From: a virus
Length of the DNA stretch: 64,000 nucleotides
Strand: one strand, 5' to 3'
Virus record (IMG/VR): IMGVR_UViG_3300015242_000023
Location: 1,802 to 65,801 of that record
The notes beneath the pieces are model-generated. The model saw nothing but the letters and a program-made list of their open reading frames with translations, made no database searches and was not told the DNA's origin. Positions 1-64,000 of the stretch are shown here, one piece after another. The translations under genes were made by a program, and so were the position numbers. Positions within the stretch are counted from its first letter, which is position 1; the number at the start of each line of letters is the position of its first letter.

Positions 1-124
1 GCGCCTCATCCCGAAACGAGGAAAGGGCTGAATCGAGCCGTGTATTGTCAGCACTGAGTTCTTCAACCCGCTCCAGCAACCGATTGAAAGCGTCCATCCC
101 GTCCACGTCCATTTTGATCTCCTG

Positions 125-469
125 TTAAAAGGGTACGCGACTTTTGAAGTGGTCGATCGCCTGGCTTGGCGACGCATCCGGAAGATCAGGCCGATGCACC
201 GTCGCATAGGCCGAGTGAGCGACCATAAATTCATAGTCCGCTTTGGTCGTGGCTTCGATACTGCGCAACTGGATGCCCTCAACTTCGATCGGTATCTGGT
301 CGCCCATGAGAATGGCCCGCGGGTTCGTTTCATTGCGGACCAGCGCCTGCCATCGCGGCGAACGGTCTAACTCTTCACCATCGATCACCGGGGGGCCACA
401 CCACGTCATCACGCCGACGTAGGGACCCCCTTTCGCGAACTTTGCGCGCCAGTAGAAACGCTCGCTCAC
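125..469 (-). CDS. Hypothetical phage protein
   Basis: GTG start overlaps the stop of the upstream gene (GTGA); continuous ORF. Confidence 0.55.
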   Translation of the reverse strand: MSERFYWRAKFAKGGPYVGVMTWCGPPVIDGEELDRSPRWQALVRNETNPRAILMGDQIPIEVEGIQLRSIEATTKADYEFMVAHSAYATVHRPDLPDASPSQAIDHFKSRVPF

Positions 470-894
470 CACGGCTCCTCGTAAGAGCCAGTGAGTAGGA
501 CCATCTGGCCACCGTACTGCATGACATTCGCAGACACTTCGGCGCGATTGACGGGATTGTCGATCTGGCAATAGCAGATGATGTTATTCTTGACGTCTAA
601 GCGCGCGACCCACTTCACCTCCACTTTGCGCGGCGGGGGCGGGAGGAGGTCGCCATTCATCTGGCCGTCAGGGTAGACACGACCGTCTTCGTCCCATAAC
701 TGCGTATGACTATGAGGACCTGCAGATAGCCAGCCAAGAATGGGACGTGCTGAGACAGTTAAGACAGGCTGCATATGAGCGGGACAATCTGTGGCGACAA
801 TCACCATCATCAGACCGTCGCGCGTCATCACCAGTGCGCGGCCCTTATCGTCCTTGGGATAGTGGCCAGATTCTATGTGTTCCTTGACGTTCAT
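466..894 (-). CDS. Hypothetical phage protein
   Basis: ATG at 894 preceded by GGAGG-like RBS; MNVKEHIESGHYPKD... Confidence 0.6.
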   Translation of the reverse strand: MNVKEHIESGHYPKDDKGRALVMTRDGLMMVIVATDCPAHMQPVLTVSARPILGWLSAGPHSHTQLWDEDGRVYPDGQMNGDLLPPPPRKVEVKWVARLDVKNNIICYCQIDNPVNRAEVSANVMQYGGQMVLLTGSYEEPW

Positions 895-954
895 ATTGCC
901 TCCAATCGCTTGCCTATCCGCCGCCCGATGAGCGGGCGACGTCAAGGGAAACGG

Positions 955-1563
955 TCAGTTGCAGGTGATGGAGTTCGTACCCGGCACCATGGTGCAGTTC
1001 GGCGGCGGAGCGTAGGCGGCCTGACGCACGGACACCGGAGCGACTGCGACCGGCCGAGGAACGGCCCTCTCACGTTCCTGGATGGTCTGGGCGCACTGCG
1101 GCTCGTTGGTGCGGGAAATGGCGTTCCGCACACCTTCGATGTCGCACATACGCTCCTTCGCCGCATCGGGCATACGGAGCGTGGTGGCAAGCATGATGGC
1201 CTCACGCTGCGCCTTGCAGTCCTTGCTCTCGCTCGTGAAGCTAGCGCTCACCAGCCAGATCGCGCCCGACCAGGCGACGCCGCAGTCATTGAACGTGCCG
1301 GTCGACGGCGCGTTGGTGCTGTTCATGATGAGCTGGGGCTGCGAAAGCAGACCAGAAGCCGAGGCCGCTGCAGAGGCAGCACCCGCCGCTCCTGCGCCGC
1401 CCAGCGCACCCGGCATGAAGATGGCGCCAACCGCCTCCGCCCCGGCAACCGCGCCGGACGTCGTGGTGTTCTTGCTCGTGGCCTTGGTGGTCTGTGCGTG
1501 ACCAATGCCCGGGATTGCTATCAAGCACATGACAGCCAGCGCCCCGCTGATTAACTTCTTCAC
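955..1563 (-). CDS. Secreted/periplasmic protein with Cys-containing domain
   Basis: Sec signal MKKLISGALAVMCLIAIPGIGHA; Ala/Gly-rich linker; DC...DC...MC...QC cysteines; RBS AGGAGA. Confidence 0.7.
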   Translation of the reverse strand: MKKLISGALAVMCLIAIPGIGHAQTTKATSKNTTTSGAVAGAEAVGAIFMPGALGGAGAAGAASAAASASGLLSQPQLIMNSTNAPSTGTFNDCGVAWSGAIWLVSASFTSESKDCKAQREAIMLATTLRMPDAAKERMCDIEGVRNAISRTNEPQCAQTIQERERAVPRPVAVAPVSVRQAAYAPPPNCTMVPGTNSITCN

Positions 1564-1598
1564 TGGAACTCTCCTATGGGTTTCTGTCTGGGTAGAGG

Positions 1599-1625
1599 GG
1601 TCGAGGCGCTACGAACGCCTCGACC
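1599..1625. other. Perfect 10-bp intergenic hairpin
   Basis: GGTCGAGGCG-CTACGAA-CGCCTCGACC between two secreted-protein genes; no U-tract. Confidence 0.7.
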
Positions 1626-1634
1626 GGCCCCAAC

Positions 1635-2039
1635 CTAGAAGTGCAGTTTCACCGACGTCGTCTTGACCTTCTGGGTGGCAGACCCAGCGCCGATCGATTC
1701 CGACATGCCCCCACCGGAGCCAGCCGAGCCGCCGAGCCCGAGCGAGCCGCCGACGATCGTGGTGTTGTTGCCGGTGACATAGCCCTGGGTGACCTGCGAG
1801 CTGTTGCCCGTGGTCTTGGCCTTCACGTCGCCAGCGGCCACGCCGCTGTTGGTCACGCTGATGCCGGTCACGCCGAGCAGTGCCGTACCGCCGATGGCGC
1901 TCGTGCCGGACTGCGAGCCGCCCGCCGCCTCGGCCCCGGTCTGGCTCTTGGCCTGCTTGACCGTGAGCTTGCCGTCGAACGCGAAGGCCGGAGAGGCCAG
2001 CGCCGTCGATACGGCCAATGCAACGATGAACTTACGCAT
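1635..2039 (-). CDS. Secreted Gly/Ser/Thr-rich protein
   Basis: Signal peptide MRKFIVALAVSTALASPAFA; low-complexity mature part ending in Phe; RBS AAGGAG. Confidence 0.7.
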   Translation of the reverse strand: MRKFIVALAVSTALASPAFAFDGKLTVKQAKSQTGAEAAGGSQSGTSAIGGTALLGVTGISVTNSGVAAGDVKAKTTGNSSQVTQGYVTGNNTTIVGGSLGLGGSAGSGGGMSESIGAGSATQKVKTTSVKLHF

Positions 2040-2258
2040 TTGAGACAGTCTCCTTGAATGCCCACACAAATTCAGGGCGGTTGTATCCCGGTCTCAGCAC
2101 CGTGCTGCTCGGGAATTCTGGATTAGACCTTGTCTGCCAGTTCGCAGAGAAGGATCGCGAATTTGATGAGGAAGGTCACGGCCGGCTCCGCAGCCAATCG
2201 GAGACGGTGCTGGCCAGCAGGATCGCGGCCAGCAGGATGAGGATTGCCTCCATTTGGG

Positions 2259-2486
2259 TCATGCCTGCCTCCATGCGTTGCTGACAGCGAGGAGGCGCAG
2301 GGCGAGACCGGTCAGGCGGGCAGTGGGAATGAACTTGGGCTTGAACCGGATCATGCCGACACCGTCATGCTGAATAAACTCCCAGTATTCGTGATGCGTA
2401 TAGGCATTCAGGATTGTTTGCCCTGGCTCCAGATGAACCGGGATTGCCTGCCCCGGCTCAATTCGCATCTTCGTCTGTCCCGCCAT
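2259..2486 (-). CDS. Hypothetical protein
   Basis: ATG with AAGGGG RBS downstream of a TTGACA promoter. Confidence 0.5.
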   Translation of the reverse strand: MAGQTKMRIEPGQAIPVHLEPGQTILNAYTHHEYWEFIQHDGVGMIRFKPKFIPTARLTGLALRLLAVSNAWRQA

Positions 2487-2504
2487 GATGATCCCCTTCG
2501 GCGC

Positions 2505-2570
2505 ATTAATACGCTCATCTGCTATTTTATGTCAATGTCGACTTGCTATTTTTTTTAGACGGCGTATTTT
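2505..2570. promoter_or_regulatory. Back-to-back divergent sigma70-like promoters
   Basis: TTGACA on - strand (2530-2535) with TATTAA about 18 nt downstream; TTGCTA (2543-2548) N16 TATTTT on + strand; AT-rich island where gene orientation switches. Confidence 0.55.
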
Positions 2571-2577
2571 CTTCGCT

Positions 2578-2814
2578 ATGGACAATCCGATTGACACATT
2601 GGTCCGCCGCATCGATGCCCATCTAAAGCGGACGGGCAAAAAAGCCACCAACTTCGGCATAGAAGTCCGGAGAAATCCCAGTTTGGTTCCTCGCCTCAGG
2701 AAGGGCATAGCGTCGGTTTCAACGATCATGGCGGTTGCCGAGTATCTGGATAAGATGGAAAAGGCAGAGCGCAGGAAGGCGCGAAAGACCGGGGGCAAGA
2801 ATGGTCGACTTTGA
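2578..2814 (+). CDS. Small Cro-like helix-turn-helix protein
   Basis: 78 aa, basic, pattern IDAHLKRTGKKATNFGIEVRRNPSLVPRLRKG; first gene after a divergent promoter. Confidence 0.55.
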   Translation: MDNPIDTLVRRIDAHLKRTGKKATNFGIEVRRNPSLVPRLRKGIASVSTIMAVAEYLDKMEKAERRKARKTGGKNGRL

Positions 2815-3115
2815 GACTGACGACGAAATGACCCAGCGTCTGTTTGATGACATGGGGGCATTCGTGAACGCTTGGGCCAACAAGAACTGCGACGGCATGC
2901 TGGCTGGCGAGACGGCGATCGGCGCCCTGCAGACGCATCTGGGCAACGTGATCGGCAATATCCCGTGCGCGCATTGTCGGGCGGTCCTGCTTGAAGACGT
3001 GATCCGCGAACTGGTGCGGGCGGCTGACGCCCCGCTTGTGGTCGCTGTCCATACCGACCCCGGCGCGGCTGCTGAGGCGGCCTTGGCGCTGATCGAGCCG
3101 CAAGGGCGGGCGTGA
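2801..3115 (+). CDS. Hypothetical protein
   Basis: ATG overlapping the previous gene; acidic 104 aa ORF. Confidence 0.55.
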   Translation: MVDFETDDEMTQRLFDDMGAFVNAWANKNCDGMLAGETAIGALQTHLGNVIGNIPCAHCRAVLLEDVIRELVRAADAPLVVAVHTDPGAAAEAALALIEPQGRA

Positions 3116-3603
3116 TGCCGAGATGGCGCGAGCCTACTGCCAAAGACTATGACCGCCTGATAGCGTTCTTCGACGAACTCGGTCTCGCGGCCTTCCGGCC
3201 AATGCAGAGACAGTGCAAACGGGAGCGCAAGTCGCTGGTCATGCGGGAGAAGGCGCTGCGCCAACACCAGGATGTAGAATTCCAGCAACGTTTCCGGGGA
3301 GGGCGCGCGGCGGCTTTCCGGGACTGTGGCCGCGAGACGATCCGGCTGCAGAAGTTCCGGGAGAGCTTCCGAAAGGTGCCCCGGGCGTTACCGCCTATGA
3401 CGCCCGATCAGCTCCGCGAATACAAGCGCCTGCTCCACGAAGGCGCCAAGCGTCCCGACGCGCTCAACGTCATACTTTCCCCTCGCAATTCCTCCGGCGA
3501 CCACACTTCCCAGTCCACCGCCGGAGCCAAGCACCGTCCCCGGGTGCTGGTCGGGCCGCCTGCTTCCAACCCGGCAGGCGGCCCGAGAGACTTAGCCCCA
3601 TGA
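3112..3603 (+). CDS. Hypothetical protein
   Basis: GTGA overlap with upstream stop; Arg-rich ORF. Confidence 0.45.
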   Translation: MMPRWREPTAKDYDRLIAFFDELGLAAFRPMQRQCKRERKSLVMREKALRQHQDVEFQQRFRGGRAAAFRDCGRETIRLQKFRESFRKVPRALPPMTPDQLREYKRLLHEGAKRPDALNVILSPRNSSGDHTSQSTAGAKHRPRVLVGPPASNPAGGPRDLAP

Positions 3604-3821
3604 GACCGTTCCGCGTCGCCAAACCTCAGACCGAGGCACAGAAGCGAACCGATCTGGCGTCATGGAAGACGTTCGGCACCGCACTCGACCGCCGTAGAGG
3701 GCTGTTGTGTCAGACCTTCACCCCCGAAGGCGATTACGCCTGCCGAGCATATGGATCCTACTACCACAATGGTCTCCGCTATTGCGGGCATCACGCGCCC
3801 GCGGGCGCTGAACGTCGATAG
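3600..3821 (+). CDS. Small hypothetical protein with C-x-x-x...C-x-H-H motif
   Basis: ATGA overlap; MRPFRVAKP...LCQ...ACRAYG...YCGHHAP. Confidence 0.5.
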   Translation: MRPFRVAKPQTEAQKRTDLASWKTFGTALDRRRGLLCQTFTPEGDYACRAYGSYYHNGLRYCGHHAPAGAERR

Positions 3822-3856
3822 TTTTCAACAACCCCCAACATCAAGGAGCGGGGACC

Positions 3857-4477
3857 ATGGCAGAGCGTGCGCGTGCGAAGAAGAAGGCCGCCAAAGGAAC
3901 TGGCCGGGTGCCCAGTCGAGGCACCGTGGCAACGTTGCCCAAGAGCGCCAAGGCGAAGGGCAAGAAGAAGCCCGACATCGGCCATAACAGTGGCATGCAC
4001 AAGGTGCCCGATGAGGTCTATGACCGCCACCTGGCGAAGATCAATTCGAGCGAGAAGTCCATGCAGAAGGCCAAAGCCGAATATGACCAGGCCCGCGGCG
4101 TCCACCAATCGGCGTTCAAGGCAGCCAAGAACGACGGCTGCAATATCGACGCCATCCGCCTGGCGCGGAAGCTGGACAGCATGGACCACGGCGCCGTCGT
4201 CACCGACTATGCCGATGTCGGCCGCGTACTGAACCTGATGAAGTCGCCCCTGGGTTCTCAGCAGATGGATCTCTTCGGCTCCATCACCCCGCCTGAGCCG
4301 CCGGTGGATGCCGCGCTGCAGGGCCAGATGGCCGGCCGCAATGGCGAGCCCGCCCAGAACAACCCCCATACCCCGGGCACCGAGAATTTCACGATCTGGG
4401 CGGAGAATTGGGTCGCCGGCCAAGGCCAGCTCCAAGACGGCATCGGCAAGAGCGGCACCGACGCAACGAAGCACTGA
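3857..4477 (+). CDS. GapR/DUF2312-like DNA-binding protein with C-terminal RMF-like domain
   Basis: IGHNS motif then helical core ...QSAFKAAKNDGCNIDAIRLARKLD; C-terminal GQMAGRNG..NPH...W..NW..G pattern; RBS GGAG. Confidence 0.6.
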   Translation: MAERARAKKKAAKGTGRVPSRGTVATLPKSAKAKGKKKPDIGHNSGMHKVPDEVYDRHLAKINSSEKSMQKAKAEYDQARGVHQSAFKAAKNDGCNIDAIRLARKLDSMDHGAVVTDYADVGRVLNLMKSPLGSQQMDLFGSITPPEPPVDAALQGQMAGRNGEPAQNNPHTPGTENFTIWAENWVAGQGQLQDGIGKSGTDATKH

Positions 4478-4980
4478 TGCCTTCGCTGCTTGCGCTGGAT
4501 TGCTCGACGCACGTCGGCTGGAGCCTTTGGGCTTCAGCCGAGAAGCCGGTCAAATTCGGCACATGGCACGCCCCAAAGACTTGGGCGGTCGATGCCTATG
4601 GACGCCGGCTCAAAGCATTCCATGATTGGTTGTGCGATCATATCACCCGGTATCAGCCGGACATGTTGGCCTTTGAAAGCCCCGTTCTTCCTCGAGCCGG
4701 CATGAAGGACATGAAGACCACCGAGGACACCATGCGGCTTCTGATCGGGCTGGTAGCTGTGGCCGAATTGGTGGCGGAATTGCGCGGGCTGCGGTGCTTC
4801 GAGGTTCATGGCAGCACCGTCAAGGTAGCACTCGCCGGCACGTCGCGCTTCCCCAGCACAGAGAAGAACAGGATCATGGTGTCAGCAGCACATGCCCGCA
4901 ACTTCATGGTGGCCGATGGACATCAAGCCGACTCCTGCGGCGTCGGTCTTGTGGTCTATGACATGCTGTCCGACTCTTAA
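4477..4980 (+). CDS. RuvC-like Holliday junction resolvase
   Basis: N-terminal LLALDCSTHVGW, central AFESP, C-terminal HQADSCGV: RuvC acidic-residue layout. Confidence 0.75.
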   Translation: MPSLLALDCSTHVGWSLWASAEKPVKFGTWHAPKTWAVDAYGRRLKAFHDWLCDHITRYQPDMLAFESPVLPRAGMKDMKTTEDTMRLLIGLVAVAELVAELRGLRCFEVHGSTVKVALAGTSRFPSTEKNRIMVSAAHARNFMVADGHQADSCGVGLVVYDMLSDS

Positions 4981-4994
4981 AGAGGTGCGGGGGA

Positions 4995-6161
4995 ATGACA
5001 GTCAGAAATTTAACAGGCGAAGTCCGCGCGAAGTTGGCAGAGTTGCCGGACGAGAGCATCGACATCGTCGTGACATCGCCGCCTTACTGGGGTCTGCGTT
5101 CGTATTTGCCGGACGACCATCCCGACAAGCATATGGAGATCGGGCTCGAGCCGACGTTGGGCGCGCACTTGGATACCCTGGTGGCCGTCTTCCGCGAAAT
5201 GCGCCGGGTGATGAAGCCCGATGCGCCGTTCTGGCTCAACTATGGCGACTGCTACGCCACCGCGCCCAACGGTCGATCGGCCGCGGCAACGAAGGCAGCA
5301 GGCAAGGACGACCGCACGTTCCGAGATAAACCGTTCTCGACGGTGGGGCCGATTTATCAAGTCGATGACTCTCCGAGAAACCAAAGCCGCCGCGGGCGCG
5401 CGGGAAACCTCGGGAATGGCGGAGTCAACGGCGCCGGAATCCCCAACGGCCGCGTCGTCGCGGGCGGTTACCTGAAGTCCAAGGACCTGTGCCTGATCCC
5501 GTTCCGCCTCGCCATCGCCCTGCAGGAAGATGGCTGGTGGGTCCGCTCGCGCTGCATGTGGGGGAAGCCTAACGGCATGCCGGACAGCTCGGGAAAATAC
5601 CGGCCGAGCGTGGCGCACGAGGAAATCTTCCTGCTCAGCAAGAGCGGTGATCTGTTCTACGACGCCGAGGCTGTGAGCGCACCGGTGAGCGGGTCGACGC
5701 ATGCCCGCGTGTCCCATAACGTCGCGGCGCAGATTGGCAGCACCAGAGCCAACGGCGGCCGGAAGACCAACGACAATATGAAGGCCGTCGTCCGCAAGCG
5801 CGCGGCGCCCGGCAAGGGCATCAAGAACAACGAGAGCATGGACGATGCGCTGTCGATCATGCCCGACACCCGCTACCTGCGCACCTACGAGCCCGAGGTC
5901 TGGCACATCGCAACTGCGGCCTATGCCGAGGCGCACTTCGCCACCTTCCCGCCCGCGCTGGTCGAACGCTGCCTGATGGCCGGATTGCCCAAAGGGCGCC
6001 GCTGCGTCGTGCTCGACCCTTTCGGCGGCGCCGGCACCGTCGGCCTAGTCGCCGATCGCATGGGCCACGACGCTATTCTGATCGATCTGAACCCCGATTA
6101 TACCGTCATGGCGCGGCACCGCGTGAAGGATGATGCGCCTCTCTTTGTGGAGCTGGCCTAG
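4995..6161 (+). CDS. Beta-class N4-cytosine/N6-adenine DNA methyltransferase
   Basis: Catalytic motif IV VTSPPYW near the N-terminus, HFATFP, SAM-binding motif I VLDPFGGAGT near the C-terminus. Confidence 0.92.
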   Translation: MTVRNLTGEVRAKLAELPDESIDIVVTSPPYWGLRSYLPDDHPDKHMEIGLEPTLGAHLDTLVAVFREMRRVMKPDAPFWLNYGDCYATAPNGRSAAATKAAGKDDRTFRDKPFSTVGPIYQVDDSPRNQSRRGRAGNLGNGGVNGAGIPNGRVVAGGYLKSKDLCLIPFRLAIALQEDGWWVRSRCMWGKPNGMPDSSGKYRPSVAHEEIFLLSKSGDLFYDAEAVSAPVSGSTHARVSHNVAAQIGSTRANGGRKTNDNMKAVVRKRAAPGKGIKNNESMDDALSIMPDTRYLRTYEPEVWHIATAAYAEAHFATFPPALVERCLMAGLPKGRRCVVLDPFGGAGTVGLVADRMGHDAILIDLNPDYTVMARHRVKDDAPLFVELA

Positions 6162-6164
6162 GCC

Positions 6165-7487
6165 CTACTTCCGCACCCTGGTCCCAGATGCGCCATTGTA
6201 GGTCGCGACGTGGTTATCCTTGACCTCAGTGTTGCTGGGCGCCGGCACGTTGGCTGGCGCGTCCAAGATGAACTTGCTCAGACCCGAGCTCGGCAGACCG
6301 AAGTTGTTCACAGGGATATCCCCCGTGGACATCTCGTTGGCGTAGATCACCGTCCCATAGCCGGGGCCGTCCAACTTGAAGAGGCTCTGGCCTGTGTTCT
6401 CGCCATTGTTGAAGGCGCCCACCCGGAGCCCCTGCGGCGCATAGATGCCGTACTGACTGTTCTGGATGAACGAGCCCATGATGATGTTGTGGCTGTAGCC
6501 GGTGTTGATTCCGGACCCGCCGTTGCGGCTCATGTTCGGAGCGATGCCGAAGACGTTGGACATGATCGCCCCGCCTAGGCTCTGGGCCAGCATGCCGTCC
6601 TTGCGCATGTTTTCGGCGTGCAGGTTGATGTGGCTGAACTCAAACACCGCGCCTTCAAAAATGAAACCGTATTCGGCATAGCTCGTGTAGATGTTCTGGA
6701 GGGTCGGCTTGTAGATATCCATGGCCGTGCCGCCTTGGGCCCGGATGCGGAGGCAGGCGCCGGCCGGGGGCCGATCATAGCCGCCGCCGTACAGTTGGAA
6801 GTTCATCAGGACGAAACCGCGGTTGGCAACGCCGGTCACGCCTTCAAAGCGGAACATGTCCTGACCGCCGGCGCCCACCCAGTTGATCTGCGCCCAACTG
6901 CCGTCGATGCCCCACACCTCGCCGCCGTGTTCGGTCTGGCGGAAGACGATGGTCTGGTCGATGTCGATCACCGTGCCAGGCGCCAGCGTGATCACCGTCC
7001 GGGTCGATGCTGCGGCATTGGCCAGCGCCTGCAACTGTGGCGTGGTCGTGGGCTTAGGCAACATGCCGCCCATAATGTTGATCACCGTTCCCCCGCCGCC
7101 CGTGCCGGGGACGCCTTGGATGCCCTGATCGCCCTTGTCCCCCTTCGGACCAGCCGCTCCGGTAGCTCCGGGCGCGCCCTGAATGCCTTGCAGCCCCGCG
7201 TGGCCCTGAGCCCCCGCCGGTCCCGTCGGCCCCTGTGGGCCCGTTCCTGAGCCGCCAGTGCCGCTTCCTGCCGGACCCTGCGGTCCCTGTGGCCCGGTCA
7301 CTCCCTGTGGACCCTGCGGACCGGGAGGTCCCTGCGTGCCGCCGCCGGGCGGCGGCTCTACCTCGGGCGAGTCCACCGTGTAGGTCCCCAGATCATCCCA
7401 TCCGTCTCCCCGCAGAAAGAACAACATCGACGCCGTTTCCGTGTTCAGCACCGTCTTGCCGTTGATGATCAGCTTGACAGTGGTCAT
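6165..7487 (-). CDS. Collagen-repeat protein with predicted right-handed beta-helix (tailspike/depolymerase-like) domain
   Basis: GPQ/GAQ triplets, then [14 protein letters not shown] and Asn/Gly-rich periodic strands; RBS GAGGAG. Confidence 0.65.
7105..7345 (-). repeat. Collagen-like Gly-X-Y coding repeat (GPQ type)
   Basis: [22 protein letters not shown]... in translation; approximate bounds. Confidence 0.8.
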
Positions 7488-7602
7488 CGGCGTAGCTCCT
7501 CGTTGGGGGCCTCACTATAACCTGTGCATGGCTCGGTGAATATCGGGGACAACCGACCAGGCACGAGGCCGTTGCGCGACCGAAGCAATAAGCATATTAT
7601 TG

Positions 7603-7633
7603 AAACAACAAACGGCCCCCGCGAGGGAGCCGT
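7603..7633 (-). terminator. Intrinsic terminator
   Basis: - strand ACGGCTCCC-TCGC-GGGGGCCGT followed by TTGTTGTTT. Confidence 0.7.
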
Positions 7634-7992
7634 CTGAGTGCTGAAGGACCTTGACGGGTCCAGAAAGCAGTTGGGATGTAGCCGCATCCCGTGGAGCGAA
7701 GATAATCGCTCCCGGTGTCCGAGACAACCCAATCCGTCTGTTGGTTATTTGCGTCCGGCTATCTTTACCGAGGTGAAAGCCCTCGGGTTTGTCGGCCTTC
7801 CAGTGGTTGCCGTCCTGCACGCTGGATTATGCCATGGGGAGCGGGGATCTTCGGGTTCTGGGCCTACGGGCTTCCATGGGAGAAGTGGCGCAAGTGGATC
7901 ATGAGGGGCCTGCGGGTTGGGTGCCATGCCTTATCCACAGTCAGCTTGGGTTGCGGGCAATCACTAAATGCCCCGCTCCCAAGAAATCAATC

Positions 7993-8400
7993 ATGGTCAG
8001 ATTCATGAGCATCCTCTCTTGGATAGAGAGGATGCGGGCGGGAGCAATTGAAATGGGCAGGTTTCATCGCAAGATAAGGATACTGGCGAAAACCGAATGG
8101 CCGGTATTTGTGCGAATGCACGAGACGGATAATCCCATACCTGTTGACCCGCGCTCGTTTTATCCGTGGGCATTGGCTCAACCAAAGCCAGAGCGGTACA
8201 GGCTGTTCGCTGTGTTTCGGGAGTTCGTCATGTCCGAGCGATACTCGCGAACGGTGATGGCGGAAGGCGCGTATTACCATAGCCTTGATGGAGTCGTGAC
8301 GCGCCCGGTGCCTGATGTATCGATCAAGAATGCGCGTCGGAACATCGAAAATATCGACCAGTTTCGCGCAAGCAGGCCACTTGGAGGGAGCCATGGCTAA
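7993..8400 (+). CDS. Hypothetical protein
   Basis: ORF translationally coupled to the next gene; start uncertain (7993 or 8005). Confidence 0.5.
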   Translation: MVRFMSILSWIERMRAGAIEMGRFHRKIRILAKTEWPVFVRMHETDNPIPVDPRSFYPWALAQPKPERYRLFAVFREFVMSERYSRTVMAEGAYYHSLDGVVTRPVPDVSIKNARRNIENIDQFRASRPLGGSHG

Positions 8401-8830
8401 AAACGAGAAGACGAGCGCGCGCGTTGCGAAGATCGCGGCCAAGGTACTGGCGGTGGACATCAATCAGTTTCCCGATCAACCGCACTCGCCGATCAATCCG
8501 GCGCATGTGGATGTCATGGTGCTAATTGGGCAGTCGCATTCGACGGGCTTGAAGTGGTCCGACATCCGCGCACTCGCCGCCTCGGCGCTCACCCAGACGC
8601 CGGACAAGCGCGATATCGAAGCCGCTCGAAAGTATCTCTACAACGACCTCGGATTCGATCCGCGCGACGGCGGAAAGGTTGGTCGAGCGACGCACAACGC
8701 AATGGGCGATCGCATCAAGCCGAGGAAGATTCTGCCGCCCAAGGCCAAGTGTGTCTTGTCGGCGCGCATCAAGTCGAAGCGCCCGAGCTCATGGCCGCCA
8801 TCGGCTAAACCGGGAAGGAACTCACCGTGA
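8393..8830 (+). CDS. Hypothetical phage protein
   Basis: GGAGGGAG RBS; MAKNEKTSARVAKIAAKVL... Confidence 0.65.
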   Translation: MAKNEKTSARVAKIAAKVLAVDINQFPDQPHSPINPAHVDVMVLIGQSHSTGLKWSDIRALAASALTQTPDKRDIEAARKYLYNDLGFDPRDGGKVGRATHNAMGDRIKPRKILPPKAKCVLSARIKSKRPSSWPPSAKPGRNSP

Positions 8831-9036
8831 CGCCCTATGATCTGATCGACATAGAGGTTTGGCTCCATCATGAAAGTCACGCAGGAAACGAGAACGCCGG
8901 CGCCTATCTGGTGTCCACGGATCACAAACACAAAACCTGGGTGCCCAAAGTGGCCTGCCAGTTGGAACTGACCAATGGCAACCGTGGTACGCTCACTCTG
9001 ACAGAAAACTTGGCGGTCGAGCGAGGTTTGGTGTGA
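8827..9036 (+). CDS. Small hypothetical phage protein
   Basis: GTGA overlaps at both ends. Confidence 0.6.
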   Translation: MTPYDLIDIEVWLHHESHAGNENAGAYLVSTDHKHKTWVPKVACQLELTNGNRGTLTLTENLAVERGLV

Positions 9037-9917
9037 TGGCCAAGAATGCCCCAACACTATTTGCCGATGAAGAACTGGCCCCAATGCCGGAAAAGCTCTG
9101 CACCGATGCCCTGGCGGTGTGGAACGAGATTGCACCGGGCGCCAGTTGGCCAGAAGCCCGGTTCCTGACGCAATCCCGGCGGACGGCGATGCGGAGGGCC
9201 ATAAAAGACTATGGCGGCTTGGTGGGCTGGAAAGAGCACTTAGCGAGGGCCGCGACCAGCGACTTCCTGACCGGGAAATCCCCCCGCGGCGAGCAGCACA
9301 AGGACTGGCGCCCCGATCTGGACTGGTTCTTGAAACCGGCCAATGTGGTGAAAATCCTTGAAAACAAATTCAGCGGCAAAGGACCGGCCAAATCGTCGGT
9401 ATTCGCGAACGCCAAGCCGCAGGGCATCGACTGGCGCGGGACGCTCGAAAGGTACAAGCCTCGAGGCTTCTGGCACAAGGACACGATGGGGCCGCGGCCA
9501 GAAGAGTCAGGCCCGCACAAGGTCCCAGCCGATATGATCGAGGCGTGGCGAAAGAAGCATGGCATCACGGGCGTGCAGGCCCCGACTGAGACCCGCGAGC
9601 AGCGGCTGGCGGCGTCGATCGCCACGTTCCGCCGTCTAGGGGATTACGCGCGGGCAAATGCGGCAGAGGAGCAACTGGCGGCGCTCCAGGGACGGCCGCC
9701 CGAGCTGGTCCCAGCTCCCGACGCTCGCAACCCTGATGTAGTACCTCCCAAGATGCCGTCTAATAAGGGTTATTCTGGCCACACTGCCAAAAACGGCGGA
9801 AATTATTCCAAATCTATGCAGCGATCCGAGGCCGAGATAACCCGCGCCATGGCCGCCGCTCAGGACGCGGCGTGGGAAGATATACCCGAGGGCGAAAACT
9901 ACGGGCGCGACGAGTGA
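9033..9917 (+). CDS. Phage replication initiator-like protein
   Basis: DFLTGK...DWRPDLDWFLKPANVVKILENKF resembles the conserved W-x-x-D-x-D-W...N...K-x-L-E domain of phage replisome organisers. Confidence 0.6.
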   Translation: MMAKNAPTLFADEELAPMPEKLCTDALAVWNEIAPGASWPEARFLTQSRRTAMRRAIKDYGGLVGWKEHLARAATSDFLTGKSPRGEQHKDWRPDLDWFLKPANVVKILENKFSGKGPAKSSVFANAKPQGIDWRGTLERYKPRGFWHKDTMGPRPEESGPHKVPADMIEAWRKKHGITGVQAPTETREQRLAASIATFRRLGDYARANAAEEQLAALQGRPPELVPAPDARNPDVVPPKMPSNKGYSGHTAKNGGNYSKSMQRSEAEITRAMAAAQDAAWEDIPEGENYGRDE

Positions 9918-10543
9918 AGCCGCTGGATCGCTCGATGTTTCAAGCCTACCGAATTAGCAGCCTGATCGACGGCAAGGTGTATATCGGCATCACGTCGCGC
10001 TCGCTAAAGGCGAGGTGGGCCGAGCATCTCTATGAATCGCGTCGGAATCGTTCTCGGATGACGGTAACTTGGGCGATCGCCAAGCACGGCGCCGACAATT
10101 TCCGCATTGAGCCGATTTGTTGCGCGCGCTCATGGGATGACATATGCGCAGCCGAACAGGCGCTCATCGAGCAACATGGCTGCACCGCGCCCGCTGGTTA
10201 CAATCTGCGGAAAGGCGGCGATGGTGCCTTCGGCCGCAAGCCAACTGCCGAGGCCATAGAGCGATCGGCAGCAAAGCACCGTGGCCTTCCGTGCCATCCC
10301 AACACGCGATCTGCATCGTCGCGCACTCACAAGGGCGTCAAGAAATCCCCTGCGCATCGTGCTCGGATTGCTGCGGCCAGGCGAGGCATAGCCAGGAGCG
10401 AAGAGACTAAGGAAAAGCTGCGAGCCTATTGGGCCGCACGTAGGGCTGCGGGCGAGTTCAAAACGGCCAAGCCATACGCTCACGCCAAAATCCCGCTAGC
10501 GCTCAGCCAACATATCGCAGCGACCTACCGGCCGCGCTTCTAG
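9914..10543 (+). CDS. GIY-YIG homing endonuclease with NUMOD3-like repeats
   Basis: AYRISSLIDGKVYIGIT, GYN motif, C-terminal KSPAHRARI / RSEETKEKL repeats. Confidence 0.85.
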   Translation: MKPLDRSMFQAYRISSLIDGKVYIGITSRSLKARWAEHLYESRRNRSRMTVTWAIAKHGADNFRIEPICCARSWDDICAAEQALIEQHGCTAPAGYNLRKGGDGAFGRKPTAEAIERSAAKHRGLPCHPNTRSASSRTHKGVKKSPAHRARIAAARRGIARSEETKEKLRAYWAARRAAGEFKTAKPYAHAKIPLALSQHIAATYRPRF

Positions 10544-10863
10544 GACCAGATACTATCCGCCAGATTATTCAGCCGCCGGGCTTCGGCGCGCACGAGCTCG
10601 GCGACTTCGACCATCACGGATTCGGGCAGGAGATTGTAGCCCGTCTCCCATCGCCGGATGTTGCGCCTGGTGACCTTGAGTGCGACCGCCATTTGGTTGT
10701 GCCATTCTTCGCCGAAGATGGCACGCCCGGCGATGGCGAACAGGGCGCGGCGGCCGTTGTTGTTGAGGCGAACCGACGTGTCCTTGGGAATGACCATGAT
10801 CTCCAGATGATCCGGCGTGTTGTCGAGCGGATCACCATAGGTGTGGTGCACAACTTTCGTCAC
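10540..10863 (-). CDS. HTH-domain protein
   Basis: C-terminal WHNQMAVALKVTRRNIRRWETG helix-turn-helix; GTG start inferred from overlap. Confidence 0.6.
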   Translation of the reverse strand: MTKVVHHTYGDPLDNTPDHLEIMVIPKDTSVRLNNNGRRALFAIAGRAIFGEEWHNQMAVALKVTRRNIRRWETGYNLLPESVMVEVAELVRAEARRLNNLADSIWS

Positions 10864-10951
10864 AGCGCAGCCCAAGTGAGCGCCGTCCAGAAAGCCACCG
10901 ATATCAGGCACACGATGAGAACCGTGAAGTAATTGCCCGGATATCCCATGG

Positions 10952-11173
10952 TCATTCTCCCAACCCTGCGGCTTCGGCCTGGGCAAGCGCCTTCTGAGCG
11001 GCATCCTGCGCGATGAGCAGGCTCGCGAAGTTGGGAGGCTGACCAGTGACACGCCAATCTGCGATCAACGCGACGTAATTGGTCAGCGCGGCACGCATAG
11101 CGCGGGCTGCAGCCTCCGCTGCGTCTAGCTTGTGGGCTAGTTCCAGCATGTAGGCGTCATTTCCATTTCTCAT
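10952..11173 (-). CDS. Hypothetical protein
   Basis: Helical Ala-rich ORF within a run of overlapping small - strand genes. Confidence 0.45.
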   Translation of the reverse strand: MRNGNDAYMLELAHKLDAAEAAARAMRAALTNYVALIADWRVTGQPPNFASLLIAQDAAQKALAQAEAAGLGE

Positions 11174-11336
11174 GACACGGTGATCCGGTAGACGTCGCCC
11201 TTGAACAGCGGGCGGTCGATCCGGACACGCCAGCCATCCCGGCGGTAAATGGCCCGGAGGCGGTTCGCCAAGGTGGCGGCTTCCAAGTAGGTGTTGCGTG
11301 TGAAGTTCATCAGATGCTCCTGTGGTTAGTCTTTTG

Positions 11337-11546
11337 TTAAGAGGGAAGGGCCTGTTGCCATGTCGGCATCGGCTTATTCCCATCGGGGAAACGGTTCGTC
11401 AGCCGCTTGTCGGCCACCGTAAATGTCCAACCTGGGACGATGCGCGCATTTATAGGCGGCATGTAGGTCACCCATCCCACCAAGTCGCCATCGGCCCAGA
11501 CTTCACGGTTGAAATCGTTCACAAAGCGGGTTTCTAAAATGGTCAT
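11337..11546 (-). CDS. Hypothetical protein
   Basis: First gene after a TTGACA-N17-TATTTC promoter; RBS AGAAGGG. Confidence 0.55.
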   Translation of the reverse strand: MTILETRFVNDFNREVWADGDLVGWVTYMPPINARIVPGWTFTVADKRLTNRFPDGNKPMPTWQQALPS

Positions 11547-11602
11547 TGCGGTGGCCCTTCTCTGCCTGTGCTGGTCGGGCCTGTGCCCGTCCTGTGGATT
11601 GA

Positions 11603-11668
11603 GAAATACAGCTTGGTGAAATTATTGTCAACGGGGTCTTGCAATCTTTTTTAAGATTGGTGTAGGTT
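11603..11668. promoter_or_regulatory. Divergent promoters with palindromic operator
   Basis: - strand TTGACA (11626-31) N17 TATTTC (11603-08); + strand TTGCAA (11639-44); perfect inverted repeat CAATCTT-TTTT-AAGATTG at 11642-11659. Confidence 0.65.
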
Positions 11669-11674
11669 GCCGCC

Positions 11675-11881
11675 ATGAAAGATCGAAACCTACTTCTCCG
11701 GCTTGAAGCCCAAGAGGGCGGCCCCGGCGCTGCGGCCCTGACCATCGGCATCAGCGGGCAGAGCTGGAGCAACTGGAAGAACAAGGCCCTTCCCAGTTAT
11801 GGGCGCCTTTTGGTGCATGTGGCGCTCAATCGGACGGGCCGGCGCCTGATACAGGATGCACTTGAGAGGAAAGAGCCATGA
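11675..11881 (+). CDS. Cro-like HTH protein
   Basis: 68 aa; AAALTIGISGQSWSNWKNK HTH pattern; directly after the operator. Confidence 0.65.
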   Translation: MKDRNLLLRLEAQEGGPGAAALTIGISGQSWSNWKNKALPSYGRLLVHVALNRTGRRLIQDALERKEP

Positions 11882-12099
11882 ACGCCCACGCCCACACGCT
11901 GCGCCGCATCGCCGATGGAGCATACAAATCCTATAAACAGGCCCAGACGGTGAGCGAAGCGGGTCGCCTCCTGACGCTGCGACGGCATCTGATCGATGCG
12001 GCCGACGAACTCGACCGGCTCACCGAGCTGGTGCGGGTGTGCTCAATGCAGACCGATCCAGCTTGGGCTGCAAATCTGGCGAAGGAGGGGTTGCGATGA
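11878..12099 (+). CDS. Hypothetical protein
   Basis: ATGA overlaps. Confidence 0.55.
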   Translation: MNAHAHTLRRIADGAYKSYKQAQTVSEAGRLLTLRRHLIDAADELDRLTELVRVCSMQTDPAWAANLAKEGLR

Positions 12100-12434
12100 A
12101 ACACCTACGCGGTTTCATCAACGGGGCTTGGCCCGGAATCCTCGGCGGTCTGGTCGGTGGCGTTGTTGCCTTCTGTCTATCCAGTTGCCCAACCCGCGCT
12201 CAGACGATGTGCCAGAACCTCGGCGACGGCTTCACGTCCTGCACCAACGGCGCGAGCTCGCAGCGACTCGGCGAATTCGACTTCAATTCGGATGGCAGTT
12301 GGGGCATGCGCCTCGGCGGCGGGATGTATCTGGCCAATCCGCCCGCGAACCCGCGCGCCGATGCGCCAGCGGTTCCGATCATCCCCGAGCCGCAGCCCTT
12401 TGAAGTCTGGCGGCAGCGCGGAACCAGAAAGTGA
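12096..12434 (+). CDS. Secreted/membrane-anchored hypothetical protein
   Basis: N-terminal hydrophobic segment, then QTMCQNLGDGFTSCTNG beta-hairpin-like repeats. Confidence 0.55.
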   Translation: MKHLRGFINGAWPGILGGLVGGVVAFCLSSCPTRAQTMCQNLGDGFTSCTNGASSQRLGEFDFNSDGSWGMRLGGGMYLANPPANPRADAPAVPIIPEPQPFEVWRQRGTRK

Positions 12435-12715
12435 CGGGCATCCTCTGTCCCACATGCAACGGGCCCCATCACACGGTGACCAAAACCAACGCCTATGGGG
12501 AATTTTTTCGGCGCCTCAGACACTGCGCGGATTGCGATCTGGATTTCACGACCTACGAAGCTGCAGGGCGGCCGGGCGGCCGGTTCATGAAGGCAGTTCA
12601 CCTGCACCGGACACTCCAGGCTATGTCGCCGATTCGGCGTCAGATCGTAGAGAACCTAATCGAAGAACTAACGCCGGCTTCGGCTACGGTCATCAATTTT
12701 GGAGAGGAAGAATGA
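12431..12715 (+). CDS. NrdR-like zinc-ribbon protein (no ATP cone)
   Basis: CPTC...RRLRHCADCDLDFTTYE matches the NrdR N-terminal pattern. Confidence 0.7.
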   Translation: MTGILCPTCNGPHHTVTKTNAYGEFFRRLRHCADCDLDFTTYEAAGRPGGRFMKAVHLHRTLQAMSPIRRQIVENLIEELTPASATVINFGEEE

Positions 12716-12909
12716 GCCACATGCGCGTCTGGAGCAACGGAAGCACCCTCTATTTCGCTGGCCAATTCTCGGCCGACGATGCCGCGTTCATTGAGCCGTT
12801 GGCCTTCCAATATGGCATGTCTCGTCCTGAGCAAGCGCACCAGCAGGCCACTAAACTCGCATGGGCGTTCAAGAGCATTTGCGAGCGCGTTGCCAAGGAC
12901 ACCAAATGA
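12712..12909 (+). CDS. Hypothetical protein
   Basis: RBS GGAGAGG; ATGA overlaps. Confidence 0.5.
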   Translation: MSHMRVWSNGSTLYFAGQFSADDAAFIEPLAFQYGMSRPEQAHQQATKLAWAFKSICERVAKDTK

Positions 12910-14177
12910 ACGACATCTTTCAGCCCCCCGCCTACAACGATACGCCGCTCAGCCAGCCACCGACGGACGGCCGTATACAGACGCCGCAGATGGGGGCCCA
13001 GCAACTAACCCAGATCGGGGCGAACGCGGCCAAAAACGGCCTAGTCGACGTGGCTCGCGTCGCATTCACGCGCGCCGTGAGAGAGGAGCGACGTGGCGAT
13101 ACCCTGGCAAACTTGGCCAACGCACTGCGGCAGCTTTGGCGGTTCGACGAGGCCAACAAGATCATCGATGAAGCGCTTCAATTCGCGCCCCAGGACGGCC
13201 GGGTGTGGGGCATCAAGGGCGTCACCATGCTGGACCAGAACCGGTCAACGGACGCCATCGCCGCCTTTCGAAACTCGCTGATGTGGGGCGGCGCCGCTCC
13301 CTTTACCAAGTTCGGCTTGGCTGAGGCGCAGCTCCATGCCGGCGACTTCGACCGCGGCCTGAGGGGCTACGAATCCCGGTTTGAGATAAACTCGCCTCGC
13401 CTTCATGGCCTCCCCCGGTGGCAGGGAGAACCATTGGGCGACAAGGTGCTGCTGGTCGAGGCCGAACAAGGCTTTGGCGACACTTTCATGTTTAGCCGCT
13501 TCCTGCCTCGCATCCCAGGGAACTATATCTTCAGCGTCCAAGCGCAGGCAGTGAGTCTGTTCGGACCGGAGGCGAAGCGGCTGGGCGAAGCAGTGCGCGC
13601 TGATTACTGGTGCCCTCTCATGAGTCTACCGCTGATCGTCGGCACCGACATCACGCCCGCGCTGGCTTTCCGGCCTAACCGCATCCTGCCGCTGACGGCG
13701 CGCGGCAAATTCAACATCGGCATTGTCTGGGCATCCAAGGCAGGAGGGTCCGGCACTCCCGAAGAAATGCGCCACGGCCTGCAGAAGTCATGCCCGATCG
13801 AGGCCTTCCTTGATCTTTGCGACATCGACGGCGTCCAACTGCACAGCCTGCAGTACGATCAGGATGCCAGCCTGATGACGATGGACCTCGTTAACCAACT
13901 TCCCCAATACGACTTCCGCGACCAGGCCGCGCACATGCTCAACATGGACCTGATCATCAGCGTGGACACCGCACCGCTGCATCTGGCCGGGACGCTCGGG
14001 CGTCCGTGCATCGCGCTGTTGAACGTGGTTGGAAGCTGGCAATGGGGTTCTGGAGATACCACGCCTTGGTACAAATCAGTCCGGATCGTGCGGCAGCCAA
14101 AGCCGTTTGACTGGTCCGGAGCGATGGCCAAAGCGAAGGATATCGTGGTCGAGATGATGGGGGAGCACAAGCCATGA
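12906..14177 (+). CDS. TPR-containing GT-B (GT9/heptosyltransferase-like) glycosyltransferase
   Basis: N-terminal TPR helices; EAEQGFGDTFMFSRF and DLIISVDTAPLHLAGTLGRP motifs. Confidence 0.85.
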   Translation: MNDIFQPPAYNDTPLSQPPTDGRIQTPQMGAQQLTQIGANAAKNGLVDVARVAFTRAVREERRGDTLANLANALRQLWRFDEANKIIDEALQFAPQDGRVWGIKGVTMLDQNRSTDAIAAFRNSLMWGGAAPFTKFGLAEAQLHAGDFDRGLRGYESRFEINSPRLHGLPRWQGEPLGDKVLLVEAEQGFGDTFMFSRFLPRIPGNYIFSVQAQAVSLFGPEAKRLGEAVRADYWCPLMSLPLIVGTDITPALAFRPNRILPLTARGKFNIGIVWASKAGGSGTPEEMRHGLQKSCPIEAFLDLCDIDGVQLHSLQYDQDASLMTMDLVNQLPQYDFRDQAAHMLNMDLIISVDTAPLHLAGTLGRPCIALLNVVGSWQWGSGDTTPWYKSVRIVRQPKPFDWSGAMAKAKDIVVEMMGEHKP

Positions 14178-14368
14178 CCGAGAATGAAGCCAAGACCAAG
14201 CATTGCTGCGGGCCAGAGGGCACTGGAAGCAAAGGGCCTCCAGACAACGACGGCACATGCGATCGTTACTGCATCGGCTCTGCCTGCATGGCATGGCGTG
14301 TGAAGAGACTCCCTGATGGCGATCAGTACGGCTTCTGCGGGCTCGTAGGTCTGGCAGGCAAGCCATGA
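14174..14368 (+). CDS. Small Cys-rich hypothetical protein
   Basis: CC...C..YCIGSACMAW...GFCGL. Confidence 0.55.
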   Translation: MTENEAKTKHCCGPEGTGSKGPPDNDGTCDRYCIGSACMAWRVKRLPDGDQYGFCGLVGLAGKP

Positions 14369-14580
14369 TCGGCGGCATCACCGAGCCGCCGCGCCGTTAT
14401 CTCGAACATGAATGGCATTGGCTTCACAGCGAGCGCGCATCCCGACCGGTGATCTCACAATGGATCAAGGGCGGTTGGTATAGCCCGGGTGAGCACGGCC
14501 CGATTTCCCCGCAGGAGATGTGGCGCCGCGGTTGGGCCTATCTGGGGCCTGTTCCAGTACCGCCAGGAGATTGGGGATGA
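14365..14580 (+). CDS. Trp-rich hypothetical protein
   Basis: ATGA overlaps at both ends. Confidence 0.5.
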   Translation: MIGGITEPPRRYLEHEWHWLHSERASRPVISQWIKGGWYSPGEHGPISPQEMWRRGWAYLGPVPVPPGDWG

Positions 14581-15863
14581 TCGATTTCAGCAACGCGCGC
14601 GTCGCCGTCGTGGGCGACCTGATCGAGGACCATTGGATTTACGGCCGCGTCGATCGGCTGTCGCCCGAGGGGCCGTGGCCAGTGTTCCTGCCGGAGCGAA
14701 CGGTCGTGCAGATGGGCGGCGCGGCGAATGTGGCCGCCAACATGTACGCGCTGGGTGTGACGCCAGTGCAGATCGCCCCGAACCGAATGGCGATCAAGGA
14801 ACGCTATGTCGTCGGCCGGCACCAGATGTTCCGCGTCGACCGGGAAAACACATCGAACATTTCGAGCCAGGAGATGATCCGCCTATTCATCGCTCTCACG
14901 GAGGGCACCCAACAGCCGAATGTCGTGGTGCTGAGCGATTACGGGAAAGGCTGCTTTGGTGGCACCTTGGCGCAGTGCATCATTGAATGGTGCATGCCCC
15001 GCGGCATCGTCACCGTCGTCGATCCTAAGGGAACCGATTGGACCAAGTACGACGGTGCCACCGTCATTACGCCGAACTATGCCGAGTGGAAGGCCCATCA
15101 GCGCGGCGGCCGCGCGCGTCTGCTCGTGACCAAGGGTGAGCACGGCATAGAACTGCAGGGTGATGGCAGCGACGGCAGGCATTGGATCAACATCCCCGCT
15201 GCCGGCCCGAAGGTGGTCGATATCGTCGGCGCCGGCGACGTGGTCGTTGCTGCGCTCGCCCTGGCGTTGGGTGCAGGCTATTCCATGGAAGAAGCAGCCC
15301 GCATCGCCAACGCCGCAGCCGGTGTCGCCGTAGGCAAGCCCGGCACGTCTGTGTGCACGATCGACGAACTGAGAGGTGCTTGGGTAAGCGGGTGTAGCTC
15401 AGCGGTAGAGCAGCGGTCTCCAAAACCGACGACGGGGGTTCGAGTCCCTCCGCCCGCGCCACTCGTTGGAATCGCCAACGGCTGTTTCGACACCCTGCAT
15501 GCCGGCCACGTCGAGCTCCTGCAGAAGGCAAGGGCGCGCTGCGACCGACTGATAGTCGCCATCAATAGCGATGCATCGACGCGACACCTAAAGGGCCCTC
15601 TGCGGCCGGTAAATCCAATGGCTGTGCGCTGCGCCATGCTCCAGGCATTGGCATGCGTCGGTGAGGTCCGCGTCTACGATCAGGAGGAGGATCTGGTCGA
15701 CATCATCAAGGAGGTAGGGGCCTCGGTGATCTTCAAGGGCGTCGACTACGAGGGCCACCCCACCATCACCGGCAGCGATATCGCCCGCGTCGAGATCATC
15801 AAGACCGAGTTCAAATCGTCCACCGCGCAGGAAGTCTGCAAGGCTCGAGGAGTTTGGTCTTGA
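14577..15863 (+). CDS. hldE: Bifunctional heptose-7-phosphate kinase / heptose-1-phosphate adenylyltransferase
   Basis: PfkB kinase motifs (VVGD, RLSPEGP, GGAANVAAN, LSDYGKG, VDPKG, TPN, GAGD) fused to a nucleotidyltransferase (NGCFDTLHAGH, INSDAS, KGVDY). Confidence 0.9.
   Translation: MIDFSNARVAVVGDLIEDHWIYGRVDRLSPEGPWPVFLPERTVVQMGGAANVAANMYALGVTPVQIAPNRMAIKERYVVGRHQMFRVDRENTSNISSQEMIRLFIALTEGTQQPNVVVLSDYGKGCFGGTLAQCIIEWCMPRGIVTVVDPKGTDWTKYDGATVITPNYAEWKAHQRGGRARLLVTKGEHGIELQGDGSDGRHWINIPAAGPKVVDIVGAGDVVVAALALALGAGYSMEEAARIANAAAGVAVGKPGTSVCTIDELRGAWVSGCSSAVEQRSPKPTTGVRVPPPAPLVGIANGCFDTLHAGHVELLQKARARCDRLIVAINSDASTRHLKGPLRPVNPMAVRCAMLQALACVGEVRVYDQEEDLVDIIKEVGASVIFKGVDYEGHPTITGSDIARVEIIKTEFKSSTAQEVCKARGVWS
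15388..15461 (+). tRNA. trnW: tRNA-Trp(CCA), nested in frame inside hldE
   Basis: Acceptor GCGGGTG/CGCCCGC, D arm GCTC-AGCGGTA-GAGC, anticodon loop CTCCAAA, T arm GGGGG-TTCGAGT-CCCTC, G73 discriminator, encoded CCA. Confidence 0.9.
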
Positions 15864-16060
15864 ATCTGATGGAAGGACTGGCGCGACAGTTAGTGCGAGT
15901 TGCCAAGGCCCGGCGGCACTATGAGGACATCGGGCCGAGCGGCGCATTCGGGCTGATGATGATCGATCGAGCCCTTGAGATGGCATGTGTGGCTGCGGGC
16001 AGCAATGACATTGTCGAGATGATGCGCGCTCACGAGGACCTAAAAGGCATCAGCGAATGA
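15854..16060 (+). CDS. Hypothetical protein
   Basis: RBS GAGGAG; coupled to hldD. Confidence 0.55.
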   Translation: MVLNLMEGLARQLVRVAKARRHYEDIGPSGAFGLMMIDRALEMACVAAGSNDIVEMMRAHEDLKGISE

Positions 16061-16860
16061 TCATTTGCACCGGAGTGTCCGGATTCATCGGACGCCATCT
16101 GACCAAAGCGCTCAATGCTGATTGGGTTCCGGGCCAAGTGCCTCTTTTGCGCGAGGCGGACGCGCTGATCCATCTCGGCGGCATATCCGATACCACATGC
16201 AAGGACGAGCAACGGCTGATCGAGGCGAATGTGAAGCTGACGTTGGAACTCGCCGACTCGGCCGCCGACGCTGGAATTCCGTTCATCTATGCGAGCAGCG
16301 CCAGCATTTACGGAAATGGACGCGGACCGCTCAATGCCTACGCCCGATCGAAGGCGGCGATTGATGCCTCCATGGCGAACCGATCGGACGAATGGTATGG
16401 GCTGCGGCTCTTCAATGTCTACGGCGACGGTGAGGGCAAGAAGGGCGACCAGGCCAGCATGGTCTACAAGGCCGTCTGGTCGCATCGGAATGGCAAGACG
16501 CCCGAATTTTTCACACCGAAAGCGCGCCGCGATTATGTCCACGTCAGCGACGTCGTGAAGGTGATCCTGTGGTTCGTGCGCACTTGCCCACGGAGTGGCG
16601 TCTATGACGTCGGGACTGGCGAATCGACATCGATCAAGGAAGTCTGCGATCTGGCTCAAGACATATCGCCATTCATTAGACGGATGGCGGCGACCGAGAT
16701 GAGGGGAATGTACAAGCATCCGTCTCTCACCGAAATACCCGTGCCGTCGCACATGTTCTGCGCCTGCCAGATGGACACCAAGGCCGATCTCACCCGGCTG
16801 CGCAGCATCGGCTATGACGCACCGTTTCTGTCTCTCGAGGAAGGAATCAAACTGCTATGA
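16057..16860 (+). CDS. hldD: ADP-L-glycero-D-manno-heptose 6-epimerase-like NAD-dependent epimerase
   Basis: TGVSGFIG Rossmann motif, HLGGISDTT, YASSASIYG, YARSK, LRLFNVYG, KGDQASMV, RDYVHVSDV. Confidence 0.85.
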   Translation: MIICTGVSGFIGRHLTKALNADWVPGQVPLLREADALIHLGGISDTTCKDEQRLIEANVKLTLELADSAADAGIPFIYASSASIYGNGRGPLNAYARSKAAIDASMANRSDEWYGLRLFNVYGDGEGKKGDQASMVYKAVWSHRNGKTPEFFTPKARRDYVHVSDVVKVILWFVRTCPRSGVYDVGTGESTSIKEVCDLAQDISPFIRRMAATEMRGMYKHPSLTEIPVPSHMFCACQMDTKADLTRLRSIGYDAPFLSLEEGIKLL

Positions 16861-17030
16861 AATCGTCCGGAACTGTCATGGGCGGCATGCGCCTGCCCAA
16901 GGATCTGGCAGCCCACCGCAGCAGCAAGCTCATCAAGAGCGCCATCGGTTCCTCCCGAGTGAAGCGCGAATCGCAGATCAAGGACGCCATCGCCATCGAT
17001 TTCACGAAGCGACCGAAGGTGAAGAAATGA
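16857..17030 (+). CDS. Small basic hypothetical protein (57 aa, not in supplied track)
   Basis: ATGA overlaps with both neighbours; MKSSGTVMGGMRLPKD...RPKVKK. Confidence 0.5.
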   Translation: MKSSGTVMGGMRLPKDLAAHRSSKLIKSAIGSSRVKRESQIKDAIAIDFTKRPKVKK

Positions 17031-17140
17031 CCGACCGCAAACCGAGACGAGTGCCGTGGGTGAAGGATTGGCTGCTGTTTGTAGCACTTCCAGTTGGGAC
17101 CATCTTGATCATCGCCATCGTCCACAGCGTGCTGAAATGA
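17027..17140 (+). CDS. Single-pass membrane peptide
   Basis: MTDRKPRRVPWVKDWLLFVALPVGTILIIAIVHSVLK; overlaps both neighbours. Confidence 0.5.
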   Translation: MTDRKPRRVPWVKDWLLFVALPVGTILIIAIVHSVLK

Positions 17141-17955
17141 ACTACCCCCCGCCCACTGACGTTCGCATCCTGGAAGGCGAGGAGGAGGCCAAGACCATCG
17201 CCTATGTCCGCAACCTCATCGCGCAGAAGCCCAAGGTTCGCGACGTCTCCCACTGGGAACGCGGGTGGAAGCAAAATCTCGATGCGTACATGGCGTCGCG
17301 CGATCCAGACGATCTGATGCCAATGTACATCCGCCCGGCCCTGCCGCTGCGCTGCAATGGTCACTTCGTCATGCCAGATGATCCATTCTGCGAATGGAAG
17401 TGGTATCGGAAGTTCCTCGAATATATCTCTGACCGATGGCTCGCCGACAGCGGCAACATTTTAGAAATCGGCTGCGGATCTGGGCACAATCTCGCATGGC
17501 TCAAGACGCGCTATCCCGAAAAGAGCATATTCGGCTGGGATTGGTCCCCCAGCGCCGTGGCGATCGCAGACGCGGTATCCGACGGGGGTTCCAAGTTCAA
17601 TATGCTCCAGCCGCCACCTGCTACCCCGCTCATCCTGAGCACCACCACCATTCTGACCGTCGGCGCGATGGAGCAGACCGGCACAGGATGGGGACCTCTC
17701 CTCGCATGGCTGCTCGTCACCAAGCCCAAGCGCGTCGTCCATATCGAACCGGTGCTGGACTTTTATGACCCCGGCGACCCAGTGGATCAGACGGCGATTG
17801 AAGCCCATATCGCCCGCGGTTTCTGGACCGGATATCTCGAGACTCTCATTGAGCTCGCGGACGAAGGGTGCATTGAGATCGAGGACATGGAGCGATCCTG
17901 GTTTGGGTCGCTCTTAACTGAAGGATATAGCCAGATCGTGTGGAAGCCGCTGTGA
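17137..17955 (+). CDS. Class I SAM-dependent methyltransferase
   Basis: ILEIGCGSG motif I, GWDWSPSAV motif II. Confidence 0.8.
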   Translation: MNYPPPTDVRILEGEEEAKTIAYVRNLIAQKPKVRDVSHWERGWKQNLDAYMASRDPDDLMPMYIRPALPLRCNGHFVMPDDPFCEWKWYRKFLEYISDRWLADSGNILEIGCGSGHNLAWLKTRYPEKSIFGWDWSPSAVAIADAVSDGGSKFNMLQPPPATPLILSTTTILTVGAMEQTGTGWGPLLAWLLVTKPKRVVHIEPVLDFYDPGDPVDQTAIEAHIARGFWTGYLETLIELADEGCIEIEDMERSWFGSLLTEGYSQIVWKPL

Positions 17956-18152
17956 GTGAGCGAATTACCTTCACAATGACGGACGGCACGGTGCGTGAGT
18001 TCAAGCATCTCGGACGGCCCGGAGGCTCATATACGGTTCGCCTGACTTTCGAGGGGGAATTCGCCATCGTCACAGATGAATGGGGGGACAGAACGGTTAT
18101 TCCGGCCCACCTCATCTCAGAGATCAAAGAGACCGAAGGGCGGCGTTGGTGA
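17952..18152 (+). CDS. Small hypothetical protein
   Basis: GTGA overlaps. Confidence 0.5.
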   Translation: MSERITFTMTDGTVREFKHLGRPGGSYTVRLTFEGEFAIVTDEWGDRTVIPAHLISEIKETEGRRW

Positions 18153-18874
18153 AAACCATCATCTACCAGCAGGTCTTCCTCCGCGATGCCGCCCAAGCCC
18201 GTCTATTCGGCGTCAGCCACGCCCTAATCCGCAGGCTCAACCCCGATGCCCACACCCTGGTCATCGACAACGGCAGCGAGATAGACCCGTGGGAATACGC
18301 CCAGCCAGATCTCTACTTTCGCTTCCCAGAGCGAATCGGCCATTTCTTCCACGACTTCCATGGGATGCCTGACGGATCGGTGCCGCGCGACGGACCAGGG
18401 CGAGCTCACTGCATGGCGATGCAGATCGCAATGGAAGCGGGATACGATCGGGCGGTCTACATCGAAGCCGATGCCCTCTTTGCCAAGCCCGTCGAGTGGG
18501 GCTTCGCGCAGATGACGACGCCAGTCGCCTGCCAGCCTGCGTGCATGTATTACAAACTGGATTGGCACGTCGTCTGGTTTCGGGACCTGAAATGGCTGAA
18601 GACTTTCGACTTTCCCGGGCGATACGATTGGCAAAACCGCACGGGAGAGCCCGGCGGCGAACCGGCCGGCGAAGTCATCTGGCACCAGATCCTAGGCGAC
18701 AACGTAGCCTCGCTGCCCGTCCGCGGGACACGCGGCGAATCAATCAGCCTCGACGAGAACAACTATTGGATGTTCTATCCGGATGGCTGCGATTTGGTGA
18801 CCCACGTCAGTACAGCAACCTGCGCGCACTTCCTCAAGATGAACGGCCATCCGGACCTAGCCGACCGCCTATAG
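18149..18874 (+). CDS. GT-A/GT2-like glycosyltransferase
   Basis: LVIDNGS and YIEADALF (DxD-like) motifs. Confidence 0.65.
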   Translation: MKTIIYQQVFLRDAAQARLFGVSHALIRRLNPDAHTLVIDNGSEIDPWEYAQPDLYFRFPERIGHFFHDFHGMPDGSVPRDGPGRAHCMAMQIAMEAGYDRAVYIEADALFAKPVEWGFAQMTTPVACQPACMYYKLDWHVVWFRDLKWLKTFDFPGRYDWQNRTGEPGGEPAGEVIWHQILGDNVASLPVRGTRGESISLDENNYWMFYPDGCDLVTHVSTATCAHFLKMNGHPDLADRL

Positions 18875-20050
18875 CGCGATGATCTTGCTCATCACCATGG
18901 TCGGCTGAACCGTGGATATGTTGTTTACTCCGTTCGAGGTCACGCCGAATGCGTGAGTGTGATTGTTTGTAGCCGCTTGGAAATCTCCACCATTATTGAC
19001 GCCAGAATTGCTGTTGCCGACGTTTGTGGTGCTCGTGCCAGTAACGGTGATGAAGATACCATTCGACTGCAATCCACCCGTGGCGCCCGCAGTCGCACTG
19101 GCCATAGAATTAAGCCTATCTGCACTCGCGACACCTCCATTCGTATCCATGCCAGCGACGATCATGCCGCGCAGGTCCGGAAGGGCAATCGTCTTGTTCG
19201 CGGCAAAGTCCGCTGCCGCGTTGGCGCCGCGCCCTCCCGACACCGCAGCCTGGCCATTCGCCCACGAGTTCCACAGCAAGGTGTAAAGAGGCAGTGTGTC
19301 GACGTTGGCGCGTCCAGTGGCAGCGGATGCCGCGCTGCCGATAGTCGTGCCATTGGCGAAGACATAACCCGTGGGCACAGTCGTCCCGATATAGTCGAAG
19401 ACCAAGCCGGTGATCGGCGCCGCCGTCCGTTGCACGGTGGCATCCGGAAAGATGAAACCGCCCGTCGTGCTCGTAATGAGTCCACTGGCGCTGATTGGCC
19501 CGCTCGCACTGATTGATCCCGTCACCCCAAGAGCCCCAGTTGGGCTGGTCGCGCTCACGGTGGTCCAAGTCAAGCCGCCAGTAGCGCCCAACACACCAGT
19601 GGCGTTGTACTGGATTTGTCCGGTCGCGCCGGCCGCGATCGCCGGTTCAGTGATCGACTTGCGCATGCCGCTTGCGCTGCCATCACATGACACGATGACG
19701 GAGAGCCCTGCCGCCACGGTGATCGTGGAACCGCCTGCTCCGGACTTGATGCCTACCGTCTGACCGCCTGCGGTGCCGTTCAGGAATACCCACTGGCCGC
19801 CGACGCCAGACGGGACGACGTAGGTGATGGTGCCGGTGGGAGTGCCCGAGATCAGCAGCGACAATGGCCGGTACTGGGTTGCGGTCAGCGCCGTGTCGCC
19901 CGACAGGCCGGTAGAGTTCAGAAGGGACGAGCCGCCGAAAGCCGTATCGATTTGGGACCAGTCCGTGTTTACAGGGGTCTCCCACGAATTTACGAAATCT
20001 CCGTGCGCAGGCTGCTCCAGACTCTTATTTTGAGTGAACGTTGAAACCAT
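18869..20050 (-). CDS. Tail fibre/needle-associated protein with tail-collar-like domain
   Basis: GLVFDYIGTTVPTGYVFANG...PDLRGM...NISTVQPTMVMSKII pattern; Gly/Thr/Ser rich. Confidence 0.75.
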   Translation of the reverse strand: MVSTFTQNKSLEQPAHGDFVNSWETPVNTDWSQIDTAFGGSSLLNSTGLSGDTALTATQYRPLSLLISGTPTGTITYVVPSGVGGQWVFLNGTAGGQTVGIKSGAGGSTITVAAGLSVIVSCDGSASGMRKSITEPAIAAGATGQIQYNATGVLGATGGLTWTTVSATSPTGALGVTGSISASGPISASGLITSTTGGFIFPDATVQRTAAPITGLVFDYIGTTVPTGYVFANGTTIGSAASAATGRANVDTLPLYTLLWNSWANGQAAVSGGRGANAAADFAANKTIALPDLRGMIVAGMDTNGGVASADRLNSMASATAGATGGLQSNGIFITVTGTSTTNVGNSNSGVNNGGDFQAATNNHTHAFGVTSNGVNNISTVQPTMVMSKIIAL

Positions 20051-20728
20051 CTAGCCCTCCGGCAACAGGCGATTATTCTTTGATCGATTCTCTGCTCCCG
20101 GTAGTACCTGAAGATTCCACGGGACGTGCAACCCTCGGAAGTTTCGGCCGCGCAATGGATGAATGTGATCAACGTGGTGCTCGATGCCGGTCTGCGTTTC
20201 TAGCGCCACAGCGACCTCGTAAAATTCAGAAATCTGGGCGAGATGAATCGCCGTCAGCCATGGCGGTTGTGCTGCGCGGCGAGCGCCTTGATATTTACGA
20301 GATTTCAATCGGCCCGGCACGGGGTTCGCTTGATATGAGTTGCGATTTCTAGCCCTTATCTTGTCAGCGTTTGCAGCGTAATAAAGGCGGTCCCAGTCTG
20401 GCCTTTTTGCCCGCCACGCCTTTGTGGCAGCCACAGCCTTCTCGGGATTCTTTTTGAGCCATTTCTTATAGGCCGCCCGATATTTTTCTCGGTTATTTGC
20501 TCTATAGGCGTTTGCGATAGGCCGCACTCGCCCCGGATTGGCGATGGCATCCTTGCGCGCCCACTCCCGTCCATAAGCCCTGACCTTTTCTTGGTTCTTG
20601 GCTTTCCATGCTGCCATCGTCGCGCCACTGCATGCGCAGCATTGATCACGATAGCCGTCAGCCGTTCCTTTTCTGCGCCAAAAGGCAGAAAATTCCTTAG
20701 TCTCGCCGCAGGTTGAGCACGTCTTCAT
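20051..20728 (-). CDS. HNH homing endonuclease
   Basis: N-terminal CSTC...CCAC zinc motif; HHVDHIHPL...GLHVPWNLQVL...N..KNN. Confidence 0.9.
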   Translation of the reverse strand: MKTCSTCGETKEFSAFWRRKGTADGYRDQCCACSGATMAAWKAKNQEKVRAYGREWARKDAIANPGRVRPIANAYRANNREKYRAAYKKWLKKNPEKAVAATKAWRAKRPDWDRLYYAANADKIRARNRNSYQANPVPGRLKSRKYQGARRAAQPPWLTAIHLAQISEFYEVAVALETQTGIEHHVDHIHPLRGRNFRGLHVPWNLQVLPGAENRSKNNRLLPEG

Positions 20729-20734
20729 TTCACC

Positions 20735-23700
20735 TCAGATAGCCCTTCCCGCGACCGCAAGCGCGCGGGCAATCATATTATCGTGGGCACCAAGCAGTTC
20801 CTTGGTCTTGGCTTGGTCACCACGCCGAGCCTTCGCCACCAACTCGGTCAAATGCTGTGCCGCCCGCGCGTGATTCACGACCGCCCCGCCGCTCGCGCGC
20901 CCTTCGCGCTTCTTTTTTCCGGTCTCAAGGCCCGGCTGGGCGAAGTAGGGCGAATTTTCAAAGGCACCGTTCACCCGCGCTAGCCACGTTGCATCACCCA
21001 CATTTTCAGCACCGTGGCGTAGCATGCGCATGCCAATCTGCGGGTCGACGATACCGGCGGCGTACATCTGGTTGATGTTGTTGATGCCGCGGGCCTTCAG
21101 GTTACGCGCCAGTGTAGAGGCGAAGTGCGTGCCGACGGCGCCGGCTACGGTGGACAATCCAGCGTCGGATCCCATCAGCAGGCCGCCCAGAAGCCCCAGT
21201 CCGCCGCCGCTAATTCCAGGCATCATCGATTGCGCTGGCATCGGCGCCATGCGCTGTTCCATGAGTTTCAAGCGGTGTGCGGTGTCCGAACCGGGGATGC
21301 CGGACTGCATGCGCGCGCGCGTCTGGGTCTGTCGAGAGATGTCATCTGACAACTGAGACATGATCTTGAGTTGATCGGGCTGGAAGAGTTCTGGCAGCGA
21401 TGCGCTGTAGCCTTCGATCAGTTTCTTGAAATGCGGCCCGAAATTACCGGTCGCGCCGGCTGAAGCCTCGGCCTGTTTCATCATGTGGTCGACGGCGAGT
21501 TTCTTCAGACCCTCGATCACGCCAGGGTCCCCGGCCGCCTCTTTCACCAGATGCCGAAGCTGCAATGGGCCGGTCTGCTTGTTGCCGAGTACATTGCCCA
21601 TGATTTGGGTCGCGTGGTCCGCGTTCGCCGCGCCTACGAATTTGGACGCCAAAGCCGATTGAGAATTCGCCAAGTTGCTGAACTGCCCAGAGAACCCCGG
21701 CTCAACCTCGTCGATCGCGCGCAGCGACTGCTTGTACTTGTTCGTCCACGACGCCAGCGCCTTGGGGTTCAACTGGCCGTCCTTCATGATGTCACGCAAC
21801 GACATGACAGCGGCATCCTTGACCGCCTGCAGCATCTCCGGGCTATCGTTGGCAGCCTTCAGCACCTCGCGAGTGATGGCGTAGCCGTCCTGGCCGCCCG
21901 GGAATGCCGCCCGCGGCACGGCCGAATCACGCACGTTCCATGCTTCGCCGTTCTTGCCGGCCTGAAGCAATTTGCCCACAGAACCCTGGCGATAGGTCTC
22001 GCCGAGGTATTTCTGGGCGTCGTTGGCCGCCTTCAGTGCCGCAACGGCGGCGGGGCCCATCTGTTCAGTTCCCGGTACTGCTCCACCGCCTGGAGCTCCT
22101 CCACCAGGCCCTGCGCCCGCGCCTTGCGCTCCAGGTGCTGGAGAAATTCCGCCCGTTCCGCCGGGGCCATCGGCTCCAGCACCTGTCGCAACACCTTGCC
22201 CTTCGCTAGCCTGTCGGGCTGCCTGCCACTCATCTCGTTGTCGTTCGAGGGCACTCTGGAGAGTTCCATTCGGGTCCATCTGTCCTTTGGCGACAGCCTC
22301 CGCTTCTGCTTTCGATCGGTTGGTGACGGCGTTCTCCAAGTCTCCCCAGATCGCGCCCTTCAATGCCTTCAAGCGGCCAAGTTCGCGCGTCGCCTTCGGA
22401 TCCGACTTGGCGGCCGCAAGCGCCTCGTTGACGTCTGTCATGTAGGATCGAAGGTCGCTGAACTTGACCTCGTCCGGCATTTCCTTCGCCAACGTGGTGA
22501 AGGCGTCGTCGGGCTTCTTGGTCTCATAACCGGGCTTGTGCTTGGTGACGTCGCTGGCCTTCTTCTTCAGGCCGGGGATCAACAGTGTCTGGTCGCCGAA
22601 TTGCTCCTCGAGCAGGTCATAGAGCGCCGTCCGCGCCTGCTCGGCGGTCTTCCGACCTTCCTGCAGCGGCTTGCGCACGCCAGCGCCGACCTCATCCGGG
22701 TGGACGCCAGATGGGAGCGCCTGATCGACCTGATCCTCTAGGTCACGCAGGTACTGGCCGAATTTCGCCTGTGGCTCGAGACCGGTCGCCGCCGGATCGA
22801 CGGTGCTGCGCAGGGCCTTCTCGCGCGCAGCACCGCGGGCCGCGTCCTGGCCCATGATCTGCTGCCGCGCGCCCTCGTTCGCCATCGTGGTGACGAGCTC
22901 GCCGCTGGCCAGTTCCCGGTTTCCCGAGGCCTCAGCGATCCGCGGCGTGGCGCCTGGCTCCGATCTCTGCCAGTCCGGCATATCTTCATAGGTCTTCAGG
23001 GCATTATCGTAGGCCTCGCGCACCGCAGTGCCGGCCGTCCCAGCAGGAGCACCAACCTTGATGTCCTTGGCTATCTGGGCCGATGCGCGCTGACGGGCTT
23101 CTTCCTTCGTGATGGGCGGCAGGAATTTACGCCGCGCCGATATGCCGGTTTCAGCCGCTACCGGGCCCAGCATCGACGCGCCGGCGATCACGAATGGGTT
23201 GTCGGTGTGATGCGCCGCAGCCTCTCCGGAGACTCCGCCGATACCTCCCACAATGGCAGGACGAGCCGCTGCAGCCAGCCCAAGGCCCTTCTCCGTCAAA
23301 GTGGGGGCCTCCAGGCCAATCCTGGGGACAGCCCTAGTCGCGGTCCCCGCCATGGCACCGCTCGGGAGCGCAGCCTCGGTGAAGGCCCGTCCGACCTTGC
23401 CCGCTGTGGTCGTGGGTTCATATTCGCCCACCACGGGCTTCACATAGCGGTCATATATCTCACCGCCGCTCATCGGCTGCCATTCGCCGGCCTGGCGCTT
23501 GGCTTCCGCATTTTCCTTGATCCCTTTGAGTATTTCCCGCCATGAGCGCTTGTCCCAAATCGATCGGACGCCAGCCTGTCCCAAGTCGAGCATATCCACG
23601 ACATCGCCGGCGAGGCCCAGCCCAGGGAGATGCGTGGCACCCTTCAAGACTGAAGTGCCTAAATTCTTGGCCGTTCCGGCAATCCAACTGTCATCCGGCT

Positions 23701-23812
23701 TATTGCCCAGAACACCGCCTTGACCCGGTCTATCGATTGTCTCGAAATCGTCAGCCATCCCTGATGGCGCGTAGGGCTGGAAATCGTCGGCGATCTTTGG
23801 AGGGTCTGCCAT
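20735..23812 (-). CDS. Large internal virion (DNA ejection) protein
   Basis: 1025 aa, helical Ala/Gly-rich, Pro/Asp-rich N-terminus, located after the other ejection gene and before the fibre gene. Confidence 0.65.
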   Translation of the reverse strand: MADPPKIADDFQPYAPSGMADDFETIDRPGQGGVLGNKPDDSWIAGTAKNLGTSVLKGATHLPGLGLAGDVVDMLDLGQAGVRSIWDKRSWREILKGIKENAEAKRQAGEWQPMSGGEIYDRYVKPVVGEYEPTTTAGKVGRAFTEAALPSGAMAGTATRAVPRIGLEAPTLTEKGLGLAAAARPAIVGGIGGVSGEAAAHHTDNPFVIAGASMLGPVAAETGISARRKFLPPITKEEARQRASAQIAKDIKVGAPAGTAGTAVREAYDNALKTYEDMPDWQRSEPGATPRIAEASGNRELASGELVTTMANEGARQQIMGQDAARGAAREKALRSTVDPAATGLEPQAKFGQYLRDLEDQVDQALPSGVHPDEVGAGVRKPLQEGRKTAEQARTALYDLLEEQFGDQTLLIPGLKKKASDVTKHKPGYETKKPDDAFTTLAKEMPDEVKFSDLRSYMTDVNEALAAAKSDPKATRELGRLKALKGAIWGDLENAVTNRSKAEAEAVAKGQMDPNGTLQSALERQRDEWQAARQASEGQGVATGAGADGPGGTGGISPAPGAQGAGAGPGGGAPGGGAVPGTEQMGPAAVAALKAANDAQKYLGETYRQGSVGKLLQAGKNGEAWNVRDSAVPRAAFPGGQDGYAITREVLKAANDSPEMLQAVKDAAVMSLRDIMKDGQLNPKALASWTNKYKQSLRAIDEVEPGFSGQFSNLANSQSALASKFVGAANADHATQIMGNVLGNKQTGPLQLRHLVKEAAGDPGVIEGLKKLAVDHMMKQAEASAGATGNFGPHFKKLIEGYSASLPELFQPDQLKIMSQLSDDISRQTQTRARMQSGIPGSDTAHRLKLMEQRMAPMPAQSMMPGISGGGLGLLGGLLMGSDAGLSTVAGAVGTHFASTLARNLKARGINNINQMYAAGIVDPQIGMRMLRHGAENVGDATWLARVNGAFENSPYFAQPGLETGKKKREGRASGGAVVNHARAAQHLTELVAKARRGDQAKTKELLGAHDNMIARALAVAGRAI

Positions 23813-26800
23813 CAGGGTTTCTTCCCGATCAGGGTGCCATCAGCGGCATAGACGTTCCTGGTGGTCGGATCATACCATTGCCCGGTGCTCTGGCTCTGCT
23901 GAATGTCCTTGATGCCGCTCAGCGCGCTAGGCACCTCGCCGAGCTTCGGCGCTGATGGCTTGGCTTGCGCCTTGGGCTCCTGCGCTTGGATGTACCACAG
24001 ATTCTCGGGCTTGCTCAGATGCTCGAGAACGGCACCGCGGTAGTCCTTCGTCGGCGACACACCTTCAAGAGCCTTCGGCAGACCAATCTCAACGTCAGCC
24101 CGCTTTTCCATCAGGCCAAGCATGGCCTTGATTGCCTCAGGCAGCATGTTGACGCCAGGCGTCGCCGTCTCGATCGCGCGTAGGAACGATTCCTGGCCAG
24201 CACCCGGATACGAGCTCGACTTGATCGACCCGGCGATAGCGTAAGCGAGCTTGTTGGCCTCCTCCACCTTGCTGGGATCGCTGACGACGCTTTGTACGAG
24301 ACCAGGATCCACACCCAACTGCGTCAGGGTCGATCCCATCTTGCCCAACGCCTGCCCGTAGGGGCCGGTTGATGTGACCGCTTTGCCTTCCTTGTCGAAC
24401 AGCGTGTTGCGCAGGGACTGCACCAATTGCTTGGACGTGCGGCCATCCTGTGCGCGCGCATAGACCTCATCGGCGACCTTCTGGTTCCGGTCCGTGACGT
24501 CCATTTGCCATTTCTTCTCGGCGGCAGCCTCCTTGGACCCAGGCACGTTCTGCACGACCCCCTTTGGATCGGTCAGAACGCCGCTCGACCGTCGCTCTTG
24601 CTCAAGCTGCTGGGCGCGTTCCATGGCGGTGGACTGGCCCTGTGCATTGCCGCGCTCGGCGGCTGCCTCAGCTCGGTTGCGCCAGAATTGCGGATCATTC
24701 TGGTCTGTAATCGGAGGCGGCTCATCGGCCGACGAGGACATCGCGGGATCAAGTGGACCGCCGCCCTGTTTGGCGATGCGGCCGCCATGCTTGCGCGCAG
24801 TGACGGGGCCGATCGACTGTCGGATGGTCCCCATCTTGCGCTGGATCTCTTCATATTGCGCCCGCTTTTCTGGCGGCAGTTCCCGCGGATGACTGAATTT
24901 GCCCAAAATGGCCACGCTCTGGCGCTCGAGCGCATCCAATTGCGCGGCCGGATTCATCTGGCTGCCCGTGCCGACAGCCGAGGCCTCTGCCGTGCGCAGG
25001 CCCATGGCGGATTGGGTGAGCTTGTCCACCGGGATCGTCTTCATGCCATCCAGCGATATCGCCTGCCCCATCCGCATACGTTCCGTAGCCTGATCGCGCT
25101 GCTGCTCATAGCGGCTGCGCTCGCCTGGATCGAGGCTGGTATTGGCCATATACTGCCAGTACCAAGGGACATCCTGTGGTCGCGCTTGCGCGATAAAGGC
25201 CTGGGCTGCCGGCGGCAACGTCTTGAAATAGTCGGTGGCTGATCCCTGCGACGGCGTCGCGCCTGTGCCCTTGGTCCCCAGCAAATCGTACATCCGGCCT
25301 GTGAGAGCCGACAGGTTCTTGTCAAACTGCTCTGTCGAGGCCTGCGGATTGCTGCCCACGAAATTGGCTTTCTGCCGGCTGACCAGATTGAGGGCCGCCA
25401 TGATCTTCTCAAGCTGCTGGGTATCAGCCTGCTGCTTGCTGATGTCGATGCCCTGCTGTTTGAAGCCCATGGCCGGATAGGCTTGCGCAGCCGCGGCGAG
25501 CCCGGTGCCGACGGAGCCCGCCAGAGTCCTTGAGGGTGAGGCCAGCATGTTGCCCAAGAAGGTCAGACCGGTCATCACGGGCCGCTCATTGCGGTCCATC
25601 CATCCGCCCTTGTCGAAGAACCCAGGCGATCCGCCGGGCTGGGAATTCCGGGCATCGGCCGTAGATTGCAGGCCGAGTGCAGCCGCTTGATCAGGCGGCG
25701 CAGCGGCCAGACCGGTCTGAGGCGGTTCCGGAGCGGCTGGGGGAGGCGGCACGGGGGCAGCAGCCGGTGGCGCGGCTGCCGGAGGCGGCGCGACCGGAGG
25801 GGGCGTGGCGGGCTGCGGAGGGGCTGTAGCGAGGCCCTGCGGGGCGCCAGCGGCTTCATCCGGCGACGGGGAAGCTAGGCCACGCGGGTTGATCAGCTCG
25901 TCGATCTCATCGGGCGAGAGCGCTCCGCCCGCGTCCTTATGGATGCGACCACCGGTGGCCAACCCAAGCTGGTTCAAGGTCCGGGCGGTCAGGTCGACAT
26001 CGACGTCAGCATCGTTGGTCGGTTCTGACCCGGAATCGACCCCAGATTGACCCGCTTCCGGTTCGGTATCGTTGGCCGCCCTCAGCGCGCGCATGGCCGA
26101 CGATGCCGGCTGCGTATCGGTCTCGTAACCCATGTGGGCGTTGAATTTCTTGACATAGTCCGGAACTGAGGTGCCCAGCACGTCGCGGTCGTTGCCGGCC
26201 ACTTTCACGGGCCGCCCGGAGAACCAGACAGACGCCGCATCCTGCGGACTGCCATGCTGGACCATGGCGCTGCCAAAGACATTGTCGAACACCGTGTCCT
26301 GCACTTCGGGCGAATTCAGGAACTGATGTGGCGTCATGGCGGTGCCGGTCACCTTCTTCGTCCAGGCGGGGATGTTGCTGCCCATCACCTGGTAGGCGCC
26401 CCAGGGGCGGTCGCCGTTCTTGCTGGGAGGGCCGATCGCATCGTATCGACCGCTGCTCTCAATGCTCTTGATGGCGTTCCGCGCCCGCAGGACAAGGGAG
26501 CGGAATTCGTCCACGGGACCGCCTGCCGCGCGCCGCGGCCGGCCGCCACGGTTCATATTGTCGGCGGCAGTGCCGAGAAGACCGCCCGCCAAGCCGCCCA
26601 GCATGGTGCCCACGCCAGGAATGATCGAACCGATTGCCGCGCCGGCCATCGATCCGACGGCCGAGCCCATCCCCTTACCCTTGGCGCCCCCACCGCCGCC
26701 GCCACTTTGGGGACGAGACGCAGGCCCTTGCGCCTGCATATTCACTCCCTTGGCGACCTCGTCATCCTCGAGCGGGATGTCTATGGCGTTGACGTCGCCA

Positions 26801-29172
26801 TATAGCCCCAGGCCGCCGCCACCCGCCGCCCGCTTAGCGCGGCCGCCGCGCCTCAAGGCCAGTGCGGATCCATAAGTGCCCACGGCATCAAGCGCCGCAG
26901 CGTCTCCGACACCCCGCATGGCCGCGTCGGCCGCGCCGTTATCCGCCCATGCGTCCCACTTGTCCGATATCCAGTCGTAGGCGTCCTTACCTGACTTGTA
27001 GAGCTCCTTCCCGCTCTTCAATGCGCTGGCGACGCTCCCGATGGTATTTACATCGCGCGACAGTCCGCTTGATCCCGATGCGGCCGGAGCCTGAGACGCC
27101 GCGGTGGCCATCTGGAGTGGCCGTCCCGTGGCAGGCTTCGTCCCCAGGCCGCCGCTCGAACCGGCCACCTCGCGCCCCTTCTGGCCGGGCATTGTCTCGT
27201 AGAGGCTTTTCTGCAGCGCCAGAATGTCCCCCATTGTGCCCAATCCACCGCCGCCGGCGCGATGCGCGCGACCGCCGGCCCAATACGTGCCGCCATCGTC
27301 ACCCCCGACGCCAGCCGCCGCCGAGCCGCCCACGCCTGCATCACTGGACGCGCTGCCGCCTACACCACCTGAACCGCTGACGCCGCCCGATGTGCCGTCG
27401 CCTGCGTTGCCTGCCGTGCCGCTGTCATTGCCGGTAGCGGCATTGGCGCTCCCAGCATCCATCATGTTGGCCAGACCGACCGGACCAGTCGAAAGGCCGA
27501 TGCCCGGTTTCGGTGTCTCCCCCTTTGCAAGCGGGTCGACCGGCTTCAGCGGATCGAATGGCGCGCTGCCAAGTCCCGTCCCGGGCAGCGGCACCGGCAT
27601 AGGGGGACTGGCGACAGGATTGCCGCCCATATTGGGCAGCCCTGGGATGCCGCCAGCAGCGAAACCCTGATGCGCGTTGTCGACCGAGACTGATCCGCCA
27701 TCTGCCGTCGCGAGGCCGCCAAAGGCTTTGGTCGCGCGCTCATAGTCGACAGTCTTATAGCCATGGCTCTCGCCCACGGCCTCGGGCCGCACCTTCTCGA
27801 CGTCCTGCGCAAGGAAGCCGATATGGGTTTCGCCCTGTCCCTTGTACTTGAACCGGACGATCGGAATGCCGTCCTTGGTGTGGCCAAGAACCTTGATCTC
27901 ATGCTTCAGGTCCTTGTCGGAAAAATATGGCTGCGGTTGAAACGCACCGGACGTCGTGGCGCTCTGACTGCCAGATTGCGCACCCGTGCCCATGGCGATG
28001 TTCGCCAAGAACTGGGCCGTCTGGAACGGGTAGCCTTGCTGCTGCAGGAACTGGTTATACTGCGCGCTGAGATCGGCCTGTTGAGTCTGCTGCGCGACCG
28101 TTCCGGCGCCGAGCTGCGCCTGCGACTGTGAAAGATCGTTCTGCAGCGCCTGCGTCCCGAACTGATTGTAGAGTTGCGCGGCATTCGATCCGATCCCGTA
28201 ATTGGCCTGGGCGAGGCCAAGGCCCTGTCCATAGCCCTGCTGACCCATCTGGCCCTGGAACTGCCCGAGGCCCAAGCCCTGCCCGTAGACCTGCTGGCCG
28301 ATACCGGCAATCTGCCCAGCGCCCTGTTGAAGCGCCGCACGGTTAGCCTGCTCGGCACCAAGATTGACGCCCTGCTGCTGCTGGGCAGTCCCAAGCGCCT
28401 GTTGGTAATTCTGATTGTAAAGGTTGGACGCTACTTGCCCGGTGGCCAGACCCTGTTGCCGCTGCAGGTTGGCCATCGCGATACCGGTGCGATCACCACC
28501 ATAGGATCCGCTCAGGATCGAGTTGCCAATGAGATCTTGGCGATCCATTGCCTGCTGCTGCTGCAGGTTGCCCAAGGTCGACTGAACCACGGCCTCGTTG
28601 TAGGGGTTCATGTACTGGCCGATCTGGCCTTGGAGATTTTGCGGATCGACCGACTGGGTGCCCGCCATCGCCAGGCCAGTAGCACCCATGTTGTAGGGCT
28701 GCGCTTGCCCGGCGCCCTGCTGTGCCGTGTTGAGCGCGGTCTGGTTCATATCGCCCCAGCCTTGCGCCGAGGCTAGCCCCGGCTGAGCTGAATTGACGGC
28801 CGTGTTGAGCGCGCCGTTCGCGCGCGCAAAGGTAGGGTCAATCCAGTTCCGGGCCCCCGTGATCTGATTGATCGCGCTCCCTTGCGTGTCATTGACCGGC
28901 GCCACGAACTGACCGCCGTACTCCTGAAACGGCCGATCAGCCGTCTGCTCTGCCCTCGCATTCACGGCATTGTAGCGAGCCATCACTTCGGGAGGGATGG
29001 TCATCGTCGTCATGCTGTTCTGATTCGACTGGCCGCTGCCGCCCTTGCCGCCGTTCAGGATATGGCGGCTGGCGATCGATGGACCGTCATGGGTCAGGAC
29101 GCCAATGAAGCCATGGCCGTCGTCCCATGGCTGATCATCGAATAGATAGGCGGTGTGGAAGGCAACGCGCAC
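23812..29172 (-). CDS. Multidomain ejection protein: Gln/Gly-rich N-domain, internal peptidase S74 (ICA) domain, glycine-zipper, lysozyme-like domain
   Basis: YFSDKDLKHEI...GFLAQDVEKVRPEAV...VDY (about 27730-27927); AIKSIESSGRY...GAYQVM...W...DYVKK (about 26140-26490). Confidence 0.75.
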   Translation of the reverse strand: MRVAFHTAYLFDDQPWDDGHGFIGVLTHDGPSIASRHILNGGKGGSGQSNQNSMTTMTIPPEVMARYNAVNARAEQTADRPFQEYGGQFVAPVNDTQGSAINQITGARNWIDPTFARANGALNTAVNSAQPGLASAQGWGDMNQTALNTAQQGAGQAQPYNMGATGLAMAGTQSVDPQNLQGQIGQYMNPYNEAVVQSTLGNLQQQQAMDRQDLIGNSILSGSYGGDRTGIAMANLQRQQGLATGQVASNLYNQNYQQALGTAQQQQGVNLGAEQANRAALQQGAGQIAGIGQQVYGQGLGLGQFQGQMGQQGYGQGLGLAQANYGIGSNAAQLYNQFGTQALQNDLSQSQAQLGAGTVAQQTQQADLSAQYNQFLQQQGYPFQTAQFLANIAMGTGAQSGSQSATTSGAFQPQPYFSDKDLKHEIKVLGHTKDGIPIVRFKYKGQGETHIGFLAQDVEKVRPEAVGESHGYKTVDYERATKAFGGLATADGGSVSVDNAHQGFAAGGIPGLPNMGGNPVASPPMPVPLPGTGLGSAPFDPLKPVDPLAKGETPKPGIGLSTGPVGLANMMDAGSANAATGNDSGTAGNAGDGTSGGVSGSGGVGGSASSDAGVGGSAAAGVGGDDGGTYWAGGRAHRAGGGGLGTMGDILALQKSLYETMPGQKGREVAGSSGGLGTKPATGRPLQMATAASQAPAASGSSGLSRDVNTIGSVASALKSGKELYKSGKDAYDWISDKWDAWADNGAADAAMRGVGDAAALDAVGTYGSALALRRGGRAKRAAGGGGLGLYGDVNAIDIPLEDDEVAKGVNMQAQGPASRPQSGGGGGGAKGKGMGSAVGSMAGAAIGSIIPGVGTMLGGLAGGLLGTAADNMNRGGRPRRAAGGPVDEFRSLVLRARNAIKSIESSGRYDAIGPPSKNGDRPWGAYQVMGSNIPAWTKKVTGTAMTPHQFLNSPEVQDTVFDNVFGSAMVQHGSPQDAASVWFSGRPVKVAGNDRDVLGTSVPDYVKKFNAHMGYETDTQPASSAMRALRAANDTEPEAGQSGVDSGSEPTNDADVDVDLTARTLNQLGLATGGRIHKDAGGALSPDEIDELINPRGLASPSPDEAAGAPQGLATAPPQPATPPPVAPPPAAAPPAAAPVPPPPAAPEPPQTGLAAAPPDQAAALGLQSTADARNSQPGGSPGFFDKGGWMDRNERPVMTGLTFLGNMLASPSRTLAGSVGTGLAAAAQAYPAMGFKQQGIDISKQQADTQQLEKIMAALNLVSRQKANFVGSNPQASTEQFDKNLSALTGRMYDLLGTKGTGATPSQGSATDYFKTLPPAAQAFIAQARPQDVPWYWQYMANTSLDPGERSRYEQQRDQATERMRMGQAISLDGMKTIPVDKLTQSAMGLRTAEASAVGTGSQMNPAAQLDALERQSVAILGKFSHPRELPPEKRAQYEEIQRKMGTIRQSIGPVTARKHGGRIAKQGGGPLDPAMSSSADEPPPITDQNDPQFWRNRAEAAAERGNAQGQSTAMERAQQLEQERRSSGVLTDPKGVVQNVPGSKEAAAEKKWQMDVTDRNQKVADEVYARAQDGRTSKQLVQSLRNTLFDKEGKAVTSTGPYGQALGKMGSTLTQLGVDPGLVQSVVSDPSKVEEANKLAYAIAGSIKSSSYPGAGQESFLRAIETATPGVNMLPEAIKAMLGLMEKRADVEIGLPKALEGVSPTKDYRGAVLEHLSKPENLWYIQAQEPKAQAKPSAPKLGEVPSALSGIKDIQQSQSTGQWYDPTTRNVYAADGTLIGKKP

Positions 29173-29173
29173 G

Positions 29174-29683
29174 TTATGGTCCCGTCGTTCCTCCCGTCAT
29201 CTCCTCATGCGGATTGTATAGCCAATAGGAGCCGGCTGGCTTGCCAAGCACCCTCTCGTACATTCTTACCTTCGCGGCAGTGCGGTCGTTGCTCAGCACG
29301 CCGATCATTAATTTCATGTCTAGGCGCTGGGCCGTCCACTTCGCGAATTCGATCAGGCGCCGCGCCCTGCCCCCCTTGACTGCGCGGAAATCAGGATGGA
29401 CGAATATGGACCGTTCTTCAACGTATTGCGTCCGGCCGCTCCACGGCGGACCGATGCGCATCAGGATCGTGCCCTCGAGTTCGCCGTTCTCTCCGTCGAT
29501 CACCCCCATGATCCCGTTATGGAGGTTCAGCGACTCGTAGATCGTCTGCAGCGCGACGCCCTCCTCATAGTCGAGCAGCGCGCCTTCAGCCGCCGCCAGG
29601 CGAGCGATGCGCATCACAGCGTCAAGATCCTCCGGCTTGCCCACCCGGACCACGACTTCGCGAACCTGTGAACCGTCAGGCAT
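29174..29683 (-). CDS. GNAT-family acetyltransferase-like protein
   Basis: VRVGKPEDLDAV...IFVHPDFRAVKGGRARRLI: GNAT motif A. Confidence 0.7.
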   Translation of the reverse strand: MPDGSQVREVVVRVGKPEDLDAVMRIARLAAAEGALLDYEEGVALQTIYESLNLHNGIMGVIDGENGELEGTILMRIGPPWSGRTQYVEERSIFVHPDFRAVKGGRARRLIEFAKWTAQRLDMKLMIGVLSNDRTAAKVRMYERVLGKPAGSYWLYNPHEEMTGGTTGP

Positions 29684-29871
29684 CAGTCAACCGTCCCGCC
29701 GCGCCAATGCCATGGGAATTGATCGCCATATTGCGGCTGCCACGGCTGCGACGTCTGCGGCCCAGGGAAAGTCTGCGGCGACAGATAATGGACAGAGTTC
29801 GGATTGACCGGCAGACGCCGCTCAATCGCGTCCAGCTTCTCCATCAACTGCTTGAACTGCTCGTCGGTCAT
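29683..29871 (-). CDS. Small hypothetical protein
   Basis: RBS AAGAAGGA; short coiled coil then Gln/Pro-rich tail. Confidence 0.5.
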   Translation of the reverse strand: MTDEQFKQLMEKLDAIERRLPVNPNSVHYLSPQTFPGPQTSQPWQPQYGDQFPWHWRGGTVD

Positions 29872-29873
29872 GG

Positions 29874-30554
29874 TCAGTCCTTCTTGGGCGGAGGAAGTTT
29901 GCGCAGCGTCTTCACGAGCTCGGCGCGGAAGTGCGGAACCCACGCATCCAAGATCGCATGGCCGGTCGCAAGATCACCGTTGCCGAACATCCGAACGTCG
30001 CCATCGGAGTAAACATGCTCTCCGCCGGCCGCAACGATCGGCACGCCGCGCGCAGTACCGACTGCCTCACCGCCATCCGCATGCGGCTTCGGCACGTCAT
30101 AGGGCATTGCCTCCTGGTCATAGGGCGCGCCCTTCGGCGAACCGTATGGCGTCGAACCGACACCCATCGGCATCCCAGCGCCGGCCTTCTTCTTGCCGTA
30201 GAACGTCTGAGCGAACAGTTTGGGCAGGTTCTTGGCGATTTTGAACCCCGCCATGGTATTACCTTCGCCGAGCCCGGACACGATGTCGGCCGGCAGCACA
30301 TAGGCGCCGTCAGGGACGTGCATTGGGAGGTGGTCAGTTCGTCCGGCGACGCTACTCATGATCGGGCCGGAGTGGTGCATGGTCGCCTTGGCGGCGATCG
30401 GCTTGGCCGGTCCGCCCTCAGCGCGCCGCTTGCGGTTATCCCGCGCCATGCGCATCGCTGCGGCAACCGCTTGGTCCTGCGGGCGACCAGCATTCATCAT
30501 TTCGACGATGTTCGAACTCTTCGTGGCGTTGCTCGTTCCCGGTGTCAGCGGCAT
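29874..30554 (-). CDS. Internal virion protein
   Basis: QAVAAAMRMAR, RAEGG/HADGG motifs, GRTDHLPMHVPDGAYVLPAD (G..D.I....GE.V-like motif of phage internal proteins). Confidence 0.6.
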   Translation of the reverse strand: MPLTPGTSNATKSSNIVEMMNAGRPQDQAVAAAMRMARDNRKRRAEGGPAKPIAAKATMHHSGPIMSSVAGRTDHLPMHVPDGAYVLPADIVSGLGEGNTMAGFKIAKNLPKLFAQTFYGKKKAGAGMPMGVGSTPYGSPKGAPYDQEAMPYDVPKPHADGGEAVGTARGVPIVAAGGEHVYSDGDVRMFGNGDLATGHAILDAWVPHFRAELVKTLRKLPPPKKD

Positions 30555-30556
30555 TC

Positions 30557-30940
30557 TTAAACCCGAGCGTAGAAGAAGGCGGCCTTCTGTGCCGCCCCTG
30601 GCTTATACACAAGACCGTTGGCAAAGACCATGTTCACAGCTTGGAAACCCGTGGCCGCTGGAACTACAGACACCTGAGCCGTAGCAGAGGCCGTGGCGAT
30701 CGATGATGCATCGTAGAGCCCTCCCGTAGCGCCAGCCACGACCACAGACACACCGGTCACGCGCACGAACCCTGGGACAATGAGAGTATCGATCGAGAGC
30801 TGTCCCGATGGATTGCTCGGGACCTGTGCGCTCAGCGCGTTGGCGATCGTATTCGCCGCCTGTACTGCATTCTGCAACGACGTCACGATGTCGGTGACAG
30901 AGTTGCCGATGCTGGAATTTTGGGTGGTGGGCAATGCCAT
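30557..30940 (-). CDS. Virion structural protein
   Basis: Coupled downstream of the nozzle gene; Ala/Val/Ser-rich beta-type composition. Confidence 0.6.
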   Translation of the reverse strand: MALPTTQNSSIGNSVTDIVTSLQNAVQAANTIANALSAQVPSNPSGQLSIDTLIVPGFVRVTGVSVVVAGATGGLYDASSIATASATAQVSVVPAATGFQAVNMVFANGLVYKPGAAQKAAFFYARV

Positions 30941-33073
30941 TTACAAAAACTTCCCATCTGGTTGGAAGCGATAGCGCATATTTCCAAGTCGCCAGAAGGT
31001 GCCAATGTCGACATTCTCAAACTTCATTGCCACCAAGCGCCCGCGGAATCGCGGGGTGATATAGCGCACTGCTGTTGACAGGGTGAACGGTCCGTAGGTG
31101 CGCGGGTTTTGGTCAGTGGGATATTCAACGACATAGAATGTCAAAAGCACCTCGGCGTTGGTCGCCGGCGGGTAGCCCCACTTCATGTCCGGCCAGACCT
31201 GGTCGACGAACATCAGAACGTCGGCCTCGCTCAGCACGAAATATCCGGTGGTGAAAGACGCCAACAGCGGTTGCCCATCGGCGTCGTTCGACGTCTCATG
31301 CTGTTGGATGTAGTTGGTCGTGGGATCAGCGCCGACAGGAGGCCCGACTACCGACTGGTTGATCCAGGCTGACCGCGGCAGTTGCCCGATATCCCACGAC
31401 GTGTCGCCCAGTGTCACGTTCATCTTGACGTAGGAGTCGACCTCACCGTTTCCGTCGGCGCTGGCAAAGAACCACTCTATTTCGTTGAAGTTGGAATTCG
31501 TCGCGCAGCGGATCAGGCCTTCCGAACCTGGGAACAGACGCGGGAAGATGTAATCCCATACCGGGCATTGCACTGGCTGCACACCGCCGGCATAGGTGTA
31601 GAACTGCGATGGTCCCATCCAATAAACGACGCCGCCGATCGTGCCGGTCGCCTTCTGGGCAATCAGGCCGCAACCAACACCGACTTCGTTGAACGAATAG
31701 ACCGATCGCGAGACGTTGCCGGGGCCGATGTACTGCATCACCCATAGGCCTAGATCGGTCCACAGCAACCCCTGCGTCGACACCTGCATGCCGCCCACGA
31801 TCTTGGAGCCGCGGGGGATGCGGAACTGGCCAGCCTGGTTCGTCACCTGGCCGATCCATTGGAAGAAGTTGTCGACGTCGCACCAGCGCACCAGTAGCGG
31901 ATCCGGCACGCCCGTGACCGTCGTGCCGTAAGCCACGATCTGCCGCTGCGGCATAGCCACGAACATGCCAGCGCTCGAGGATGGCCCAGCCCATATCGCT
32001 GTCGCATTGATCAGATTCAGCGACGGCGACCAGTAGAAGATTGGGCCGCCCATCTCGGTGTCGTTGTCGGGACTGCCAAATGTCGTGAGCGTGGGCAGCG
32101 ACAGCAAGACCTCGCCGAAATTGTCCAGGTTCCAATCACGCGTGGCGATCTGAGTACCTGTCGAGGGCGTGGGCGACGTGCCGCTGCCATAGCCTCCCTC
32201 ACCATATCCGCCTACACCATATCCAACTCCCGGCGGGTTCGGTGCGAACGACAGATAGTAGTTGTAGCGCGCGCTACCGCCGTTGATGGCTTTGGTTTCG
32301 GTAGAATTCGCTGTCTCGCGCCCGAAGATGCGGAATGTGTTTTGGTCGATGACGGCTTGCACAATAGCATTGCCCGACAACGTGACGCCGCCGACTGTGG
32401 TCTCAACCATCACTGGATACGTGTCTCCGATGATATAGCCATGATTATTGAGCGAAACATCAATGATCGCCGAACCGCTAGTGGCGTTGAAAACTGCGAC
32501 TGCACCACCGTTGGAAACGTTGACAGGCGGCATCACCGGGTTGCCCAGCGCATCTCGCATTGTGACATCGTAGGTGGTCGCACTGAACGGCAGCGTCAGA
32601 TATGACCCGTAGAGGATCATGCTTCCCACTGCTATATGCGTGGCGATGAAGACCGTATCGAACTCGGTGGTCGTGATGCTGTTGTCGATGATTCTGGCGA
32701 AGGTGCTTGCCGTCGACAGCGTCACATTCGGCGGTACGTTGTCCTGCTGAACCCGCGGTGTGATGTCGGTGAGTTGGCCACCTGTGATGAAACCAAGGAA
32801 CGATACGCCCGTCGAATTGCTGATGTCGGTGCCGACTGCCAAGCGCTTCACCGCCTGGGTATCCTCCCACGCCCACAGGGCACGCGGCGTCGCCGGCATC
32901 GCATTCGGATAGTAGCGCGTCCAACCGCCCAGTTTTTGGATCAGCGCCGGTTGATTGGGATTGGGATCTGGCATGTACCGGATGAGCTGGGACACGCTTA
33001 TAGCTGCAGTGTTCAGCGCCGGCGTCCGGTTCACATCCACCGAAGGCAGGAGTGTCAGTGGCGCGTGCGGCAC
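30941..33073 (-). CDS. Tail nozzle / packaged-DNA stabilisation protein (P22 gp10, T7 gp12-like)
   Basis: 710 aa with beta-propeller-like W/D repeats (VRWCDVDNFFQW, GVVYWMG); follows the adaptor gene. Confidence 0.7.
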   Translation of the reverse strand: MPHAPLTLLPSVDVNRTPALNTAAISVSQLIRYMPDPNPNQPALIQKLGGWTRYYPNAMPATPRALWAWEDTQAVKRLAVGTDISNSTGVSFLGFITGGQLTDITPRVQQDNVPPNVTLSTASTFARIIDNSITTTEFDTVFIATHIAVGSMILYGSYLTLPFSATTYDVTMRDALGNPVMPPVNVSNGGAVAVFNATSGSAIIDVSLNNHGYIIGDTYPVMVETTVGGVTLSGNAIVQAVIDQNTFRIFGRETANSTETKAINGGSARYNYYLSFAPNPPGVGYGVGGYGEGGYGSGTSPTPSTGTQIATRDWNLDNFGEVLLSLPTLTTFGSPDNDTEMGGPIFYWSPSLNLINATAIWAGPSSSAGMFVAMPQRQIVAYGTTVTGVPDPLLVRWCDVDNFFQWIGQVTNQAGQFRIPRGSKIVGGMQVSTQGLLWTDLGLWVMQYIGPGNVSRSVYSFNEVGVGCGLIAQKATGTIGGVVYWMGPSQFYTYAGGVQPVQCPVWDYIFPRLFPGSEGLIRCATNSNFNEIEWFFASADGNGEVDSYVKMNVTLGDTSWDIGQLPRSAWINQSVVGPPVGADPTTNYIQQHETSNDADGQPLLASFTTGYFVLSEADVLMFVDQVWPDMKWGYPPATNAEVLLTFYVVEYPTDQNPRTYGPFTLSTAVRYITPRFRGRLVAMKFENVDIGTFWRLGNMRYRFQPDGKFL

Positions 33074-33076
33074 GTC

Positions 33077-33814
33077 CTATCCCCTAGTGGGAGAGGCAAC
33101 CGGAGTCGGCGACATGGACGTCCAGCCCGGCCCAGCAAATTTTTTGCGAGTCTCTTCTGCAATAGCAGTGGCTAGGTGGCGGTCATATTGTTTCTGCCAA
33201 GACACCGCGATCTCAGGATCATCCATCATGCCCGCACGGCCAAAATTGCGTTGGTATCCTGAAATGAACACCATCGACGCAGCCAACATCAGGTCCGGCA
33301 CGTTCATCGAAATCCAAGTCGACGTATTGCCAGAGGACAGCGATGCGGGACGAATCGTACCGATGATCTCGACGCTATAGCCTACATCCGGCCATGGACC
33401 GAAGATGACCGTCGTGTCGTTGCTCTGGGTCTGATTGAACGGGGCGAACAGCGTAGGCATGGCAGCGCCAGTGGCGCTCCCCCACTCGAAATCCAGCCGC
33501 TCCTTGGTGGTCGGCAGACACGGGTTGCGGCTGCCTGTGCCCACAGTGGCGCCCGCCGGCGTGATGACGTTGATCTGCTGTAGCGTCACGAGCCCTTCGC
33601 TGGCCGGGATGACCAGCGCCCGATTGTTGGGCGTCAGGGTCTGGCTGGGCAGCGCCGATACCGTCGAGAGTAGGTCGAGATCGCGGTAGATGGCGAGCTC
33701 GGCCCAATCTATCGCCGATGGCAGATTGGCGACATAGTCGACGTTGGTTTCCTCGACCACAGCCAAGCGGGCGAGTTCCGTCGTATATTGCGCGTAGGTT
33801 AGCCCGGCCACCAT
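33077..33814 (-). CDS. Head-tail adaptor protein
   Basis: LTYAQY...IDWAELAIYRDL...FGPWPD..Y: connector-type pattern; position before the nozzle. Confidence 0.65.
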   Translation of the reverse strand: MVAGLTYAQYTTELARLAVVEETNVDYVANLPSAIDWAELAIYRDLDLLSTVSALPSQTLTPNNRALVIPASEGLVTLQQINVITPAGATVGTGSRNPCLPTTKERLDFEWGSATGAAMPTLFAPFNQTQSNDTTVIFGPWPDVGYSVEIIGTIRPASLSSGNTSTWISMNVPDLMLAASMVFISGYQRNFGRAGMMDDPEIAVSWQKQYDRHLATAIAEETRKKFAGPGWTSMSPTPVASPTRG

Positions 33815-33829
33815 TCCGGCACTGTAACC

Positions 33830-34030
33830 TTAGGCCGGGTCCTGGTCCAACTGCGCGGTCAGGGCGTCGAGCTTGGCGTTGATGGCCTGCCATTGCGCGT
33901 CGGTGGGATCGGTTGAGCTCTCCGAAGCCGCCGTGATCTCATCGATCAGGTCTTTGACATCGAGGCCCGCGCGAATAGCGCCCGGTAGGATGCCAATCGC
34001 CTGAACGAGAATGGGGACGATACCAATCAT
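33830..34030 (-). CDS. Small hypothetical protein
   Basis: RBS AAGGAA; amphipathic helices. Confidence 0.55.
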   Translation of the reverse strand: MIGIVPILVQAIGILPGAIRAGLDVKDLIDEITAASESSTDPTDAQWQAINAKLDALTAQLDQDPA

Positions 34031-34032
34031 GA

Positions 34033-34404
34033 TCAGTTCCTTTTGTACAAGGTGACGATCTCTTTGAACGAGTCGACGGCGTTGCCTGCTGCGGTCACAG
34101 CAAGCTGCGCAGTATTACCCTTCACCGCCGGATCGCGCACGGTGTTCTCGGCCGAATCAAGCGCCGAGCGCGCCGCCAGGTTGGCTTTGCGCATGGCCTC
34201 GACTGCTCCTTGGCTTGAGCAGAGCGCGGGCGACGTCGGGCGGCCGCAGCGGGGGAGCTTGTTGTACTCGACGGCACCGGTCAGCACCGCTGCATAGGCG
34301 AGCTTGGCTTGGTAAACCGAGGTCGCTGCAGAGCCGCTGCCCTGATCCGGGGTGGTGCACGCCACAAGGAAAAGCAACGCGCCGACAAGAAGTAATCTGA
34401 TCAT
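34033..34404 (-). CDS. Lipoprotein (spanin-like lysis accessory)
   Basis: Lipobox LVAC in MIRLLLVGALLFLVACTTP; lies in the lysis cassette. Confidence 0.65.
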   Translation of the reverse strand: MIRLLLVGALLFLVACTTPDQGSGSAATSVYQAKLAYAAVLTGAVEYNKLPRCGRPTSPALCSSQGAVEAMRKANLAARSALDSAENTVRDPAVKGNTAQLAVTAAGNAVDSFKEIVTLYKRN

Positions 34405-34414
34405 GGGGTCCTCC

Positions 34415-34831
34415 TTAGACCTTGGTGCCCAGTTTGGCGTCTGCCTCATTCTGGGTTTCGCTCACAATGTTGGGATGTGCCGGCGATGACGCTGCTGCAG
34501 CCAAGGCGCCGTTCGCAGTATCTTTGATGACGACCGTGGCCACCTCGGGAGTTGCCTCGGCAATCTTCACCTTGGTCAAGCTGGATACTTGGCTCAAGGC
34601 AGCCGTCGCCGCCTGAGGCGACAGTTCGGTAATACTCTCGATCTTGGCCTTTGGGCTGAGGATCTTAAGCAAGAATGGCACGATCAGGATCGGTGTCAGG
34701 ATGGTTGCCGTACTGAGGATGGCTTCGATCGTGGTATTGTCGACGTTGAAGACGGTTGCCAAGAGCTTGGCGATAGGGCCCGATCCGGCGAGAAGCGCCA
34801 GCAGAGCCGCGTTAAGTTGATCCTTGGTCAT
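34415..34831 (-). CDS. Holin-like membrane protein
   Basis: Two N-terminal hydrophobic segments; immediately after the endolysin. Confidence 0.55.
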   Translation of the reverse strand: MTKDQLNAALLALLAGSGPIAKLLATVFNVDNTTIEAILSTATILTPILIVPFLLKILSPKAKIESITELSPQAATAALSQVSSLTKVKIAEATPEVATVVIKDTANGALAAAASSPAHPNIVSETQNEADAKLGTKV

Positions 34832-35607
34832 GTGAGTCCTAAAGCAGCCTTGGTGAGGGGACCGACAAAACCATCCGGTTCCAGGCCGCGTTCGCTCTGG
34901 ATGGCCTTCACTGCCGCTTCAGTTTTGGGGCCAAACACCCCGTCAACAGGATCAAAGCCTAAGGCAAGCTGAAGCGCCATCACATCGCGCCCGCTCATGC
35001 CGCGGCGCAGAGTTGCGCTGGACGGCGCCGCTTCGGTTGACGTCACATAGTGTGCGCGGGCGGCACTGATTTTGTCGGCATAATAATCGACCTGCCCGGG
35101 GCCATTGTAGAGCAGGGCGAATGTCCGATCGTCATGGTTGCGGAGCGCTTTCAGCATCACCGGGTTGTTGCGCACGAAGCCAATGAACGCCGCCATATCC
35201 GCGTCGTCATCATCCTTGATGGCCTCGACGAACATCTGAACCGTTGGAAAGCCGACCACCTTGTGATTGAAGCCCATGATCTGGAACAGGCCCCAGGATG
35301 CGCTCTTCAGAGCTGCGGTTTCATTCAAAGCCACAGCCTCAGCCATGCGGTCGTACTCGCGCGCGCCGCCTTTGTAGAGCGACTTGTTCCAAGTCGGCGA
35401 CGAGATATTGGGATGGCTCTGGTCATACTGCCCATTGGTGAAATTGTGGAACCACTGGGCCTCGAATAGGATTTGCGGGCGACCGTCCGGCAGATCCTTG
35501 CGGCCGCCACTCTCAACCTCCGCAATTGCAAGGATATCCGAGGCCGTGACGCCCCCGCCGAGTTCATTGACGATTTTCTGAGCTTTACCGCGAGAGAATA
35601 TGGCCAT
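34828..35607 (-). CDS. Endolysin: N-acetylmuramidase (DUF3380-type) plus C-terminal peptidoglycan-binding domain
   Basis: AEVESGG...PQILFEAQWF...SASWGLFQIMGFN; DGVFGPKTEAAVKAIQ...DGFVGPLT. Confidence 0.92.
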   Translation of the reverse strand: MAIFSRGKAQKIVNELGGGVTASDILAIAEVESGGRKDLPDGRPQILFEAQWFHNFTNGQYDQSHPNISSPTWNKSLYKGGAREYDRMAEAVALNETAALKSASWGLFQIMGFNHKVVGFPTVQMFVEAIKDDDDADMAAFIGFVRNNPVMLKALRNHDDRTFALLYNGPGQVDYYADKISAARAHYVTSTEAAPSSATLRRGMSGRDVMALQLALGFDPVDGVFGPKTEAAVKAIQSERGLEPDGFVGPLTKAALGLT

Positions 35608-35616
35608 GATCTCTTT

Positions 35617-35958
35617 TTATCCCCCATTGAGCGATTGATACGCCTGCATGAAGGCAGCTTTGGCCTGAGTTGCTGTACGTCCGGCCATTATAGACGCGGC
35701 CAGAAGCACGGCCTTCAATTTCTTATCCAGATTGTCAGAGTTGGCATTGTCGATCACTGGCGGGGGCACGAAGGGAAGTGCTGTAAAAATGCCGTCGACA
35801 AACATAATGCCGCCATTTGGCGCGTTCGCCAATCCGCGTAGGATAGTGGACTGAATTGGAGATATCTGGAAAGACGCACCACCATCAGGTGGCGTTGGTG
35901 ATCCCCCATCGCTCAGCATGACGATCAGACCGCTTGCATCGGTGCATATCGTAATCAT
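35617..35958 (-). CDS. Tail-fibre-associated small protein
   Basis: Downstream of and overlapping a fibre gene. Confidence 0.5.
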
Positions 35959-36827
35959 GGCAGCAACAACACTGTTATGGAGCTTGCCCGATTGGCGACG
36001 CCAGATGAGTTGGCTGTCGTCATAAGAAGGCCATTTATGGACGTTTGATCTCGCACCCGGAGAGTGAAAGTCATGGCGCCGGTCAGAGACACCGCAGCTA
36101 CGATGGTGACCACGGAAGTGAAAGAAGCGCCCGCCGTCACGACGCGCGTATTGGCGATATAGGTTGATCCATCAAATATGGCGACCTCGATATTCGCCCC
36201 ACTTGCGGTATCTAAAACGCTGGCGACGCCAGTGATAATCGCCGTCCGCCCAGATGCGCCGATTGATCCTGTATTCGGGCCATTAAAGAAATTGGCTGTG
36301 TTGTTCAGATTGACATCGGCGCCCAAGAACGTCGTAGCGGCGGATACTCCTGTCGGTCCTGTTGCACCCGTCGCGCCTGTGGGACCAGTGCCACCTGTTG
36401 ATCCAGTTGGACCAGTCGCACCGGTCGCGCCCGTAGCAGCAGATCCGGTTGCGCCAGTTGCACCTGTCGATCCTGTGATGCTTGATCCGGTAGGCCCTGT
36501 AGCTCCAGTTCTTCCTGTCGGACCGATTGGCCCCGATGCGCCCGTGACGCTTGCACCAGTCGCACCCGTTGGTCCTGTTGGTCCAGCAGATCCCGTCGCT
36601 CCTGTCACTCCTGACGGGCCTGCGCCTGTGGCGCCTGTGGCACCCGTTGGTCCTGTTGCGCCTGTCGCACCGGTTGGACTTCCCGCGCCCGTGGCGATGT
36701 ACTGCGCGATCTGACCCAGCGACAATCGGACAGAGACGCCTGCCTGCACAGCCTCAACCTGCTCCGTGCCGGTCGTCGGGGTGACGCCGGCAGGGAGATT
36801 GGGGATTTGGGCATAAGAAATCGCCAT
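35955..36827 (-). CDS. Collagen-like (Gly-X-Thr) fibre protein
   Basis: GAT/GPT/GST triplets followed by a beta-rich C-terminal domain. Confidence 0.8.
36345..36685 (-). repeat. Gly-X-Thr collagen coding repeat
   Basis: Imperfect 9-nt periodicity; approximate bounds. Confidence 0.8.
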
Positions 36828-36829
36828 GA

Positions 36830-37563
36830 TCAGAGGTTCATGTAGAAGTTGGTGAGGTTTGTGATCTCCGTGCCGGTCAGAGCGGTCTTGCCGGTCATCC
36901 AGACTCCACAATCGGAATTGATGCTCTCAGCACCTGATTGAGCCACACCGTAGTTCCATGTCGTGGCACCATAATTCGGCACGGCGGCCGGAAATGTTGT
37001 GCCCGCAATCGACAGAGATGATCCATCAACATAGACTGCATTCCCTCCCGCATCCCACAGCATGTAAATCGCATGCTCAGCCGTGTCACCGATGACGTTG
37101 GCCCGACTGAAACAGGGTTGCGTCGTGGCATCAACCGAGCAGCAGCCATTACCAAAGAACACTGACGTTCCACCGCCTGTGCCTTGATAGGCTGCGATGG
37201 CGCCACCGCCAGCAGCACCAGGCCATCCCTTGCCTATAATGCCACGATCTCCGCTCGCGCTGAGACAAGCTCCATACCAGAAGGCCCACATGGTCCCGCC
37301 GGCGCCCCATGCCGGCTGCGAGAGATTGATCTGCTTGCTGGTCGCATCGATCCGCATCGTCGGCATGCCGCCTAATGTCGCCCCAGCGTTGATCACCCCA
37401 ACGATGCTCGGCGTCCCGCCGGCTGCTCCGCTGTTGGGGATCGCCGTAAGAACCGTCGCAAGGTATGTCGCATTGCGCGCATCCAACCAGACTTCCGACG
37501 CTATCGACGACGGATTAAAACCGCTGGCGGGTCGACGCGTGTAGAAGCGATTGGGCGAGAACA

Positions 37564-37564
<1 letters not shown>
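36830..37564 (-). CDS. LamG/concanavalin-A-like lectin-domain virion protein
   Basis: VWLDARN motif, beta-sandwich composition, located between two fibre genes. Confidence 0.55.
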
Positions 37565-38853
<1,289 letters not shown>

Positions 38854-38856
38854 GGC

Positions 38857-39186
38857 TTAAAGGCTTTCTTTCCTGCGTCGCCATCCCTTTGCCATGGCCA
38901 TCGCGATGCGCATTTTCTCAACGTAGGCCGGATCGCTCCATCGGATCAGCATCTCGGCAGATCGGCGCGCTCTGTTCTCAGCGCTCTGAACTCCCTTCCT
39001 TCGTGCCGCTATTCCTCTTTTTGCACGAATCGGATGGGACCTATGAAACTTTCGCAGACTTTCAGCCGCCATACCCTTGGCGCGCTCACTGCGCGGGATG
39101 CCGAAATTATTCGGCTTTTTGCCAAGCTTGGCGGCGCGCATCTTGCGGCGCGTAGCGAGCGAGAATTTGAGGCCGAGCGTCGTCAT
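38857..39186 (-). CDS. NUMOD3-repeat-only protein (homing-endonuclease remnant)
   Basis: FSLATRRKMRAAKLGK, RSERAKG, QSAENRARRS repeats; no nuclease motif. Confidence 0.55.
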   Translation of the reverse strand: MTTLGLKFSLATRRKMRAAKLGKKPNNFGIPRSERAKGMAAESLRKFHRSHPIRAKRGIAARRKGVQSAENRARRSAEMLIRWSDPAYVEKMRIAMAMAKGWRRRKESL

Positions 39187-39416
39187 TAGGATAGCGGCCC
39201 GGTCTTGGGCACCGTCAGGAATCCCCACGGCAATCCAGGATCGGCATTGCCCGGTGCGTTGGGATCTGTCCCCGGTTCTTGGTTGAGGCCGCCGCTGGGC
39301 TCTCCTGTCGTCTGCGTCACGCGAATCTGTCCGTCTTGCGTGGTGCGCACGTCTCCCAGGATCACGGGGATGCCGGTGATCGGATCGATCACGTTTTGGC
39401 CGCTGGTGACGCGCAT
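39186..39416 (-). CDS. Small hypothetical protein
   Basis: Coupled to both neighbours. Confidence 0.55.
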   Translation of the reverse strand: MRVTSGQNVIDPITGIPVILGDVRTTQDGQIRVTQTTGEPSGGLNQEPGTDPNAPGNADPGLPWGFLTVPKTGPLS

Positions 39417-39688
39417 CAGCTTTCATCCAACGCAAACGGCTCGACGCGCGAATTGAGGATCGGCGTCGGATCAGCCGGAAGCATGATCGCCTTCAACTGC
39501 GCTTGCGGTTTGTCATTGCACCGGTTGCACACAAGAAGCCGCTGGTTCACCAGCGATGTCCCAGCATATTGAAACTGCCAATGAAGGTTGACGTGATTGT
39601 ACCAAAGGCCGCAGCGATCGCAGACGGCGAATGCTTGCGGACGACTGGCGCTTGTTCGTGCGCGACCTGATAGCGAAGCGTAGCCCAT
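39416..39688 (-). CDS. Zinc-ribbon virion-module protein
   Basis: AVCDRCG...LLVCNRCNDKPQ. Confidence 0.65.
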   Translation of the reverse strand: MGYASLSGRARTSASRPQAFAVCDRCGLWYNHVNLHWQFQYAGTSLVNQRLLVCNRCNDKPQAQLKAIMLPADPTPILNSRVEPFALDES

Positions 39689-39697
39689 CGCATCCTC

Positions 39698-40393
39698 CTA
39701 TGGTCTGTAGTAGCCCGAGAGTTGGGGCGACACATACATGGCAGCATTCTCTGTGTCTTGCTTCGCCGCTCGCGCATATGACTTATCGGCGAACGGCTGC
39801 AGCGCCGGAATCAATTGCGGGTTCCACAGCCGCGCCAGATTGAGTGCCATACCATCGGCAAAAGCGTTGAACCAACGATAGGGAATGTCGACGGTCTGCC
39901 CCGAAGTGAACTCGGCATCCTGCACCTGCGTCACGCGATAATAGGTGAGGTAGGTGGCGCTGGTTCCATCGGGAACCTGCCACAGCGTCACTGTCGGCGA
40001 GATCAGGCGATCAAGCCAAAAAACTGTCGTCAGGCCCTGCGAATCCTTGTTCGGATATGACGCATATTCTGATCTCGATACCGGCGTGATGATGCGGTCA
40101 ATCGGATCGCTCAGACCGTTGTCGATGGTCATATAGGCGTCGAGGATCATGATCGTCTTGGCATCGACGGCGTAGGTCGCCTGCCCTTGAACGAGCGTGG
40201 TCTGTACTCGATCGACCTTCCACAGGTTCGGCGTCTCGTTTGCCCAGTCGGCTAATAGCAGATTCGCGGCCGTGCGCGCACTCTGCCAATGCTCAGTCAC
40301 CAACGACGGCCCGCGCAATTGGGCCAACATGAAAGCATAGAGCGTCAACTCACCCAAACTTGGCGCGTAGACGTACGTTCCGGAACTGGGCAT
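39698..40393 (-). CDS. Head-tail connector protein
   Basis: LLLADWANETPNLWK...LVQGQATY...IILDAY...SRSEYASYPNK: connector-type pattern. Confidence 0.65.
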   Translation of the reverse strand: MPSSGTYVYAPSLGELTLYAFMLAQLRGPSLVTEHWQSARTAANLLLADWANETPNLWKVDRVQTTLVQGQATYAVDAKTIMILDAYMTIDNGLSDPIDRIITPVSRSEYASYPNKDSQGLTTVFWLDRLISPTVTLWQVPDGTSATYLTYYRVTQVQDAEFTSGQTVDIPYRWFNAFADGMALNLARLWNPQLIPALQPFADKSYARAAKQDTENAAMYVSPQLSGYYRP

Positions 40394-40394
40394 C

Positions 40395-42305
40395 TTACGC
40401 CACCAACTTCACGCCCGACTTCTCGCGAGAGAAGCGGAGATTTTCGAGGACGCGCGTGCGCATCTCCATCGGCATCTTGTTCTCAGCCAAAAGCCGCTCG
40501 CAGGCCTCGGCCGCCTCGTTGTAGTGGCCCGACCAGTAGGCGCTGACGGCGAGCTCGTCGAGCAGCCCGTATTCATAGATCCACGCTTCCATGAACAACG
40601 CGCCGGCGGGCATCGGTACACCCAACGCCGCCTTGGCGCCTTCATAAGCCTCCTGATAGCGGGCCTTCGTGCGCAGGAAACGGCTGAGATCGTGCAGCGC
40701 CTCAGCCCGGTGCGGGAACGATGCATGTGCCGCGGCGAAGGCCGCAATCACCTCGTCATCCGGCTTATCCAGAGCGACTAGGTAGCGCGCCGAGAACAGC
40801 AGGCCGACATAGATCTCTTCCTCCCAGTGGCCCAGCGTGGCGCGCTTCTGGAATGCATCGATTGCCTCTTCAGGCATCCCCGCGTCCTTGTAGGACATGC
40901 CCAGATAGAACTGGTACCGGGCGAGCAGAAGCGGATCCGTCTCGCCGGCCAGCGCCTTCTGGATCGCCTCGACGTCGCGCTTGAACACGTCCTTGTCCTT
41001 CCGCCGGGCGCCGTCTGATCCAACGCGGATCGTGATGCCGGTCATGTGCGCCTGGGTCTTGGCGTCGTCTGCGTGCAGAAATTCATGGACCACGCCGCGG
41101 TAGCGCCATGGCAGCAGGTTGCTCACCATCTGCGGCCGGGCATAGCGGATCGGCGAATAGTCGATATCGACAGTGACGCTGTCGGCCTCAAGACGCGGAA
41201 TGATGGCACCATCCGGCATTACCAGCACATCATCGGCGTCCATGATCAGCGAATAATCCGCCTTGTCCCGGGCCAGTTCCAGCGCGTGGCTACGGTTGGT
41301 GGCGAAATCGACCCAAGCATGTTCGTGGAGATCGCCCGGTATGCCCGCCATCACCCGCCGGATCACATCCTGCGTGCCGTCGGTCGAACCGGTGTCAACG
41401 ATTGTCCAATGATCAATCTCACCCATGACCGACATCAAGCAACGCTCAATGATCGTGGCCTCGTTCTTCACGATCATGCAGAGGCCGATGGTCTGGCCGG
41501 CGCGGAGATACTTGCCGGCATTCGCGCGGGCACGAAGATAGGTCGTGTCGACCGGTGCGCGGTGCTTCAGGGTGCGCATGATCTCCTCGCTGAGCGGCAG
41601 GCCGGCGTGATCGCGGTCAACCCATCCCTGGAGAATGGCAGCCAAGTTCGGCGGCTCATCCCAGCCCAGTTGCTCGCGGATCTTTGCGGCAGACGCCAGC
41701 CGGTCTTGGCGGGTTGCCGCGAACAGCGTCCACCACAGGCGCATATCGCGCATCCGAGGATTGGAATGGCCAGGGCGACAAACGAAGTGTAGCGCCGGGT
41801 TTGGCACCAATGGTTGGCCGGTCGTGAACGAGTACGTTTCGGCGATCGCGGTATCGGCGAACCAGAACGGGAAGCGCTCGTCGAGGAACCCGGCCTGCTC
41901 GATCCATTTGCGATGGCACATCAGAACCGTCGCTTGGTTCGGGCTGTTGCTCTCCGTCCACGCCAAGACGCCAATGCGCGGATCGGTCGATGCGAAATGC
42001 TGGGCGCAGATGACATCCCAGTGCGGGGTGGCGATGATCCCGTCGTCTGGAAGCGCGATCACGACCTCGGCATCTGTCAGCGCCAGGCAGCGGTTCCAAC
42101 ATGCGCCGGGGCCGAGCGGCCGCGGGGCGATACTGAGGTTCACCTTGCCGTGGAACTGATAGAACGGCGTCAGCTTATCGTCGTCGTCGCAAGCGATCAG
42201 GAACTCAAGATCGTGCTGCCCGCTCGCCAGCATGCGGGCCGAGCCGATCACAGCAGCAACCCGCTCCGGGTGGCCCCGCGTGGCGATTATGACGGCGAAT
42301 TTCAT
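40395..42305 (-). CDS. Two-domain GT2 glycosyltransferase with C-terminal TPR repeats
   Basis: Domain 1 VIIATRG...LPDDG; domain 2 LCMIVKNEA...VDTGSTDGT...MDADD; C-terminal YQFYLGMSY / HRAEALHDL TPRs. Confidence 0.88.
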   Translation of the reverse strand: MKFAVIIATRGHPERVAAVIGSARMLASGQHDLEFLIACDDDDKLTPFYQFHGKVNLSIAPRPLGPGACWNRCLALTDAEVVIALPDDGIIATPHWDVICAQHFASTDPRIGVLAWTESNSPNQATVLMCHRKWIEQAGFLDERFPFWFADTAIAETYSFTTGQPLVPNPALHFVCRPGHSNPRMRDMRLWWTLFAATRQDRLASAAKIREQLGWDEPPNLAAILQGWVDRDHAGLPLSEEIMRTLKHRAPVDTTYLRARANAGKYLRAGQTIGLCMIVKNEATIIERCLMSVMGEIDHWTIVDTGSTDGTQDVIRRVMAGIPGDLHEHAWVDFATNRSHALELARDKADYSLIMDADDVLVMPDGAIIPRLEADSVTVDIDYSPIRYARPQMVSNLLPWRYRGVVHEFLHADDAKTQAHMTGITIRVGSDGARRKDKDVFKRDVEAIQKALAGETDPLLLARYQFYLGMSYKDAGMPEEAIDAFQKRATLGHWEEEIYVGLLFSARYLVALDKPDDEVIAAFAAAHASFPHRAEALHDLSRFLRTKARYQEAYEGAKAALGVPMPAGALFMEAWIYEYGLLDELAVSAYWSGHYNEAAEACERLLAENKMPMEMRTRVLENLRFSREKSGVKLVA

Positions 42306-42314
42306 TGGCCCCTC

Positions 42315-42650
42315 CTATCCGGGGCCGACCCCAGCCTGAACGAAGGTGGCCGTGAGCGATCCCGTTCCGCTGGCTGTACGAATCCGAGCATACAGCGGAA
42401 CGAAGGGAAGTTGCACGAGAGCGCTGCCGGTTGCACCCACCGCGCCTGTGGACGACCACGTCATGCTGGCGACGGGAACCGCAAAGCCGCTCTGGTTGTT
42501 GGGGTCGTCGAGCGACACCTGAAGATCGTAATTGATCGAGCCGGTGGCCGATATCTGGATAACGACGGACGGATAGGCCCATTCATCCAATCGAACCATG
42601 CCGCTGGTGGCGCCGGTCGCCGCCGCCAGGGTGATGCTCTGAGGCTTCAT
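42315..42650 (-). CDS. Small beta-rich structural protein
   Basis: RBS GGAG; head-module position. Confidence 0.55.
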   Translation of the reverse strand: MKPQSITLAAATGATSGMVRLDEWAYPSVVIQISATGSINYDLQVSLDDPNNQSGFAVPVASMTWSSTGAVGATGSALVQLPFVPLYARIRTASGTGSLTATFVQAGVGPG

Positions 42651-42709
42651 CTCCTACTCCCATTCTGGGCGGCAGCCCGCAAAGGGGAGAGGCGCGCCCT
42701 CCTCGATTT

Positions 42710-43093
42710 CTAGCTGATGTCCTCGGTCTTGTGACCGCGCGGGCTCGAGCCGGCGGCGGCCGAGCTCATCGGCGAGAAGTTGGAACCGGCGCGACCGCCG
42801 GATGCCCGCACCGAACGGCCCGCGCTCTTGGCGATGCTGCCCTGGACAGGACCGATGTGCTTGGCGTGCCCCATGTGCTTGCCGGTCTCGTGGTGCTTCA
42901 CACCCCCGCCCGACTTGCGCTTGGCGCGCCCGCCGCGCTTCTTCTCCTCGGCCGCGTCCTGGATCTTCGGCGCGTTGTTGTAGCGCTGCGGCTTGGCGTT
43001 CTCCTCCGCCTTATAGTCCGCCCGCGGACTGCCGAAGTCCTTCTCGCTGCCCTCGGCGGCGCCGCCATTCTTCCGTGCACTGCGACCCTTCAT
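42710..43093 (-). CDS. Basic Gly/Lys/Arg-rich internal virion protein
   Basis: RKNGG, KRGGRAKRKSGG, RASGG motifs. Confidence 0.6.
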   Translation of the reverse strand: MKGRSARKNGGAAEGSEKDFGSPRADYKAEENAKPQRYNNAPKIQDAAEEKKRGGRAKRKSGGGVKHHETGKHMGHAKHIGPVQGSIAKSAGRSVRASGGRAGSNFSPMSSAAAGSSPRGHKTEDIS

Positions 43094-43104
43094 GGTGCGC
43101 TCTC

Positions 43105-43632
43105 CTAGTTTGCGTCGTCGCTGGTAGGGACCTGCGAATAGATGATCGTCACCTGAGCATACGGAGCCCCGGTCGGGGCCGTGCCGCTCATCGCGATACT
43201 GGCCGCCACAGTGCCTATCTGCAAGTCCGCACTGCCGGTGACGCTCTGGTTTGTCATTGCGGCCAACTGCGCCGCCGTGAAGGTCGGGCGCGTGCGGCCG
43301 GTGGCCGTCATGCTGACGTTGCTGGCATAGGTCGTGGCGCCCGCAGTGGCACCGACCGACAGCGTAGCGCCCACGCCGGCGCCAAAGCCCGTCAGGGTGT
43401 CCACGATGATGTCGATGATGTTGGCCCGGCCGCCGCCCAGGCTAGCCGATGGCAGATACAGGGTCGCAGAGACCGTCCCGGTGCTGCCGCTGGCGCCCGC
43501 GAGCGTCATCGACTGCTGCAGGACAACAGGTCCCTGGTTGAAGGGATAGCTCGTCGGCGGCGAGCCGGTCGCCCCAACTGCATCTTTGTTGGGACCGACC
43601 AGCAGGGGGCCGGAGAGAGTGCTCTTGGCCAT
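43105..43632 (-). CDS. Capsid decoration/auxiliary protein
   Basis: MAKSTLSGPL start, IIDIIVDTLTGF, jelly-roll-like composition, downstream of the capsid gene. Confidence 0.55.
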   Translation of the reverse strand: MAKSTLSGPLLVGPNKDAVGATGSPPTSYPFNQGPVVLQQSMTLAGASGSTGTVSATLYLPSASLGGGRANIIDIIVDTLTGFGAGVGATLSVGATAGATTYASNVSMTATGRTRPTFTAAQLAAMTNQSVTGSADLQIGTVAASIAMSGTAPTGAPYAQVTIIYSQVPTSDDAN

Positions 43633-44324
43633 CAGGCGCGCTCCTTGACGACAGTGAGGGGCGCCGCGCCAGCGCGACCATTGTGGCGGTCCAGATAGCG
43701 AATGGCGGACAGAAGACGATCGCGATCCTCGCCGAGCTTACCAAGACCAGTATTGCACGCCACGCACAGTAGGCCGCGAAGCGTTCCCGTCGTGTGATCG
43801 TGGTCGACGGCGAGCGCCTTCAGCTTGCCGCTGCGCATCTCTGTTTCGGGCTGCTGACAAATGGCACAGACGCCGCCTTGCGCTACAAGCATTGCACCGT
43901 ATTCGGCCAGCGTGATGCCGAACATCTTGAGGAGATCGAGTTCCTTGGCGCGATCAGGATTGGCCTTACGCCACGCCTTACCATAGGCCGAACGGCCTTC
44001 CTTGGTGCGGTGATCGAACCCGTTGGCGCCGGCGACGAGCATCAGATTAGTGACGCGACAGTTGTGTCTATTCTTGTCGCGGAAGGTGAGTTTGCCCGTC
44101 GGCAATTCGCCGTAGTGGACAGCCCATGCAATGCGCTGCGCCGTGAAATCCCAGCCATCAATGCTGATCATCCGATGGCCGTTGGATGCCAACTCAATCC
44201 CCACTTCGCGCCCTTCTTCGCATCCCCCACCCACACGCGACATCCGCCAGAAGAATCGTCCTTCTTCGGCGTCGTATCGGATGAGATCGCGAATGCGATC
44301 TGCGGTGATGCTGTGTGTCTTCAT
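43632..44324 (-). CDS. Endonuclease VII-family homing endonuclease
   Basis: CAICQQPE...LAVDHDHTTGTLRGLLCVACNTGLG plus a degenerate N-terminal HNH-like domain. Confidence 0.88.
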   Translation of the reverse strand: MKTHSITADRIRDLIRYDAEEGRFFWRMSRVGGGCEEGREVGIELASNGHRMISIDGWDFTAQRIAWAVHYGELPTGKLTFRDKNRHNCRVTNLMLVAGANGFDHRTKEGRSAYGKAWRKANPDRAKELDLLKMFGITLAEYGAMLVAQGGVCAICQQPETEMRSGKLKALAVDHDHTTGTLRGLLCVACNTGLGKLGEDRDRLLSAIRYLDRHNGRAGAAPLTVVKERA

Positions 44325-44345
44325 GGGACTGACTATGCCTTGCCC

Positions 44346-45260
44346 TCACGAAGTGGGGAAGATGCCGTAGATAGCACGGGGGTTATAATACCCAAAGCTG
44401 TACCGAGCATACCCCTTCACGAGGAGGTTGTCCGTGGTGAAGTCGACCTGCATGTCGGTCTCGAAGGGGATGCGATCCATGTATGAGAGGCCGTCGATGT
44501 TGGTGAGGAGGAACCACGCGAAGGCCGAGGTCAGGTAGTCGTTCGTCATGTACGACTCGGGCAGGCCGCCCGCGGTCGTGTGGATGGCGTTGACGTCGTT
44601 GTCGGCGGTGCCGGGCCGCAACTCGGTCTTCAGCAGGCGGATGGCAACGGGCTCGAGCTGCGGCGGGATCAGCAGCTTGCGCGCCCGGGCGTACATCTTG
44701 AGGCCGGCCTGGTCGCGGAAGTTGGTGCGGACCGAGATCATCGAGTTGAGCAGCGTGGCCTCGTTCAGGCCCACTTGCGTCGTCGGCGTGTTGGCGTAGG
44801 TGCCGCCGTCGATCGGATGGGCCGGCGAGCACAGCGCCACGCCGTCGCCGCCGATCGCGTTGATGTAGGTGGTCGCGGTGTTGAGGAGGTTCGCGCCGAA
44901 GATTTCCTTGGTCTGCTGGAAGCTCTCGAGCAGGCCGAGATTGGCGGGATGGAACTGGGTCTTGTAGAGGTTGTCGTCGATGGCCTTGCGGGTCATCGCA
45001 TAGCCAAGAGCAATCTCGGTGTGCTCCTGGTTGTAGACGTACCGCTCGCCGGCCTGGTTGTCGAAAGAGGTCTGGCCGCCTTCGGTCTTGAGCTGCGCCA
45101 GCCCTAGGTAACGCATTTCGGCGGTGCGCTCCAACGCCATGTTGGATGTGTGCCGCGTGTAGATGCGATCGTACTGGGGCGGGATCTGTTCGTACTTCCC
45201 GGTCACCCCACGGAGGCCGGGGAGGAGCAGATCCTTGATCTGGGCGAGATTGACGGCCAT
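44346..45260 (-). CDS. Major capsid protein
   Basis: 304 aa; KTEGG...YNQEHTEIALGYAMTRKAIDDNLY...GDGVALCSPAHP...KGYARYSFG; position after scaffold. Confidence 0.85.
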   Translation of the reverse strand: MAVNLAQIKDLLLPGLRGVTGKYEQIPPQYDRIYTRHTSNMALERTAEMRYLGLAQLKTEGGQTSFDNQAGERYVYNQEHTEIALGYAMTRKAIDDNLYKTQFHPANLGLLESFQQTKEIFGANLLNTATTYINAIGGDGVALCSPAHPIDGGTYANTPTTQVGLNEATLLNSMISVRTNFRDQAGLKMYARARKLLIPPQLEPVAIRLLKTELRPGTADNDVNAIHTTAGGLPESYMTNDYLTSAFAWFLLTNIDGLSYMDRIPFETDMQVDFTTDNLLVKGYARYSFGYYNPRAIYGIFPTS

Positions 45261-45272
45261 GGATCCTGCTCC

Positions 45273-45902
45273 TTAGCTGATGCCGGTCGGGCCGGCGCCG
45301 TTCGCGCGCAGCCACTCGTTGTTGAACCCGACGATCACGTCATTGCTAGCCGTGGTCGGATCGGCGCCGTCGGCGCCCGGCGGGAACGTCAGCAGGGCGG
45401 TCACGATGAACGGGAATGTCACCGTCGTGCCCAGCGAGTTGAGGTAGGCGCCGGATCGGCCATTCGCCGTGTTGCCCGTGCCGATCGCATACTGCGCATA
45501 CTGGCCGACGGGCGAGGACGTGAACGCCGACAGCGTGCCGGTGATGTTGAAGTTGGTGCTGAAGCCCTGGACCTGGAAGCGGGCGTTCGGATCGTCGACG
45601 ACCTGGGCGGTCACATCACCCGTCGCATCGGAGCCGGGCCAGTAGTTGCCCCACACCGTGCGCTTCTGGCTCGTCGACAGATAGTTGCACCCGTTGAAGA
45701 CGCCGTCGATCCGGACCGTGCCCGGCACGCCGCGCGTGATGTAGCCGTTTGCCGTGCTGATCACCGGATTGACCGGGTCGCCGGAAAAGAGGGCGAAGGT
45801 GTTGGACGACGCGATGAGCCGCTGCGTTTCGGCGAAGGTGGGGGCACCGCCCGCACCACCCTGATATTGCTGGAACCCATTTGGGTTGAATGTATTCGCC
45901 AT
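45273..45902 (-). CDS. Capsid cement/stabilising protein
   Basis: MANTFNPNGF...FSGDPV...DDPNARF; immediately upstream of the capsid gene. Confidence 0.65.
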   Translation of the reverse strand: MANTFNPNGFQQYQGGAGGAPTFAETQRLIASSNTFALFSGDPVNPVISTANGYITRGVPGTVRIDGVFNGCNYLSTSQKRTVWGNYWPGSDATGDVTAQVVDDPNARFQVQGFSTNFNITGTLSAFTSSPVGQYAQYAIGTGNTANGRSGAYLNSLGTTVTFPFIVTALLTFPPGADGADPTTASNDVIVGFNNEWLRANGAGPTGIS

Positions 45903-46006
45903 GGCTGACGACCTCTCCTTGCGGAGGGTTCCATCATCAGCGCGCCGGGGCGACTACAGGAACAGGAAAACTTGGGGCTGCTTCCACCGAGGAAGCGAGT
46001 GGCCGC

Positions 46007-46036
46007 AAGATAGTCACATAATTTATGTGGCGTAAA
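46007..46036 (-). promoter_or_regulatory. Candidate capsid-operon promoter with palindromic operator in its spacer
   Basis: TTTACG-N17-CTATCT; CACATAA-T-TTATGTG at 46015-46029. Confidence 0.5.
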
Positions 46037-46076
46037 GCGGAGCCTGTGGAGAAGTGCTGCGGGCCAGGCTTGATAC

Positions 46077-46153
46077 TGGCTGCCGGGAGGCGGAATTGAA
46101 CCGACGACCTGAACCCTGGCGGGGTCCCGCTCTACCGACTGAGCTATCCCGAT
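46077..46153 (-). tRNA. Non-canonical tRNA-Gly(GCC)-like RNA
   Basis: D arm GCTC-AGTCGGTA-GAGC, anticodon arm GGACC-CCGCCAG-GGTTC, T loop TTCAATT, 3' CCA; has C33, a 1:72 mismatch and one extra base before CCA. Confidence 0.7.
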
Positions 46154-46254
46154 CGCTCAAGAAACCTGCAGTTTTGGCGCCACCTACTCACGGCAGGTTA
46201 TCCGTCTTGAGCCGCGTGTCCTTCCACGCCGCCACAGCCCGCGCACAATACCCC

Positions 46255-46288
46255 AAAGGAAAACCCCGCCGCAACTGGTGCGACGGGG
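46255..46288 (-). terminator. Intrinsic terminator
   Basis: - strand CCCCGTCGCA-CCAGT-TGCGGCGGGG followed by TTTTCCTTT. Confidence 0.75.
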
Positions 46289-46340
46289 CGGGAAATCTCT
46301 TGCAGCCGGCCCCCTCAAGGGCCACGGAGCAACGCTATCG

Positions 46341-46985
46341 CTATTCCTTCGGCACCGCAATCGGCTCGTAGGTGTGGCTGATTTTCGGATCGGCGCCGAG
46401 GCGCGCGCCGTCGTTGCGCTGAAACGTCGTGCCGGCCGCCGGCGCGCCCAGGCGCTGACGATTGATCTCCAGACGCTCCATCGCCTTGCGCTTCTCGCGG
46501 ATGCGCTGGGCATCGGTCACGATGCGTGGGCACTCCATCAGGATCTGGCCGCCTCGCTCGATCAGTTCGAAATGGCCGCGGGTGGGCATGAGTTCCGGAT
46601 GGCGAGCCGCTGGCACCGCGCGCCAACCTGCCATCTCGAGCGCCACCATCTCGCCCGGGTTCTCGGCGCCGAGCACGGTGCGCGTCTTCCACTGGTATTC
46701 CCAGCCGTCGGGCTCGATACCCCGCGGCAATTGGAAGTCGTCGTGGAAGTCCGTGTCCTGACCGGCGGTGCGTTCGAGAATTTCGCGGCCCTCGCGTTCG
46801 GCCCTTTCCCGGCTGGTCTCAGGGCGAAGTTCACTGCGCTGATCATCGCGCGGCGGTGCTGCGGCGGCGCGATCGGGTGCCGCTGTGGCGATTGCGTTGT
46901 CCTTGCTGAAATCCACATCCGGCGTCTCTTCCTGTCGCTGTGACTGTCGACGGCGGCGCGGCCGTGCTGGTGCTGATGTTTCCAT
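46341..46985 (-). CDS. Head-module conserved hypothetical protein
   Basis: RBS GAGGAG; PDGWEYQWK...GW..VP...HPE...IERGGQILMECP pattern. Confidence 0.7.
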   Translation of the reverse strand: METSAPARPRRRRQSQRQEETPDVDFSKDNAIATAAPDRAAAAPPRDDQRSELRPETSRERAEREGREILERTAGQDTDFHDDFQLPRGIEPDGWEYQWKTRTVLGAENPGEMVALEMAGWRAVPAARHPELMPTRGHFELIERGGQILMECPRIVTDAQRIREKRKAMERLEINRQRLGAPAAGTTFQRNDGARLGADPKISHTYEPIAVPKE

Positions 46986-46999
46986 GATGCTTCTCCTCC

Positions 47000-47929
47000 T
47001 CAGTGCGGCTTGCCGATTTTGCCCTCTTTGATCAGGGCCTGCTTCGCCAGCCAATACTCTTCTGGCGTCTGCTTGTTGTTGCGGGCGATCTCCGCCTCGT
47101 CCGGCGTCAGGGTCGCGAAACGACCCGTCTTGGTGCTGCTCGATCCGTTGCCGCTGCGGGATGGCGGCGCCGCCGGTGGAGCTGCGGACGAAACTTGGCG
47201 ACCACCGGTGGCTTGCGATGCCTCCGATGCAGCGCCGTTGGTTGCGACAGCCTGAATGCCCAATGTGCGGTTGACCGATTCGAAATACTCGTCGGTCTCC
47301 GCCGTCAAGCCATCCGTCTCGGCGAGGTTGTGAGCCGCCAGCATGCGGCGGTACTTGTTTTGGTCGCGGGCATATTCGGGATGTGCCCGCACCCACGCTG
47401 CGGCGCGCGGGGCGCCGTTGGTGTCCATGAAGTGCGCCAGGCTTTCGACAGGATCGGAACGCCGAGTTGGCACCGGATCGGCCGGCGGCGGCCGTGTCTC
47501 GACGTCGATCTTCTTCGCCTTCAGATTCGCGATGTCGGCCGTCATCGTCGTGAACTGCTCTTGCAGATCGGCGGCGATCTCCCAGTTCTGCGCGTTCTGC
47601 GCCTCAATCAGGCGCGTCTTGACCAAGTCCTTTTCGCGGCCGGTCGATTCGATTGCGTCATCGATCAACTGGATCTGCGTGTTGTGGACGGTGGTGCGCG
47701 CTTCGCGAGCGGTGCCCTCAGCTTGAGTAGCCCGATGGGTCGCGTCGGCCGCACGCTGGTTCGCCTCGGCGAGCTTCTTCTTGAGCTCGGCGACGCCTTC
47801 TTCGTTGCCGCGTTCGACATCCTTGATGTCGTTCTCTTCGGCGACCAACGGTTCTGCGGTGCCCTCGTCGCCCTGCTTCTTCTGCAGCTCGTCGACCTTG
47901 TCCAGGTCGACCTGTACTTCGTCTGCCAT
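47000..47929 (-). CDS. Capsid scaffolding protein
   Basis: Acidic coiled-coil N-terminus, Pro/Ser linker, C-terminal LTPDEAEIA...PEEYWLAKQ helix-loop-helix. Confidence 0.7.
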   Translation of the reverse strand: MADEVQVDLDKVDELQKKQGDEGTAEPLVAEENDIKDVERGNEEGVAELKKKLAEANQRAADATHRATQAEGTAREARTTVHNTQIQLIDDAIESTGREKDLVKTRLIEAQNAQNWEIAADLQEQFTTMTADIANLKAKKIDVETRPPPADPVPTRRSDPVESLAHFMDTNGAPRAAAWVRAHPEYARDQNKYRRMLAAHNLAETDGLTAETDEYFESVNRTLGIQAVATNGAASEASQATGGRQVSSAAPPAAPPSRSGNGSSSTKTGRFATLTPDEAEIARNNKQTPEEYWLAKQALIKEGKIGKPH

Positions 47930-47941
47930 GGGTTTCCTCCG

Positions 47942-48340
47942 TTACCAGATCAAATCTGGCTGGTCGATCACCATCCGGACCGCGGTGTCGGTGACCAAGC
48001 GGCACTTCACGCTGCCCAACGCCATCGGGAATCCATCGGATGGACGGATAGCCACCCAATCGTAGAGCACGGGCCGCACGTTGGAAAACCAGCCCTTCTC
48101 CGGGTCCGGCGCAAAGGCCGTCTCGCCCATCATCACGATCAGGCACGCCTTGCCCTGGAACTGCTCCTCGTCCCGGTATTTGTCGGGCAGGTGGATGCCG
48201 GCTTTCGTCTGCGCCGGCCGGTCATAGATGGCGACCAGCACTTGGTTGTTCATGCACTTGGCCCGATCCAGGAAGGGCTTCAGCTTGTTCAGCAACACGT
48301 CTTTGGGGTCCGTTTCATGGACCATTGCCATTGGCGGCAT
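47942..48340 (-). CDS. groES: GroES-like co-chaperonin
   Basis: NNQVLV...QTKAGIHLP...GKACLIVMMG...KCRLVTDTAV pattern. Confidence 0.8.
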   Translation of the reverse strand: MPPMAMVHETDPKDVLLNKLKPFLDRAKCMNNQVLVAIYDRPAQTKAGIHLPDKYRDEEQFQGKACLIVMMGETAFAPDPEKGWFSNVRPVLYDWVAIRPSDGFPMALGSVKCRLVTDTAVRMVIDQPDLIW

Positions 48341-48341
48341 C

Positions 48342-48536
48342 TCATCTCCTCATGAGTTCAGTTTTGGCTTGGTCGATCAGATCGAGGGCCAGCCTAAGCC
48401 CAGCGATCTCGCCCGCCTTCCGGCGGTACTCCTTGCCCGACAACTTGCCGGCGGCAATCTGTTCCTTGATCTCTTCCACAGCGGCCTCGACCCGCTTGCG
48501 GGTGGCCTGGTCGAGAGCTTCGTTGAAAGTGGCCAT
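48342..48536 (-). CDS. Small helical head-module protein
   Basis: EYRRKAGEIAGLRLAL; precedes GroES-like gene. Confidence 0.6.
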   Translation of the reverse strand: MATFNEALDQATRKRVEAAVEEIKEQIAAGKLSGKEYRRKAGEIAGLRLALDLIDQAKTELMRR

Positions 48537-48543
48537 TCAAAAA

Positions 48544-49152
48544 TTAGGCGGTTGGTTCGGGGGCGACAGCCGCGGGAGGAGCCGCAAACCCGTCGCCCCC
48601 TGTTCGCGTCAGGGCCAAGCCAGACTCTGCCGCGCATCCCGTCTCCCGTTTTAAGAGATTATATTTCTGCTGCCGATCACTCTGGGCTGCCCGACGCTCG
48701 GGTGTCCATTTCTTGCCGGCCAGACTTAGTGCGGCCCGCTGCTCGGCAGTCAGATTCCGGTTCCGCTTGGCCAAACTCATTTTGGCGCGAGCTTCTGGCG
48801 TGTGCTTCCGGCCCGGCCGGTCTGTTTTACTGGCCGCTATCCTCTTTCGGCATTCAAGAGAGTGCTTCCATCCGGAAACGCCTTCTCCTCCCTCTGTCAT
48901 ATTGCAAAGATCGGCGAGCGGATAAAAGGCGATCCTTCCCTGCTCCATCGTGAACGCTGCTTCTTCGGTGAGATTTTGGGCGACAATCCGCACATCTACT
49001 GCCATGCCCAGCGCGATCAACTCCGATTGTATTGCGCGATGGTGTCGGCTGCGCCCGCGCATTCTCCAAGCGCGTCGGCCGTTGCCCTTTCCCACGTAGA
49101 AGCAGGCGTCGGTATCGGGGCGCCAGTGCTCGTAGACGTAGAAACTATCCAT
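48544..49152 (-). CDS. GIY-YIG homing endonuclease with NUMOD3 repeats
   Basis: FYVYEHWRPD...FYVGKG, LCNMTEGGEG, HSLECRKRI / HTPEARAKMS. Confidence 0.85.
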   Translation of the reverse strand: MDSFYVYEHWRPDTDACFYVGKGNGRRAWRMRGRSRHHRAIQSELIALGMAVDVRIVAQNLTEEAAFTMEQGRIAFYPLADLCNMTEGGEGVSGWKHSLECRKRIAASKTDRPGRKHTPEARAKMSLAKRNRNLTAEQRAALSLAGKKWTPERRAAQSDRQQKYNLLKRETGCAAESGLALTRTGGDGFAAPPAAVAPEPTA

Positions 49153-49176
49153 GGCGGCGCATGGCTTCCGATCTGG

Positions 49177-50037
49177 TCACCCTACGCGCTCCTGTAACTT
49201 GATCTTCTGCAGCCGGCCCTCACCGCTGCCGGCGCCTGCCGTCATGCCACCGCTGGCGCGCTTGCTGCGCTTCTGGAGCGCGATCTTTTCGAGACGGCCC
49301 TCACCCCCGCCTGCACCATAGTGCATCACCGGGCCGCCATCCTTGCGTCCCATGGGCATCGGCGGACCTCCTGGCGGCATCGGCGGCGGCCCACCCGGAG
49401 GCGGACCACCAGCCATCGGTCCGGGAGGAGGCATTGGCGGCGGCATCGGCTTGATCGGTCCCTGCGGGCCTTGCTGCATCGGATCGGGCTTCGGCCCACC
49501 GCCGGCGATCACGATGTTGATCGTCGCAGCCTTGCCGCCGTTCTTGCGCGCAGCACGACCGCCCTTCTTGTAGCCGCCCGTGTGATACGAGCCAAAAGCC
49601 GCCTTGTTCGCGCCGGCCGTGTCGATCGTGCTCTCAGCGCCGGGCGTGTCGGCTCGGCCTCCATCGGCGCGCTTGCTGCGCCACGTCGCATAGTTGCGCG
49701 CATATTGGTCCTTCTCCGAATTGCTCATGGCATCGGAGTCTGATGTTAATTTTGCAGCAACAGTCTTTACGGTATCCCCGTAGGCTTTTGATCCGACGCG
49801 CACCTTGCGATCGGCCCGCTGCGGCCCGCGGTCCTTCTGGATCGCGACAGGACCGCCGTGGTTTCGGTAGATGCGGGGACGGACCGGGCGCGCTCCGGTC
49901 TTGCGATCGGCGTTCAGGGCCTCGGTGGGCTCCCACGAGCTGCCGTCCACGCGCTTGTGCGGATCATTGCTCGTGCTCGTCAGACGAATTGCCTTGGCCC
50001 GCATGTCTGCGCGGGCCTTTTTGCTCATCTCTGACAT
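49177..50037 (-). CDS. Basic Gly/Pro-rich internal virion protein
   Basis: Multiple R/K-x-x-GG motifs; duplicated GAG(G/S)GEGRL(E/Q)KI at the C-terminus. Confidence 0.6.
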   Translation of the reverse strand: MSEMSKKARADMRAKAIRLTSTSNDPHKRVDGSSWEPTEALNADRKTGARPVRPRIYRNHGGPVAIQKDRGPQRADRKVRVGSKAYGDTVKTVAAKLTSDSDAMSNSEKDQYARNYATWRSKRADGGRADTPGAESTIDTAGANKAAFGSYHTGGYKKGGRAARKNGGKAATINIVIAGGGPKPDPMQQGPQGPIKPMPPPMPPPGPMAGGPPPGGPPPMPPGGPPMPMGRKDGGPVMHYGAGGGEGRLEKIALQKRSKRASGGMTAGAGSGEGRLQKIKLQERVG

Positions 50038-50096
50038 GCGACGGTGCTCCGCTCAGGTTGAGGGAGCACCGTTTTATCACCGCATAACGGATAAGG

Positions 50097-50330
50097 CTAC
50101 TTGTGCTTGGCGGCGCTGTGCGTGCTGTGGGCGGCCTTCGTGCTCTCTTTGATCTCAGCCGCAGACGGCCCCTTCGTCGATGCGGCGCCCAAGCCCTTGT
50201 GATCGTCGATCCAGTCGACCAATGCCTGTAAGTGCTCGCCCATTTCCTGCTGATGACCGGCGCCGCCGCCCTTCAGGGTTTCGGCATAGGCGCGCACTGC
50301 TTCAAGATGCGGGGTGATATCGTGGTTCAT
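50097..50330 (-). CDS. Small hypothetical protein
   Basis: RBS GGAGG. Confidence 0.5.
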   Translation of the reverse strand: MNHDITPHLEAVRAYAETLKGGGAGHQQEMGEHLQALVDWIDDHKGLGAASTKGPSAAEIKESTKAAHSTHSAAKHK

Positions 50331-50373
50331 CGGATGGCCTCCGGTTGTGGATATCTGGCAACGACGCCGAGGC

Positions 50374-50874
50374 TCAGCGGTTGCCGATGGCCAGGGCCCG
50401 TTCAATGATCGACTTTGAGCGCGCTGGCGCCGTCGTCTTTCCCTTCAGCCAGCGCTTGAAAGCATCCACCGACATGCATTCCACGGAGCCGATCCGGGCC
50501 TTACCCTTCCCGTCCGAGAACGCGCTCACGTAGTCGGCGACGGCTTCCTTCTCCGAGCGATAGCCGAGGAGCGCCTTGTGCTCGTCGAACTTCCCCGTTC
50601 GATGATCCCGTTGATTGATGACCACCACGAGGTGGCTGTCAGATATTGGACCGAGATAGACATCGACGTGATCACCATCAGCCCCGGTGGTGCCTCGGAT
50701 ATATCCATAGTCGGCGGGCAGACGAGCGGACCATTTCTTGCCGTTGCCATCGACGCCACTCCTTGTGCTGCCTTTCGTGTTCTCGATCGAAATCGGGATG
50801 CCCTGAAACGATACGCGCTCCTTGGCGTAGTTCCCGGCCTCTTTCTGGCCGTCGGTTGGACGATGGTTGATCAT
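50374..50874 (-). CDS. Stand-alone inorganic-pyrophosphatase-like (InPase) domain protein
   Basis: QKEAGNY...ISIEN..GS.RSG...YGYIRGTTGADGDHVDVY...FDEHKALLGY. Confidence 0.75.
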   Translation of the reverse strand: MINHRPTDGQKEAGNYAKERVSFQGIPISIENTKGSTRSGVDGNGKKWSARLPADYGYIRGTTGADGDHVDVYLGPISDSHLVVVINQRDHRTGKFDEHKALLGYRSEKEAVADYVSAFSDGKGKARIGSVECMSVDAFKRWLKGKTTAPARSKSIIERALAIGNR

Positions 50875-53225
50875 ATTCCGGGCGGCTGGGGCATCTGCAT
50901 GCCGAGCCCTTGCGCCTTCTTCGCCCGATGCTCCTGCTGCTTCTCCACGACCGCCTCGTAGGTAGGCTTCAGCAGCGGCGCGACCAGGGCCGCGCTGTCC
51001 GGATGAACCGAAAGCCGTTCGGCCACGTCGGTCAACTGAATGGCGGCGTCGAGCGTGCCCGCTTCTTCGTCCGCATCCTGCTTCCGCGCAGCCAAGTCGC
51101 CCTTGATTTGCTCGCTAGCCGCCTTGATTTGGGTGTTCTGGTGCTCGAGCTGCAGCTTGCCAGTCGCAAGCCCCGTCTCGCTCTCGGCCTTCTTGGCCCC
51201 GGTCTGCGCCGTCAACATCGTGGCATCAGCCTTCTTAGTCTCGTTGGCGAGCTTCTTCTGCTCCAATTCCAACTCAGGCGGGGGCTTACGCAGCGCGCTC
51301 TCCGGCATCATCATGCTATCCGGGTTGGAATAACCCAGCCCGCGAAGCTGCGCCTTCACCTTGACGATGGGGTCAAGAACGCCAGGGTTGGCCGCCGACA
51401 CTGCGTCGAGCGCCGCCAACTTGATCAGCCGCTGCAGATGGCTGGCCGTGTTCGGATCGGACCGCGGCACAAGCAGGCAGTCATTCACCGCCTTCTCAAA
51501 GGTCTTCTGGTCCCACTTCCGGGCCGGCTTTTTGTTGCACTGCCAGAATGAGCCAGGGTGCAGCCGGAACTGCCGCGCAATCGCCTGCAGCTCGCGCGCC
51601 TGGGCGGCATGGTTGCGCTTGTGTACCGCGCTCAGGAGCTTCTGGGCCTGCTCAACCATCGCCAACATGGTCCCCACCGGGATGTCGGCGCGGCCCTCGG
51701 CGACCTGGACCTGCCCGCTCTGGCCGGCACGCTGGGCCGCCGACACGATGTCCTGCTGCAACTGGAACAGCGCCGCCATGCCGTCGGTCTTGTAGGGCAG
51801 CGGCATCACAGCCTGGTTGATGGGCTGGCCGCCGGTATCGATCGGCGCGCCGCCGCCTGGCGGGATACGGAAGATCAGCGAGTTCTGCCGCCCTGCTGTC
51901 TTGGCGTAGAGGAACCCCGGGAAGTTCGCGAACATGCCCATGTCCAGCATCTCGCGCCACGCTGCGGTCGCCGCATTGGTCATGTTGCCCATGATGTGCA
52001 GCAGGCCGATCGGATAGAAGCCGAAGCCCGGCACGAACGTGTAGTCGATGAACGTTTGCGACACGTTCGACATCGGCAGTTCGTCATCACCCTCAGGCTC
52101 GTCATAGTCCCGCACGATCGACATCACCTTGCGGCTCGAGACGTCGATGGTGATGCGCCACGGTACCGGCAACCCGCTGGGCTTGCCTTTCCACTTATGC
52201 TCAAAGCCCTGAATGTCGTATTCGCAATAGCATTCGTAGATCTCGCGGTCGCGATCCTCCGGCCGGAACGTCGTGGTCGCGATGCCCTGCTGCTCTTTCT
52301 TCTCGTTCTTCAGCGCATCGGGCTTCGGCGGGTTCGGATCGCCTAAGTCGACGTCGGCATAGGCACCAAGGATCTGCATCCGCCTCACCACCGATGGCCG
52401 CTGCATCATCCGGTGCGTGGCGCGGATCGTATTGCCGATGTCGGTCGCCGAGTTGTTGACGATGAAGTCCTCGGTATCGACCCGCTCGCTCACTGGCCGG
52501 TTGCGCATCGGGCAGAAGTAGACCTTCTTGATCCCCAACCCGCTGAAACCCTGCTCAAGCGCCATACGATCGGTGTCCGGGTAATACTCCGTCGCTACCG
52601 TCGTCAGGAAGTGGTTGAAATCATTTTCGTAGTCGTCGGCGAGCTCATCTCGCTCATTGCTGCCGTTGTTGTCGTCATCGGCGATCTTGCACGGCCCGTC
52701 GACCGGCAGCATCTCGCCACGGAAGTTGGCCTGGTACTGCAGCACCGCCTCAAGCATCACCGGATGGCGCACGCGGCTCATGCCCTCGACGGCGGCACCG
52801 TCGGCACTGTCGCCCGCATTCGGCGTCTCGAGCTTCAAGCCCAACATCTTCATCGCGTCGGCGCGCTGGTCGATCCAGTCCTGGCGGCTTTGGATGTCGT
52901 CATCGATCCCGCGCAAGAGATCATCGGCGATGATGCCCAATTCCATCTCGTTGATGCGTCCAACCAGATTGTCGAACCACTTCGGCGGCCCAAGATCCTC
53001 GTCGGGGTCGTCGATGAACCCGCCGTCCGTGCTGATCGTGATCGAACCATCAGAATGCTCCACCCGCAGGACGTTGCCGTCCTTGTCGGTGATCGGATTG
53101 TCGCCGTCGGGGTTCTCTACGATCCGGACTTCAACCGGAAGGTCATCGTTGGCACCGTCTGGCTCATCCTGATTGACCAGACGAAGATTGTGCCCCGAGG
53201 CAAGGCCAGCCGCCATGTCGCTCAC
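50871..53225 (-). CDS. Portal protein
   Basis: 784 aa downstream of terL; DDIQSRQDW...HPVMLEAVLQYQA...GFYPIGLLH...GMFANFPG. Confidence 0.85.
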   Translation of the reverse strand: MSDMAAGLASGHNLRLVNQDEPDGANDDLPVEVRIVENPDGDNPITDKDGNVLRVEHSDGSITISTDGGFIDDPDEDLGPPKWFDNLVGRINEMELGIIADDLLRGIDDDIQSRQDWIDQRADAMKMLGLKLETPNAGDSADGAAVEGMSRVRHPVMLEAVLQYQANFRGEMLPVDGPCKIADDDNNGSNERDELADDYENDFNHFLTTVATEYYPDTDRMALEQGFSGLGIKKVYFCPMRNRPVSERVDTEDFIVNNSATDIGNTIRATHRMMQRPSVVRRMQILGAYADVDLGDPNPPKPDALKNEKKEQQGIATTTFRPEDRDREIYECYCEYDIQGFEHKWKGKPSGLPVPWRITIDVSSRKVMSIVRDYDEPEGDDELPMSNVSQTFIDYTFVPGFGFYPIGLLHIMGNMTNAATAAWREMLDMGMFANFPGFLYAKTAGRQNSLIFRIPPGGGAPIDTGGQPINQAVMPLPYKTDGMAALFQLQQDIVSAAQRAGQSGQVQVAEGRADIPVGTMLAMVEQAQKLLSAVHKRNHAAQARELQAIARQFRLHPGSFWQCNKKPARKWDQKTFEKAVNDCLLVPRSDPNTASHLQRLIKLAALDAVSAANPGVLDPIVKVKAQLRGLGYSNPDSMMMPESALRKPPPELELEQKKLANETKKADATMLTAQTGAKKAESETGLATGKLQLEHQNTQIKAASEQIKGDLAARKQDADEEAGTLDAAIQLTDVAERLSVHPDSAALVAPLLKPTYEAVVEKQQEHRAKKAQGLGMQMPQPPGI

Positions 53226-53527
53226 ACCTCAATGGTGACGAAGTCAAGCTCCTCTCCGAATAGGCGCAAGGCTTCTTTGGCAGCTAGGGTATCCGTTTCC
53301 GCGACCAAACGGTAGTGCCGCTGCTGATGGGGCACCACCCAGGGCGCCGTCAGCACCCGCGCATCGTAGTAGTAGAGCGCTCCATTGCCCCGATCACGCT
53401 CAAGGCAGCGCCCTTCCCGCTCAAGGTGAACCTGAGCCGGCGTCACCTTTGCGCGGCGGCGGTAGGCCGTCAAAGGCCAGCCCATTCGGCAACGCGCTCC
53501 TTCACTTCCTCGTAGGAGCAGTCCCAC
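53222..53527 (-). CDS. Small hypothetical protein
   Basis: GTGA-coupled to the portal gene; start uncertain. Confidence 0.45.
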   Translation of the reverse strand: MGLLLRGSEGARCRMGWPLTAYRRRAKVTPAQVHLEREGRCLERDRGNGALYYYDARVLTAPWVVPHQQRHYRLVAETDTLAAKEALRLFGEELDFVTIEV

Positions 53528-53833
53528 GCCGTAGCCATCGCGTGGAGCGTCTCCTCACCGATGACTAGGCGCGTAGGCTTGACGGCGAGTTTCTGGCCGC
53601 TTTTTGCGATGTCCTCGCGCAACTGCAGTAGGGCCTCCATGAGCGTCATGCAGTCGGTTTGTCCACAGGGGGCGGCGATGCAGCCAACTGCTGAGCGATG
53701 TCGCATCTCAGCCAGCCGCCGCGCAGCAGCGACTCATTGCACGCCTTCGTCGCCGCCGGCCCGAAGTTCCATGGCGTGATCAGATGCGCATGGTCCCGCA
53801 GGAAGCGCTCGCGCAGGAAGGTCTCTACGCTGA

Positions 53834-54094
53834 TCATTTGGCCAGCCCGCTGTTGGCGATCGCCCGCTCGAGGTCAGACGCCAACTGCATGGCCGTGCGC
53901 TTCAGCGTGTCATAACGGTTCGGCTCCGAGAAGTCGTGCCGGACGTTCAGGTGAAGCTGACGAGTTGAAAGATCGCGAAGCATAGCCGCAGCCTTTCCGA
54001 ATTCGGCCATGACAATCCTGTCGCCGGCATCATAGGCCACCTGGAGATCGGATGGCACGGTCTCGTGGTAGGGGCGCATCACAACGGCCATCAC
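53834..54094 (-). CDS. Small hypothetical protein
   Basis: Overlapping start and stop with neighbours. Confidence 0.45.
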   Translation of the reverse strand: MMAVVMRPYHETVPSDLQVAYDAGDRIVMAEFGKAAAMLRDLSTRQLHLNVRHDFSEPNRYDTLKRTAMQLASDLERAIANSGLAK

Positions 54095-54588
54095 TGCCTC
54101 CCGAGCTCGCCGCGCAGCGCCTTGGCAACCTGCGGAGGATCATATGCTTCGATCGCCGCCATCGCCTGTCTGCGACGCGCCTCCCAGGCCGGCGCCAGAA
54201 CACCCGCGTCCAACTGAATGCCCATGCCGCAGACTTCCATATGCGGATCAACATTGTCCGCAGCGCAGATGGCCCGGGCGACACGCTCAACCTGTTCGGC
54301 ACGATCGATCACTGGAAGCGTCTGCAAAGAAGAAACTAAAGCTTGAGCTTGTGCGAGTGACCACGGCCGAACTTCTGCAGGTCGCACAGGCGATAGCGGC
54401 GCATTCTCAACGTCTCGATCAGTTGGCGGACAGGGTAGTGACCGAGCGCGCAGCATCGCGCGGAATATCGCCGGAATCGCCCGAGGAATATCGTAAGCGC
54501 CATCTCCTAAGTAGTGCACTTCTAGAACCTCCGAAGCCGCCTCGATCATCAGAAGAGTAACTTCGATTTCCTCGGGGGGAGAAAGCGA

Positions 54589-54819
54589 ATGTATGAGGAC
54601 AGTGACGACTTCCCAATCAAGTGCCCGCACTGCAAGCACGAGTTTTTCGAGAAAGTCGGAAGCATAAAGGGCCGCCGGCAGAGCATCTGCCTCGGTCCCA
54701 GATGCGGGAAGCGGATCGCCCATCCAGCAGAACAGTTTGCGTTCATTCTGAGCGATGAGGGATGCGATGCCAGAGGTGACTATAGCGGGCGCTTTATGCG
54801 TCTCACAAAGCTCCAGTAG
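54589..54819 (+). CDS. Small zinc-ribbon protein, antisense to the morphogenesis module
   Basis: KCPHCKHEF...ICLGPRCG; RBS GGGGGAG. Confidence 0.5.
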   Translation: MYEDSDDFPIKCPHCKHEFFEKVGSIKGRRQSICLGPRCGKRIAHPAEQFAFILSDEGCDARGDYSGRFMRLTKLQ

Positions 54820-54925
54820 TTCGTCCATCGCCTCTGAAAAAAGGCGAGGACTATGGGTATCACGCTCAATCTGTTCCATTGGCCAATACCTCGTCTTTGT
54901 CGAGAACGGATATACACGTCGGCTC

Positions 54926-57703
54926 CTAACCTGGGTACAGCGGGCCTGGTGGTTTGCCCTTGTGCTGCATCTGCTCCTCAGCCTCGGCCATCCGCTCCTC
55001 CCCACGCACCAAGATCCCTGTGTCGCGAAGGTAGCGAAGCGCCTGCGATGTCGTGTCCGTCAAATCATCCCGTCGCGCATTCGGAAATGTACCACATTCT
55101 GCAATCACCGCCTCGGCGAACGGCCGGTCCGGCGCATAGACCATCCGCTCCTCAAAGATGTTCTGGACCGAATATAGCCTCGCCACCTTGCTGTTCTTGG
55201 TGTAGCCGCCGCCGGCGATCGGCCGCATCACCCGGATCCCGTAGTTCGCCCTGGTCGCGAACAGTCTCCGCAGCTCCTGAGCAACCGAAATGCCCGCCGC
55301 CTTGTCCTCGATCAGCAGTACGTCGACCTTGAACTGCTGGCACGTCTTATGGACACGGTTCACCAAGTCGTGGATCTCAAGATGGTCGCTCCACGAATGG
55401 CACAGCATCACCCGGTTGGATGTCTCGACGTAGGCCCGCTGGAACACGCCCGGCGCCGTCTGCACATGCTGGGCCACGACATCTCCTTGGAAGACGCCCC
55501 ACACTGTCAACGCCGACGGGTCGTTCAGCGTGTTCTCGGTGTAGGCCGTGTCCAAGCTGGCCACGAGATATTCCATCGGCGGGTACTGGAGCTGATACCG
55601 CGGTTGCTGCGTCACCGGGTCCAGCTCTTCCCCGCCAGGCGGCCACAACTGCCACCAGTCACGCTTGATGATGCCGCCGCCGGCCGGCTCAGGACGTTGC
55701 TCTAATTGGCCCGCTGCACGCCACGCTTTCAGGCTACGCTCAAGAGCCTTCACCTCAGCCTCAGGGAAGCGCTCAGGGAAGAGCAATTCGCCCTCTTTGG
55801 TGCGCGGATCATTCCAACCGATCGACGTGACGAACGAGCGCGTTTTCTCGTAGTGCATTGGGAGGCAGAGATGCTGCCATCTCTCGGGCTCTTTGGCGAG
55901 AATATGCCCAGACAAATCTAGTTCGCCTAGGCGCTGTTGTACGGCGACGATTGCACCAGTCCTCGGATCATTCAGACGCGTCGACATAGCGCCATCCCAC
56001 CAGTCCTCGTTTGTCGATTGGATGATCGCTTCTGATAGAACCTCACGAGCGTTGTTCGCGTCATCCACAATTATGACGGAAGCGCCCTCGCCTGTGACTC
56101 CGGCTTCAACCGCAGTGATCAGCGATTCGCCGCCTTCGCTGTTGCTGAAGCGAACCTTTTGGTCCTGCTCCGGCAGGATGTGAAAGCGATCACCCCACTT
56201 GCGGCGATACCACGTTGACTTCATCAACCGGCGCCGTTTCACGCTGTCTCTGATCGCAAGCGAATAGGCGTATGACGCATGAAGGAAGGGAACACCTGGG
56301 CCGCTCGTGGGACCGCGAAACGATTGCGCCCACACCCAGGCCGGAAACGCCACAGAGACGATCGAAGAATTATGGACCGCAAAACCATTGGCGACGAAGC
56401 TGTGATCTTCATCAACTGTCAGGCAGATGCACTCTGCAGTCCCTGCGTCTTCGATATTCTCCACCACATCGCCGACAACAAGATGGTCAAAGTCGAAACG
56501 GCGACGTCGCGCGAATGCCAAGCGGTCGTTTTTCTTGTGATGAATGTCGATGAGATTTGCGAATCGCCAGCAATTATCCTGATCGGAAATAGACAGCGAA
56601 TAGGATGTGTACGTATCCCCTTGTATCTTGGTCTTAATGGCCGACGTTTTCTGGCGAAGAATAGAATCAATTCCCAAGCGCAACAGAAGCGTCTGCATTT
56701 GGAGCAAGAAAGCCTTGTTTACGCTGTCACATCCAATGTGGAGATCATCCCGCTGTGAGCCGTTTCTTTTAGCTCCTTTAAATGAGACAAATCCATCGCA
56801 GGCCCAAAATGCACCGATGAAGTGTTGCGCAATTTCATTTGTCCCCTCAAGGACAGCCTGCGGAATCATCTTGGTGTAGGAATTTCCTCCCCACAGCTTA
56901 TGTCTTTCCATGAACTTACGAACGGGACCGACATCATTCTTATTCGGCCGCCTCATTGTTCCCGGGAGCGCACGCAGAGCAATGCGGCGCAAAATACCGC
57001 CCGTCTTTGCCATTTCATAGGCTTGATCAGTTCCCTGAAATCCCGCTGCGCTTATCACCAAGTGAATGTCAGTGGCCTCAATATCATCCGCCACTGTGAT
57101 GTTCGGTGTCCCCTGACAATTTCCGTCTCCAATCAAATAGCCCAATAGTCTCGCCACTTCCGGCGTGATGGAGGGCGATCCGCTAGAGCCCCTTTGTGGG
57201 ATCAATCCAATTACATCTTCTTTGGAAATACTCTGAAGTTCAGTCCATCCCATTGGAGTGAGGAAGGGATGATCTGGCGCGGCAACAATCTCACGACCGC
57301 GCCTCGTTTTAAGATGGAGGACGGGAATCACCCCCTGCTTGTGTATCTCCGTCACACGACGAAAGCGCGCCAAGTGAGTAAGGACATGCTCCCCTTCGCG
57401 GACATGCCTCAATTCAACGAGACCACGCTCATAGGTGGAAACAAGAGTGTCCGCCGATACGGGTTTGCCCATTCTTGGCGGGATATTTATCAGCAGCCGT
57501 TTGATCTCGCCATCAGCTACGGCCTCGAGATGTTCGGCCAAGGCATCAATCACCCAACCATGCACGTACGGCGCCGGGTCGATGAACCTCCAAGCGTATC
57601 GCAGGAAGGTCGCCAAGCTCTCCTCGCACTCGACACGCTCCAGCTCGTTCAAATGCCAGTCGGCGTCGATCCGCGAGCCTTCGTATTCAATCAGAGTCGG
57701 CAT
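54926..57703 (-). CDS. terL: Terminase large subunit containing an intein
   Basis: LLINIPPRMGK|S Walker A split by an intein; IIVDDANN Walker B; ASLDTAY...DPSA and DDLTDTTSQAL RuvC-like nuclease motifs. Confidence 0.95.
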   Translation of the reverse strand: MPTLIEYEGSRIDADWHLNELERVECEESLATFLRYAWRFIDPAPYVHGWVIDALAEHLEAVADGEIKRLLINIPPRMGKPVSADTLVSTYERGLVELRHVREGEHVLTHLARFRRVTEIHKQGVIPVLHLKTRRGREIVAAPDHPFLTPMGWTELQSISKEDVIGLIPQRGSSGSPSITPEVARLLGYLIGDGNCQGTPNITVADDIEATDIHLVISAAGFQGTDQAYEMAKTGGILRRIALRALPGTMRRPNKNDVGPVRKFMERHKLWGGNSYTKMIPQAVLEGTNEIAQHFIGAFWACDGFVSFKGAKRNGSQRDDLHIGCDSVNKAFLLQMQTLLLRLGIDSILRQKTSAIKTKIQGDTYTSYSLSISDQDNCWRFANLIDIHHKKNDRLAFARRRRFDFDHLVVGDVVENIEDAGTAECICLTVDEDHSFVANGFAVHNSSIVSVAFPAWVWAQSFRGPTSGPGVPFLHASYAYSLAIRDSVKRRRLMKSTWYRRKWGDRFHILPEQDQKVRFSNSEGGESLITAVEAGVTGEGASVIIVDDANNAREVLSEAIIQSTNEDWWDGAMSTRLNDPRTGAIVAVQQRLGELDLSGHILAKEPERWQHLCLPMHYEKTRSFVTSIGWNDPRTKEGELLFPERFPEAEVKALERSLKAWRAAGQLEQRPEPAGGGIIKRDWWQLWPPGGEELDPVTQQPRYQLQYPPMEYLVASLDTAYTENTLNDPSALTVWGVFQGDVVAQHVQTAPGVFQRAYVETSNRVMLCHSWSDHLEIHDLVNRVHKTCQQFKVDVLLIEDKAAGISVAQELRRLFATRANYGIRVMRPIAGGGYTKNSKVARLYSVQNIFEERMVYAPDRPFAEAVIAECGTFPNARRDDLTDTTSQALRYLRDTGILVRGEERMAEAEEQMQHKGKPPGPLYPG
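56369..57463 (-). mobile_element. 365-aa intein with LAGLIDADG endonuclease (Pro1, block F4 Cys, His-Asn|Ser junction)
   Basis: GK|PVSADT...APDHPF...LLGYLIGDG...GAFWACDG...CICLTV.EDHSFVANGFAVHN|S; visibly more AT-rich than the flanks. Confidence 0.92.
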
Positions 57704-58032
57704 TAGGTTCCGAGCCCAGCCGCTTCCATGCGGTCCACGTATTCGTCAATTGAAACAGGACCGCCCACTATCAGTTCAAACTGTCTGCCATGGATGGCTA
57801 TCGATTGGAGGTCCAACAGTTGGCCATCCGGCACAAATATCGAATAGGGACGTGTCTCTCTTTCCCATCCACCAGGATGGCCCTTGACTAAAAACCCACA
57901 CCGATGCGGATCATATTGAGTGAGCCGCCATTTGCGCACCAGTGAATCACGCCGCGCGGACGCAGCGGACGGGAGGATGATTAATGCGGCAGAGCCGAGG
58001 ATTACTTTGCGCCGTCTCATGTTGCCCTTCAT
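57703..58032 (-). CDS. Hypothetical protein, possible twin-Arg signal
   Basis: MRRRKVILGSAALIILPSAASA segment; stop abuts terL start. Confidence 0.45.
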   Translation of the reverse strand: MKGNMRRRKVILGSAALIILPSAASARRDSLVRKWRLTQYDPHRCGFLVKGHPGGWERETRPYSIFVPDGQLLDLQSIAIHGRQFELIVGGPVSIDEYVDRMEAAGLGT

Positions 58033-58439
58033 GTGCCGAGCGGTCGCTTGGGCGTCTGCGCGTTCTTCCGCAGGAACTGCTCCTGAAACGCCAGCGCGGC
58101 CTTTTGCGTTGGGAGGAGTCTATGGTCATCGACAAGGCCGGCATCAACCGCCTTCTGTGTCCGTTGATATGCCTCATTCAACGCCATCCCAGGATCGTTC
58201 TTCCGCGCCAAGCGCGCCGTGATGATATCGGCCTCGGTCTTGGTGTGGGATAGCCACTGCGCGACGTCCGATTTGACGTGAAATACCGTAGTGATCACGA
58301 ATTCTTTGATCTGCAGTATCTGCTCCGGTCGTTGGTCCTTGATATCCTGCATGATGGCCCAGACATGCGCGCGCCGCGACACCTGCAGCACCCACATCAC
58401 GAAGCGCCGCCGACGCTCTTTGGCCCACGCGCGAATCAT
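58029..58439 (-). CDS. Hypothetical protein
   Basis: ATGA overlaps. Confidence 0.55.
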   Translation of the reverse strand: MIRAWAKERRRRFVMWVLQVSRRAHVWAIMQDIKDQRPEQILQIKEFVITTVFHVKSDVAQWLSHTKTEADIITARLARKNDPGMALNEAYQRTQKAVDAGLVDDHRLLPTQKAALAFQEQFLRKNAQTPKRPLGT

Positions 58440-58747
58440 GGCTTCGCCTCGGTCAGGTATTCTTCGATCTTCCTGGCTTCCTCAACCAGCATCCCAGCAG
58501 ATGTGGCGATGTTTCGGAAAGCATCAATCGCCATGGCCATCGCTTGGACGCGCAGACGCAGCCCGTCGTCAGCCAGTACTGCATGCAGGGAGCGAGTCTC
58601 GCTGGCTGTCAACGCGAGCTCTGTTCCATCTTCCATGGCACGCGCGACAAGCTCGCGCAATTCTTCCTTGGTCATGATTTCTCCATCGCCTCTGCCAACA
58701 GGATGCGGATCGTCGCCGTTCGCGACATGAGACCCCGCCGATGCCAT
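58436..58747 (-). CDS. Hypothetical protein
   Basis: Helical ORF; start uncertain. Confidence 0.5.
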   Translation of the reverse strand: MASAGSHVANGDDPHPVGRGDGEIMTKEELRELVARAMEDGTELALTASETRSLHAVLADDGLRLRVQAMAMAIDAFRNIATSAGMLVEEARKIEEYLTEAKP

Positions 58748-58857
58748 TCCTCATCAATGCGCTCCAGCATGCTCTTGCGCAGGCGTATGAGACGGCCGAC
58801 TGGCTTGTTTCGATAACCAGCGGGCGGCTTTGAGAAGTGGGGATTGACGTGCTTCAT
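58672..58857 (-). CDS. Ribbon-helix-helix DNA-binding protein
   Basis: RLIRLRKSMLERIDEEWHRRGLMSRTATIRILLAE. Confidence 0.6.
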   Translation of the reverse strand: MKHVNPHFSKPPAGYRNKPVGRLIRLRKSMLERIDEEWHRRGLMSRTATIRILLAEAMEKS

Positions 58858-59168
58858 TTCGGAACCCGTTCTTCCAAGATCGATATGACCAAGGCGTTGC
58901 GCGTCATGCTTCGGCGCGCGACCTCGCTGTCAAGGCGTGCCAGCAATGCGGGCGGGATGCGGACCGGCAACGGGACGGTTTCCGGTCCCTTTGGGCGTCC
59001 CATCTTTCGCAGCCCCTCTGCCACAGGGTCATCGACAACTCGCACGCTGGCGGTTGCCAGCGTCAGGTCTCGTTCGACGCGAGCGGCCTTGGGGCGGGTA
59101 GACATAGCCAGGGGACGCCGCGCAGCCTTCGCCTCACGCAATGCCCTGATCTGGTCGAGTTTGTTCAT
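58854..59168 (-). CDS. Ribbon-helix-helix (Arc/CopG-like) protein
   Basis: GRPK then LPVRIPPALLARLDSEVARRSMTRNALVISIL. Confidence 0.7.
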   Translation of the reverse strand: MNKLDQIRALREAKAARRPLAMSTRPKAARVERDLTLATASVRVVDDPVAEGLRKMGRPKGPETVPLPVRIPPALLARLDSEVARRSMTRNALVISILEERVPK

Positions 59169-59264
59169 GGCTGCGGCAGGATACGCGCTCTGTGACTTTC
59201 TGCAATAATTATATCACCCGGAACCTGCATCTCATAGGCGCGTTCATCCAACGGAGGCGCGCCC

Positions 59265-59465
59265 ATGGTCGAATCCGTCATCCTGCTGCTGATCTATATC
59301 GCCGTTGTCGTCGGCCTGGTCTGGCTGGTGATATGGGTCTTGGAGCAGCTCGGCGTCGCCCTGCCGGCGCCTGTGGTCAAGGTCCTGTGGGTGATCGCCG
59401 TGCTGATCATCCTGCTGCTGCTCTGGCGGGTCGTCGGGCACGGCCTCAATCTGAGGCTGCCTTAA
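59265..59465 (+). CDS. Small two-pass membrane protein
   Basis: Two long hydrophobic helices separated by PAP; RBS GGAGG; antisense to neighbours. Confidence 0.7.
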   Translation: MVESVILLLIYIAVVVGLVWLVIWVLEQLGVALPAPVVKVLWVIAVLIILLLLWRVVGHGLNLRLP

Positions 59466-59860
59466 ACGCCCACATCCTCGTTGGGTTCGATCGTCACGAA
59501 GTGCCGCCCCAGCCCGTGCGCGGCGATGTAGCCCTTCCAATCCGGCGGGATCATCTCCTGGCTGAGCGTGAGCTTGAACATCAACACCATCATGCTGGAC
59601 AACTCGAGCACCGTGATATCGGCCGTCGGTCGGAACTCCACCGTCACCCCGGCACCGTCGCGCAGCCAGATCGGCTTGACTGGGCCTGAACTGCCGGGCG
59701 GCGGAGGGCTGAGTTCGGAGACGCCCACGGCGTTTGGATCAACCATCTGATTCTCCTTGGAAAATTCATCGTTCAGCATATCCGCCACGCGCTTCTCAAA
59801 ATCTTCTCGAGCTTGCGCAAACAAAGCGACGTTGTGCGGGTGCTGATATCCCGTTGTCAT
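59462..59860 (-). CDS. Hypothetical protein
   Basis: Coupled to terS. Confidence 0.5.
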   Translation of the reverse strand: MTTGYQHPHNVALFAQAREDFEKRVADMLNDEFSKENQMVDPNAVGVSELSPPPPGSSGPVKPIWLRDGAGVTVEFRPTADITVLELSSMMVLMFKLTLSQEMIPPDWKGYIAAHGLGRHFVTIEPNEDVGV

Positions 59861-60351
59861 TCGGCCGTCTCCACTTCTTTGGCCTTTGCCTTCAATAGCA
59901 TGGCCTTGAACTGCTCGCGCTGCTTGATACCAAGTGATGCCACATCGACCACCACAGTGCCCGTAATCGCTTGGATCGGGCCGCCGTTGGGGCCGCTGAT
60001 CTCACGCTGATGGACGTCCCGCCATTCATTGCGTCGGCGATTTTTGAGCCAGAATATTTGGGCGGTGACATTGCCCTTCTGCGCCTCGCGATAGAGGCTG
60101 GATGCCACGTTCATGTCTGCGGGCAGCTTCCCGCGCCTTATGGCCTCCCGAAATTCAGGATACTGCTTCTGCCACGTGTAGAATGTGTTGAGGCCGATAT
60201 CGAGCAGCTCGCACATCTCAACGTCGGTGAAGCCGGCCAATCCCCCGCGCCATGCGCGCTTCAGTATTTGGGGGGTGAACAGCGTCGGACGGCCGCGGCC
60301 GCGCTTGGGCGGCACGACGATCTCCTGGGGCTGTTTCTTAACTCTCGGCAT
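59857..60351 (-). CDS. terS: Terminase small subunit
   Basis: GRPT..TP, HTH TDVEMCELLDIGLNTFYTW...PEF, GNVTAQIFWLKNR...WRD, EISGPNGGPI. Confidence 0.85.
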   Translation of the reverse strand: MPRVKKQPQEIVVPPKRGRGRPTLFTPQILKRAWRGGLAGFTDVEMCELLDIGLNTFYTWQKQYPEFREAIRRGKLPADMNVASSLYREAQKGNVTAQIFWLKNRRRNEWRDVHQREISGPNGGPIQAITGTVVVDVASLGIKQREQFKAMLLKAKAKEVETAE

Positions 60352-60631
60352 CGTTCATCTCGACTGCATTCGCGTGCCAGTAACTGCCGTCTGGATTGAG
60401 TTTGGGGACAGTCTCGTCAATCAGGATGGGCTGGATATACCACGGCATCTCGTACAGGCGGCCGCAGGGCATGCAACGAATCGCATACACGAACATTCCG
60501 TCGACGTGATGATGCGCCCCGCATAGGCAGTGGAAGTCCATGCAGACATCAGTCCCCTTCCACTGCATGAAGGAATATGGGGCGGACGGCGCGACTTGGA
60601 CGTCAGGGGGCTGTTTCTTGGCGCGGGGCAT
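60338..60631 (-). CDS. Small Cys-containing hypothetical protein
   Basis: QWKGTDVCMDFHCLCG...CMPCG. Confidence 0.6.
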   Translation of the reverse strand: MPRAKKQPPDVQVAPSAPYSFMQWKGTDVCMDFHCLCGAHHHVDGMFVYAIRCMPCGRLYEMPWYIQPILIDETVPKLNPDGSYWHANAVEMNDAES

Positions 60632-60837
60632 CAGACATACCCTACCAAGTCGTCGCAAGCCGTGGCGGCGTAATATTCCGTCAGCAGGCGGTGCCTAACC
60701 TGCTTCGGATGCCGCGGATGATTTTCGTCATGGACACGAAAGATCGGGCACTCGCAGATAGCGTAGCCGCAGATACCGCAAGGATGGCCGTATTTGGCCA
60801 ACTCATTCGCCTCCAAATCGGCCCTGGTCTCAGCCAT
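60631..60837 (-). CDS. Small hypothetical protein
   Basis: PCGICGYAICECP motif. Confidence 0.5.
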   Translation of the reverse strand: MAETRADLEANELAKYGHPCGICGYAICECPIFRVHDENHPRHPKQVRHRLLTEYYAATACDDLVGYV

Positions 60838-61123
60838 GGTGAAACGGCCTGTAGTTGCGATCCCAGTGGAACTGCGCCGCCAGGCGGGCGCGGGGCGTCG
60901 GGCAGTCCGTTTCGTGCTGGGCGACCTTCTGCGCAGCCCACAGGCCCAATATCCGGAAGGTCATCAGCACCCGGATCGGCCGGCCATGTTCGTCCTGGCC
61001 ATCAAGGTACGTGGTCGGGATCACCGGGGCGTCGATGTGCGCCTCGCGCTCGTGGTCGATCGTCCGGCGCAGCATGCCGCGCGCCCAGACCCGCGACTTA
61101 CGCATGCCCAGCATATGCGTCAT
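60830..61123 (-). CDS. Hypothetical protein
   Basis: Overlapping neighbours. Confidence 0.45.
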   Translation of the reverse strand: MTHMLGMRKSRVWARGMLRRTIDHEREAHIDAPVIPTTYLDGQDEHGRPIRVLMTFRILGLWAAQKVAQHETDCPTPRARLAAQFHWDRNYRPFHHG

Positions 61124-61386
61124 CGACGATCACCTTGGCTTTCCCATGCTTCCTTGCTGACGTGCTGACCACAGCAGGGACATTCATGGTCTGAAGCGAC
61201 GGCGACGTAGCCTATGGGAGGAGAACTCCCAGGAGGATCATCCTCTTCACTATAACCAAGGGTTTGGGCATATAGGCTCACAAGACGAACGCCCGATGCG
61301 ACGAACATTCGGGCATGTTTTTGTGCAGCCTCTAACGTCGTCTTAACGCCGAAAGTGGCTCGATCTTGGGTGATGATATCGGCCAT
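61120..61386 (-). CDS. Hypothetical protein
   Basis: C-terminal CPCCG. Confidence 0.5.
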   Translation of the reverse strand: MADIITQDRATFGVKTTLEAAQKHARMFVASGVRLVSLYAQTLGYSEEDDPPGSSPPIGYVAVASDHECPCCGQHVSKEAWESQGDRR

Positions 61387-61616
61387 TATTCCGGCTCGTG
61401 CTTGGTGTGCTGGAACTTCCCTTTGATCTTGGCGTGGAAGACGCCGCCGGGGGACTTCGCCCCAAGCATCTCCTGGTGCAAATCGGCAGAAACGCCATCG
61501 TACTGGTAGACGGCGCCGCCTGATGCAAACTGGACGAACAACTTGTCATCCTGGTGATGCATCGCCTTGATGTTGCTGGAGTTTTCGACCGGCTTCAGTT
61601 CAGGTAGCTTGCTCAT
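61386..61616 (-). CDS. KTSC-domain protein
   Basis: PVENSSNIKAM...LFVQFASGGAVYQYDGV...AKSPGGVFHAKIKG. Confidence 0.9.
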   Translation of the reverse strand: MSKLPELKPVENSSNIKAMHHQDDKLFVQFASGGAVYQYDGVSADLHQEMLGAKSPGGVFHAKIKGKFQHTKHEPE

Positions 61617-61849
61617 TGTGCTCCTCCTTCTGCCCCCATCGGGGCCGCGGCGATCACTTGGCTTAGCGACCGCAACGTCTTCATCAGCAAAAACATGCGA
61701 ACCGCGCTGGCCGGGATGGGACTTTCGCCCTTTAACCAGCGGTAAAGCGAGCTCTCGGCCACCCCGCACAGGTCAGCGACCTCCCGATTCGGGATGTCCA
61801 ATTCATCCAGCAGGAGGCGGAAGTGGCGAGGCGACAAGTCTAGGTCCAT
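61613..61849 (-). CDS. XRE-type HTH protein
   Basis: NREVADLCGVAESSLYRWLKGESPIP. Confidence 0.8.
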   Translation of the reverse strand: MDLDLSPRHFRLLLDELDIPNREVADLCGVAESSLYRWLKGESPIPASAVRMFLLMKTLRSLSQVIAAAPMGAEGGAQ

Positions 61850-61883
61850 TTCGGCGACTAGCGTAGCGCGACTACGTTGCGTG

Positions 61884-62216
61884 TCAACCTTGGTCCCCCA
61901 CCCTCGCCAGCAGCGCTCTTGCGATCTGCACCATGCGCTCGTCGTGGACGCAGAGGCTGTAGACGGCCTTGAACGCCGCGAAGCGCTCTGGCGGCGTCCT
62001 GGCATCATCGTGCCTCCGGGCTGCTCTATCGAGCTCGCGCGCCCATTCTATGGCTTCGGTGTCAGGTGGGACGAGGGGTGGAGGGCGCGAAGGTTGTCCA
62101 AAGACATCCAAGAATTCACGTTCGGAGCAACCATGGAACAGGTCGCCAAAGACCATCTTTGCATCATCCGTCATGGGGTGCTCCAACGCTGCGCGTTGTC
62201 CCATCTCGTTCGGCAT
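61884..62216 (-). CDS. Hypothetical protein
   Basis: Coupled to neighbour. Confidence 0.45.
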   Translation of the reverse strand: MPNEMGQRAALEHPMTDDAKMVFGDLFHGCSEREFLDVFGQPSRPPPLVPPDTEAIEWARELDRAARRHDDARTPPERFAAFKAVYSLCVHDERMVQIARALLARVGDQG

Positions 62217-62231
62217 CAGATGCTTTCCGGA

Positions 62232-63101
62232 TCATGCTGCGGCACTCCATGACACGCCCTTGGCGTTGGCGTCGTAGTCGGCGAAGGCGACGTTTCGCCA
62301 AAGATGCCGGTTGACCCAGCGAGCGACATGGCGAAGGCGTTGCGCTGTCCAGTCGTGGCGCACTTGTGGCTCTTTCCGCAGGGCATTGAGCTTGATGAAG
62401 GGCTGGGCATAGGGCTCGCCGCCGGCTGCAATGACGCGCTTGATGCGGTCCATGCAGACCTCGAACGGCTCATGGCCGATCATCGTATAAACCTGCTTCC
62501 GGCGCGGTGAGACATCCTTGAGCATGCGGAACACGCGCTCGACGTTCGCCCCCTCTGTCGTCTCATCGTATCCAAAGCGCCACGGGCCTTTAAGTATCGG
62601 CTTCCAGCGGGCATAGACCTCATCATCAAACGTGGCGGGCTCAAAGCCGCTGTTGGCATCGAGCAACGGCACGTCGGCCGTCTGGTAGCGGCCGACGATG
62701 TGGCGCTGGTAGTCGGCCGGCAGGGCGGAAAGGTTATCGTCGCAGAGAACCGGACGCGGCGTGAAGTCGGGCAGCAGCGTGAATACCTTGCCGTCCATCT
62801 TTGGCACGATGCAGAACCAGCAGCCGACAGGGCAGCCGTAGCTTGCGCGCGTGGCCATCGGATTGTGCCGCGCGATCGCGTCGGGGATACTGCCGCCGAC
62901 CTCACATAGATCGGCTAGATACTTCTTCTGCGTGAACGTGCCGGGGCCGCCAGCCTTCACGATGCAGCCCAGCGCCCGATAGTATTCGGCAATCTTGCGC
63001 GCGCCCGGAAGCTGCCATGTGAAGGCAACCGAGATGAAGGCAGCATCGCCCTCTCGCCAGTGCACGGCCTGCCTCGACCAAGAGCCTTTATCGGGTGCCA
63101 A
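62232..63101 (-). CDS. Radical SAM superfamily protein
   Basis: RASYGCPVGCWFCIVP (CxxxCxxC); DDNL; GGP segment resembling a truncated B12-binding domain. Confidence 0.8.
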   Translation of the reverse strand: MAPDKGSWSRQAVHWREGDAAFISVAFTWQLPGARKIAEYYRALGCIVKAGGPGTFTQKKYLADLCEVGGSIPDAIARHNPMATRASYGCPVGCWFCIVPKMDGKVFTLLPDFTPRPVLCDDNLSALPADYQRHIVGRYQTADVPLLDANSGFEPATFDDEVYARWKPILKGPWRFGYDETTEGANVERVFRMLKDVSPRRKQVYTMIGHEPFEVCMDRIKRVIAAGGEPYAQPFIKLNALRKEPQVRHDWTAQRLRHVARWVNRHLWRNVAFADYDANAKGVSWSAAA

Positions 63102-63216
63102 TGCGTGACCTCGTCCTTAGTTGGAAAGCAAAGCTGGTCTTACACAGGCCCGCGCTTCGCGGGCGAACTCCCATCCCCTACGGGAGGGGCAGGGAGAAGG
63201 CAGGCGCGGAGTTCAA

Positions 63217-63843
63217 TCAAATAGCCCTGCACGACTTGAACGGCAGTGCGGCGTTGATCGTCGTGTCCGGAATTGAGTGACCAGCTTCCTGGTCCTTGCC
63301 GAGCGTGTCGGCGACGAGCCGGGCCATCTCATCGCACGCACAAATGTTTGATAACTTGTCGGGCTGCTCGATCTTGCAGACACGGGCGCAGCCATCGCGC
63401 CACTTGTCACGCACCGCCAGCCGGACCGTCTCGCGAATGCCCACCCCCTCCCCTTCCTGCTTGGTGGAGAGGGTGGCGGTGGCCAGTTCAAGCGCTTCCT
63501 TGATCTCCATGTCCAGATGGGCAGAACCGCCGCTATCCTCGTTAAGCAACGACGGACACTCGCCCCAGACCATGGCGTGCAGGTTCTCTAATGCGTTAGC
63601 TGTCTTGCGCAGCGCCTCCATTCCCCCTAGGGGCTCGGGCGAAAGGTCTGACTTGCGAGGTGCATGCATAATGCCGAGCACGGCTCGCGCCCTACGCACG
63701 TCGCCTGCGGTGATGCCGCGTCCAGAATTGGCGTACACGACAACATCATCGTAGAGATCGTGATAGGCTGGCATTACACCGTCGTTTGGTCCACCCAAGG
63801 CCGCGAAAGGCTCCAGCGCTTCTCGCATCTTCTCGTCTGTCAT
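63217..63843 (-). CDS. Hypothetical mosaic phage protein
   Basis: REALEPFA...GDVRRARA and WGECPSLLNEDSGG segments. Confidence 0.5.
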   Translation of the reverse strand: MTDEKMREALEPFAALGGPNDGVMPAYHDLYDDVVVYANSGRGITAGDVRRARAVLGIMHAPRKSDLSPEPLGGMEALRKTANALENLHAMVWGECPSLLNEDSGGSAHLDMEIKEALELATATLSTKQEGEGVGIRETVRLAVRDKWRDGCARVCKIEQPDKLSNICACDEMARLVADTLGKDQEAGHSIPDTTINAALPFKSCRAI

Positions 63844-64000
63844 GGCTCAATCCACCTCTGCCTTGACCGAGGCCAGTTTCTCGAGCGCCCATTGGTGACC
63901 CTTCGCCAGCGCGAACAGGAGATCGTTGCAGCCTTCCTCGTAGCCTCTTGAGAAGCCAGCGTAGAAACAGGCGTGCTCTGCCTCGGTCGTGGGGTTCGCC

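Follow-up and report, generated by a model that had tools for sequence, protein, structure and literature searches.

The closest characterised relative of the phage glycosyltransferase described here is FlmG (FlbA, P21296), the flagellin O-glycosyltransferase of Caulobacter crescentus, a soluble enzyme of modular build in which the TPRs bind the acceptor protein (PMC7591256) and the GT-B domain determines the donor (PMC7591256; bioRxiv 10.1101/2022.03.25.485807). The nearest functional analogy for protein heptosylation is provided by the BAHT enzymes TibC and Aah (4rap), which have a GT9 fold and use ADP-heptose for the O-heptosylation of proteins in the cytoplasm. The classical role of GT9 enzymes is heptose transfer to the LPS core, and the donor ADP-L-glycero-beta-D-manno-heptose is made by GmhA, HldE (or HldA and HldC), GmhB, and HldD. 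Amongst phages, T4-like cyanophages (S-CAM1, S-T4, P-SSM2, and others) carry split genes for an HldE-type kinase and nucleotidyltransferase (~31-35% identity), but these have not been reported alongside an FlmG-like enzyme. In mycobacteriophages, phage-encoded cytoplasmic glycosyltransferases reportedly glycosylate the virion, a precedent attributed to Freeman et al. in 2023; in Che8, Corndog, and Myrna such enzymes, together with methyltransferases, are said to decorate capsid and tail proteins. These systems reportedly rely on GT-A enzymes and on hexose donors from hosts of the Gram-positive type, and we know of no heptose supply or TPR-GT9 enzyme amongst them. A phage operon with a sugar kinase-like enzyme, a nucleotidyltransferase, and a GT-B enzyme has also been described by Pyle et al., who reconstituted these three proteins and obtained mono- and di-heptosyl-5-hydroxymethylcytosine (bioRxiv 10.1101/2023.12.21.572611).

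The locus analysed here comes from an uncultured ~70-kb phage whose 69,807-bp record is 100% complete according to CheckV, and the window, by which we mean the whole stretch of DNA that was analysed, covers 64,000 nucleotides of it. The phage context is confirmed by a portal, a major head protein, tail fibres, and a homologue of TerL. Positions 12906-18874 (+) form a single translationally coupled operon encoding a TPR protein with a GT9-fold glycosyltransferase domain (TPR-GT), a divergent, fused HldE-like enzyme, a short HldD-like enzyme, a class I SAM-dependent methyltransferase, and a phage-specific GT-A glycosyltransferase. These five genes, named in an earlier sequence-only reading, were all recovered at the same positions on the + strand, and to them must be added six to seven small ORFs that it had left unlisted. 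The features are as follows.

12431-12715 (+): NrdR-type zinc-ribbon protein, 94 aa, an upstream operon member (Pfam PF22811, 29.6 bits); its stop overlaps the start of the next ORF
12712-12909 (+): small ORF, 65 aa, no family match; its stop at 12909 overlaps the TPR-GT ATG at 12906
12906-14177 (+): FlmG-like glycosyltransferase, 423 aa (Pfam TPR_2 and PF01075, AF2 model, Foldseek)
14174-14368 (+): Cys-rich small ORF, 64 aa, no family match; ATGA overlap on both sides
14365-14580 (+): small ORF, 71 aa, no family match; ATGA overlaps with both neighbours
14577-15863 (+): fused HldE-like heptose-7-P kinase/heptose-1-P adenylyltransferase, 428 aa, with a minimised kinase domain (NCBIfam, Pfam, alignment)
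15388-15461 (+): tRNA-Trp (CCA) gene (ARAGORN; Rfam RF00005, 66.8 bits, E 3e-13)
15869-16060 (+): small ORF, 63 aa; ATGA overlap with the hldD-like start
16057-16860 (+): short HldD-like ADP-heptose 6-epimerase homologue, 267 aa (TIGR02197, Atlas model, motifs)
16856-17030 (+): small basic ORF, 57 aa, no family match; ATGA overlaps at both ends (sequence reading)
17027-17140 (+): hydrophobic, transmembrane-like ORF, 37 aa; ATGA overlaps at both ends (sequence reading)
17137-17955 (+): class I SAM-dependent methyltransferase of small-molecule type, 272 aa (Pfam Methyltransf_25 and Methyltransf_23)
17952-18152 (+): small ORF, 66 aa, no family match; GTGA overlaps at both ends
18149-18874 (+): phage-specific GT-A-fold glycosyltransferase, 241 aa, GTG start at 18149 (Atlas model, motifs)
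40395-42305 (-): GT2-GT2-TPR glycosyltransferase in the head module, a separate finding (Pfam GT2 and TPR; PHROG glycosyltransferase families)

The small ORFs at 14174-14368, 14365-14580, 16856-17030, 17027-17140, and 17952-18152 each share 4 nt (ATGA or GTGA) with the genes on either side, and the overlaps between adjacent ORFs indicate that coupling reaches upstream at least to 12431. The sole gene outside the chain at its 5' side is 15869-16060, which starts 6 nt past the hldE stop; an 82-aa ORF occupies the equivalent position in one relative (L177). The Cys-rich ORF at 14174-14368 has a homologue with 38% identity upstream of the GT-A gene in another (L013).

TPR-GT carries four TPRs at residues 31-161, followed by a GT9-fold GT-B domain (~174-423) with a reduced N-lobe. 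Both Pfam matches exceed the gathering score (TPR_2, 32.9 bits; PF01075, 30.8 bits), the latter spanning only profile positions 165-228 of 247, the C-lobe motif region. In the AF2 model (pLDDT 91.7) the catalytic domain superposes on 3tov, WaaF (1psw), TibC (4rap), and WaaC (2h1f) with Z-scores of 14.0-15.2 and an rmsd of 3.0-3.4 over 219-231 residues, the value for TibC being 14.2. The top match amongst reviewed proteins was FlmG (Foldseek E 7e-22, TM 0.64, 22% identity), with SPY/OGT (E 1e-9) and WaaC (E 1e-5) far behind, and the motifs EQGxGD and DxxxxxD-T-x-P-x-H-L are invariant in the family. FlmG has the same arrangement, with TPRs at the N-terminus and a GT-B domain at the C-terminus of a single soluble polypeptide, while the phage enzyme is shorter (423 versus 596 aa) and has four TPRs only. 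The proposal that the TPRs recruit a protein substrate is thus in keeping with the FlmG match, and the most fitting reading of TPR-GT is that of a protein glycosyltransferase. Relative to TibC and Aah, no CxxC-type cysteine cluster is readable in its sequence, acceptor recognition is proposed to fall to the TPRs instead of a dodecameric ring, and the phage lacks an autotransporter substrate.

The same structural data bear on whether the cluster might instead remodel host LPS or another envelope glycan, adding an extra or methylated heptose that changes receptors and so excludes superinfection or prevents progeny from being trapped on debris. TPR-GT has the fold classical for LPS core heptosyltransferases, shares the C-lobe PF01075 region and presumed donor ADP-heptose with 3tov, WaaC, and WaaF, and the split HldE genes of cyanomyophages are annotated as LPS-related. 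However, the acceptor lobe is cut to three strands and capped by the TPRs in the model, features that would make binding of Kdo2-lipid A unlikely, and the NCBIfam models for WaaC, WaaF, and WaaQ score 15-19 bits against cut-offs of 170-467. The phage has no tyrosine integrase, and a search of 185,579 bacterial species genomes returned no close copy of TPR-GT, the best match having 36% identity, so that a lysogenic-conversion cassette can be discounted. The ORFs scanned within the operon and near it revealed no Gtr-like or other membrane component. The LPS alternative raised by the sequence-only reading is weakened on each of these counts, and we consider it quite improbable.

The HldE-like protein contains both the PfkB and CTP_transf_like Pfam domains, its start (ATG at 14577) is preceded by AGGAG 8 nt upstream, and its GAGD, NGCFDxxHxGH, and NxDxS motifs are invariant in an alignment with bacterial HldE. 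A genuine tRNA-Trp gene lies in frame within its interdomain linker (codons 271-295); the closest fused relative (P0123) lacks the ~24-aa stretch that holds it, and from the tRNA to the HxGH motif there is no in-frame start codon. The HldD-like protein retains GxxGxxG and YxxxK, which can be read directly in the sequence, and lacks ~40 residues of the Rossmann region past the former motif. Compared with the bacterial ADP-heptose pathway, the phage thus encodes two of four enzymes, with catalytic motifs retained, both trimmed, and one with a tRNA gene in its linker. The names hldE and hldD hold at the level of homology, but not as equivalogs, as both fall under the curated NCBIfam cut-offs: the HldE-like protein scores 274.8 bits to NF008454 (cut-off 521), 228 to TIGR02198, and 105.6 to TIGR02199, and the HldD-like protein scores 182.4 bits to TIGR02197 (cut-off 274.6) over profile positions 65-307. 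These scores therefore do not fix the exact nucleotide sugar.

The product may accordingly differ from canonical ADP-L-glycero-D-manno-heptose, for example as ADP-D,D-heptose or a tailored or different ADP-sugar, in which case heptosylation would be a misnomer for what is still a glycosylation system. Both enzymes being shortened and below equivalog scores argues in this direction, as do the transketolase, SDR, PhyH dioxygenase, and TylF/FkbM enzymes added to the module in relatives and the varying donor specificity of FlmG-class domains (bioRxiv 10.1101/2022.03.25.485807). Against it, the best family matches are specifically HldE and HldD rather than other PfkB kinases or epimerases, the nearest homologues of the HldE-like protein are bacterial HldE proteins by the thousands (35-40% identity), and the nearest structural clusters of the epimerase are bacterial HldD (Atlas model, TM 0.87-0.90), along with many short viral clusters. 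We regard a different sugar as somewhat unlikely. Besides HldE and HldD, no nucleotide-sugar enzymes were detected in the phage; NeuB and CMP-sugar synthetase were sought there and not found, leaving no nonulosonic-acid pathway, whereas FlmG is linked to pseudaminic or legionaminic acid synthesis. Because FlmG uses CMP-nonulosonic acids and some relatives of the phage lack HldE, the donor is not fixed for the TPR-GT family as a whole. Neither gmhA (TIGR00441) nor gmhB (TIGR00213), previously unrecognised in the window, was found anywhere in the complete 69,807-bp genome, which supports the suggested reliance on host GmhA and GmhB.

The methyltransferase, which probably starts at the ATG at 17137, yielded an AF2 model (pLDDT 84.7) with Foldseek matches to DnrK, CouO, BpumL, and Rv2258c. 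The last gene, formerly called GT2-like, deserves that description at the level of the GT-A fold only: it has no Pfam match even at E 0.5, its Atlas model resembles GT8 and GT2 clusters (TM 0.66-0.71), and the cluster to which it belongs is viral, as are its closest neighbours. Its D40, E106-x-D108, and H219 are invariant across 10 phage homologues.

Comparison with relatives shows that the pairing of TPR-GT with the GT-A enzyme is conserved as a module in two lineages of phages, the two genes adjoining in 10 of 15 close loci. Parts of HldE lie within 10 kb of TPR-GT in 6 of these 15 and in none of 71 more distant loci; amongst 50,697 phage records just 58 had an HldE-like match of any kind, and TPR-GT matches were limited to two phage records, both weak. 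Companions of the module often include HldE (fused, or split as in L009 and L010), a short HldD, and sugar-type methyltransferases, while in some relatives with TPR-GT, HldE is missing or is replaced by a split transketolase and an SDR. Methylation of the glycan, suggested earlier, is a recurring theme: four lineage members bear the same methyltransferase or TylF/FkbM types, with homologues of 39-47% identity in the modules of L002, L009, and L010.

In relatives the small terminase and structural genes mostly follow immediately downstream of the module, and the N-terminal GT2 domain of the 40395-42305 protein has homologues inside the head module of L017-L019, so that the head-module GT2(-TPR) gene pointed out previously recurs in a second lineage. 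The suggested tie to Gly-X-Thr collagen fibres is not supported, as five IMG/VR relatives with TPR-GT, four of them with an adjacent GT-A gene and one of the five a complete 41.9-kb genome, lack a run of four G-x-T triplets.

This check, in which no conserved virion acceptor emerged, also counts in favour of modification of a host protein during infection. The target could be flagellin or pilin, which would block superinfection or keep progeny from adsorbing to doomed cells, or else some cytoplasmic factor in host take-over. The operon belongs to a rightward early/middle unit, preceded by a Cro-like gene and a promoter-like site (11599-11628), with the structural genes on the opposite strand, and FlmG, the only characterised relative, carries out cytoplasmic glycosylation of a host surface-filament protein (PMC7591256). 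We nevertheless judge a host target unlikely, given the modules abutting terminase and structural genes, the further glycosyltransferase gene within the head module, and the bacterial homologues (~30% identity), none of which adjoined a flagellin gene in two genomes inspected at the sequence level. Attachment of the sugar to phage DNA, as in the 5-hydroxymethylcytosine system, is far less plausible still. That system requires a cytosine methyltransferase and a TET-like oxidase, and its glycosyltransferase resembles T4 beta-GT and lacks TPRs (bioRxiv 10.1101/2023.12.21.572611). The complete genome has no C5-cytosine methyltransferase or thymidylate-synthase-like hydroxymethylase; no TET/JBP dioxygenase was found in it either, a weak result given that the TET control matched nowhere; and the TPR-bearing enzyme resembles FlmG instead of T4 beta-GT.

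We therefore tentatively favour, at a little under even chances, a cytoplasmic system for protein O-glycosylation that draws on ADP-heptose and targets virion proteins, for which we infer a donor, an order of steps, a sugar methylation, and above all an acceptor as follows. Host GmhA would supply D-glycero-D-manno-heptose 7-phosphate, which the HldE-like enzyme would phosphorylate at C1; once the host's GmhB or a different HAD phosphatase had acted, adenylylation by HldE would give ADP-D,D-heptose, and the short epimerase would convert this to ADP-L,D-heptose. The four TPRs of the FlmG-like enzyme may then grip the acceptor while the GT9-fold domain transfers heptose, the GT-A partner may add or prime a second sugar, and the methyltransferase may O-methylate the glycan. 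The acceptor would most probably be at least one of the phage's own structural proteins, folding and assembling in the same cytoplasm.

Some observations count against this reading: the G-X-T fibres are not common to TPR-GT-bearing relatives, the operon runs opposite to the structural genes, a phmmer search of the GT domain against solved GT9 enzymes gave no significant match, and the trimmed, low-scoring HldE- and HldD-like proteins and the varied donors of the TPR-GT family leave room for a sugar other than canonical L,D-heptose. The reading is supported by the FlmG match and superposition on ADP-heptose GT9 enzymes including the protein heptosyltransferase TibC, by HldE near TPR-GT in close loci, by the conserved GT-A partner and recurrent methyltransferases, by HldE and HldD as sole nucleotide-sugar enzymes, and by the tight coupling of the genes; no signal peptides or membrane glycosyltransferases were recognised. 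Placement of the relatives' modules and of the GT2 gene within the head module, in two lineages, points to the virion. Collectively, the gene content bears out the view of the cluster as a sugar-activation and transfer module, and what is new here is the kinship of TPR-GT with FlmG and the pairing of TPR-GT with a GT-A enzyme as a conserved module in two phage lineages, which may serve to glycosylate the phage's own particle.

The window covers bases 1802-65801 of an IMG/VR virus record that is 69,807 bp long and rated complete by CheckV, and that carries the genes of a tailed phage, among them those for a portal (phrog_1216), the major head protein (phrog_371; 44346-45260) and tail fibres of collagen-like type. 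Its structural genes occupy the minus strand between about 57.7 and 18.9 kb, and the plus-strand cluster considered here converges on them. All five genes that the sequence-only reading had picked out in this cluster are present, lying among fourteen plus-strand ORFs between the start of an NrdR-type zinc-ribbon gene at 12431 and a stop at 18874. Neighbouring ORFs of the operon are joined by 4-nt ATGA or GTGA stop-start overlaps, the sole exception being the 6 nt between hldE and the ORF that follows it (15863 to 15869). Because of this chain of overlaps we place the start of the methyltransferase gene at 17137 and that of the last gene at 18149, and the ESM Atlas entries of both proteins begin at the same residues. 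At its end the operon overlaps the convergent tail gene by 6 nt, stop against stop (18874 and 18869), and there is therefore no space for an intergenic terminator.

Features of the plus-strand cluster and its surroundings (window coordinates)
12906-14177, plus strand: TPR-GT, tetratricopeptide repeats (TPRs) plus a GT9-fold glycosyltransferase domain, 423 aa
14577-15863, plus strand: HldE-like protein
16057-16860, plus strand: HldD-like protein
16856-17030, plus strand: small basic ORF, 57 aa, read at its junctions
17027-17140, plus strand: small hydrophobic, transmembrane-like ORF, 37 aa, read at its junctions
17137-17955, plus strand: class I SAM methyltransferase
18149-18874, plus strand: GT-A, phage-specific GT-A-fold glycosyltransferase, last gene of the operon
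18869-20050, minus strand: tail protein, convergent to the operon
54926-57703, minus strand: TerL homologue, 925 aa, about 50% identical to TerL of relatives

Coupled to the TPR-GT stop is a Cys-rich ORF of 64 aa (14174-14368, plus strand), a 38% identical homologue of which lies just upstream of the GT-A gene in L013 (72-341), one of the IMG/VR loci with relatives of operon genes; the small protein could be a metal-binding partner of the glycosyltransferases. Elsewhere in the window, a third collagen-like protein (6165-7487, minus strand), of the G-P-Q type with a Pfam Collagen match and a C-terminal globular domain, is encoded among early genes and away from the tail module, and a gene for a radical-SAM-like protein (phrog_9298; 62232-63101, minus strand) lies near the right end.

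An AlphaFold2 model of TPR-GT built from 38 homologues (pLDDT 91.7) has four TPRs at residues 31-161 and, after them, a GT-B domain (174-423) whose N-lobe has only three strands, and contains no transmembrane segment. Together with the Pfam matches to TPR and PF01075, this model predicts the architecture of the FlmG class, soluble proteins with TPRs at the N terminus and a GT-B domain at the C terminus. A Foldseek search of the PDB placed the TPR-GT41 enzymes SPINDLY and OGT at the top, with poor superposition, and a PDB profile search with the whole TPR-GT alignment was swamped by TPR matches. In an exhaustive structural scan, residues ~174-423 matched 3tov (Z 15.2), WaaF (Z 14.9), TibC (Z 14.2) and WaaC (Z 14.0), and the GT-B domain superposes on these GT9 enzymes with an rmsd of 3.0-3.4 over 219-231 aligned residues. 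Among the models of reviewed UniProt (Swiss-Prot) entries, Foldseek matched TPR-GT to FlbA of Caulobacter vibrioides (P21296, 596 aa; E 6.9e-22, TM 0.64, 22% identity), which we take to be FlmG under its older name; the next family after it was SPINDLY, at E 1e-9, and by structure comparison the similarity is thus specific to FlmG.

FlmG is a 596-residue TPR plus GT-B protein that O-glycosylates flagellin, which is bound by its TPR domain and not by its GT-B domain (eLife, PMC7591256), and swapping the GT-B domain shifts the donor from pseudaminic to legionaminic acid (bioRxiv 10.1101/2022.03.25.485807). Given the resemblance to FlmG, this division of tasks between the FlmG domains and the superposition on GT9 enzymes, the model leads us to predict that TPR-GT is a protein glycosyltransferase of modular build, with catalysis by a GT9-type domain.

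TPR-GT matches PF01075 above the gathering score (30.8 bits against 22), but over no more than positions 165-228 of the 247 in the profile. Judged by its sequence, it is not an LPS heptosyltransferase, as its scores fall far below the cut-offs (in brackets) of the corresponding equivalog models, at 19.2 bits for TIGR02193 (185.3), 16.6 for TIGR02201 (170.2) and 15.3 for RfaQ (467). Comparing the GT domain with solved GT9 enzymes by phmmer gave no significant match. Remodelling of LPS by the cluster, raised previously as an alternative, is also disfavoured by the cut-down acceptor lobe of TPR-GT, by a survey of 185,579 bacterial species genomes in which no copy of TPR-GT exceeds 36% identity, and by the ORFs scanned, among which no membrane component was recognised. 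A further point against it is that our search for integrases of the tyrosine type found none in the phage, and on the same ground lysogenic conversion was set aside. The BAHT enzymes TibC and Aah are marked by an iron-finger cysteine motif and dodecameric assembly; in the 423 residues of TPR-GT no CxxC-type cluster can be read.

The resemblance to FlmG also makes a host target, flagellin for instance, a natural if less probable alternative. The bacterial TPR-GT9 homologues that we checked are orphan genes away from flagellin, and the neighbourhoods of those in Variovorax and Burkholderia hold no sugar or flagellar genes. An apparent proximity of homologues to flagellin in two genomes proved to be an artefact of contig numbering, the stretches concerned not overlapping.

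The donor of FlmG-class enzymes is a CMP-nonulosonic acid (Pse or Leg) made by enzymes of a linked pathway, whereas HldE and HldD form the linked pathway in this phage. Neither NeuB/PseI nor a CMP-sugar synthetase is encoded in the phage, which argues against a donor of the Pse/Leg type, although the host could supply one; lacking a nonulosonic-acid pathway, the phage has HldE and HldD as its only donor-forming enzymes. The HldE-like protein (428 aa) carries both domains in one polypeptide (PfkB and CTP_transf_like in Pfam); nearest to it are HldE proteins of bacteria, which number in the thousands at 35-40% identity. Alignment with two of these shows that the GAGD motif of the kinase and the NGCFDxxHxGH and NxDxS motifs of the nucleotidyltransferase are invariant, and that a block of ~30 residues is deleted from the kinase domain. 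The protein scores 274.8 bits over both domains against the bifunctional model NF008454 (cut-off 521), and 228 bits (cut-off 345) and 105.6 bits (cut-off 181.5) against the single-domain models. The HldD-like protein scores 182.4 bits against TIGR02197 (cut-off 274.6), with a match that begins at profile position 65 and leaves 1-64 unmatched; at 267 aa versus ~310 aa, it does not combine a score at the cut-off with a full extended-SDR Rossmann fold. Its sequence reads TGVSGFIG at the GxxGxxG motif and YARSK at YxxxK, its Atlas model is nearest to four bacterial HldD clusters (TM 0.87-0.90), and many viral Atlas clusters contain similarly short HldD-like proteins. On the strength of the sub-cut-off scores and shortened sequences, both enzymes are trimmed forms of phage type within the HldE and HldD lineages and not equivalogs by NCBI criteria; their product would presumably be ADP-L,D-heptose. 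The genes gmhA and gmhB, which the sequence-only reading had not recognised in the window, are absent from the complete 69.8-kb genome, in which neither TIGR00441 nor TIGR00213 has a match. With GmhA and GmhB missing from the whole genome, the phage does not encode a complete ADP-heptose pathway.

Heptose might alternatively be transferred to DNA, as has been shown for other phage operons (bioRxiv 10.1101/2023.12.21.572611). We reject this as the main explanation, as a search of the genome found no C5-cytosine methyltransferase, ThyA-like hydroxymethylase or TET/JBP oxidase (the last a weak negative), and the transferase carries TPRs.

ARAGORN predicts a tRNA-Trp (CCA) at 15388-15461 on the coding strand (plus), within the hldE frame (ORF 14577-15863) and at the position of the interdomain linker; the tRNA also scores 66.8 bits in Rfam. 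No in-frame start codon lies between the tRNA and the HxGH motif, and the adenylyltransferase domain can therefore be obtained only if translation runs on across the tRNA. P0123 of locus L177 (405 aa, 64% identity in the alignment), the closest relative with a fused protein, is without the ~24 residues encoded by the tRNA, and in HldE of bacteria the linker at this point is of about the same length. One stretch of DNA thus appears, from its sequence, to be both a tRNA-Trp gene and the HldE interdomain linker. At L008, a Thg1-like gene (3903-4712; tRNA-His guanylyltransferase family) lies between homologues of TPR-GT (64% identity) and the HldE kinase (62%), a curious occurrence beside the tRNA embedded in hldE here.

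The product of the last gene had been described as GT2-like. Its fold and a DxD-like motif identify it as a GT-A enzyme, but the family label finds no backing in Pfam, where neither GT2 (PF00535) nor any other entry matches at E 0.5. Its structural neighbours in the Atlas are GT8 and GT2 enzymes, and the IDNxS aspartate, the ExD motif and a C-terminal TH histidine are kept in all ten homologues. The methyltransferase model (pLDDT 84.7) resembles the small-molecule class I enzymes DnrK, CouO and BpumL, and a fold search returned only generic small-molecule class I methyltransferases; the modelled fold is compatible with O-methylation of a sugar.

Megablast of the cluster against 50,697 phage records gave no match, single-protein scans of IMG/VR gave no confirmed relative with HldE and one distant locus with TPR-GT, and an alignment-based scan of IMG/VR found 169 viral contigs with a relative. 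Homologues of 48-86% identity lie on contigs of 36-63 kb that have TerL and portal genes in common with this phage. Every fetched locus was queried with the operon proteins. Fifteen distinct loci count as close, with identities to the query of 31-86%: L001-L003 and L007-L019, where L002 and L003 are nearly identical and enter as one. A further 71, more distant loci served for comparison. GT-A adjoins TPR-GT in 10 of the 15 close loci and occurs in none of the 71 distant ones. HldE parts lie within 10 kb of TPR-GT in 6/15 close loci versus 0/71 distant loci, and as HldE matches occur in only 58 of the 50,697 phage records, this association is far from chance. For ADP-heptose as the donor of TPR-GT, it is an indirect pointer. 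L009 and L010 encode the kinase and nucleotidyltransferase separately, L017 and L018 as a fusion. A short HldD-like gene is found in three close loci, and the same methyltransferase also in three (L002/L003, L009 and L010).

In several relatives the module holds further sugar-tailoring enzymes. Directly upstream of the TPR-GT homologue, L002 (6734-9994), L003 (6734-9994) and L010 (7533-9989) encode a transketolase split into N and pyrimidine-binding halves together with an SDR; these enzymes may be a source of sedoheptulose 7-phosphate or else produce some other tailored sugar. The module of L009 includes a PhyH-like dioxygenase gene, after the small terminase gene. L017, a complete 41.9-kb phage of another lineage, carries at 5216-11242, in this order, fused HldE (416 aa), a PhyH-like dioxygenase, a TylF-type methyltransferase, an FkbM-type methyltransferase, an unknown gene, GT-A and TPR-GT. 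In L001, L002, L009 and L010 the module is upstream of the packaging and structural genes, in the first three directly before the small terminase gene. The TerL homologues of L001 (15491-18166) and L009 (14136-16949) contain intein domains (Intein_splicing, Hint, LAGLIDADG). As to the host, one near-identical fragment was binned in a Blastocatellia MAG, and several Alphaproteobacteria are among the named bacteria with the nearest HldE homologues.

The head module of this phage encodes a separate GT2-GT2-TPR glycosyltransferase (40395-42305, minus strand), and L017-L019 each have a homologue of its N-terminal GT2 domain; in L017 this gene is just downstream of a 696-aa ORF without a family match, which we take to be the portal. 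The sequence-only reading had tied the cluster to threonine-rich collagen fibres. Such fibres are real, with Thr at most Y positions of the Gly-X-Thr repeats in 35955-36911 and 37564-38853, but the proposed co-occurrence fails: four consecutive G-x-T triplets, sought as a DNA pattern, are absent from all five IMG/VR TPR-GT relatives tested, four of which have GT-A beside TPR-GT and one of which is a complete 41.9-kb genome that encodes fused HldE, two methyltransferases, GT-A, TPR-GT and the head-module GT2. The module therefore does not depend on Gly-X-Thr fibres. In L018 and L019, S/T-rich fibre-like proteins adjoin the head-module GT2; they are homologous to each other and to a protein of the complete relative, and have no homologue among the proteins of this phage.

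The interpretation given with the sequence-only reading is partly supported. The best reading of the cluster is a heptose-type, protein-directed and probably methylated glycosylation module, for which the virion is the most probable candidate target; a link to the collagen fibres is not supported. More specifically, and as a tentative proposal to which we give less than even weight, a tailed-phage lineage may have taken over an FlmG-type glycosyltransferase with a GT9 domain for the O-heptosylation of its own virion proteins, fed by ADP-heptose that the phage makes, extended by GT-A and methylated. Taken singly, hldE genes in phages, glycosylation of phage virions, FlmG and protein heptosylation are already known, and a search of one full-text library found no description of a phage FlmG-like/GT9 protein glycosyltransferase or of virion heptosylation. 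To our knowledge, experiments have established virion glycosylation in no more than a few actinobacteriophages, whose recognition by antibodies it changes, and enterobacterial autotransporters are the sole known targets of protein heptosylation. If true, our proposal would for the first time take protein heptosylation beyond the TibC/Aah paradigm of bacterial autotransporters, and the virion glycan would be the first one based on heptose. Its confirmation would extend both virion glycosylation and protein heptosylation to phages of probably Gram-negative hosts, through a module that combines an FlmG-like scaffold for acceptor recognition with the fold of a heptosyltransferase and a donor supply of its own. 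Such a module would provide a defined set of enzymes and donor for the glyco-engineering of phage particles, as well as a system in which to examine the choice of donor and acceptor by TPR-GT enzymes. More broadly, the hldE-type genes of phages, often annotated as 'LPS genes', may serve protein glycosylation instead.

What the first reader, a model, noticed from the sequence alone, without database searches (positions are those of the whole stretch)
15388..15461. A complete tRNA-Trp gene is the in-frame interdomain linker of hldE
Seen: a full 74-nt cloverleaf with G73 and encoded CCA lies on the same strand inside the 14577-15863 ORF, between the kinase end (GTSVCTIDELRGAW) and the nucleotidyltransferase start (LVGIANGCFDTLHAGH). 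It translates without a stop as SGCSSAVEQRSPKPTTGVRVPPPAP and occupies the place of the normal HldE linker. Established: tRNA maturation (RNase P and 3' trimming) cuts the precursor, so each transcript yields either tRNA or full-length protein. Inference: dual-coded sequence acting as a built-in processing switch that cleaves the glycosylation operon mRNA, or as compact tRNA supply. Retention of both the reading frame and the base pairing suggests selection on both.
Basis: partly seen in the sequence, partly recalled or inferred. Interest (0 to 1): 0.9.

Follow-up and report, generated by a model that had tools for sequence, protein, structure and literature searches.

The report
tRNA gene nested inside phage HldE
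A complete tryptophan tRNA gene lies in frame in the flexible linker between the two enzyme halves of a soil phage's sugar-activating protein, so this DNA is read as protein and probably also serves as a tRNA gene; this layout is rare and has one published bacterial precedent.

Summary
ARAGORN and Rfam (66.8 bits, cut-off 29) call a tRNA-Trp(CCA) at 15388-15461 (+). It lies inside the 428-aa HldE-like ORF 14577-15863, exactly between the kinase and nucleotidyltransferase (NT) domains.

It is not an assembly artefact. A roughly 97% identical strain from an independent soil study spans it without gaps. A diverged contig, L027 (93.6% identical around the tRNA, 81-87% elsewhere), has the same layout.

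The ORF is translated through the tRNA:
- The NT domain has dN/dS of about 0.08 between the window and L027.
- There is no start codon between the tRNA and the NT motif, and the kinase part has no stop.
- AlphaFold folds both domains with confidence and leaves the tRNA-coded residues disordered.

More distant relatives lack the tRNA. Their junction is a short fused linker, two overlapping genes, or holds an HNH endonuclease gene, so the tRNA is an insertion at an insertion-prone junction.

The tRNA segment changed at 2 of 74 bases, against 14% at neighbouring four-fold sites (P=0.001). This argues for RNA-level constraint, but one L027 change breaks a D-stem pair.

Whether the tRNA is processed, and whether that acts as a switch, is untested. 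The published precedent is selC nested in selB (Mukai 2021). This scan has also noted tRNAs nested in phage primase-helicase linkers on other DNA.

The parts
14577..15863 (+). HldE-like bifunctional ORF (428 aa): heptose-7-phosphate kinase, tRNA-coded linker, heptose-1-phosphate adenylyltransferase
   Evidence: The ORF is listed. Pfam finds PfkB and CTP_transf_like, both above their cut-offs. NCBIfam finds HldE, domain I and domain II, as the best hits but below the equivalog cut-offs. The ATG at 14577 overlaps the upstream stop as ATGA, and the N-terminus MIDFS matches relatives.
14577..15386 (+). Kinase (PfkB, HldE domain I) part, residues 1-270, with no stop codon of its own
   Evidence: dN/dS of its last 64 codons against L027 is 0.14. 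The AF2 pLDDT is above 90.
15388..15461 (+). tRNA-Trp(CCA), 74 nt, with G73 and an encoded CCA. It is read in frame as residues 271-295, the disordered linker.
   Evidence: ARAGORN calls it and Rfam scores it 66.8 bits. Its minimum-energy fold is the cloverleaf. L027 differs at 2 of 74 bases. AF2 gives residues 274-292 a pLDDT below 50.
15462..15863 (+). Nucleotidyltransferase (HldE domain II) part, with the NGCFD..HAGH motif and no in-frame ATG, GTG or TTG between the tRNA and the motif
   Evidence: Against L027 there are 15 synonymous and 4 non-synonymous changes, dN/dS 0.08.
12861..14177 (+). Upstream operon gene: TPR plus GT9 (heptosyltransferase-like) protein
   Evidence: Pfam finds TPR_2 and Glyco_transf_9. 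Its stop overlaps the next start by 4 nt.
14174..14580 (+). Two small coupled ORFs (64 and 71 aa) directly upstream of hldE. This segment varies between strains.
   Evidence: The ORFs are and have no Pfam hit. X3 and X4 contigs replace 14368-14569 with 179 other letters. L027 has an HNH_3 gene here.
15860..16860 (+). Downstream coupled genes: a 66-aa ORF (TTG overlapping the hldE stop) and an HldD-like epimerase (16057-16860)
   Evidence: The gene calls come from the identical ENA contig. Pfam finds Epimerase and GDP_Man_Dehyd.

Best explanation
This is a genuine nested gene. A tRNA-Trp gene was inserted at the boundary between the kinase and adenylyltransferase modules of a phage ADP-heptose operon whose genes all overlap by 4 nt.

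The insertion survived because it lies in the one open tRNA frame and joins both modules in frame. The ribosome therefore reads the 74 nt as a 25-residue disordered linker and makes a working bifunctional HldE-like enzyme. This much is shown by sequence comparison.

The same 74 nt most likely still work as a tRNA gene. When an operon transcript is not covered by ribosomes, the cloverleaf folds. Host RNase P and 3' trimming then release tRNA-Trp, leaving a non-stop kinase fragment and a start-less NT fragment. This part is inferred from established tRNA maturation and was not observed.

The either/or outcome is probably a by-product of where the tRNA landed. It is probably not a purpose-built switch.
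For: The layout is real:
- An identical 47-kb ENA contig and a Logan contig carry it.
- A 1566-nt contig from a different 2024 soil study spans 14635-16200 with 41 substitutions and no gap.
- JGI contig L027 has the same layout at 93.6% local identity.

It is translated through:
- The NT domain has 15 synonymous and 4 non-synonymous differences, dN/dS 0.08.
- No start codon lies after the tRNA and no stop lies before it.
- Both domains have pLDDT above 90 and the tRNA-coded residues 274-292 are below 50.

It is an insertion:
- Relatives L002 and L101 have a short fused linker. L003 and L004 have two genes with an ATGA overlap. L005 has an HNH_3 gene at the junction. None of them has a tRNA.

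The tRNA is constrained:
- It scores 66.8 bits with all stems intact except G27.A43.
- It has 2 of 74 differences against 16 of 112 at flanking four-fold sites, P=0.001. None of its 18 four-fold sites changed.
- The non-tRNA linker codons changed at 3 of 18 bases, Fisher P=0.05.
- G1-C72 and C2-G71 replace the usual A1-U72 and G2-C71 as paired double changes.

No promoter or terminator was found near the tRNA, so it is expressed within the operon transcript.
Against: There is no RNA evidence at all. No run on record as RNA holds the stretch.

Only two diverged lineages exist, so covariation cannot be tested.

In L027 one change, GAG to GAA, is silent in the protein but turns the conserved C11-G24 D-stem pair into C.A. 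This lowers the Rfam score to 58.5 bits and loses the cloverleaf as the minimum-energy fold.

G27.A43 is a derived mismatch. Other tRNA-Trp sequences have C43.

G1-C72 departs from the A1-U72 usual in bacterial tRNA-Trp (my own knowledge for the identity role).

Compared with all flank sites (6.9% changed), the tRNA's 2.7% is not significantly lower, P=0.11. Constraint on the peptide cannot be excluded.
Confidence: 0.55

Rival explanations
1. Exapted relic. A tRNA gene was inserted and is now only linker-coding DNA. It is no longer matured or charged, and it still looks like a tRNA because the insertion is young or the peptide is mildly constrained.
For: The derived G27.A43 mismatch is shared by both lineages. 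L027 lost the C11-G24 pair through a change that is silent for the protein. G1-C72 is atypical for tRNA-Trp. The conservation is no stronger than in the catalytic domains, P=0.11. There is no expression evidence.
Against: The window copy scores 66.8 bits, higher than a bona fide bacterial tRNA-Trp from soil (58.6 bits), and keeps the universal D-loop, T-loop and anticodon-loop bases. A disordered linker that relatives do without should drift near the neutral rate. About 10 changes are expected and 2 are seen, P=0.001.
Confidence: 0.28
2. Selected processing switch. The nested tRNA is kept because RNase P cleavage tunes how much HldE and downstream glycosylation enzyme is made, or times it against tRNA supply.
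For: Cleavage would cut a translationally coupled operon in two and leave a non-stop kinase message. The same logic was proposed for selC in selB (PMC8124441). The layout is retained across about 7-19% nucleotide divergence.
Against: Four related lineages run the same operon without it. tRNA-Trp has no functional tie to heptose activation. The junction also takes up selfish HNH genes, so the placement looks opportunistic. Nothing here measures regulation.
Confidence: 0.12
3. Two separate genes, kinase and NT, with an ordinary intergenic tRNA between them. On this reading the long ORF is a chance read-through.
For: Relatives L003 and L004 do have two genes. Stand-alone NT genes start 0-7 nt after a tRNA in other phage contigs.
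Against: The kinase has no stop. No ATG, GTG or TTG lies in frame between the tRNA and NGCFD, in either the window or L027. The NT domain is under strong purifying selection.
Confidence: 0.03
4. Assembly chimera or sequencing artefact at a conserved tRNA word.
For: De Bruijn contigs of X3 and X4 break inside the tRNA, where bacterial tRNA reads pile up.
Against: Single contigs span it in at least three independent data sets, with strain-level and species-level differences in both flanks and no indel.
Confidence: 0.01

Closest known systems
selC (tRNA-Sec) nested in the selB ORF of Alphaproteobacteria (Mukai 2021, PMC8124441; bioinformatic prediction, called there the first nested tRNA in a bacterial ORF)
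   Same: In both cases a whole tRNA lies on the coding strand inside an ORF and is translated in frame, in an operon with overlapping stop and start codons. The proposed consequence is also the same: processing gives a non-stop upstream message and a crippled downstream one, so tRNA and full-length protein are alternatives.
   Different: There the tRNA forms a C-terminal extension with no protein domain behind it, and the tRNA is the ligand of the protein that hosts it. Here it lies between two catalytic domains, so the second domain can only be made by reading through. The host is a phage, and the tRNA (Trp) is unrelated to the enzyme's function.
tRNA(CAU) genes nested in frame in the linker of phage primase-helicase genes
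   Same: Both are in phages, with a complete tRNA on the same strand and in frame at a domain junction or flexible linker.
   Different: The host protein and the tRNA differ. That case was reported in about fifty phages. This one was found in only two diverged lineages plus near-identical strains.
tRNA genes overlapping protein genes in compact mitochondrial genomes (Armadillidium vulgare, Doublet et al. 2015, as cited in PMC8124441)
   Same: One transcript serves both as tRNA precursor and as mRNA, with competition between processing and translation.
   Different: That is an organelle under extreme compaction with degenerate tRNAs. Here the tRNA is canonical and the 70-kb phage genome has ordinary intergenic space elsewhere.
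Bacterial HldE (RfaE) and split HldA/HldC
   Same: The domain order is the same, kinase then adenylyltransferase, with the same catalytic motifs. Fused and split forms both occur among this phage clade's relatives.
   Different: Identity to bacterial HldE is about 40% and scores fall below NCBIfam's equivalog cut-offs. The clade lacks the bacterial linker of about 30 residues, and in this phage a tRNA gene supplies 25 residues in that place.

Membership tests
tRNA (Rfam RF00005) | Cloverleaf covariance-model score at or above the gathering score of 29 bits over the full model | tested here: met
   The window scores 66.8 bits over model positions 1-71. L027 scores 58.5 bits. ARAGORN calls both.
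tRNA-Trp (bacterial type) | Anticodon CCA and discriminator G73 | tested here: met
   The anticodon loop is CUCCAAA, and G precedes the encoded CCA.
tRNA-Trp (bacterial type) | A1-U72 first pair, as in most bacterial tRNA-Trp (a minor identity element; from my own knowledge) | tested here: not met
   The window and L027 have G1-C72 and C2-G71. The soil, RpAliso and CcrBL9 tRNA-Trp sequences have A1-U72. Phage B1VFA also has G1-C72.
tRNA-Trp (bacterial type) | Matured by RNase P and 3' trimming and charged by TrpRS | not testable with these tools
   No RNA run holds the stretch.
HldE bifunctional heptose kinase/adenylyltransferase (NCBIfam NF008454, TIGR02198, TIGR02199) | Score at or above the curated equivalog cut-off | tested here: not met
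   The scores are 274 bits against a cut-off of 521, 228 against 345, and 106 against 181.5. These are the best hits but fall below the cut-offs, so I call the protein HldE-like.
HldE bifunctional heptose kinase/adenylyltransferase | A PfkB kinase domain followed by a cytidylyltransferase-like domain with the (T/A)NGCFDxxHxGH motif in one polypeptide | tested here: met
   Pfam finds PfkB at 58.9 bits and CTP_transf_like at 61.1 bits, both above their cut-offs. The motif and the GAGD kinase motif are invariant in the alignment of 58 sequences.
Nested tRNA in a protein ORF (selB-selC type, PMC8124441) | The entire tRNA lies on the sense strand inside the ORF and is read without a stop | tested here: met
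   The same holds in L027.
Nested tRNA in a protein ORF (selB-selC type, PMC8124441) | The tRNA forms a C-terminal extension that ends at a stop overlapping the next start, and the tRNA is the protein's own ligand | tested here: not met
   Here the tRNA is internal, with 134 codons of a catalytic domain behind it, and tRNA-Trp is unrelated to HldE.

The most novel reading that the evidence does not exclude
The 74 nt are under dual selection, and nested tRNAs in linker codons are a recurrent phage strategy. On this reading the tRNA enters protein linkers precisely from +1 to CCA. The linker DNA of relative L101 resembles the joined ends of the acceptor stem, which hints at microhomology-guided insertion. 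RNase P cleavage then makes tRNA supply and operon expression mutually exclusive, giving the phage a translation-sensitive switch over its heptose-glycosylation genes.
Probability: 0.15. Interest if true: 0.8.

Novelty: new variant of a known kind. Interest (0 to 1): 0.6.

Why it matters
Overlapping RNA and protein genes on the same strand are almost unknown in bacteria and phages, and standard annotation hides them. IMG masked the tRNA in L027 and left hldE uncalled apart from an 81-aa fragment.

In this case a catalytic domain can only be made by translating through a tRNA. It therefore offers a clean system for two questions. The first is how ribosome traffic and RNase P compete for one RNA. 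The second is how much sequence freedom a tRNA leaves a protein linker, and the reverse.

It also shows how a tRNA can settle in a tightly coupled operon without breaking it. If the tRNA proves inactive, it is still a documented case of a tRNA gene recruited as protein linker sequence.

Tried and rejected
- IMG/VR, protein scans. Scans with the single protein and with a clade alignment gave no close relative.
- IMG/VR, DNA pattern. A pattern of T-loop plus NGCFD gave only a chance match without a tRNA.
- IMG/VR, tRNA 5' 22-mer. It hit 36 phage contigs, but all match only the first 23-28 nt, so they do not hold this tRNA-Trp.
- Genome contigs with the clade alignment. No prophage or host relative was found, so the host stays unknown. 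An alphaproteobacterium is only suggested by the nearest HldE and tRNA-Trp hits.
- Metagenome pattern scan. Of 49 matches, 15 lie beside a tRNA. My back-of-envelope estimate gives about 14 by chance. Only L027 is the same arrangement, and L029 is a bacterial tRNA-Trp followed by a chance NGCFD and a stop.
- Sequencing runs. No RNA holder was found. In the laid contigs, differences inside the tRNA are hidden, because bacterial tRNA contigs raise the depth there above the 10% reporting share. The X2-X4 strains therefore could not add to the tRNA comparison.
- Neighbour-gene search with HldD. It found only two lineages above 60% identity. L099 has a run of N exactly at the junction.
- Literature. 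Four full-text searches found no phage case and only Mukai 2021 for bacteria. Two candidate phage papers were irrelevant.
- Own promoter or terminator for the tRNA. None was found.
- Codon-demand argument. Trp is 1.5% of residues in long ORFs, which I judge unremarkable from general knowledge, so I dropped this argument.

Full report
**Observation**

ARAGORN reports two tRNAs in the window. One is tRNA-Trp(CCA) at 15388-15461 on the + strand. Rfam's tRNA model scores it 66.8 bits against a gathering score of 29, E=3.4e-14, over the full model, with one non-standard pair, G27.A43. Alone and within 148 nt of context its minimum-energy fold is the cloverleaf.

The + strand ORF from the ATG at 14577 to the stop at 15863 runs straight through the tRNA. 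Frames 1 and 2 of the tRNA hit TAG in the D loop. Frame 3 is open, and it is the frame that continues from the kinase and into the nucleotidyltransferase (NT).

Pfam finds PfkB and CTP_transf_like. NCBIfam's best hits are HldE and its two domain models, all below the equivalog cut-offs. The tRNA codes residues 271-295, between the end of domain I (268) and the start of domain II (297).

The window is bases 1802-65801 of a 69.8-kb IMG/VR virus record from soil. CheckV rates it complete.

**The layout is not an artefact**

- An ENA contig of 47 kb is 100% identical over 7.3 kb and carries the same 428-aa gene call.
- A Logan contig from a different 2024 soil study covers 14635-16200 in one piece, with 41 substitutions and no gap.
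- A pattern scan of JGI metagenomes (T-loop, 15-45 nt, then NGCFD codons) found contig L027 (8.5 kb). It has a tRNA-Trp at 1715-1788 inside an open hldE frame.
- L027 is 93.6% identical to the window over 15193-15863 without gaps, and 81-87% identical elsewhere.

**The ORF is translated through the tRNA**

Both lineages carry the tRNA, so their differences arose after the insertion.

- The NT domain behind the tRNA has 15 synonymous and 4 non-synonymous differences, dN/dS 0.08. The last 64 kinase codons give 0.14.
- No ATG, GTG or TTG lies in frame between the tRNA and the NGCFD motif, in either lineage. The kinase part has no stop. The NT domain can therefore only be made by reading through.
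- AlphaFold2 with 58 sequences gives a mean pLDDT of 88.8. Both domains are above 90, and residues 274-292 are below 50 and without secondary structure, as expected for a free linker.

**The tRNA is an insertion at a labile junction**

The nearest homologues are about 60% identical and share the window's gene order of TPR glycosyltransferase, small ORFs, kinase, NT and epimerase. They show three other junction states:

- L002 and L101 have a short fused linker.
- L003 and L004 have two genes whose stop and start overlap as ATGA.
- L005 has an HNH_3 endonuclease gene right after the kinase stop.

None of these has a tRNA. L027 also has an HNH_3 gene abutting the hldE start.

In the window every gene from 12861 to 16860 overlaps its neighbour by 4 nt, so the operon has no intergenic room. 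An in-frame fusion is the simplest way for a tRNA to sit here without cutting off the NT domain. This is inference.

**Is the tRNA still a gene?**

Evidence for:
- The window and L027 differ at 2 of 74 tRNA bases. Flanking four-fold degenerate sites differ at 16 of 112 (14.3%).
- Under neutral drift, 2 or fewer changes has P=0.001. None of the 18 four-fold sites inside the tRNA changed.
- The few linker codons outside the tRNA changed at 3 of 18 bases, Fisher P=0.05.
- Relatives do without this peptide and it is predicted disordered, so protein-level constraint is an unlikely cause. RNA-level constraint is the simpler reading.
- The acceptor stem carries paired double differences from other tRNA-Trp sequences: G1-C72 and C2-G71 instead of A1-U72 and G2-C71.

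Evidence against:
- One L027 change (GAG to GAA, silent in the protein) turns C11-G24 into C.A. This drops the Rfam score to 58.5 bits and loses the cloverleaf as the minimum-energy fold. The other change lies in a variable T-loop position and changes Val to Phe.
- G27.A43 is derived and shared by both lineages.
- Against all flank sites (6.9% changed), the tRNA's conservation is not significant, P=0.11.
- No RNA data exist.

I put a live tRNA at roughly 60-65%.

**Mechanism**

No promoter-like or terminator-like site flanks the tRNA, so it is transcribed within the operon message.

Established tRNA maturation (RNase P at +1, trimming after the encoded CCA) would leave two fragments. One is a kinase message without a stop, which would be a substrate for trans-translation. 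The other is an NT fragment without a start. One transcript therefore gives either the tRNA or the enzyme. That consequence is logical, but it is unobserved.

Nothing indicates that it is a tuned switch:
- Relatives manage the same operon without it.
- tRNA-Trp has no link to heptose chemistry.
- The genome's other tRNA is ordinarily intergenic.

**Comparison with what is known**

Mukai 2021 (PMC8124441) predicted selC nested in the selB ORF of Alphaproteobacteria and proposed the same either/or model. The paper called it the first nested tRNA in a bacterial ORF. There the tRNA is a C-terminal extension and is the ligand of its host protein. Here it is internal, a catalytic domain depends on read-through, and the host is a phage.

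Earlier notes of this scan report tRNA(CAU) genes in phage primase-helicase linkers and a tRNA-His in a nuclease gene. I did not check those. My literature searches found no published phage case.

Among 357 tRNAs in the DNA fetched here, no other lies inside a real ORF.

**Verdict**

The nested, translated arrangement is solid. tRNA function is probable but unproven. The 'switch' reading is speculative. I class this as a new variant of a known but very rare kind.

Noticed in passing
L005:910-1281; L027:458-889; L002:225-713: HNH_3 homing-endonuclease genes cluster around this phage clade's hldE. In L005 one sits exactly at the kinase/NT junction where the window has the tRNA. In L027 one abuts the hldE start. 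In L002 one lies just upstream on the other strand.
   Followed up: partly
L098 (= L027) 889-1945: IMG's gene calls leave hldE uncalled around the tRNA, with only an 81-aa fragment at 1945-2190. Nested tRNAs therefore hide their host ORFs from protein databases. This explains why L027's protein was missing from the first protein search.
   Followed up: partly
L023:1484-1593; L048:4114-4229 (= L022); L011:855-961: In three tRNA-rich metagenome contigs a stand-alone HldC-like nucleotidyltransferase gene (NGCFDxLHxGH) starts 0-7 nt after the 3' end of a tRNA gene (Pro, Met, Leu), leaving no room for a ribosome-binding site outside the tRNA.
   Followed up: no
window 14368-14569: Contigs of the ~97% strain (runs X3 and X4) replace this 200-nt stretch, the small ORF just upstream of hldE, with 179 unrelated letters. 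It is a strain-variable cassette next to the nested tRNA.
   Followed up: no
L101:545-565 versus window 15387-15461: The short linker DNA of relative L101 (AGCGGCAAGCCGGCG, coding SGKPA) resembles the joined ends of the tRNA acceptor stem (AGCGGG...CCCGCG, coding SG...PA). This could be microhomology at the insertion point, or chance in GC-rich DNA.
   Followed up: no
window 46081-46153 (-): The second tRNA, Gly-GCC at 46 bits, is ordinarily intergenic between minus-strand ORFs.
   Followed up: partly
L099:1238-1247: A related NCBI metagenome contig has a run of N exactly at the kinase/NT junction, so its junction state is unknown.
   Followed up: no

Follow-up and report, generated by a model that had tools for sequence, protein, structure and literature searches.

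The window, a stretch of 64,000 nucleotides, makes up most of a 69.8-kb virus record found in soil metagenomes and includes portal, GroES-like and major head genes. Among the head genes, on the minus strand, lies an RNA gene of 184 nt (46055..46238). It is situated 153 nt before a gene specifying a 209-amino acid protein (45273..45902, minus strand; PHROG 37556, unknown function), which is followed on the same strand by the major head protein gene (44346-45260; PHROG 371). Directly after the latter is an HNH/endonuclease VII gene (43632-44324, minus strand) that is absent from L080, a relative approximately 95% identical to the window (BLAST gap 44353-43638). Upstream, and again on the minus strand, are a GroES-like co-chaperonin gene (47942-48340), placed among the head genes, and a homing-endonuclease-like gene (48544-49152). 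The phage also possesses a canonical tRNA-Trp (15388-15461, plus strand; 66.8 bits) within reading frame 14520-15863.

The upstream gene is closed by a terminator-like stem and T-run (46255..46289, minus strand) which is kept in L080. The sequence-only reading had a terminator at 46255-46288 insulating the unit; the stem and T-run do extend from 46289 to approximately 46255, but the site is weak when taken alone, shuffled sequences giving 0.9 such sites. The terminator scan found no terminator-like site downstream of the element. A weak promoter candidate (TTGCGG, 18 nt, TATTGT; 46245..46274, minus strand) can be read from the sequence and would place the +1 at G46238; the strict promoter scan did not call it. 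Hexamers resembling a -10 box lie 5–9 nt before the +1 in 23 of 175 members of the RNA family described below, with a mode of 6 nt, as in the window, a spacing pattern which hints at a dedicated promoter. A further promoter-like sequence (TTTACG, 18 nt, TATCTT; 46007-46036, minus strand) holds in its spacer a 7+1+7 palindrome (46029-46015), the centre of which, 46022, is the only base of the site that differs in L080 and in soil runs of 2024; the palindrome is a candidate operator for the head operon. One or two copies of a YCYCGGYGYG-type motif are present in the leader of the 209-amino acid protein gene (45903-46000 on the minus strand of the window) in most of 20 relatives, and may constitute a conserved translational operator.

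The 184-nt element is matched over its full length by a covariance model (R1) built from 38 other family members, with the window left out (54.9 bits, E 9.9e-10). All 17 scaffold pairs are formed, comprising a 7-bp acceptor stem, a 5-bp D stem and a 5-bp T stem. The 5’ strand of the acceptor-like stem (GCUGUGG, 46232..46238) makes seven of seven pairs with 46062-46056, in a helix that covaries in the family. In the fold it is joined by a CG linker to a D-like arm (46214..46229) with a 5-bp stem and the 6-nt loop GAAGGA; this arm is supported by motif matches and by compensatory change in all five pairs. The cargo of 132 nt then follows in two parts, a 58-nt hairpin identified by folding (46155..46212), in the place of an anticodon arm, and a nested tRNA body identified by ARAGORN and Rfam (46081..46153), in the place of a variable arm. 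The frame is completed by a T-like arm (46063..46080; 5-bp stem and 8-nt loop UAUCAAGC, with compensatory change in four of five pairs) and by the 3’ strand of the acceptor-like stem (46056..46062, from the fold and the R1 match), after which comes A46055; no CCA is encoded. All these parts are on the minus strand. They are closely packed, with one base between the D arm and the hairpin, two between the hairpin and the nested helix, and two between the nested helix and the T arm.

An unconstrained fold recovers the scaffold acceptor, D and T arms together with the 58-nt hairpin (-22.8 kcal/mol, z -1.97), which folds as had been claimed for it. At minimum energy the nested body adopts an alternative structure in which the cloverleaf is not recovered, so the inner cloverleaf is not established by energy alone. 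An alternative pairing of 46239-46234 with 46083-46078 was dropped once the T arm of the family had been recognised. That the architecture is a tRNA-shaped frame enclosing a cargo we regard as almost certain. The “glycine tRNA” is the inner cargo of this larger tRNA-shaped RNA and no separate gene. The unit that the sequence-only reading had drawn at 46077-46212 must consequently be lengthened, by 26 nt on its 5’ side and 22 nt on its 3’ side (46238-46055). The R1 match over this interval also reassigns what had been described as a tRNA 3’ end, namely a “CCA” at 46079-46077 preceded by an “extra base”, G46080: both belong to the 5’ strand of the scaffold T stem. The element appears to be laid out like a class II tRNA, the hairpin corresponding to the anticodon arm and the nested body to the variable arm, and such a layout explains A1:C72 and G46080 as junction bases.

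The nested body (46153-46081, minus strand) is called tRNA-Gly(gcc) by ARAGORN and scores 46 bits against the Rfam tRNA model (gathering score 29; E 1.3e-6). It is closed by a 6-bp helix (46152-46147 with 46088-46083), and its D arm and T loop are intact. The anticodon-like loop (46116..46122, minus strand) reads C32 C33 GCC A37 G38, with GCC at 46120-46118. There is a U:C mismatch in the T stem at 46104/46090 and an A1:C72 mismatch at the acceptor end. The minus-strand cloverleaf, the unusual loop and both mismatches were thus correctly noted from the sequence. Set against 129 tRNAs called in the retrieved loci, the nested body is most nearly identical to Thr (52/73), followed by Gly and Phe (51 each), Ala (50) and Asn (49); its acceptor region agrees with Thr and with Asn in 11 of 15 positions and with Gly in 6 of 15. 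The glycine identity of the nested body would thus come from the GCC triplet alone.

The determinants of bacterial GlyRS are G1:C72, C2:G71, C35, C36 and U73 (PMC10464925). C35 and C36 are present in the nested body, and the other three of the five are replaced by A1:C72, U2-G71 and A73. The real Gly(GCC) gene used for comparison has U33 and A38 where the nested body has C33 and G38; the combination of U33 with a purine-purine loop end at 37-38, which is typical of Gly(GCC), is not found here. Nor does a free 3’ CCA stand directly after base 73, the CCA coming one base late and inside the scaffold T stem. These features lend no support to a tRNA-Gly standing on its own, whether of 77 or of 136 nt. 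They bear equally on the suggestion that excision and glycylation turn the nested body into a non-ribosomal tRNA-Gly serving as glycine donor. C35, C36 and a CCA that follows A73 after one extra G would suit such a role, but G1:C72, C2:G71, U73 and a free CCA end are missing, the acceptor is nearer to those of Thr and Asn, and CCA is a variant of the T stem seen also in 3 of approximately 100 other scaffold members; we judge glycylation to be very improbable. The nested body is not a tRNA-Gly; it is a tRNA body, apparently captured, without ends of its own or a canonical anticodon loop. A practical caution is that tRNA callers can report scaffold cargo as a tRNA-Gly gene.

Viral contigs contain more than 119 exact copies of the 20-mer (46233-46214) that directly precedes the hairpin on its 5’ side. 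Nearly all of these continue with a phage-specific stretch and then a second conserved motif, whose start in the window is at 46081. The two conserved motifs are the D-like and T-like arms, and their flanks close an acceptor-like stem of at least 7 bp. In all, 176 distinct relatives of the scaffold were gathered, with cargos of 27–279 nt (median approximately 81 nt) that are mostly unrelated to one another. Watson-Crick pairing at the five outer positions of the acceptor stem runs to 87–100% in 103 members, versus 25–67% in shuffles, and all four pair types occur. A set chosen by its T motif displays compensatory change in all five pairs of the D stem. In the alignment of 38 members, 98.6% of the cells are paired and 14 of the 17 scaffold pairs show two-sided (compensatory) change, a level of pairing and covariation that none of 500 shuffles reaches; slid controls give 26–42%. 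The D and T loops of the scaffold are nearly invariant across the aligned members; the family consensus for the former is GA(A/U)GGA and the latter has 8 nt. CCA at the tRNA position is encoded in only one of 103 members.

No Rfam family covers the scaffold in the window, in 20 member loci or in 20 loci with T-loop cargos, and no description of its motifs or of the topic was found in the searchable literature, subscription journals lying outside its scope. The family is large, widespread among phages and apparently uncatalogued. Two cultured phages, Caulobacter phage DMCA and Acidovorax phage AP1, carry it at sites that are unannotated in both. A model search of 151 bacterial genomes yielded a single member and missed a known copy in G001, and is hence no measure of frequency.

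Side variants of the frame also exist. In a second subtype the D-loop GCUGAU is perfectly complementary to the T-loop AUCAGC (L164, L184, L250, L391 and L402); it adjoins the main family, often in tandem. In L356 and L375 an insert sits in the D loop itself, so that the frame can take up cargo there as well. In two cases (L167:7856-7891 and L311:447-483, both minus strand) the scaffold has as its immediate neighbour an abiF RNA motif that scores over the Rfam threshold; from two such adjacencies we claim no link.

The genomic surroundings of the scaffold vary. The neighbouring proteins are unrelated across the family, and no conserved neighbour was recognised. For 19 of the 176 scaffolds a true tRNA gene is no more than 400 nt away, and in L058 a tRNA-Arg stands directly behind the acceptor stem of the scaffold. 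Since scaffolds are often near tRNA genes, capture of an adjoining tRNA gene is a plausible origin of the nested tRNA. In L058 the scaffold is, moreover, upstream of the same 209-amino acid protein gene. This position, shared with the window, together with the lack of a terminator-like site behind the element in the terminator scan, would suit a cis-acting leader of the head-gene transcript, serving as antiterminator, processing site or stabiliser. We consider such a leader unlikely: most relatives have no element at this site, a separate promoter-like site (46036-46007) intervenes between the element and the 209-amino acid protein gene, and the neighbouring genes are unrelated across the family.

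A comparison with L080 reveals that the element is part of an exchangeable cassette (46059..46242, minus strand): the BLAST alignment ends at 46243 and resumes at 46058, and between these points L080 has instead a shorter sequence, unrelated and closed by a stem. This alternative allele (L080:430-500, plus strand) is approximately 70 nt long, has a closing stem of 8–10 bp, and keeps the spacing of the window element from the shared -10-like hexamer that precedes both. It has no Rfam match, no R1 match and no other exact copy in viral contigs. The scaffold is present in 3 of 11 complete genomes of the phage clade to which the window belongs. The element is an accessory cassette swapped among close relatives.

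Three soil runs of 2024, all from one other study, yielded contigs covering 46029-46277 (46074-46277 in one run). The sole change in them is C46209U, which converts a C-G to a U-G pair and keeps the pairing of the 58-nt hairpin; the anticodon-like loop of the nested body is unchanged. These contigs also close a gap of 3 nt left in the run that is probably the source, showing that the assembly is sound. In the adjoining soil contigs there are 16 differences in 459 bases and 32 in 609, a divergence of 4.5% for the flanks. At that rate the 184-nt cassette of this second population, which represents one further study, would be expected to have 8.3 changes, and it has one (Poisson P 0.002, Fisher P 0.006). 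Selection and a recent transfer of the cassette could each account for the low divergence; random decay does not explain it. The 46058-to-46243 joint was found in the same three runs at similar depth, and the second allele probably coexists with the first in the 2024 soil populations.

These observations weigh on two further proposals. A tRNA pseudogene decaying beside a chance hairpin would account for the several departures from the tRNA consensus and for a score of 46 bits versus 66.8 for the tRNA-Trp of the same phage. It is very unlikely, and indeed already largely refuted: the two conserved halves of a covarying scaffold enclose the nested body exactly, and the 184-nt element is more conserved than its flanks. 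To that extent the earlier view of a tRNA mimic rather than ordinary decay is upheld. A packaging or capsid-assembly RNA, suggested earlier and compatible with the location among head genes, can hardly be reconciled with a scaffold that is carried by so few of the complete relatives, is replaced here in a phage approximately 95% identical, and occurs elsewhere in unrelated gene contexts; we consider it exceedingly improbable.

The cargos of the family as a whole are barely more stable than shuffles (mean z -0.27). A tRNA T-loop motif is found in 4 of 101 unbiased cargos versus 0.4 in shuffles, and targeted scans gave approximately 30 further T-loop cargos. In several of these (L279, L242, L304, L288) the D arm is kept and the anticodon arm is collapsed or missing. 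Cargo subfamilies with a T-loop motif and kept helices recur in distant contigs: L189/L288/L304/L306, L284/L293/L312 and L298/L299/L309. Of 39 cargos of the T-loop type only that of the window passes the default threshold of ARAGORN, making it the most intact nested tRNA. No other copy of the window cargo was found in viral, metagenome or genome scans, apart from partial, more diverged pieces in runs X2 and X4. In a search with its hairpin motif only L159, from which the pattern had been designed, sat in a scaffold.

A phage RNA of cloverleaf-like form, presumably processed and with a cargo that varies, recalls C4 of P1/P7 and CI of P4, antisense RNAs which are RNase P substrates (PMC5499578), and the cargo might likewise act as a guide by pairing with a target mRNA. 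We searched for exact matches on this account. None of 12 nt or more exists between the element and the rest of its own genome, the 176 loci show no excess (35 versus 32–34), and neither do 20 near-complete genomes (mean rank 0.48–0.58). On these exact matches, within the phage sequences themselves, an antisense role is improbable.

The explanation which we tentatively prefer, while holding it to fall short of probable, is that the whole constitutes a swappable scaffold RNA with a protected cargo that acts as a decoy in trans. Transcription would begin at G46238 from the candidate promoter just behind the terminator, and the transcript would be trimmed back to the closing stem. A stack of 7+5 bp with a T-like loop would suit RNase P. 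The tRNA frame would then shield the cargo from nucleases, as in engineered tRNA scaffolds, leaving a stable RNA of approximately 184 nt that would be uncharged and unable to decode. From the features analysed here, a stable non-decoding RNA is the likely product.

The least certain step is the last one, in which the cargo may act in trans by presenting a second tRNA elbow, made of D and T loops, to a host protein that recognises tRNA. That hosts defend themselves by attacking tRNA is established, and genes for counter-defence typically come as patchy, swappable cassettes. A tRNA-targeting defence toxin is a possible target, and the benefit might be felt in some hosts only. We would put this decoy function forward as a serious possibility, to be held with reserve. 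The earlier suggestion of a decoy for anticodon nucleases remains plausible as regards the decoy, but the portion that recurs in related cargos is the D/T elbow and not an anticodon. Because approximately 95% of cargos have no tRNA motif, a tRNA decoy cannot be the function of the family as a whole.

The main rival to the decoy is that the scaffold alone acts, its own elbow binding a host factor, and that what it encloses is no more than filler that is tolerated; the nested tRNA would then be a recently captured, functionless relic. Such filler accords with cargos that are mostly unrelated and weakly structured, with nearly invariant scaffold loops and with the frequent proximity of tRNA genes, and the intactness of the window copy, greatest of the 39 tested, fits a recent capture. 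It accords poorly with the single cassette change in the second population and with the recurrence of cargo types (L189/L288/L304, L284/L293/L312, L298/L299/L309) in distant phages with their helices kept. We therefore rate the filler explanation as possible but somewhat doubtful. Returning to the decoy, a wider proposal would make the natural tRNA scaffold an exchangeable display for captured cellular RNA motifs, with the nested tRNA an anti-defence decoy maintained in balanced polymorphism with the alternative small RNA; this is speculative, and we think it rather unlikely as a whole.

That T4 and T5 produce stable RNAs resembling tRNA is long-standing knowledge. For this kind of RNA the family provides well over 100 natural variants in which a fixed frame is combined with changing cargo, and Caulobacter phage DMCA and Acidovorax phage AP1 are cultured carriers open to knockout. 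In the window copy there are, in addition, a nested tRNA and two natural alleles carried by near-identical phages, which make the role of the cargo directly testable. If cargos are decoys, they would represent a new RNA-based layer of phage counter-defence as well as a natural RNA expression scaffold.

Among known RNAs, the nearest to the family, weakly, is T5 RNA2 (NC_005859, 32959-33083), annotated as “tRNA-like stable RNA with unknown functions”. It was the only R1 match over the 18 kb of tRNA clusters searched in T4 and T5, at a non-significant 9.7 bits (E 1.3). The two share a 7-bp acceptor stem, a CG linker, a D-like arm (with a GAUGG loop in RNA2), a long insert, an A before the T stem and the absence of CCA directly behind the stem. 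T5 RNA2 differs in having a canonical 7-nt T loop, in contrast to the 8-nt loop here, and in the sequence of its D-like arm stem, and it showed no nested tRNA. The T4 species 1 and 2 RNAs (rnaC and rnaD) are likewise small and stable, made by a phage and with no assigned function (PMC9697503), and gave no R1 match. Like the scaffold, rnaC ends in a T arm, but its T loop is canonical, and both genes sit in a tRNA gene cluster, whereas the window element stands alone among head genes.

The engineered tRNA scaffold of Ponchon and Dardel, in which a foreign structured RNA replaces the anticodon arm and is shielded from nucleases (PMC3401473), is our working analogy; the phage frame, unlike it, is natural, variable in acceptor sequence, non-canonical in its T loop and without an encoded CCA. 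As in tmRNA, a large insert is enclosed by an acceptor stem and T arm, but the element has no CCA, no G3-U70 (position 3 forms a U-A pair) and no ARAGORN tmRNA call, measures 184 nt and has an insert that is not conserved. With the bacterial and phage Y RNAs of the YrlA type (PMC4201824) it shares the character of a non-decoding tRNA mimic in phages. It differs from them in that the scaffold loci have no Rfam match and no Ro60 gene (TROVE, PF05731), which was found in none of 50 carrier genomes while control genomes were positive. Bacterial tRNA-Gly(GCC), including the non-ribosomal species, has the GCC triplet, cloverleaf and D arm in common with the nested body, which departs from it in A1:C72, U2-G71, A73, C33 and G38 and has both ends buried in a larger RNA. 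By the features compared, the element is not a tmRNA, YrlA, C4/CI or tRNA-Gly. In its manner of working it would resemble the T5/T4 stable RNAs and the engineered scaffold. We take it as a variant, itself new, of a kind of phage RNA that is probably already known; what the window copy brings to it is the nested tRNA, together with allele-level evidence for conservation and exchange.
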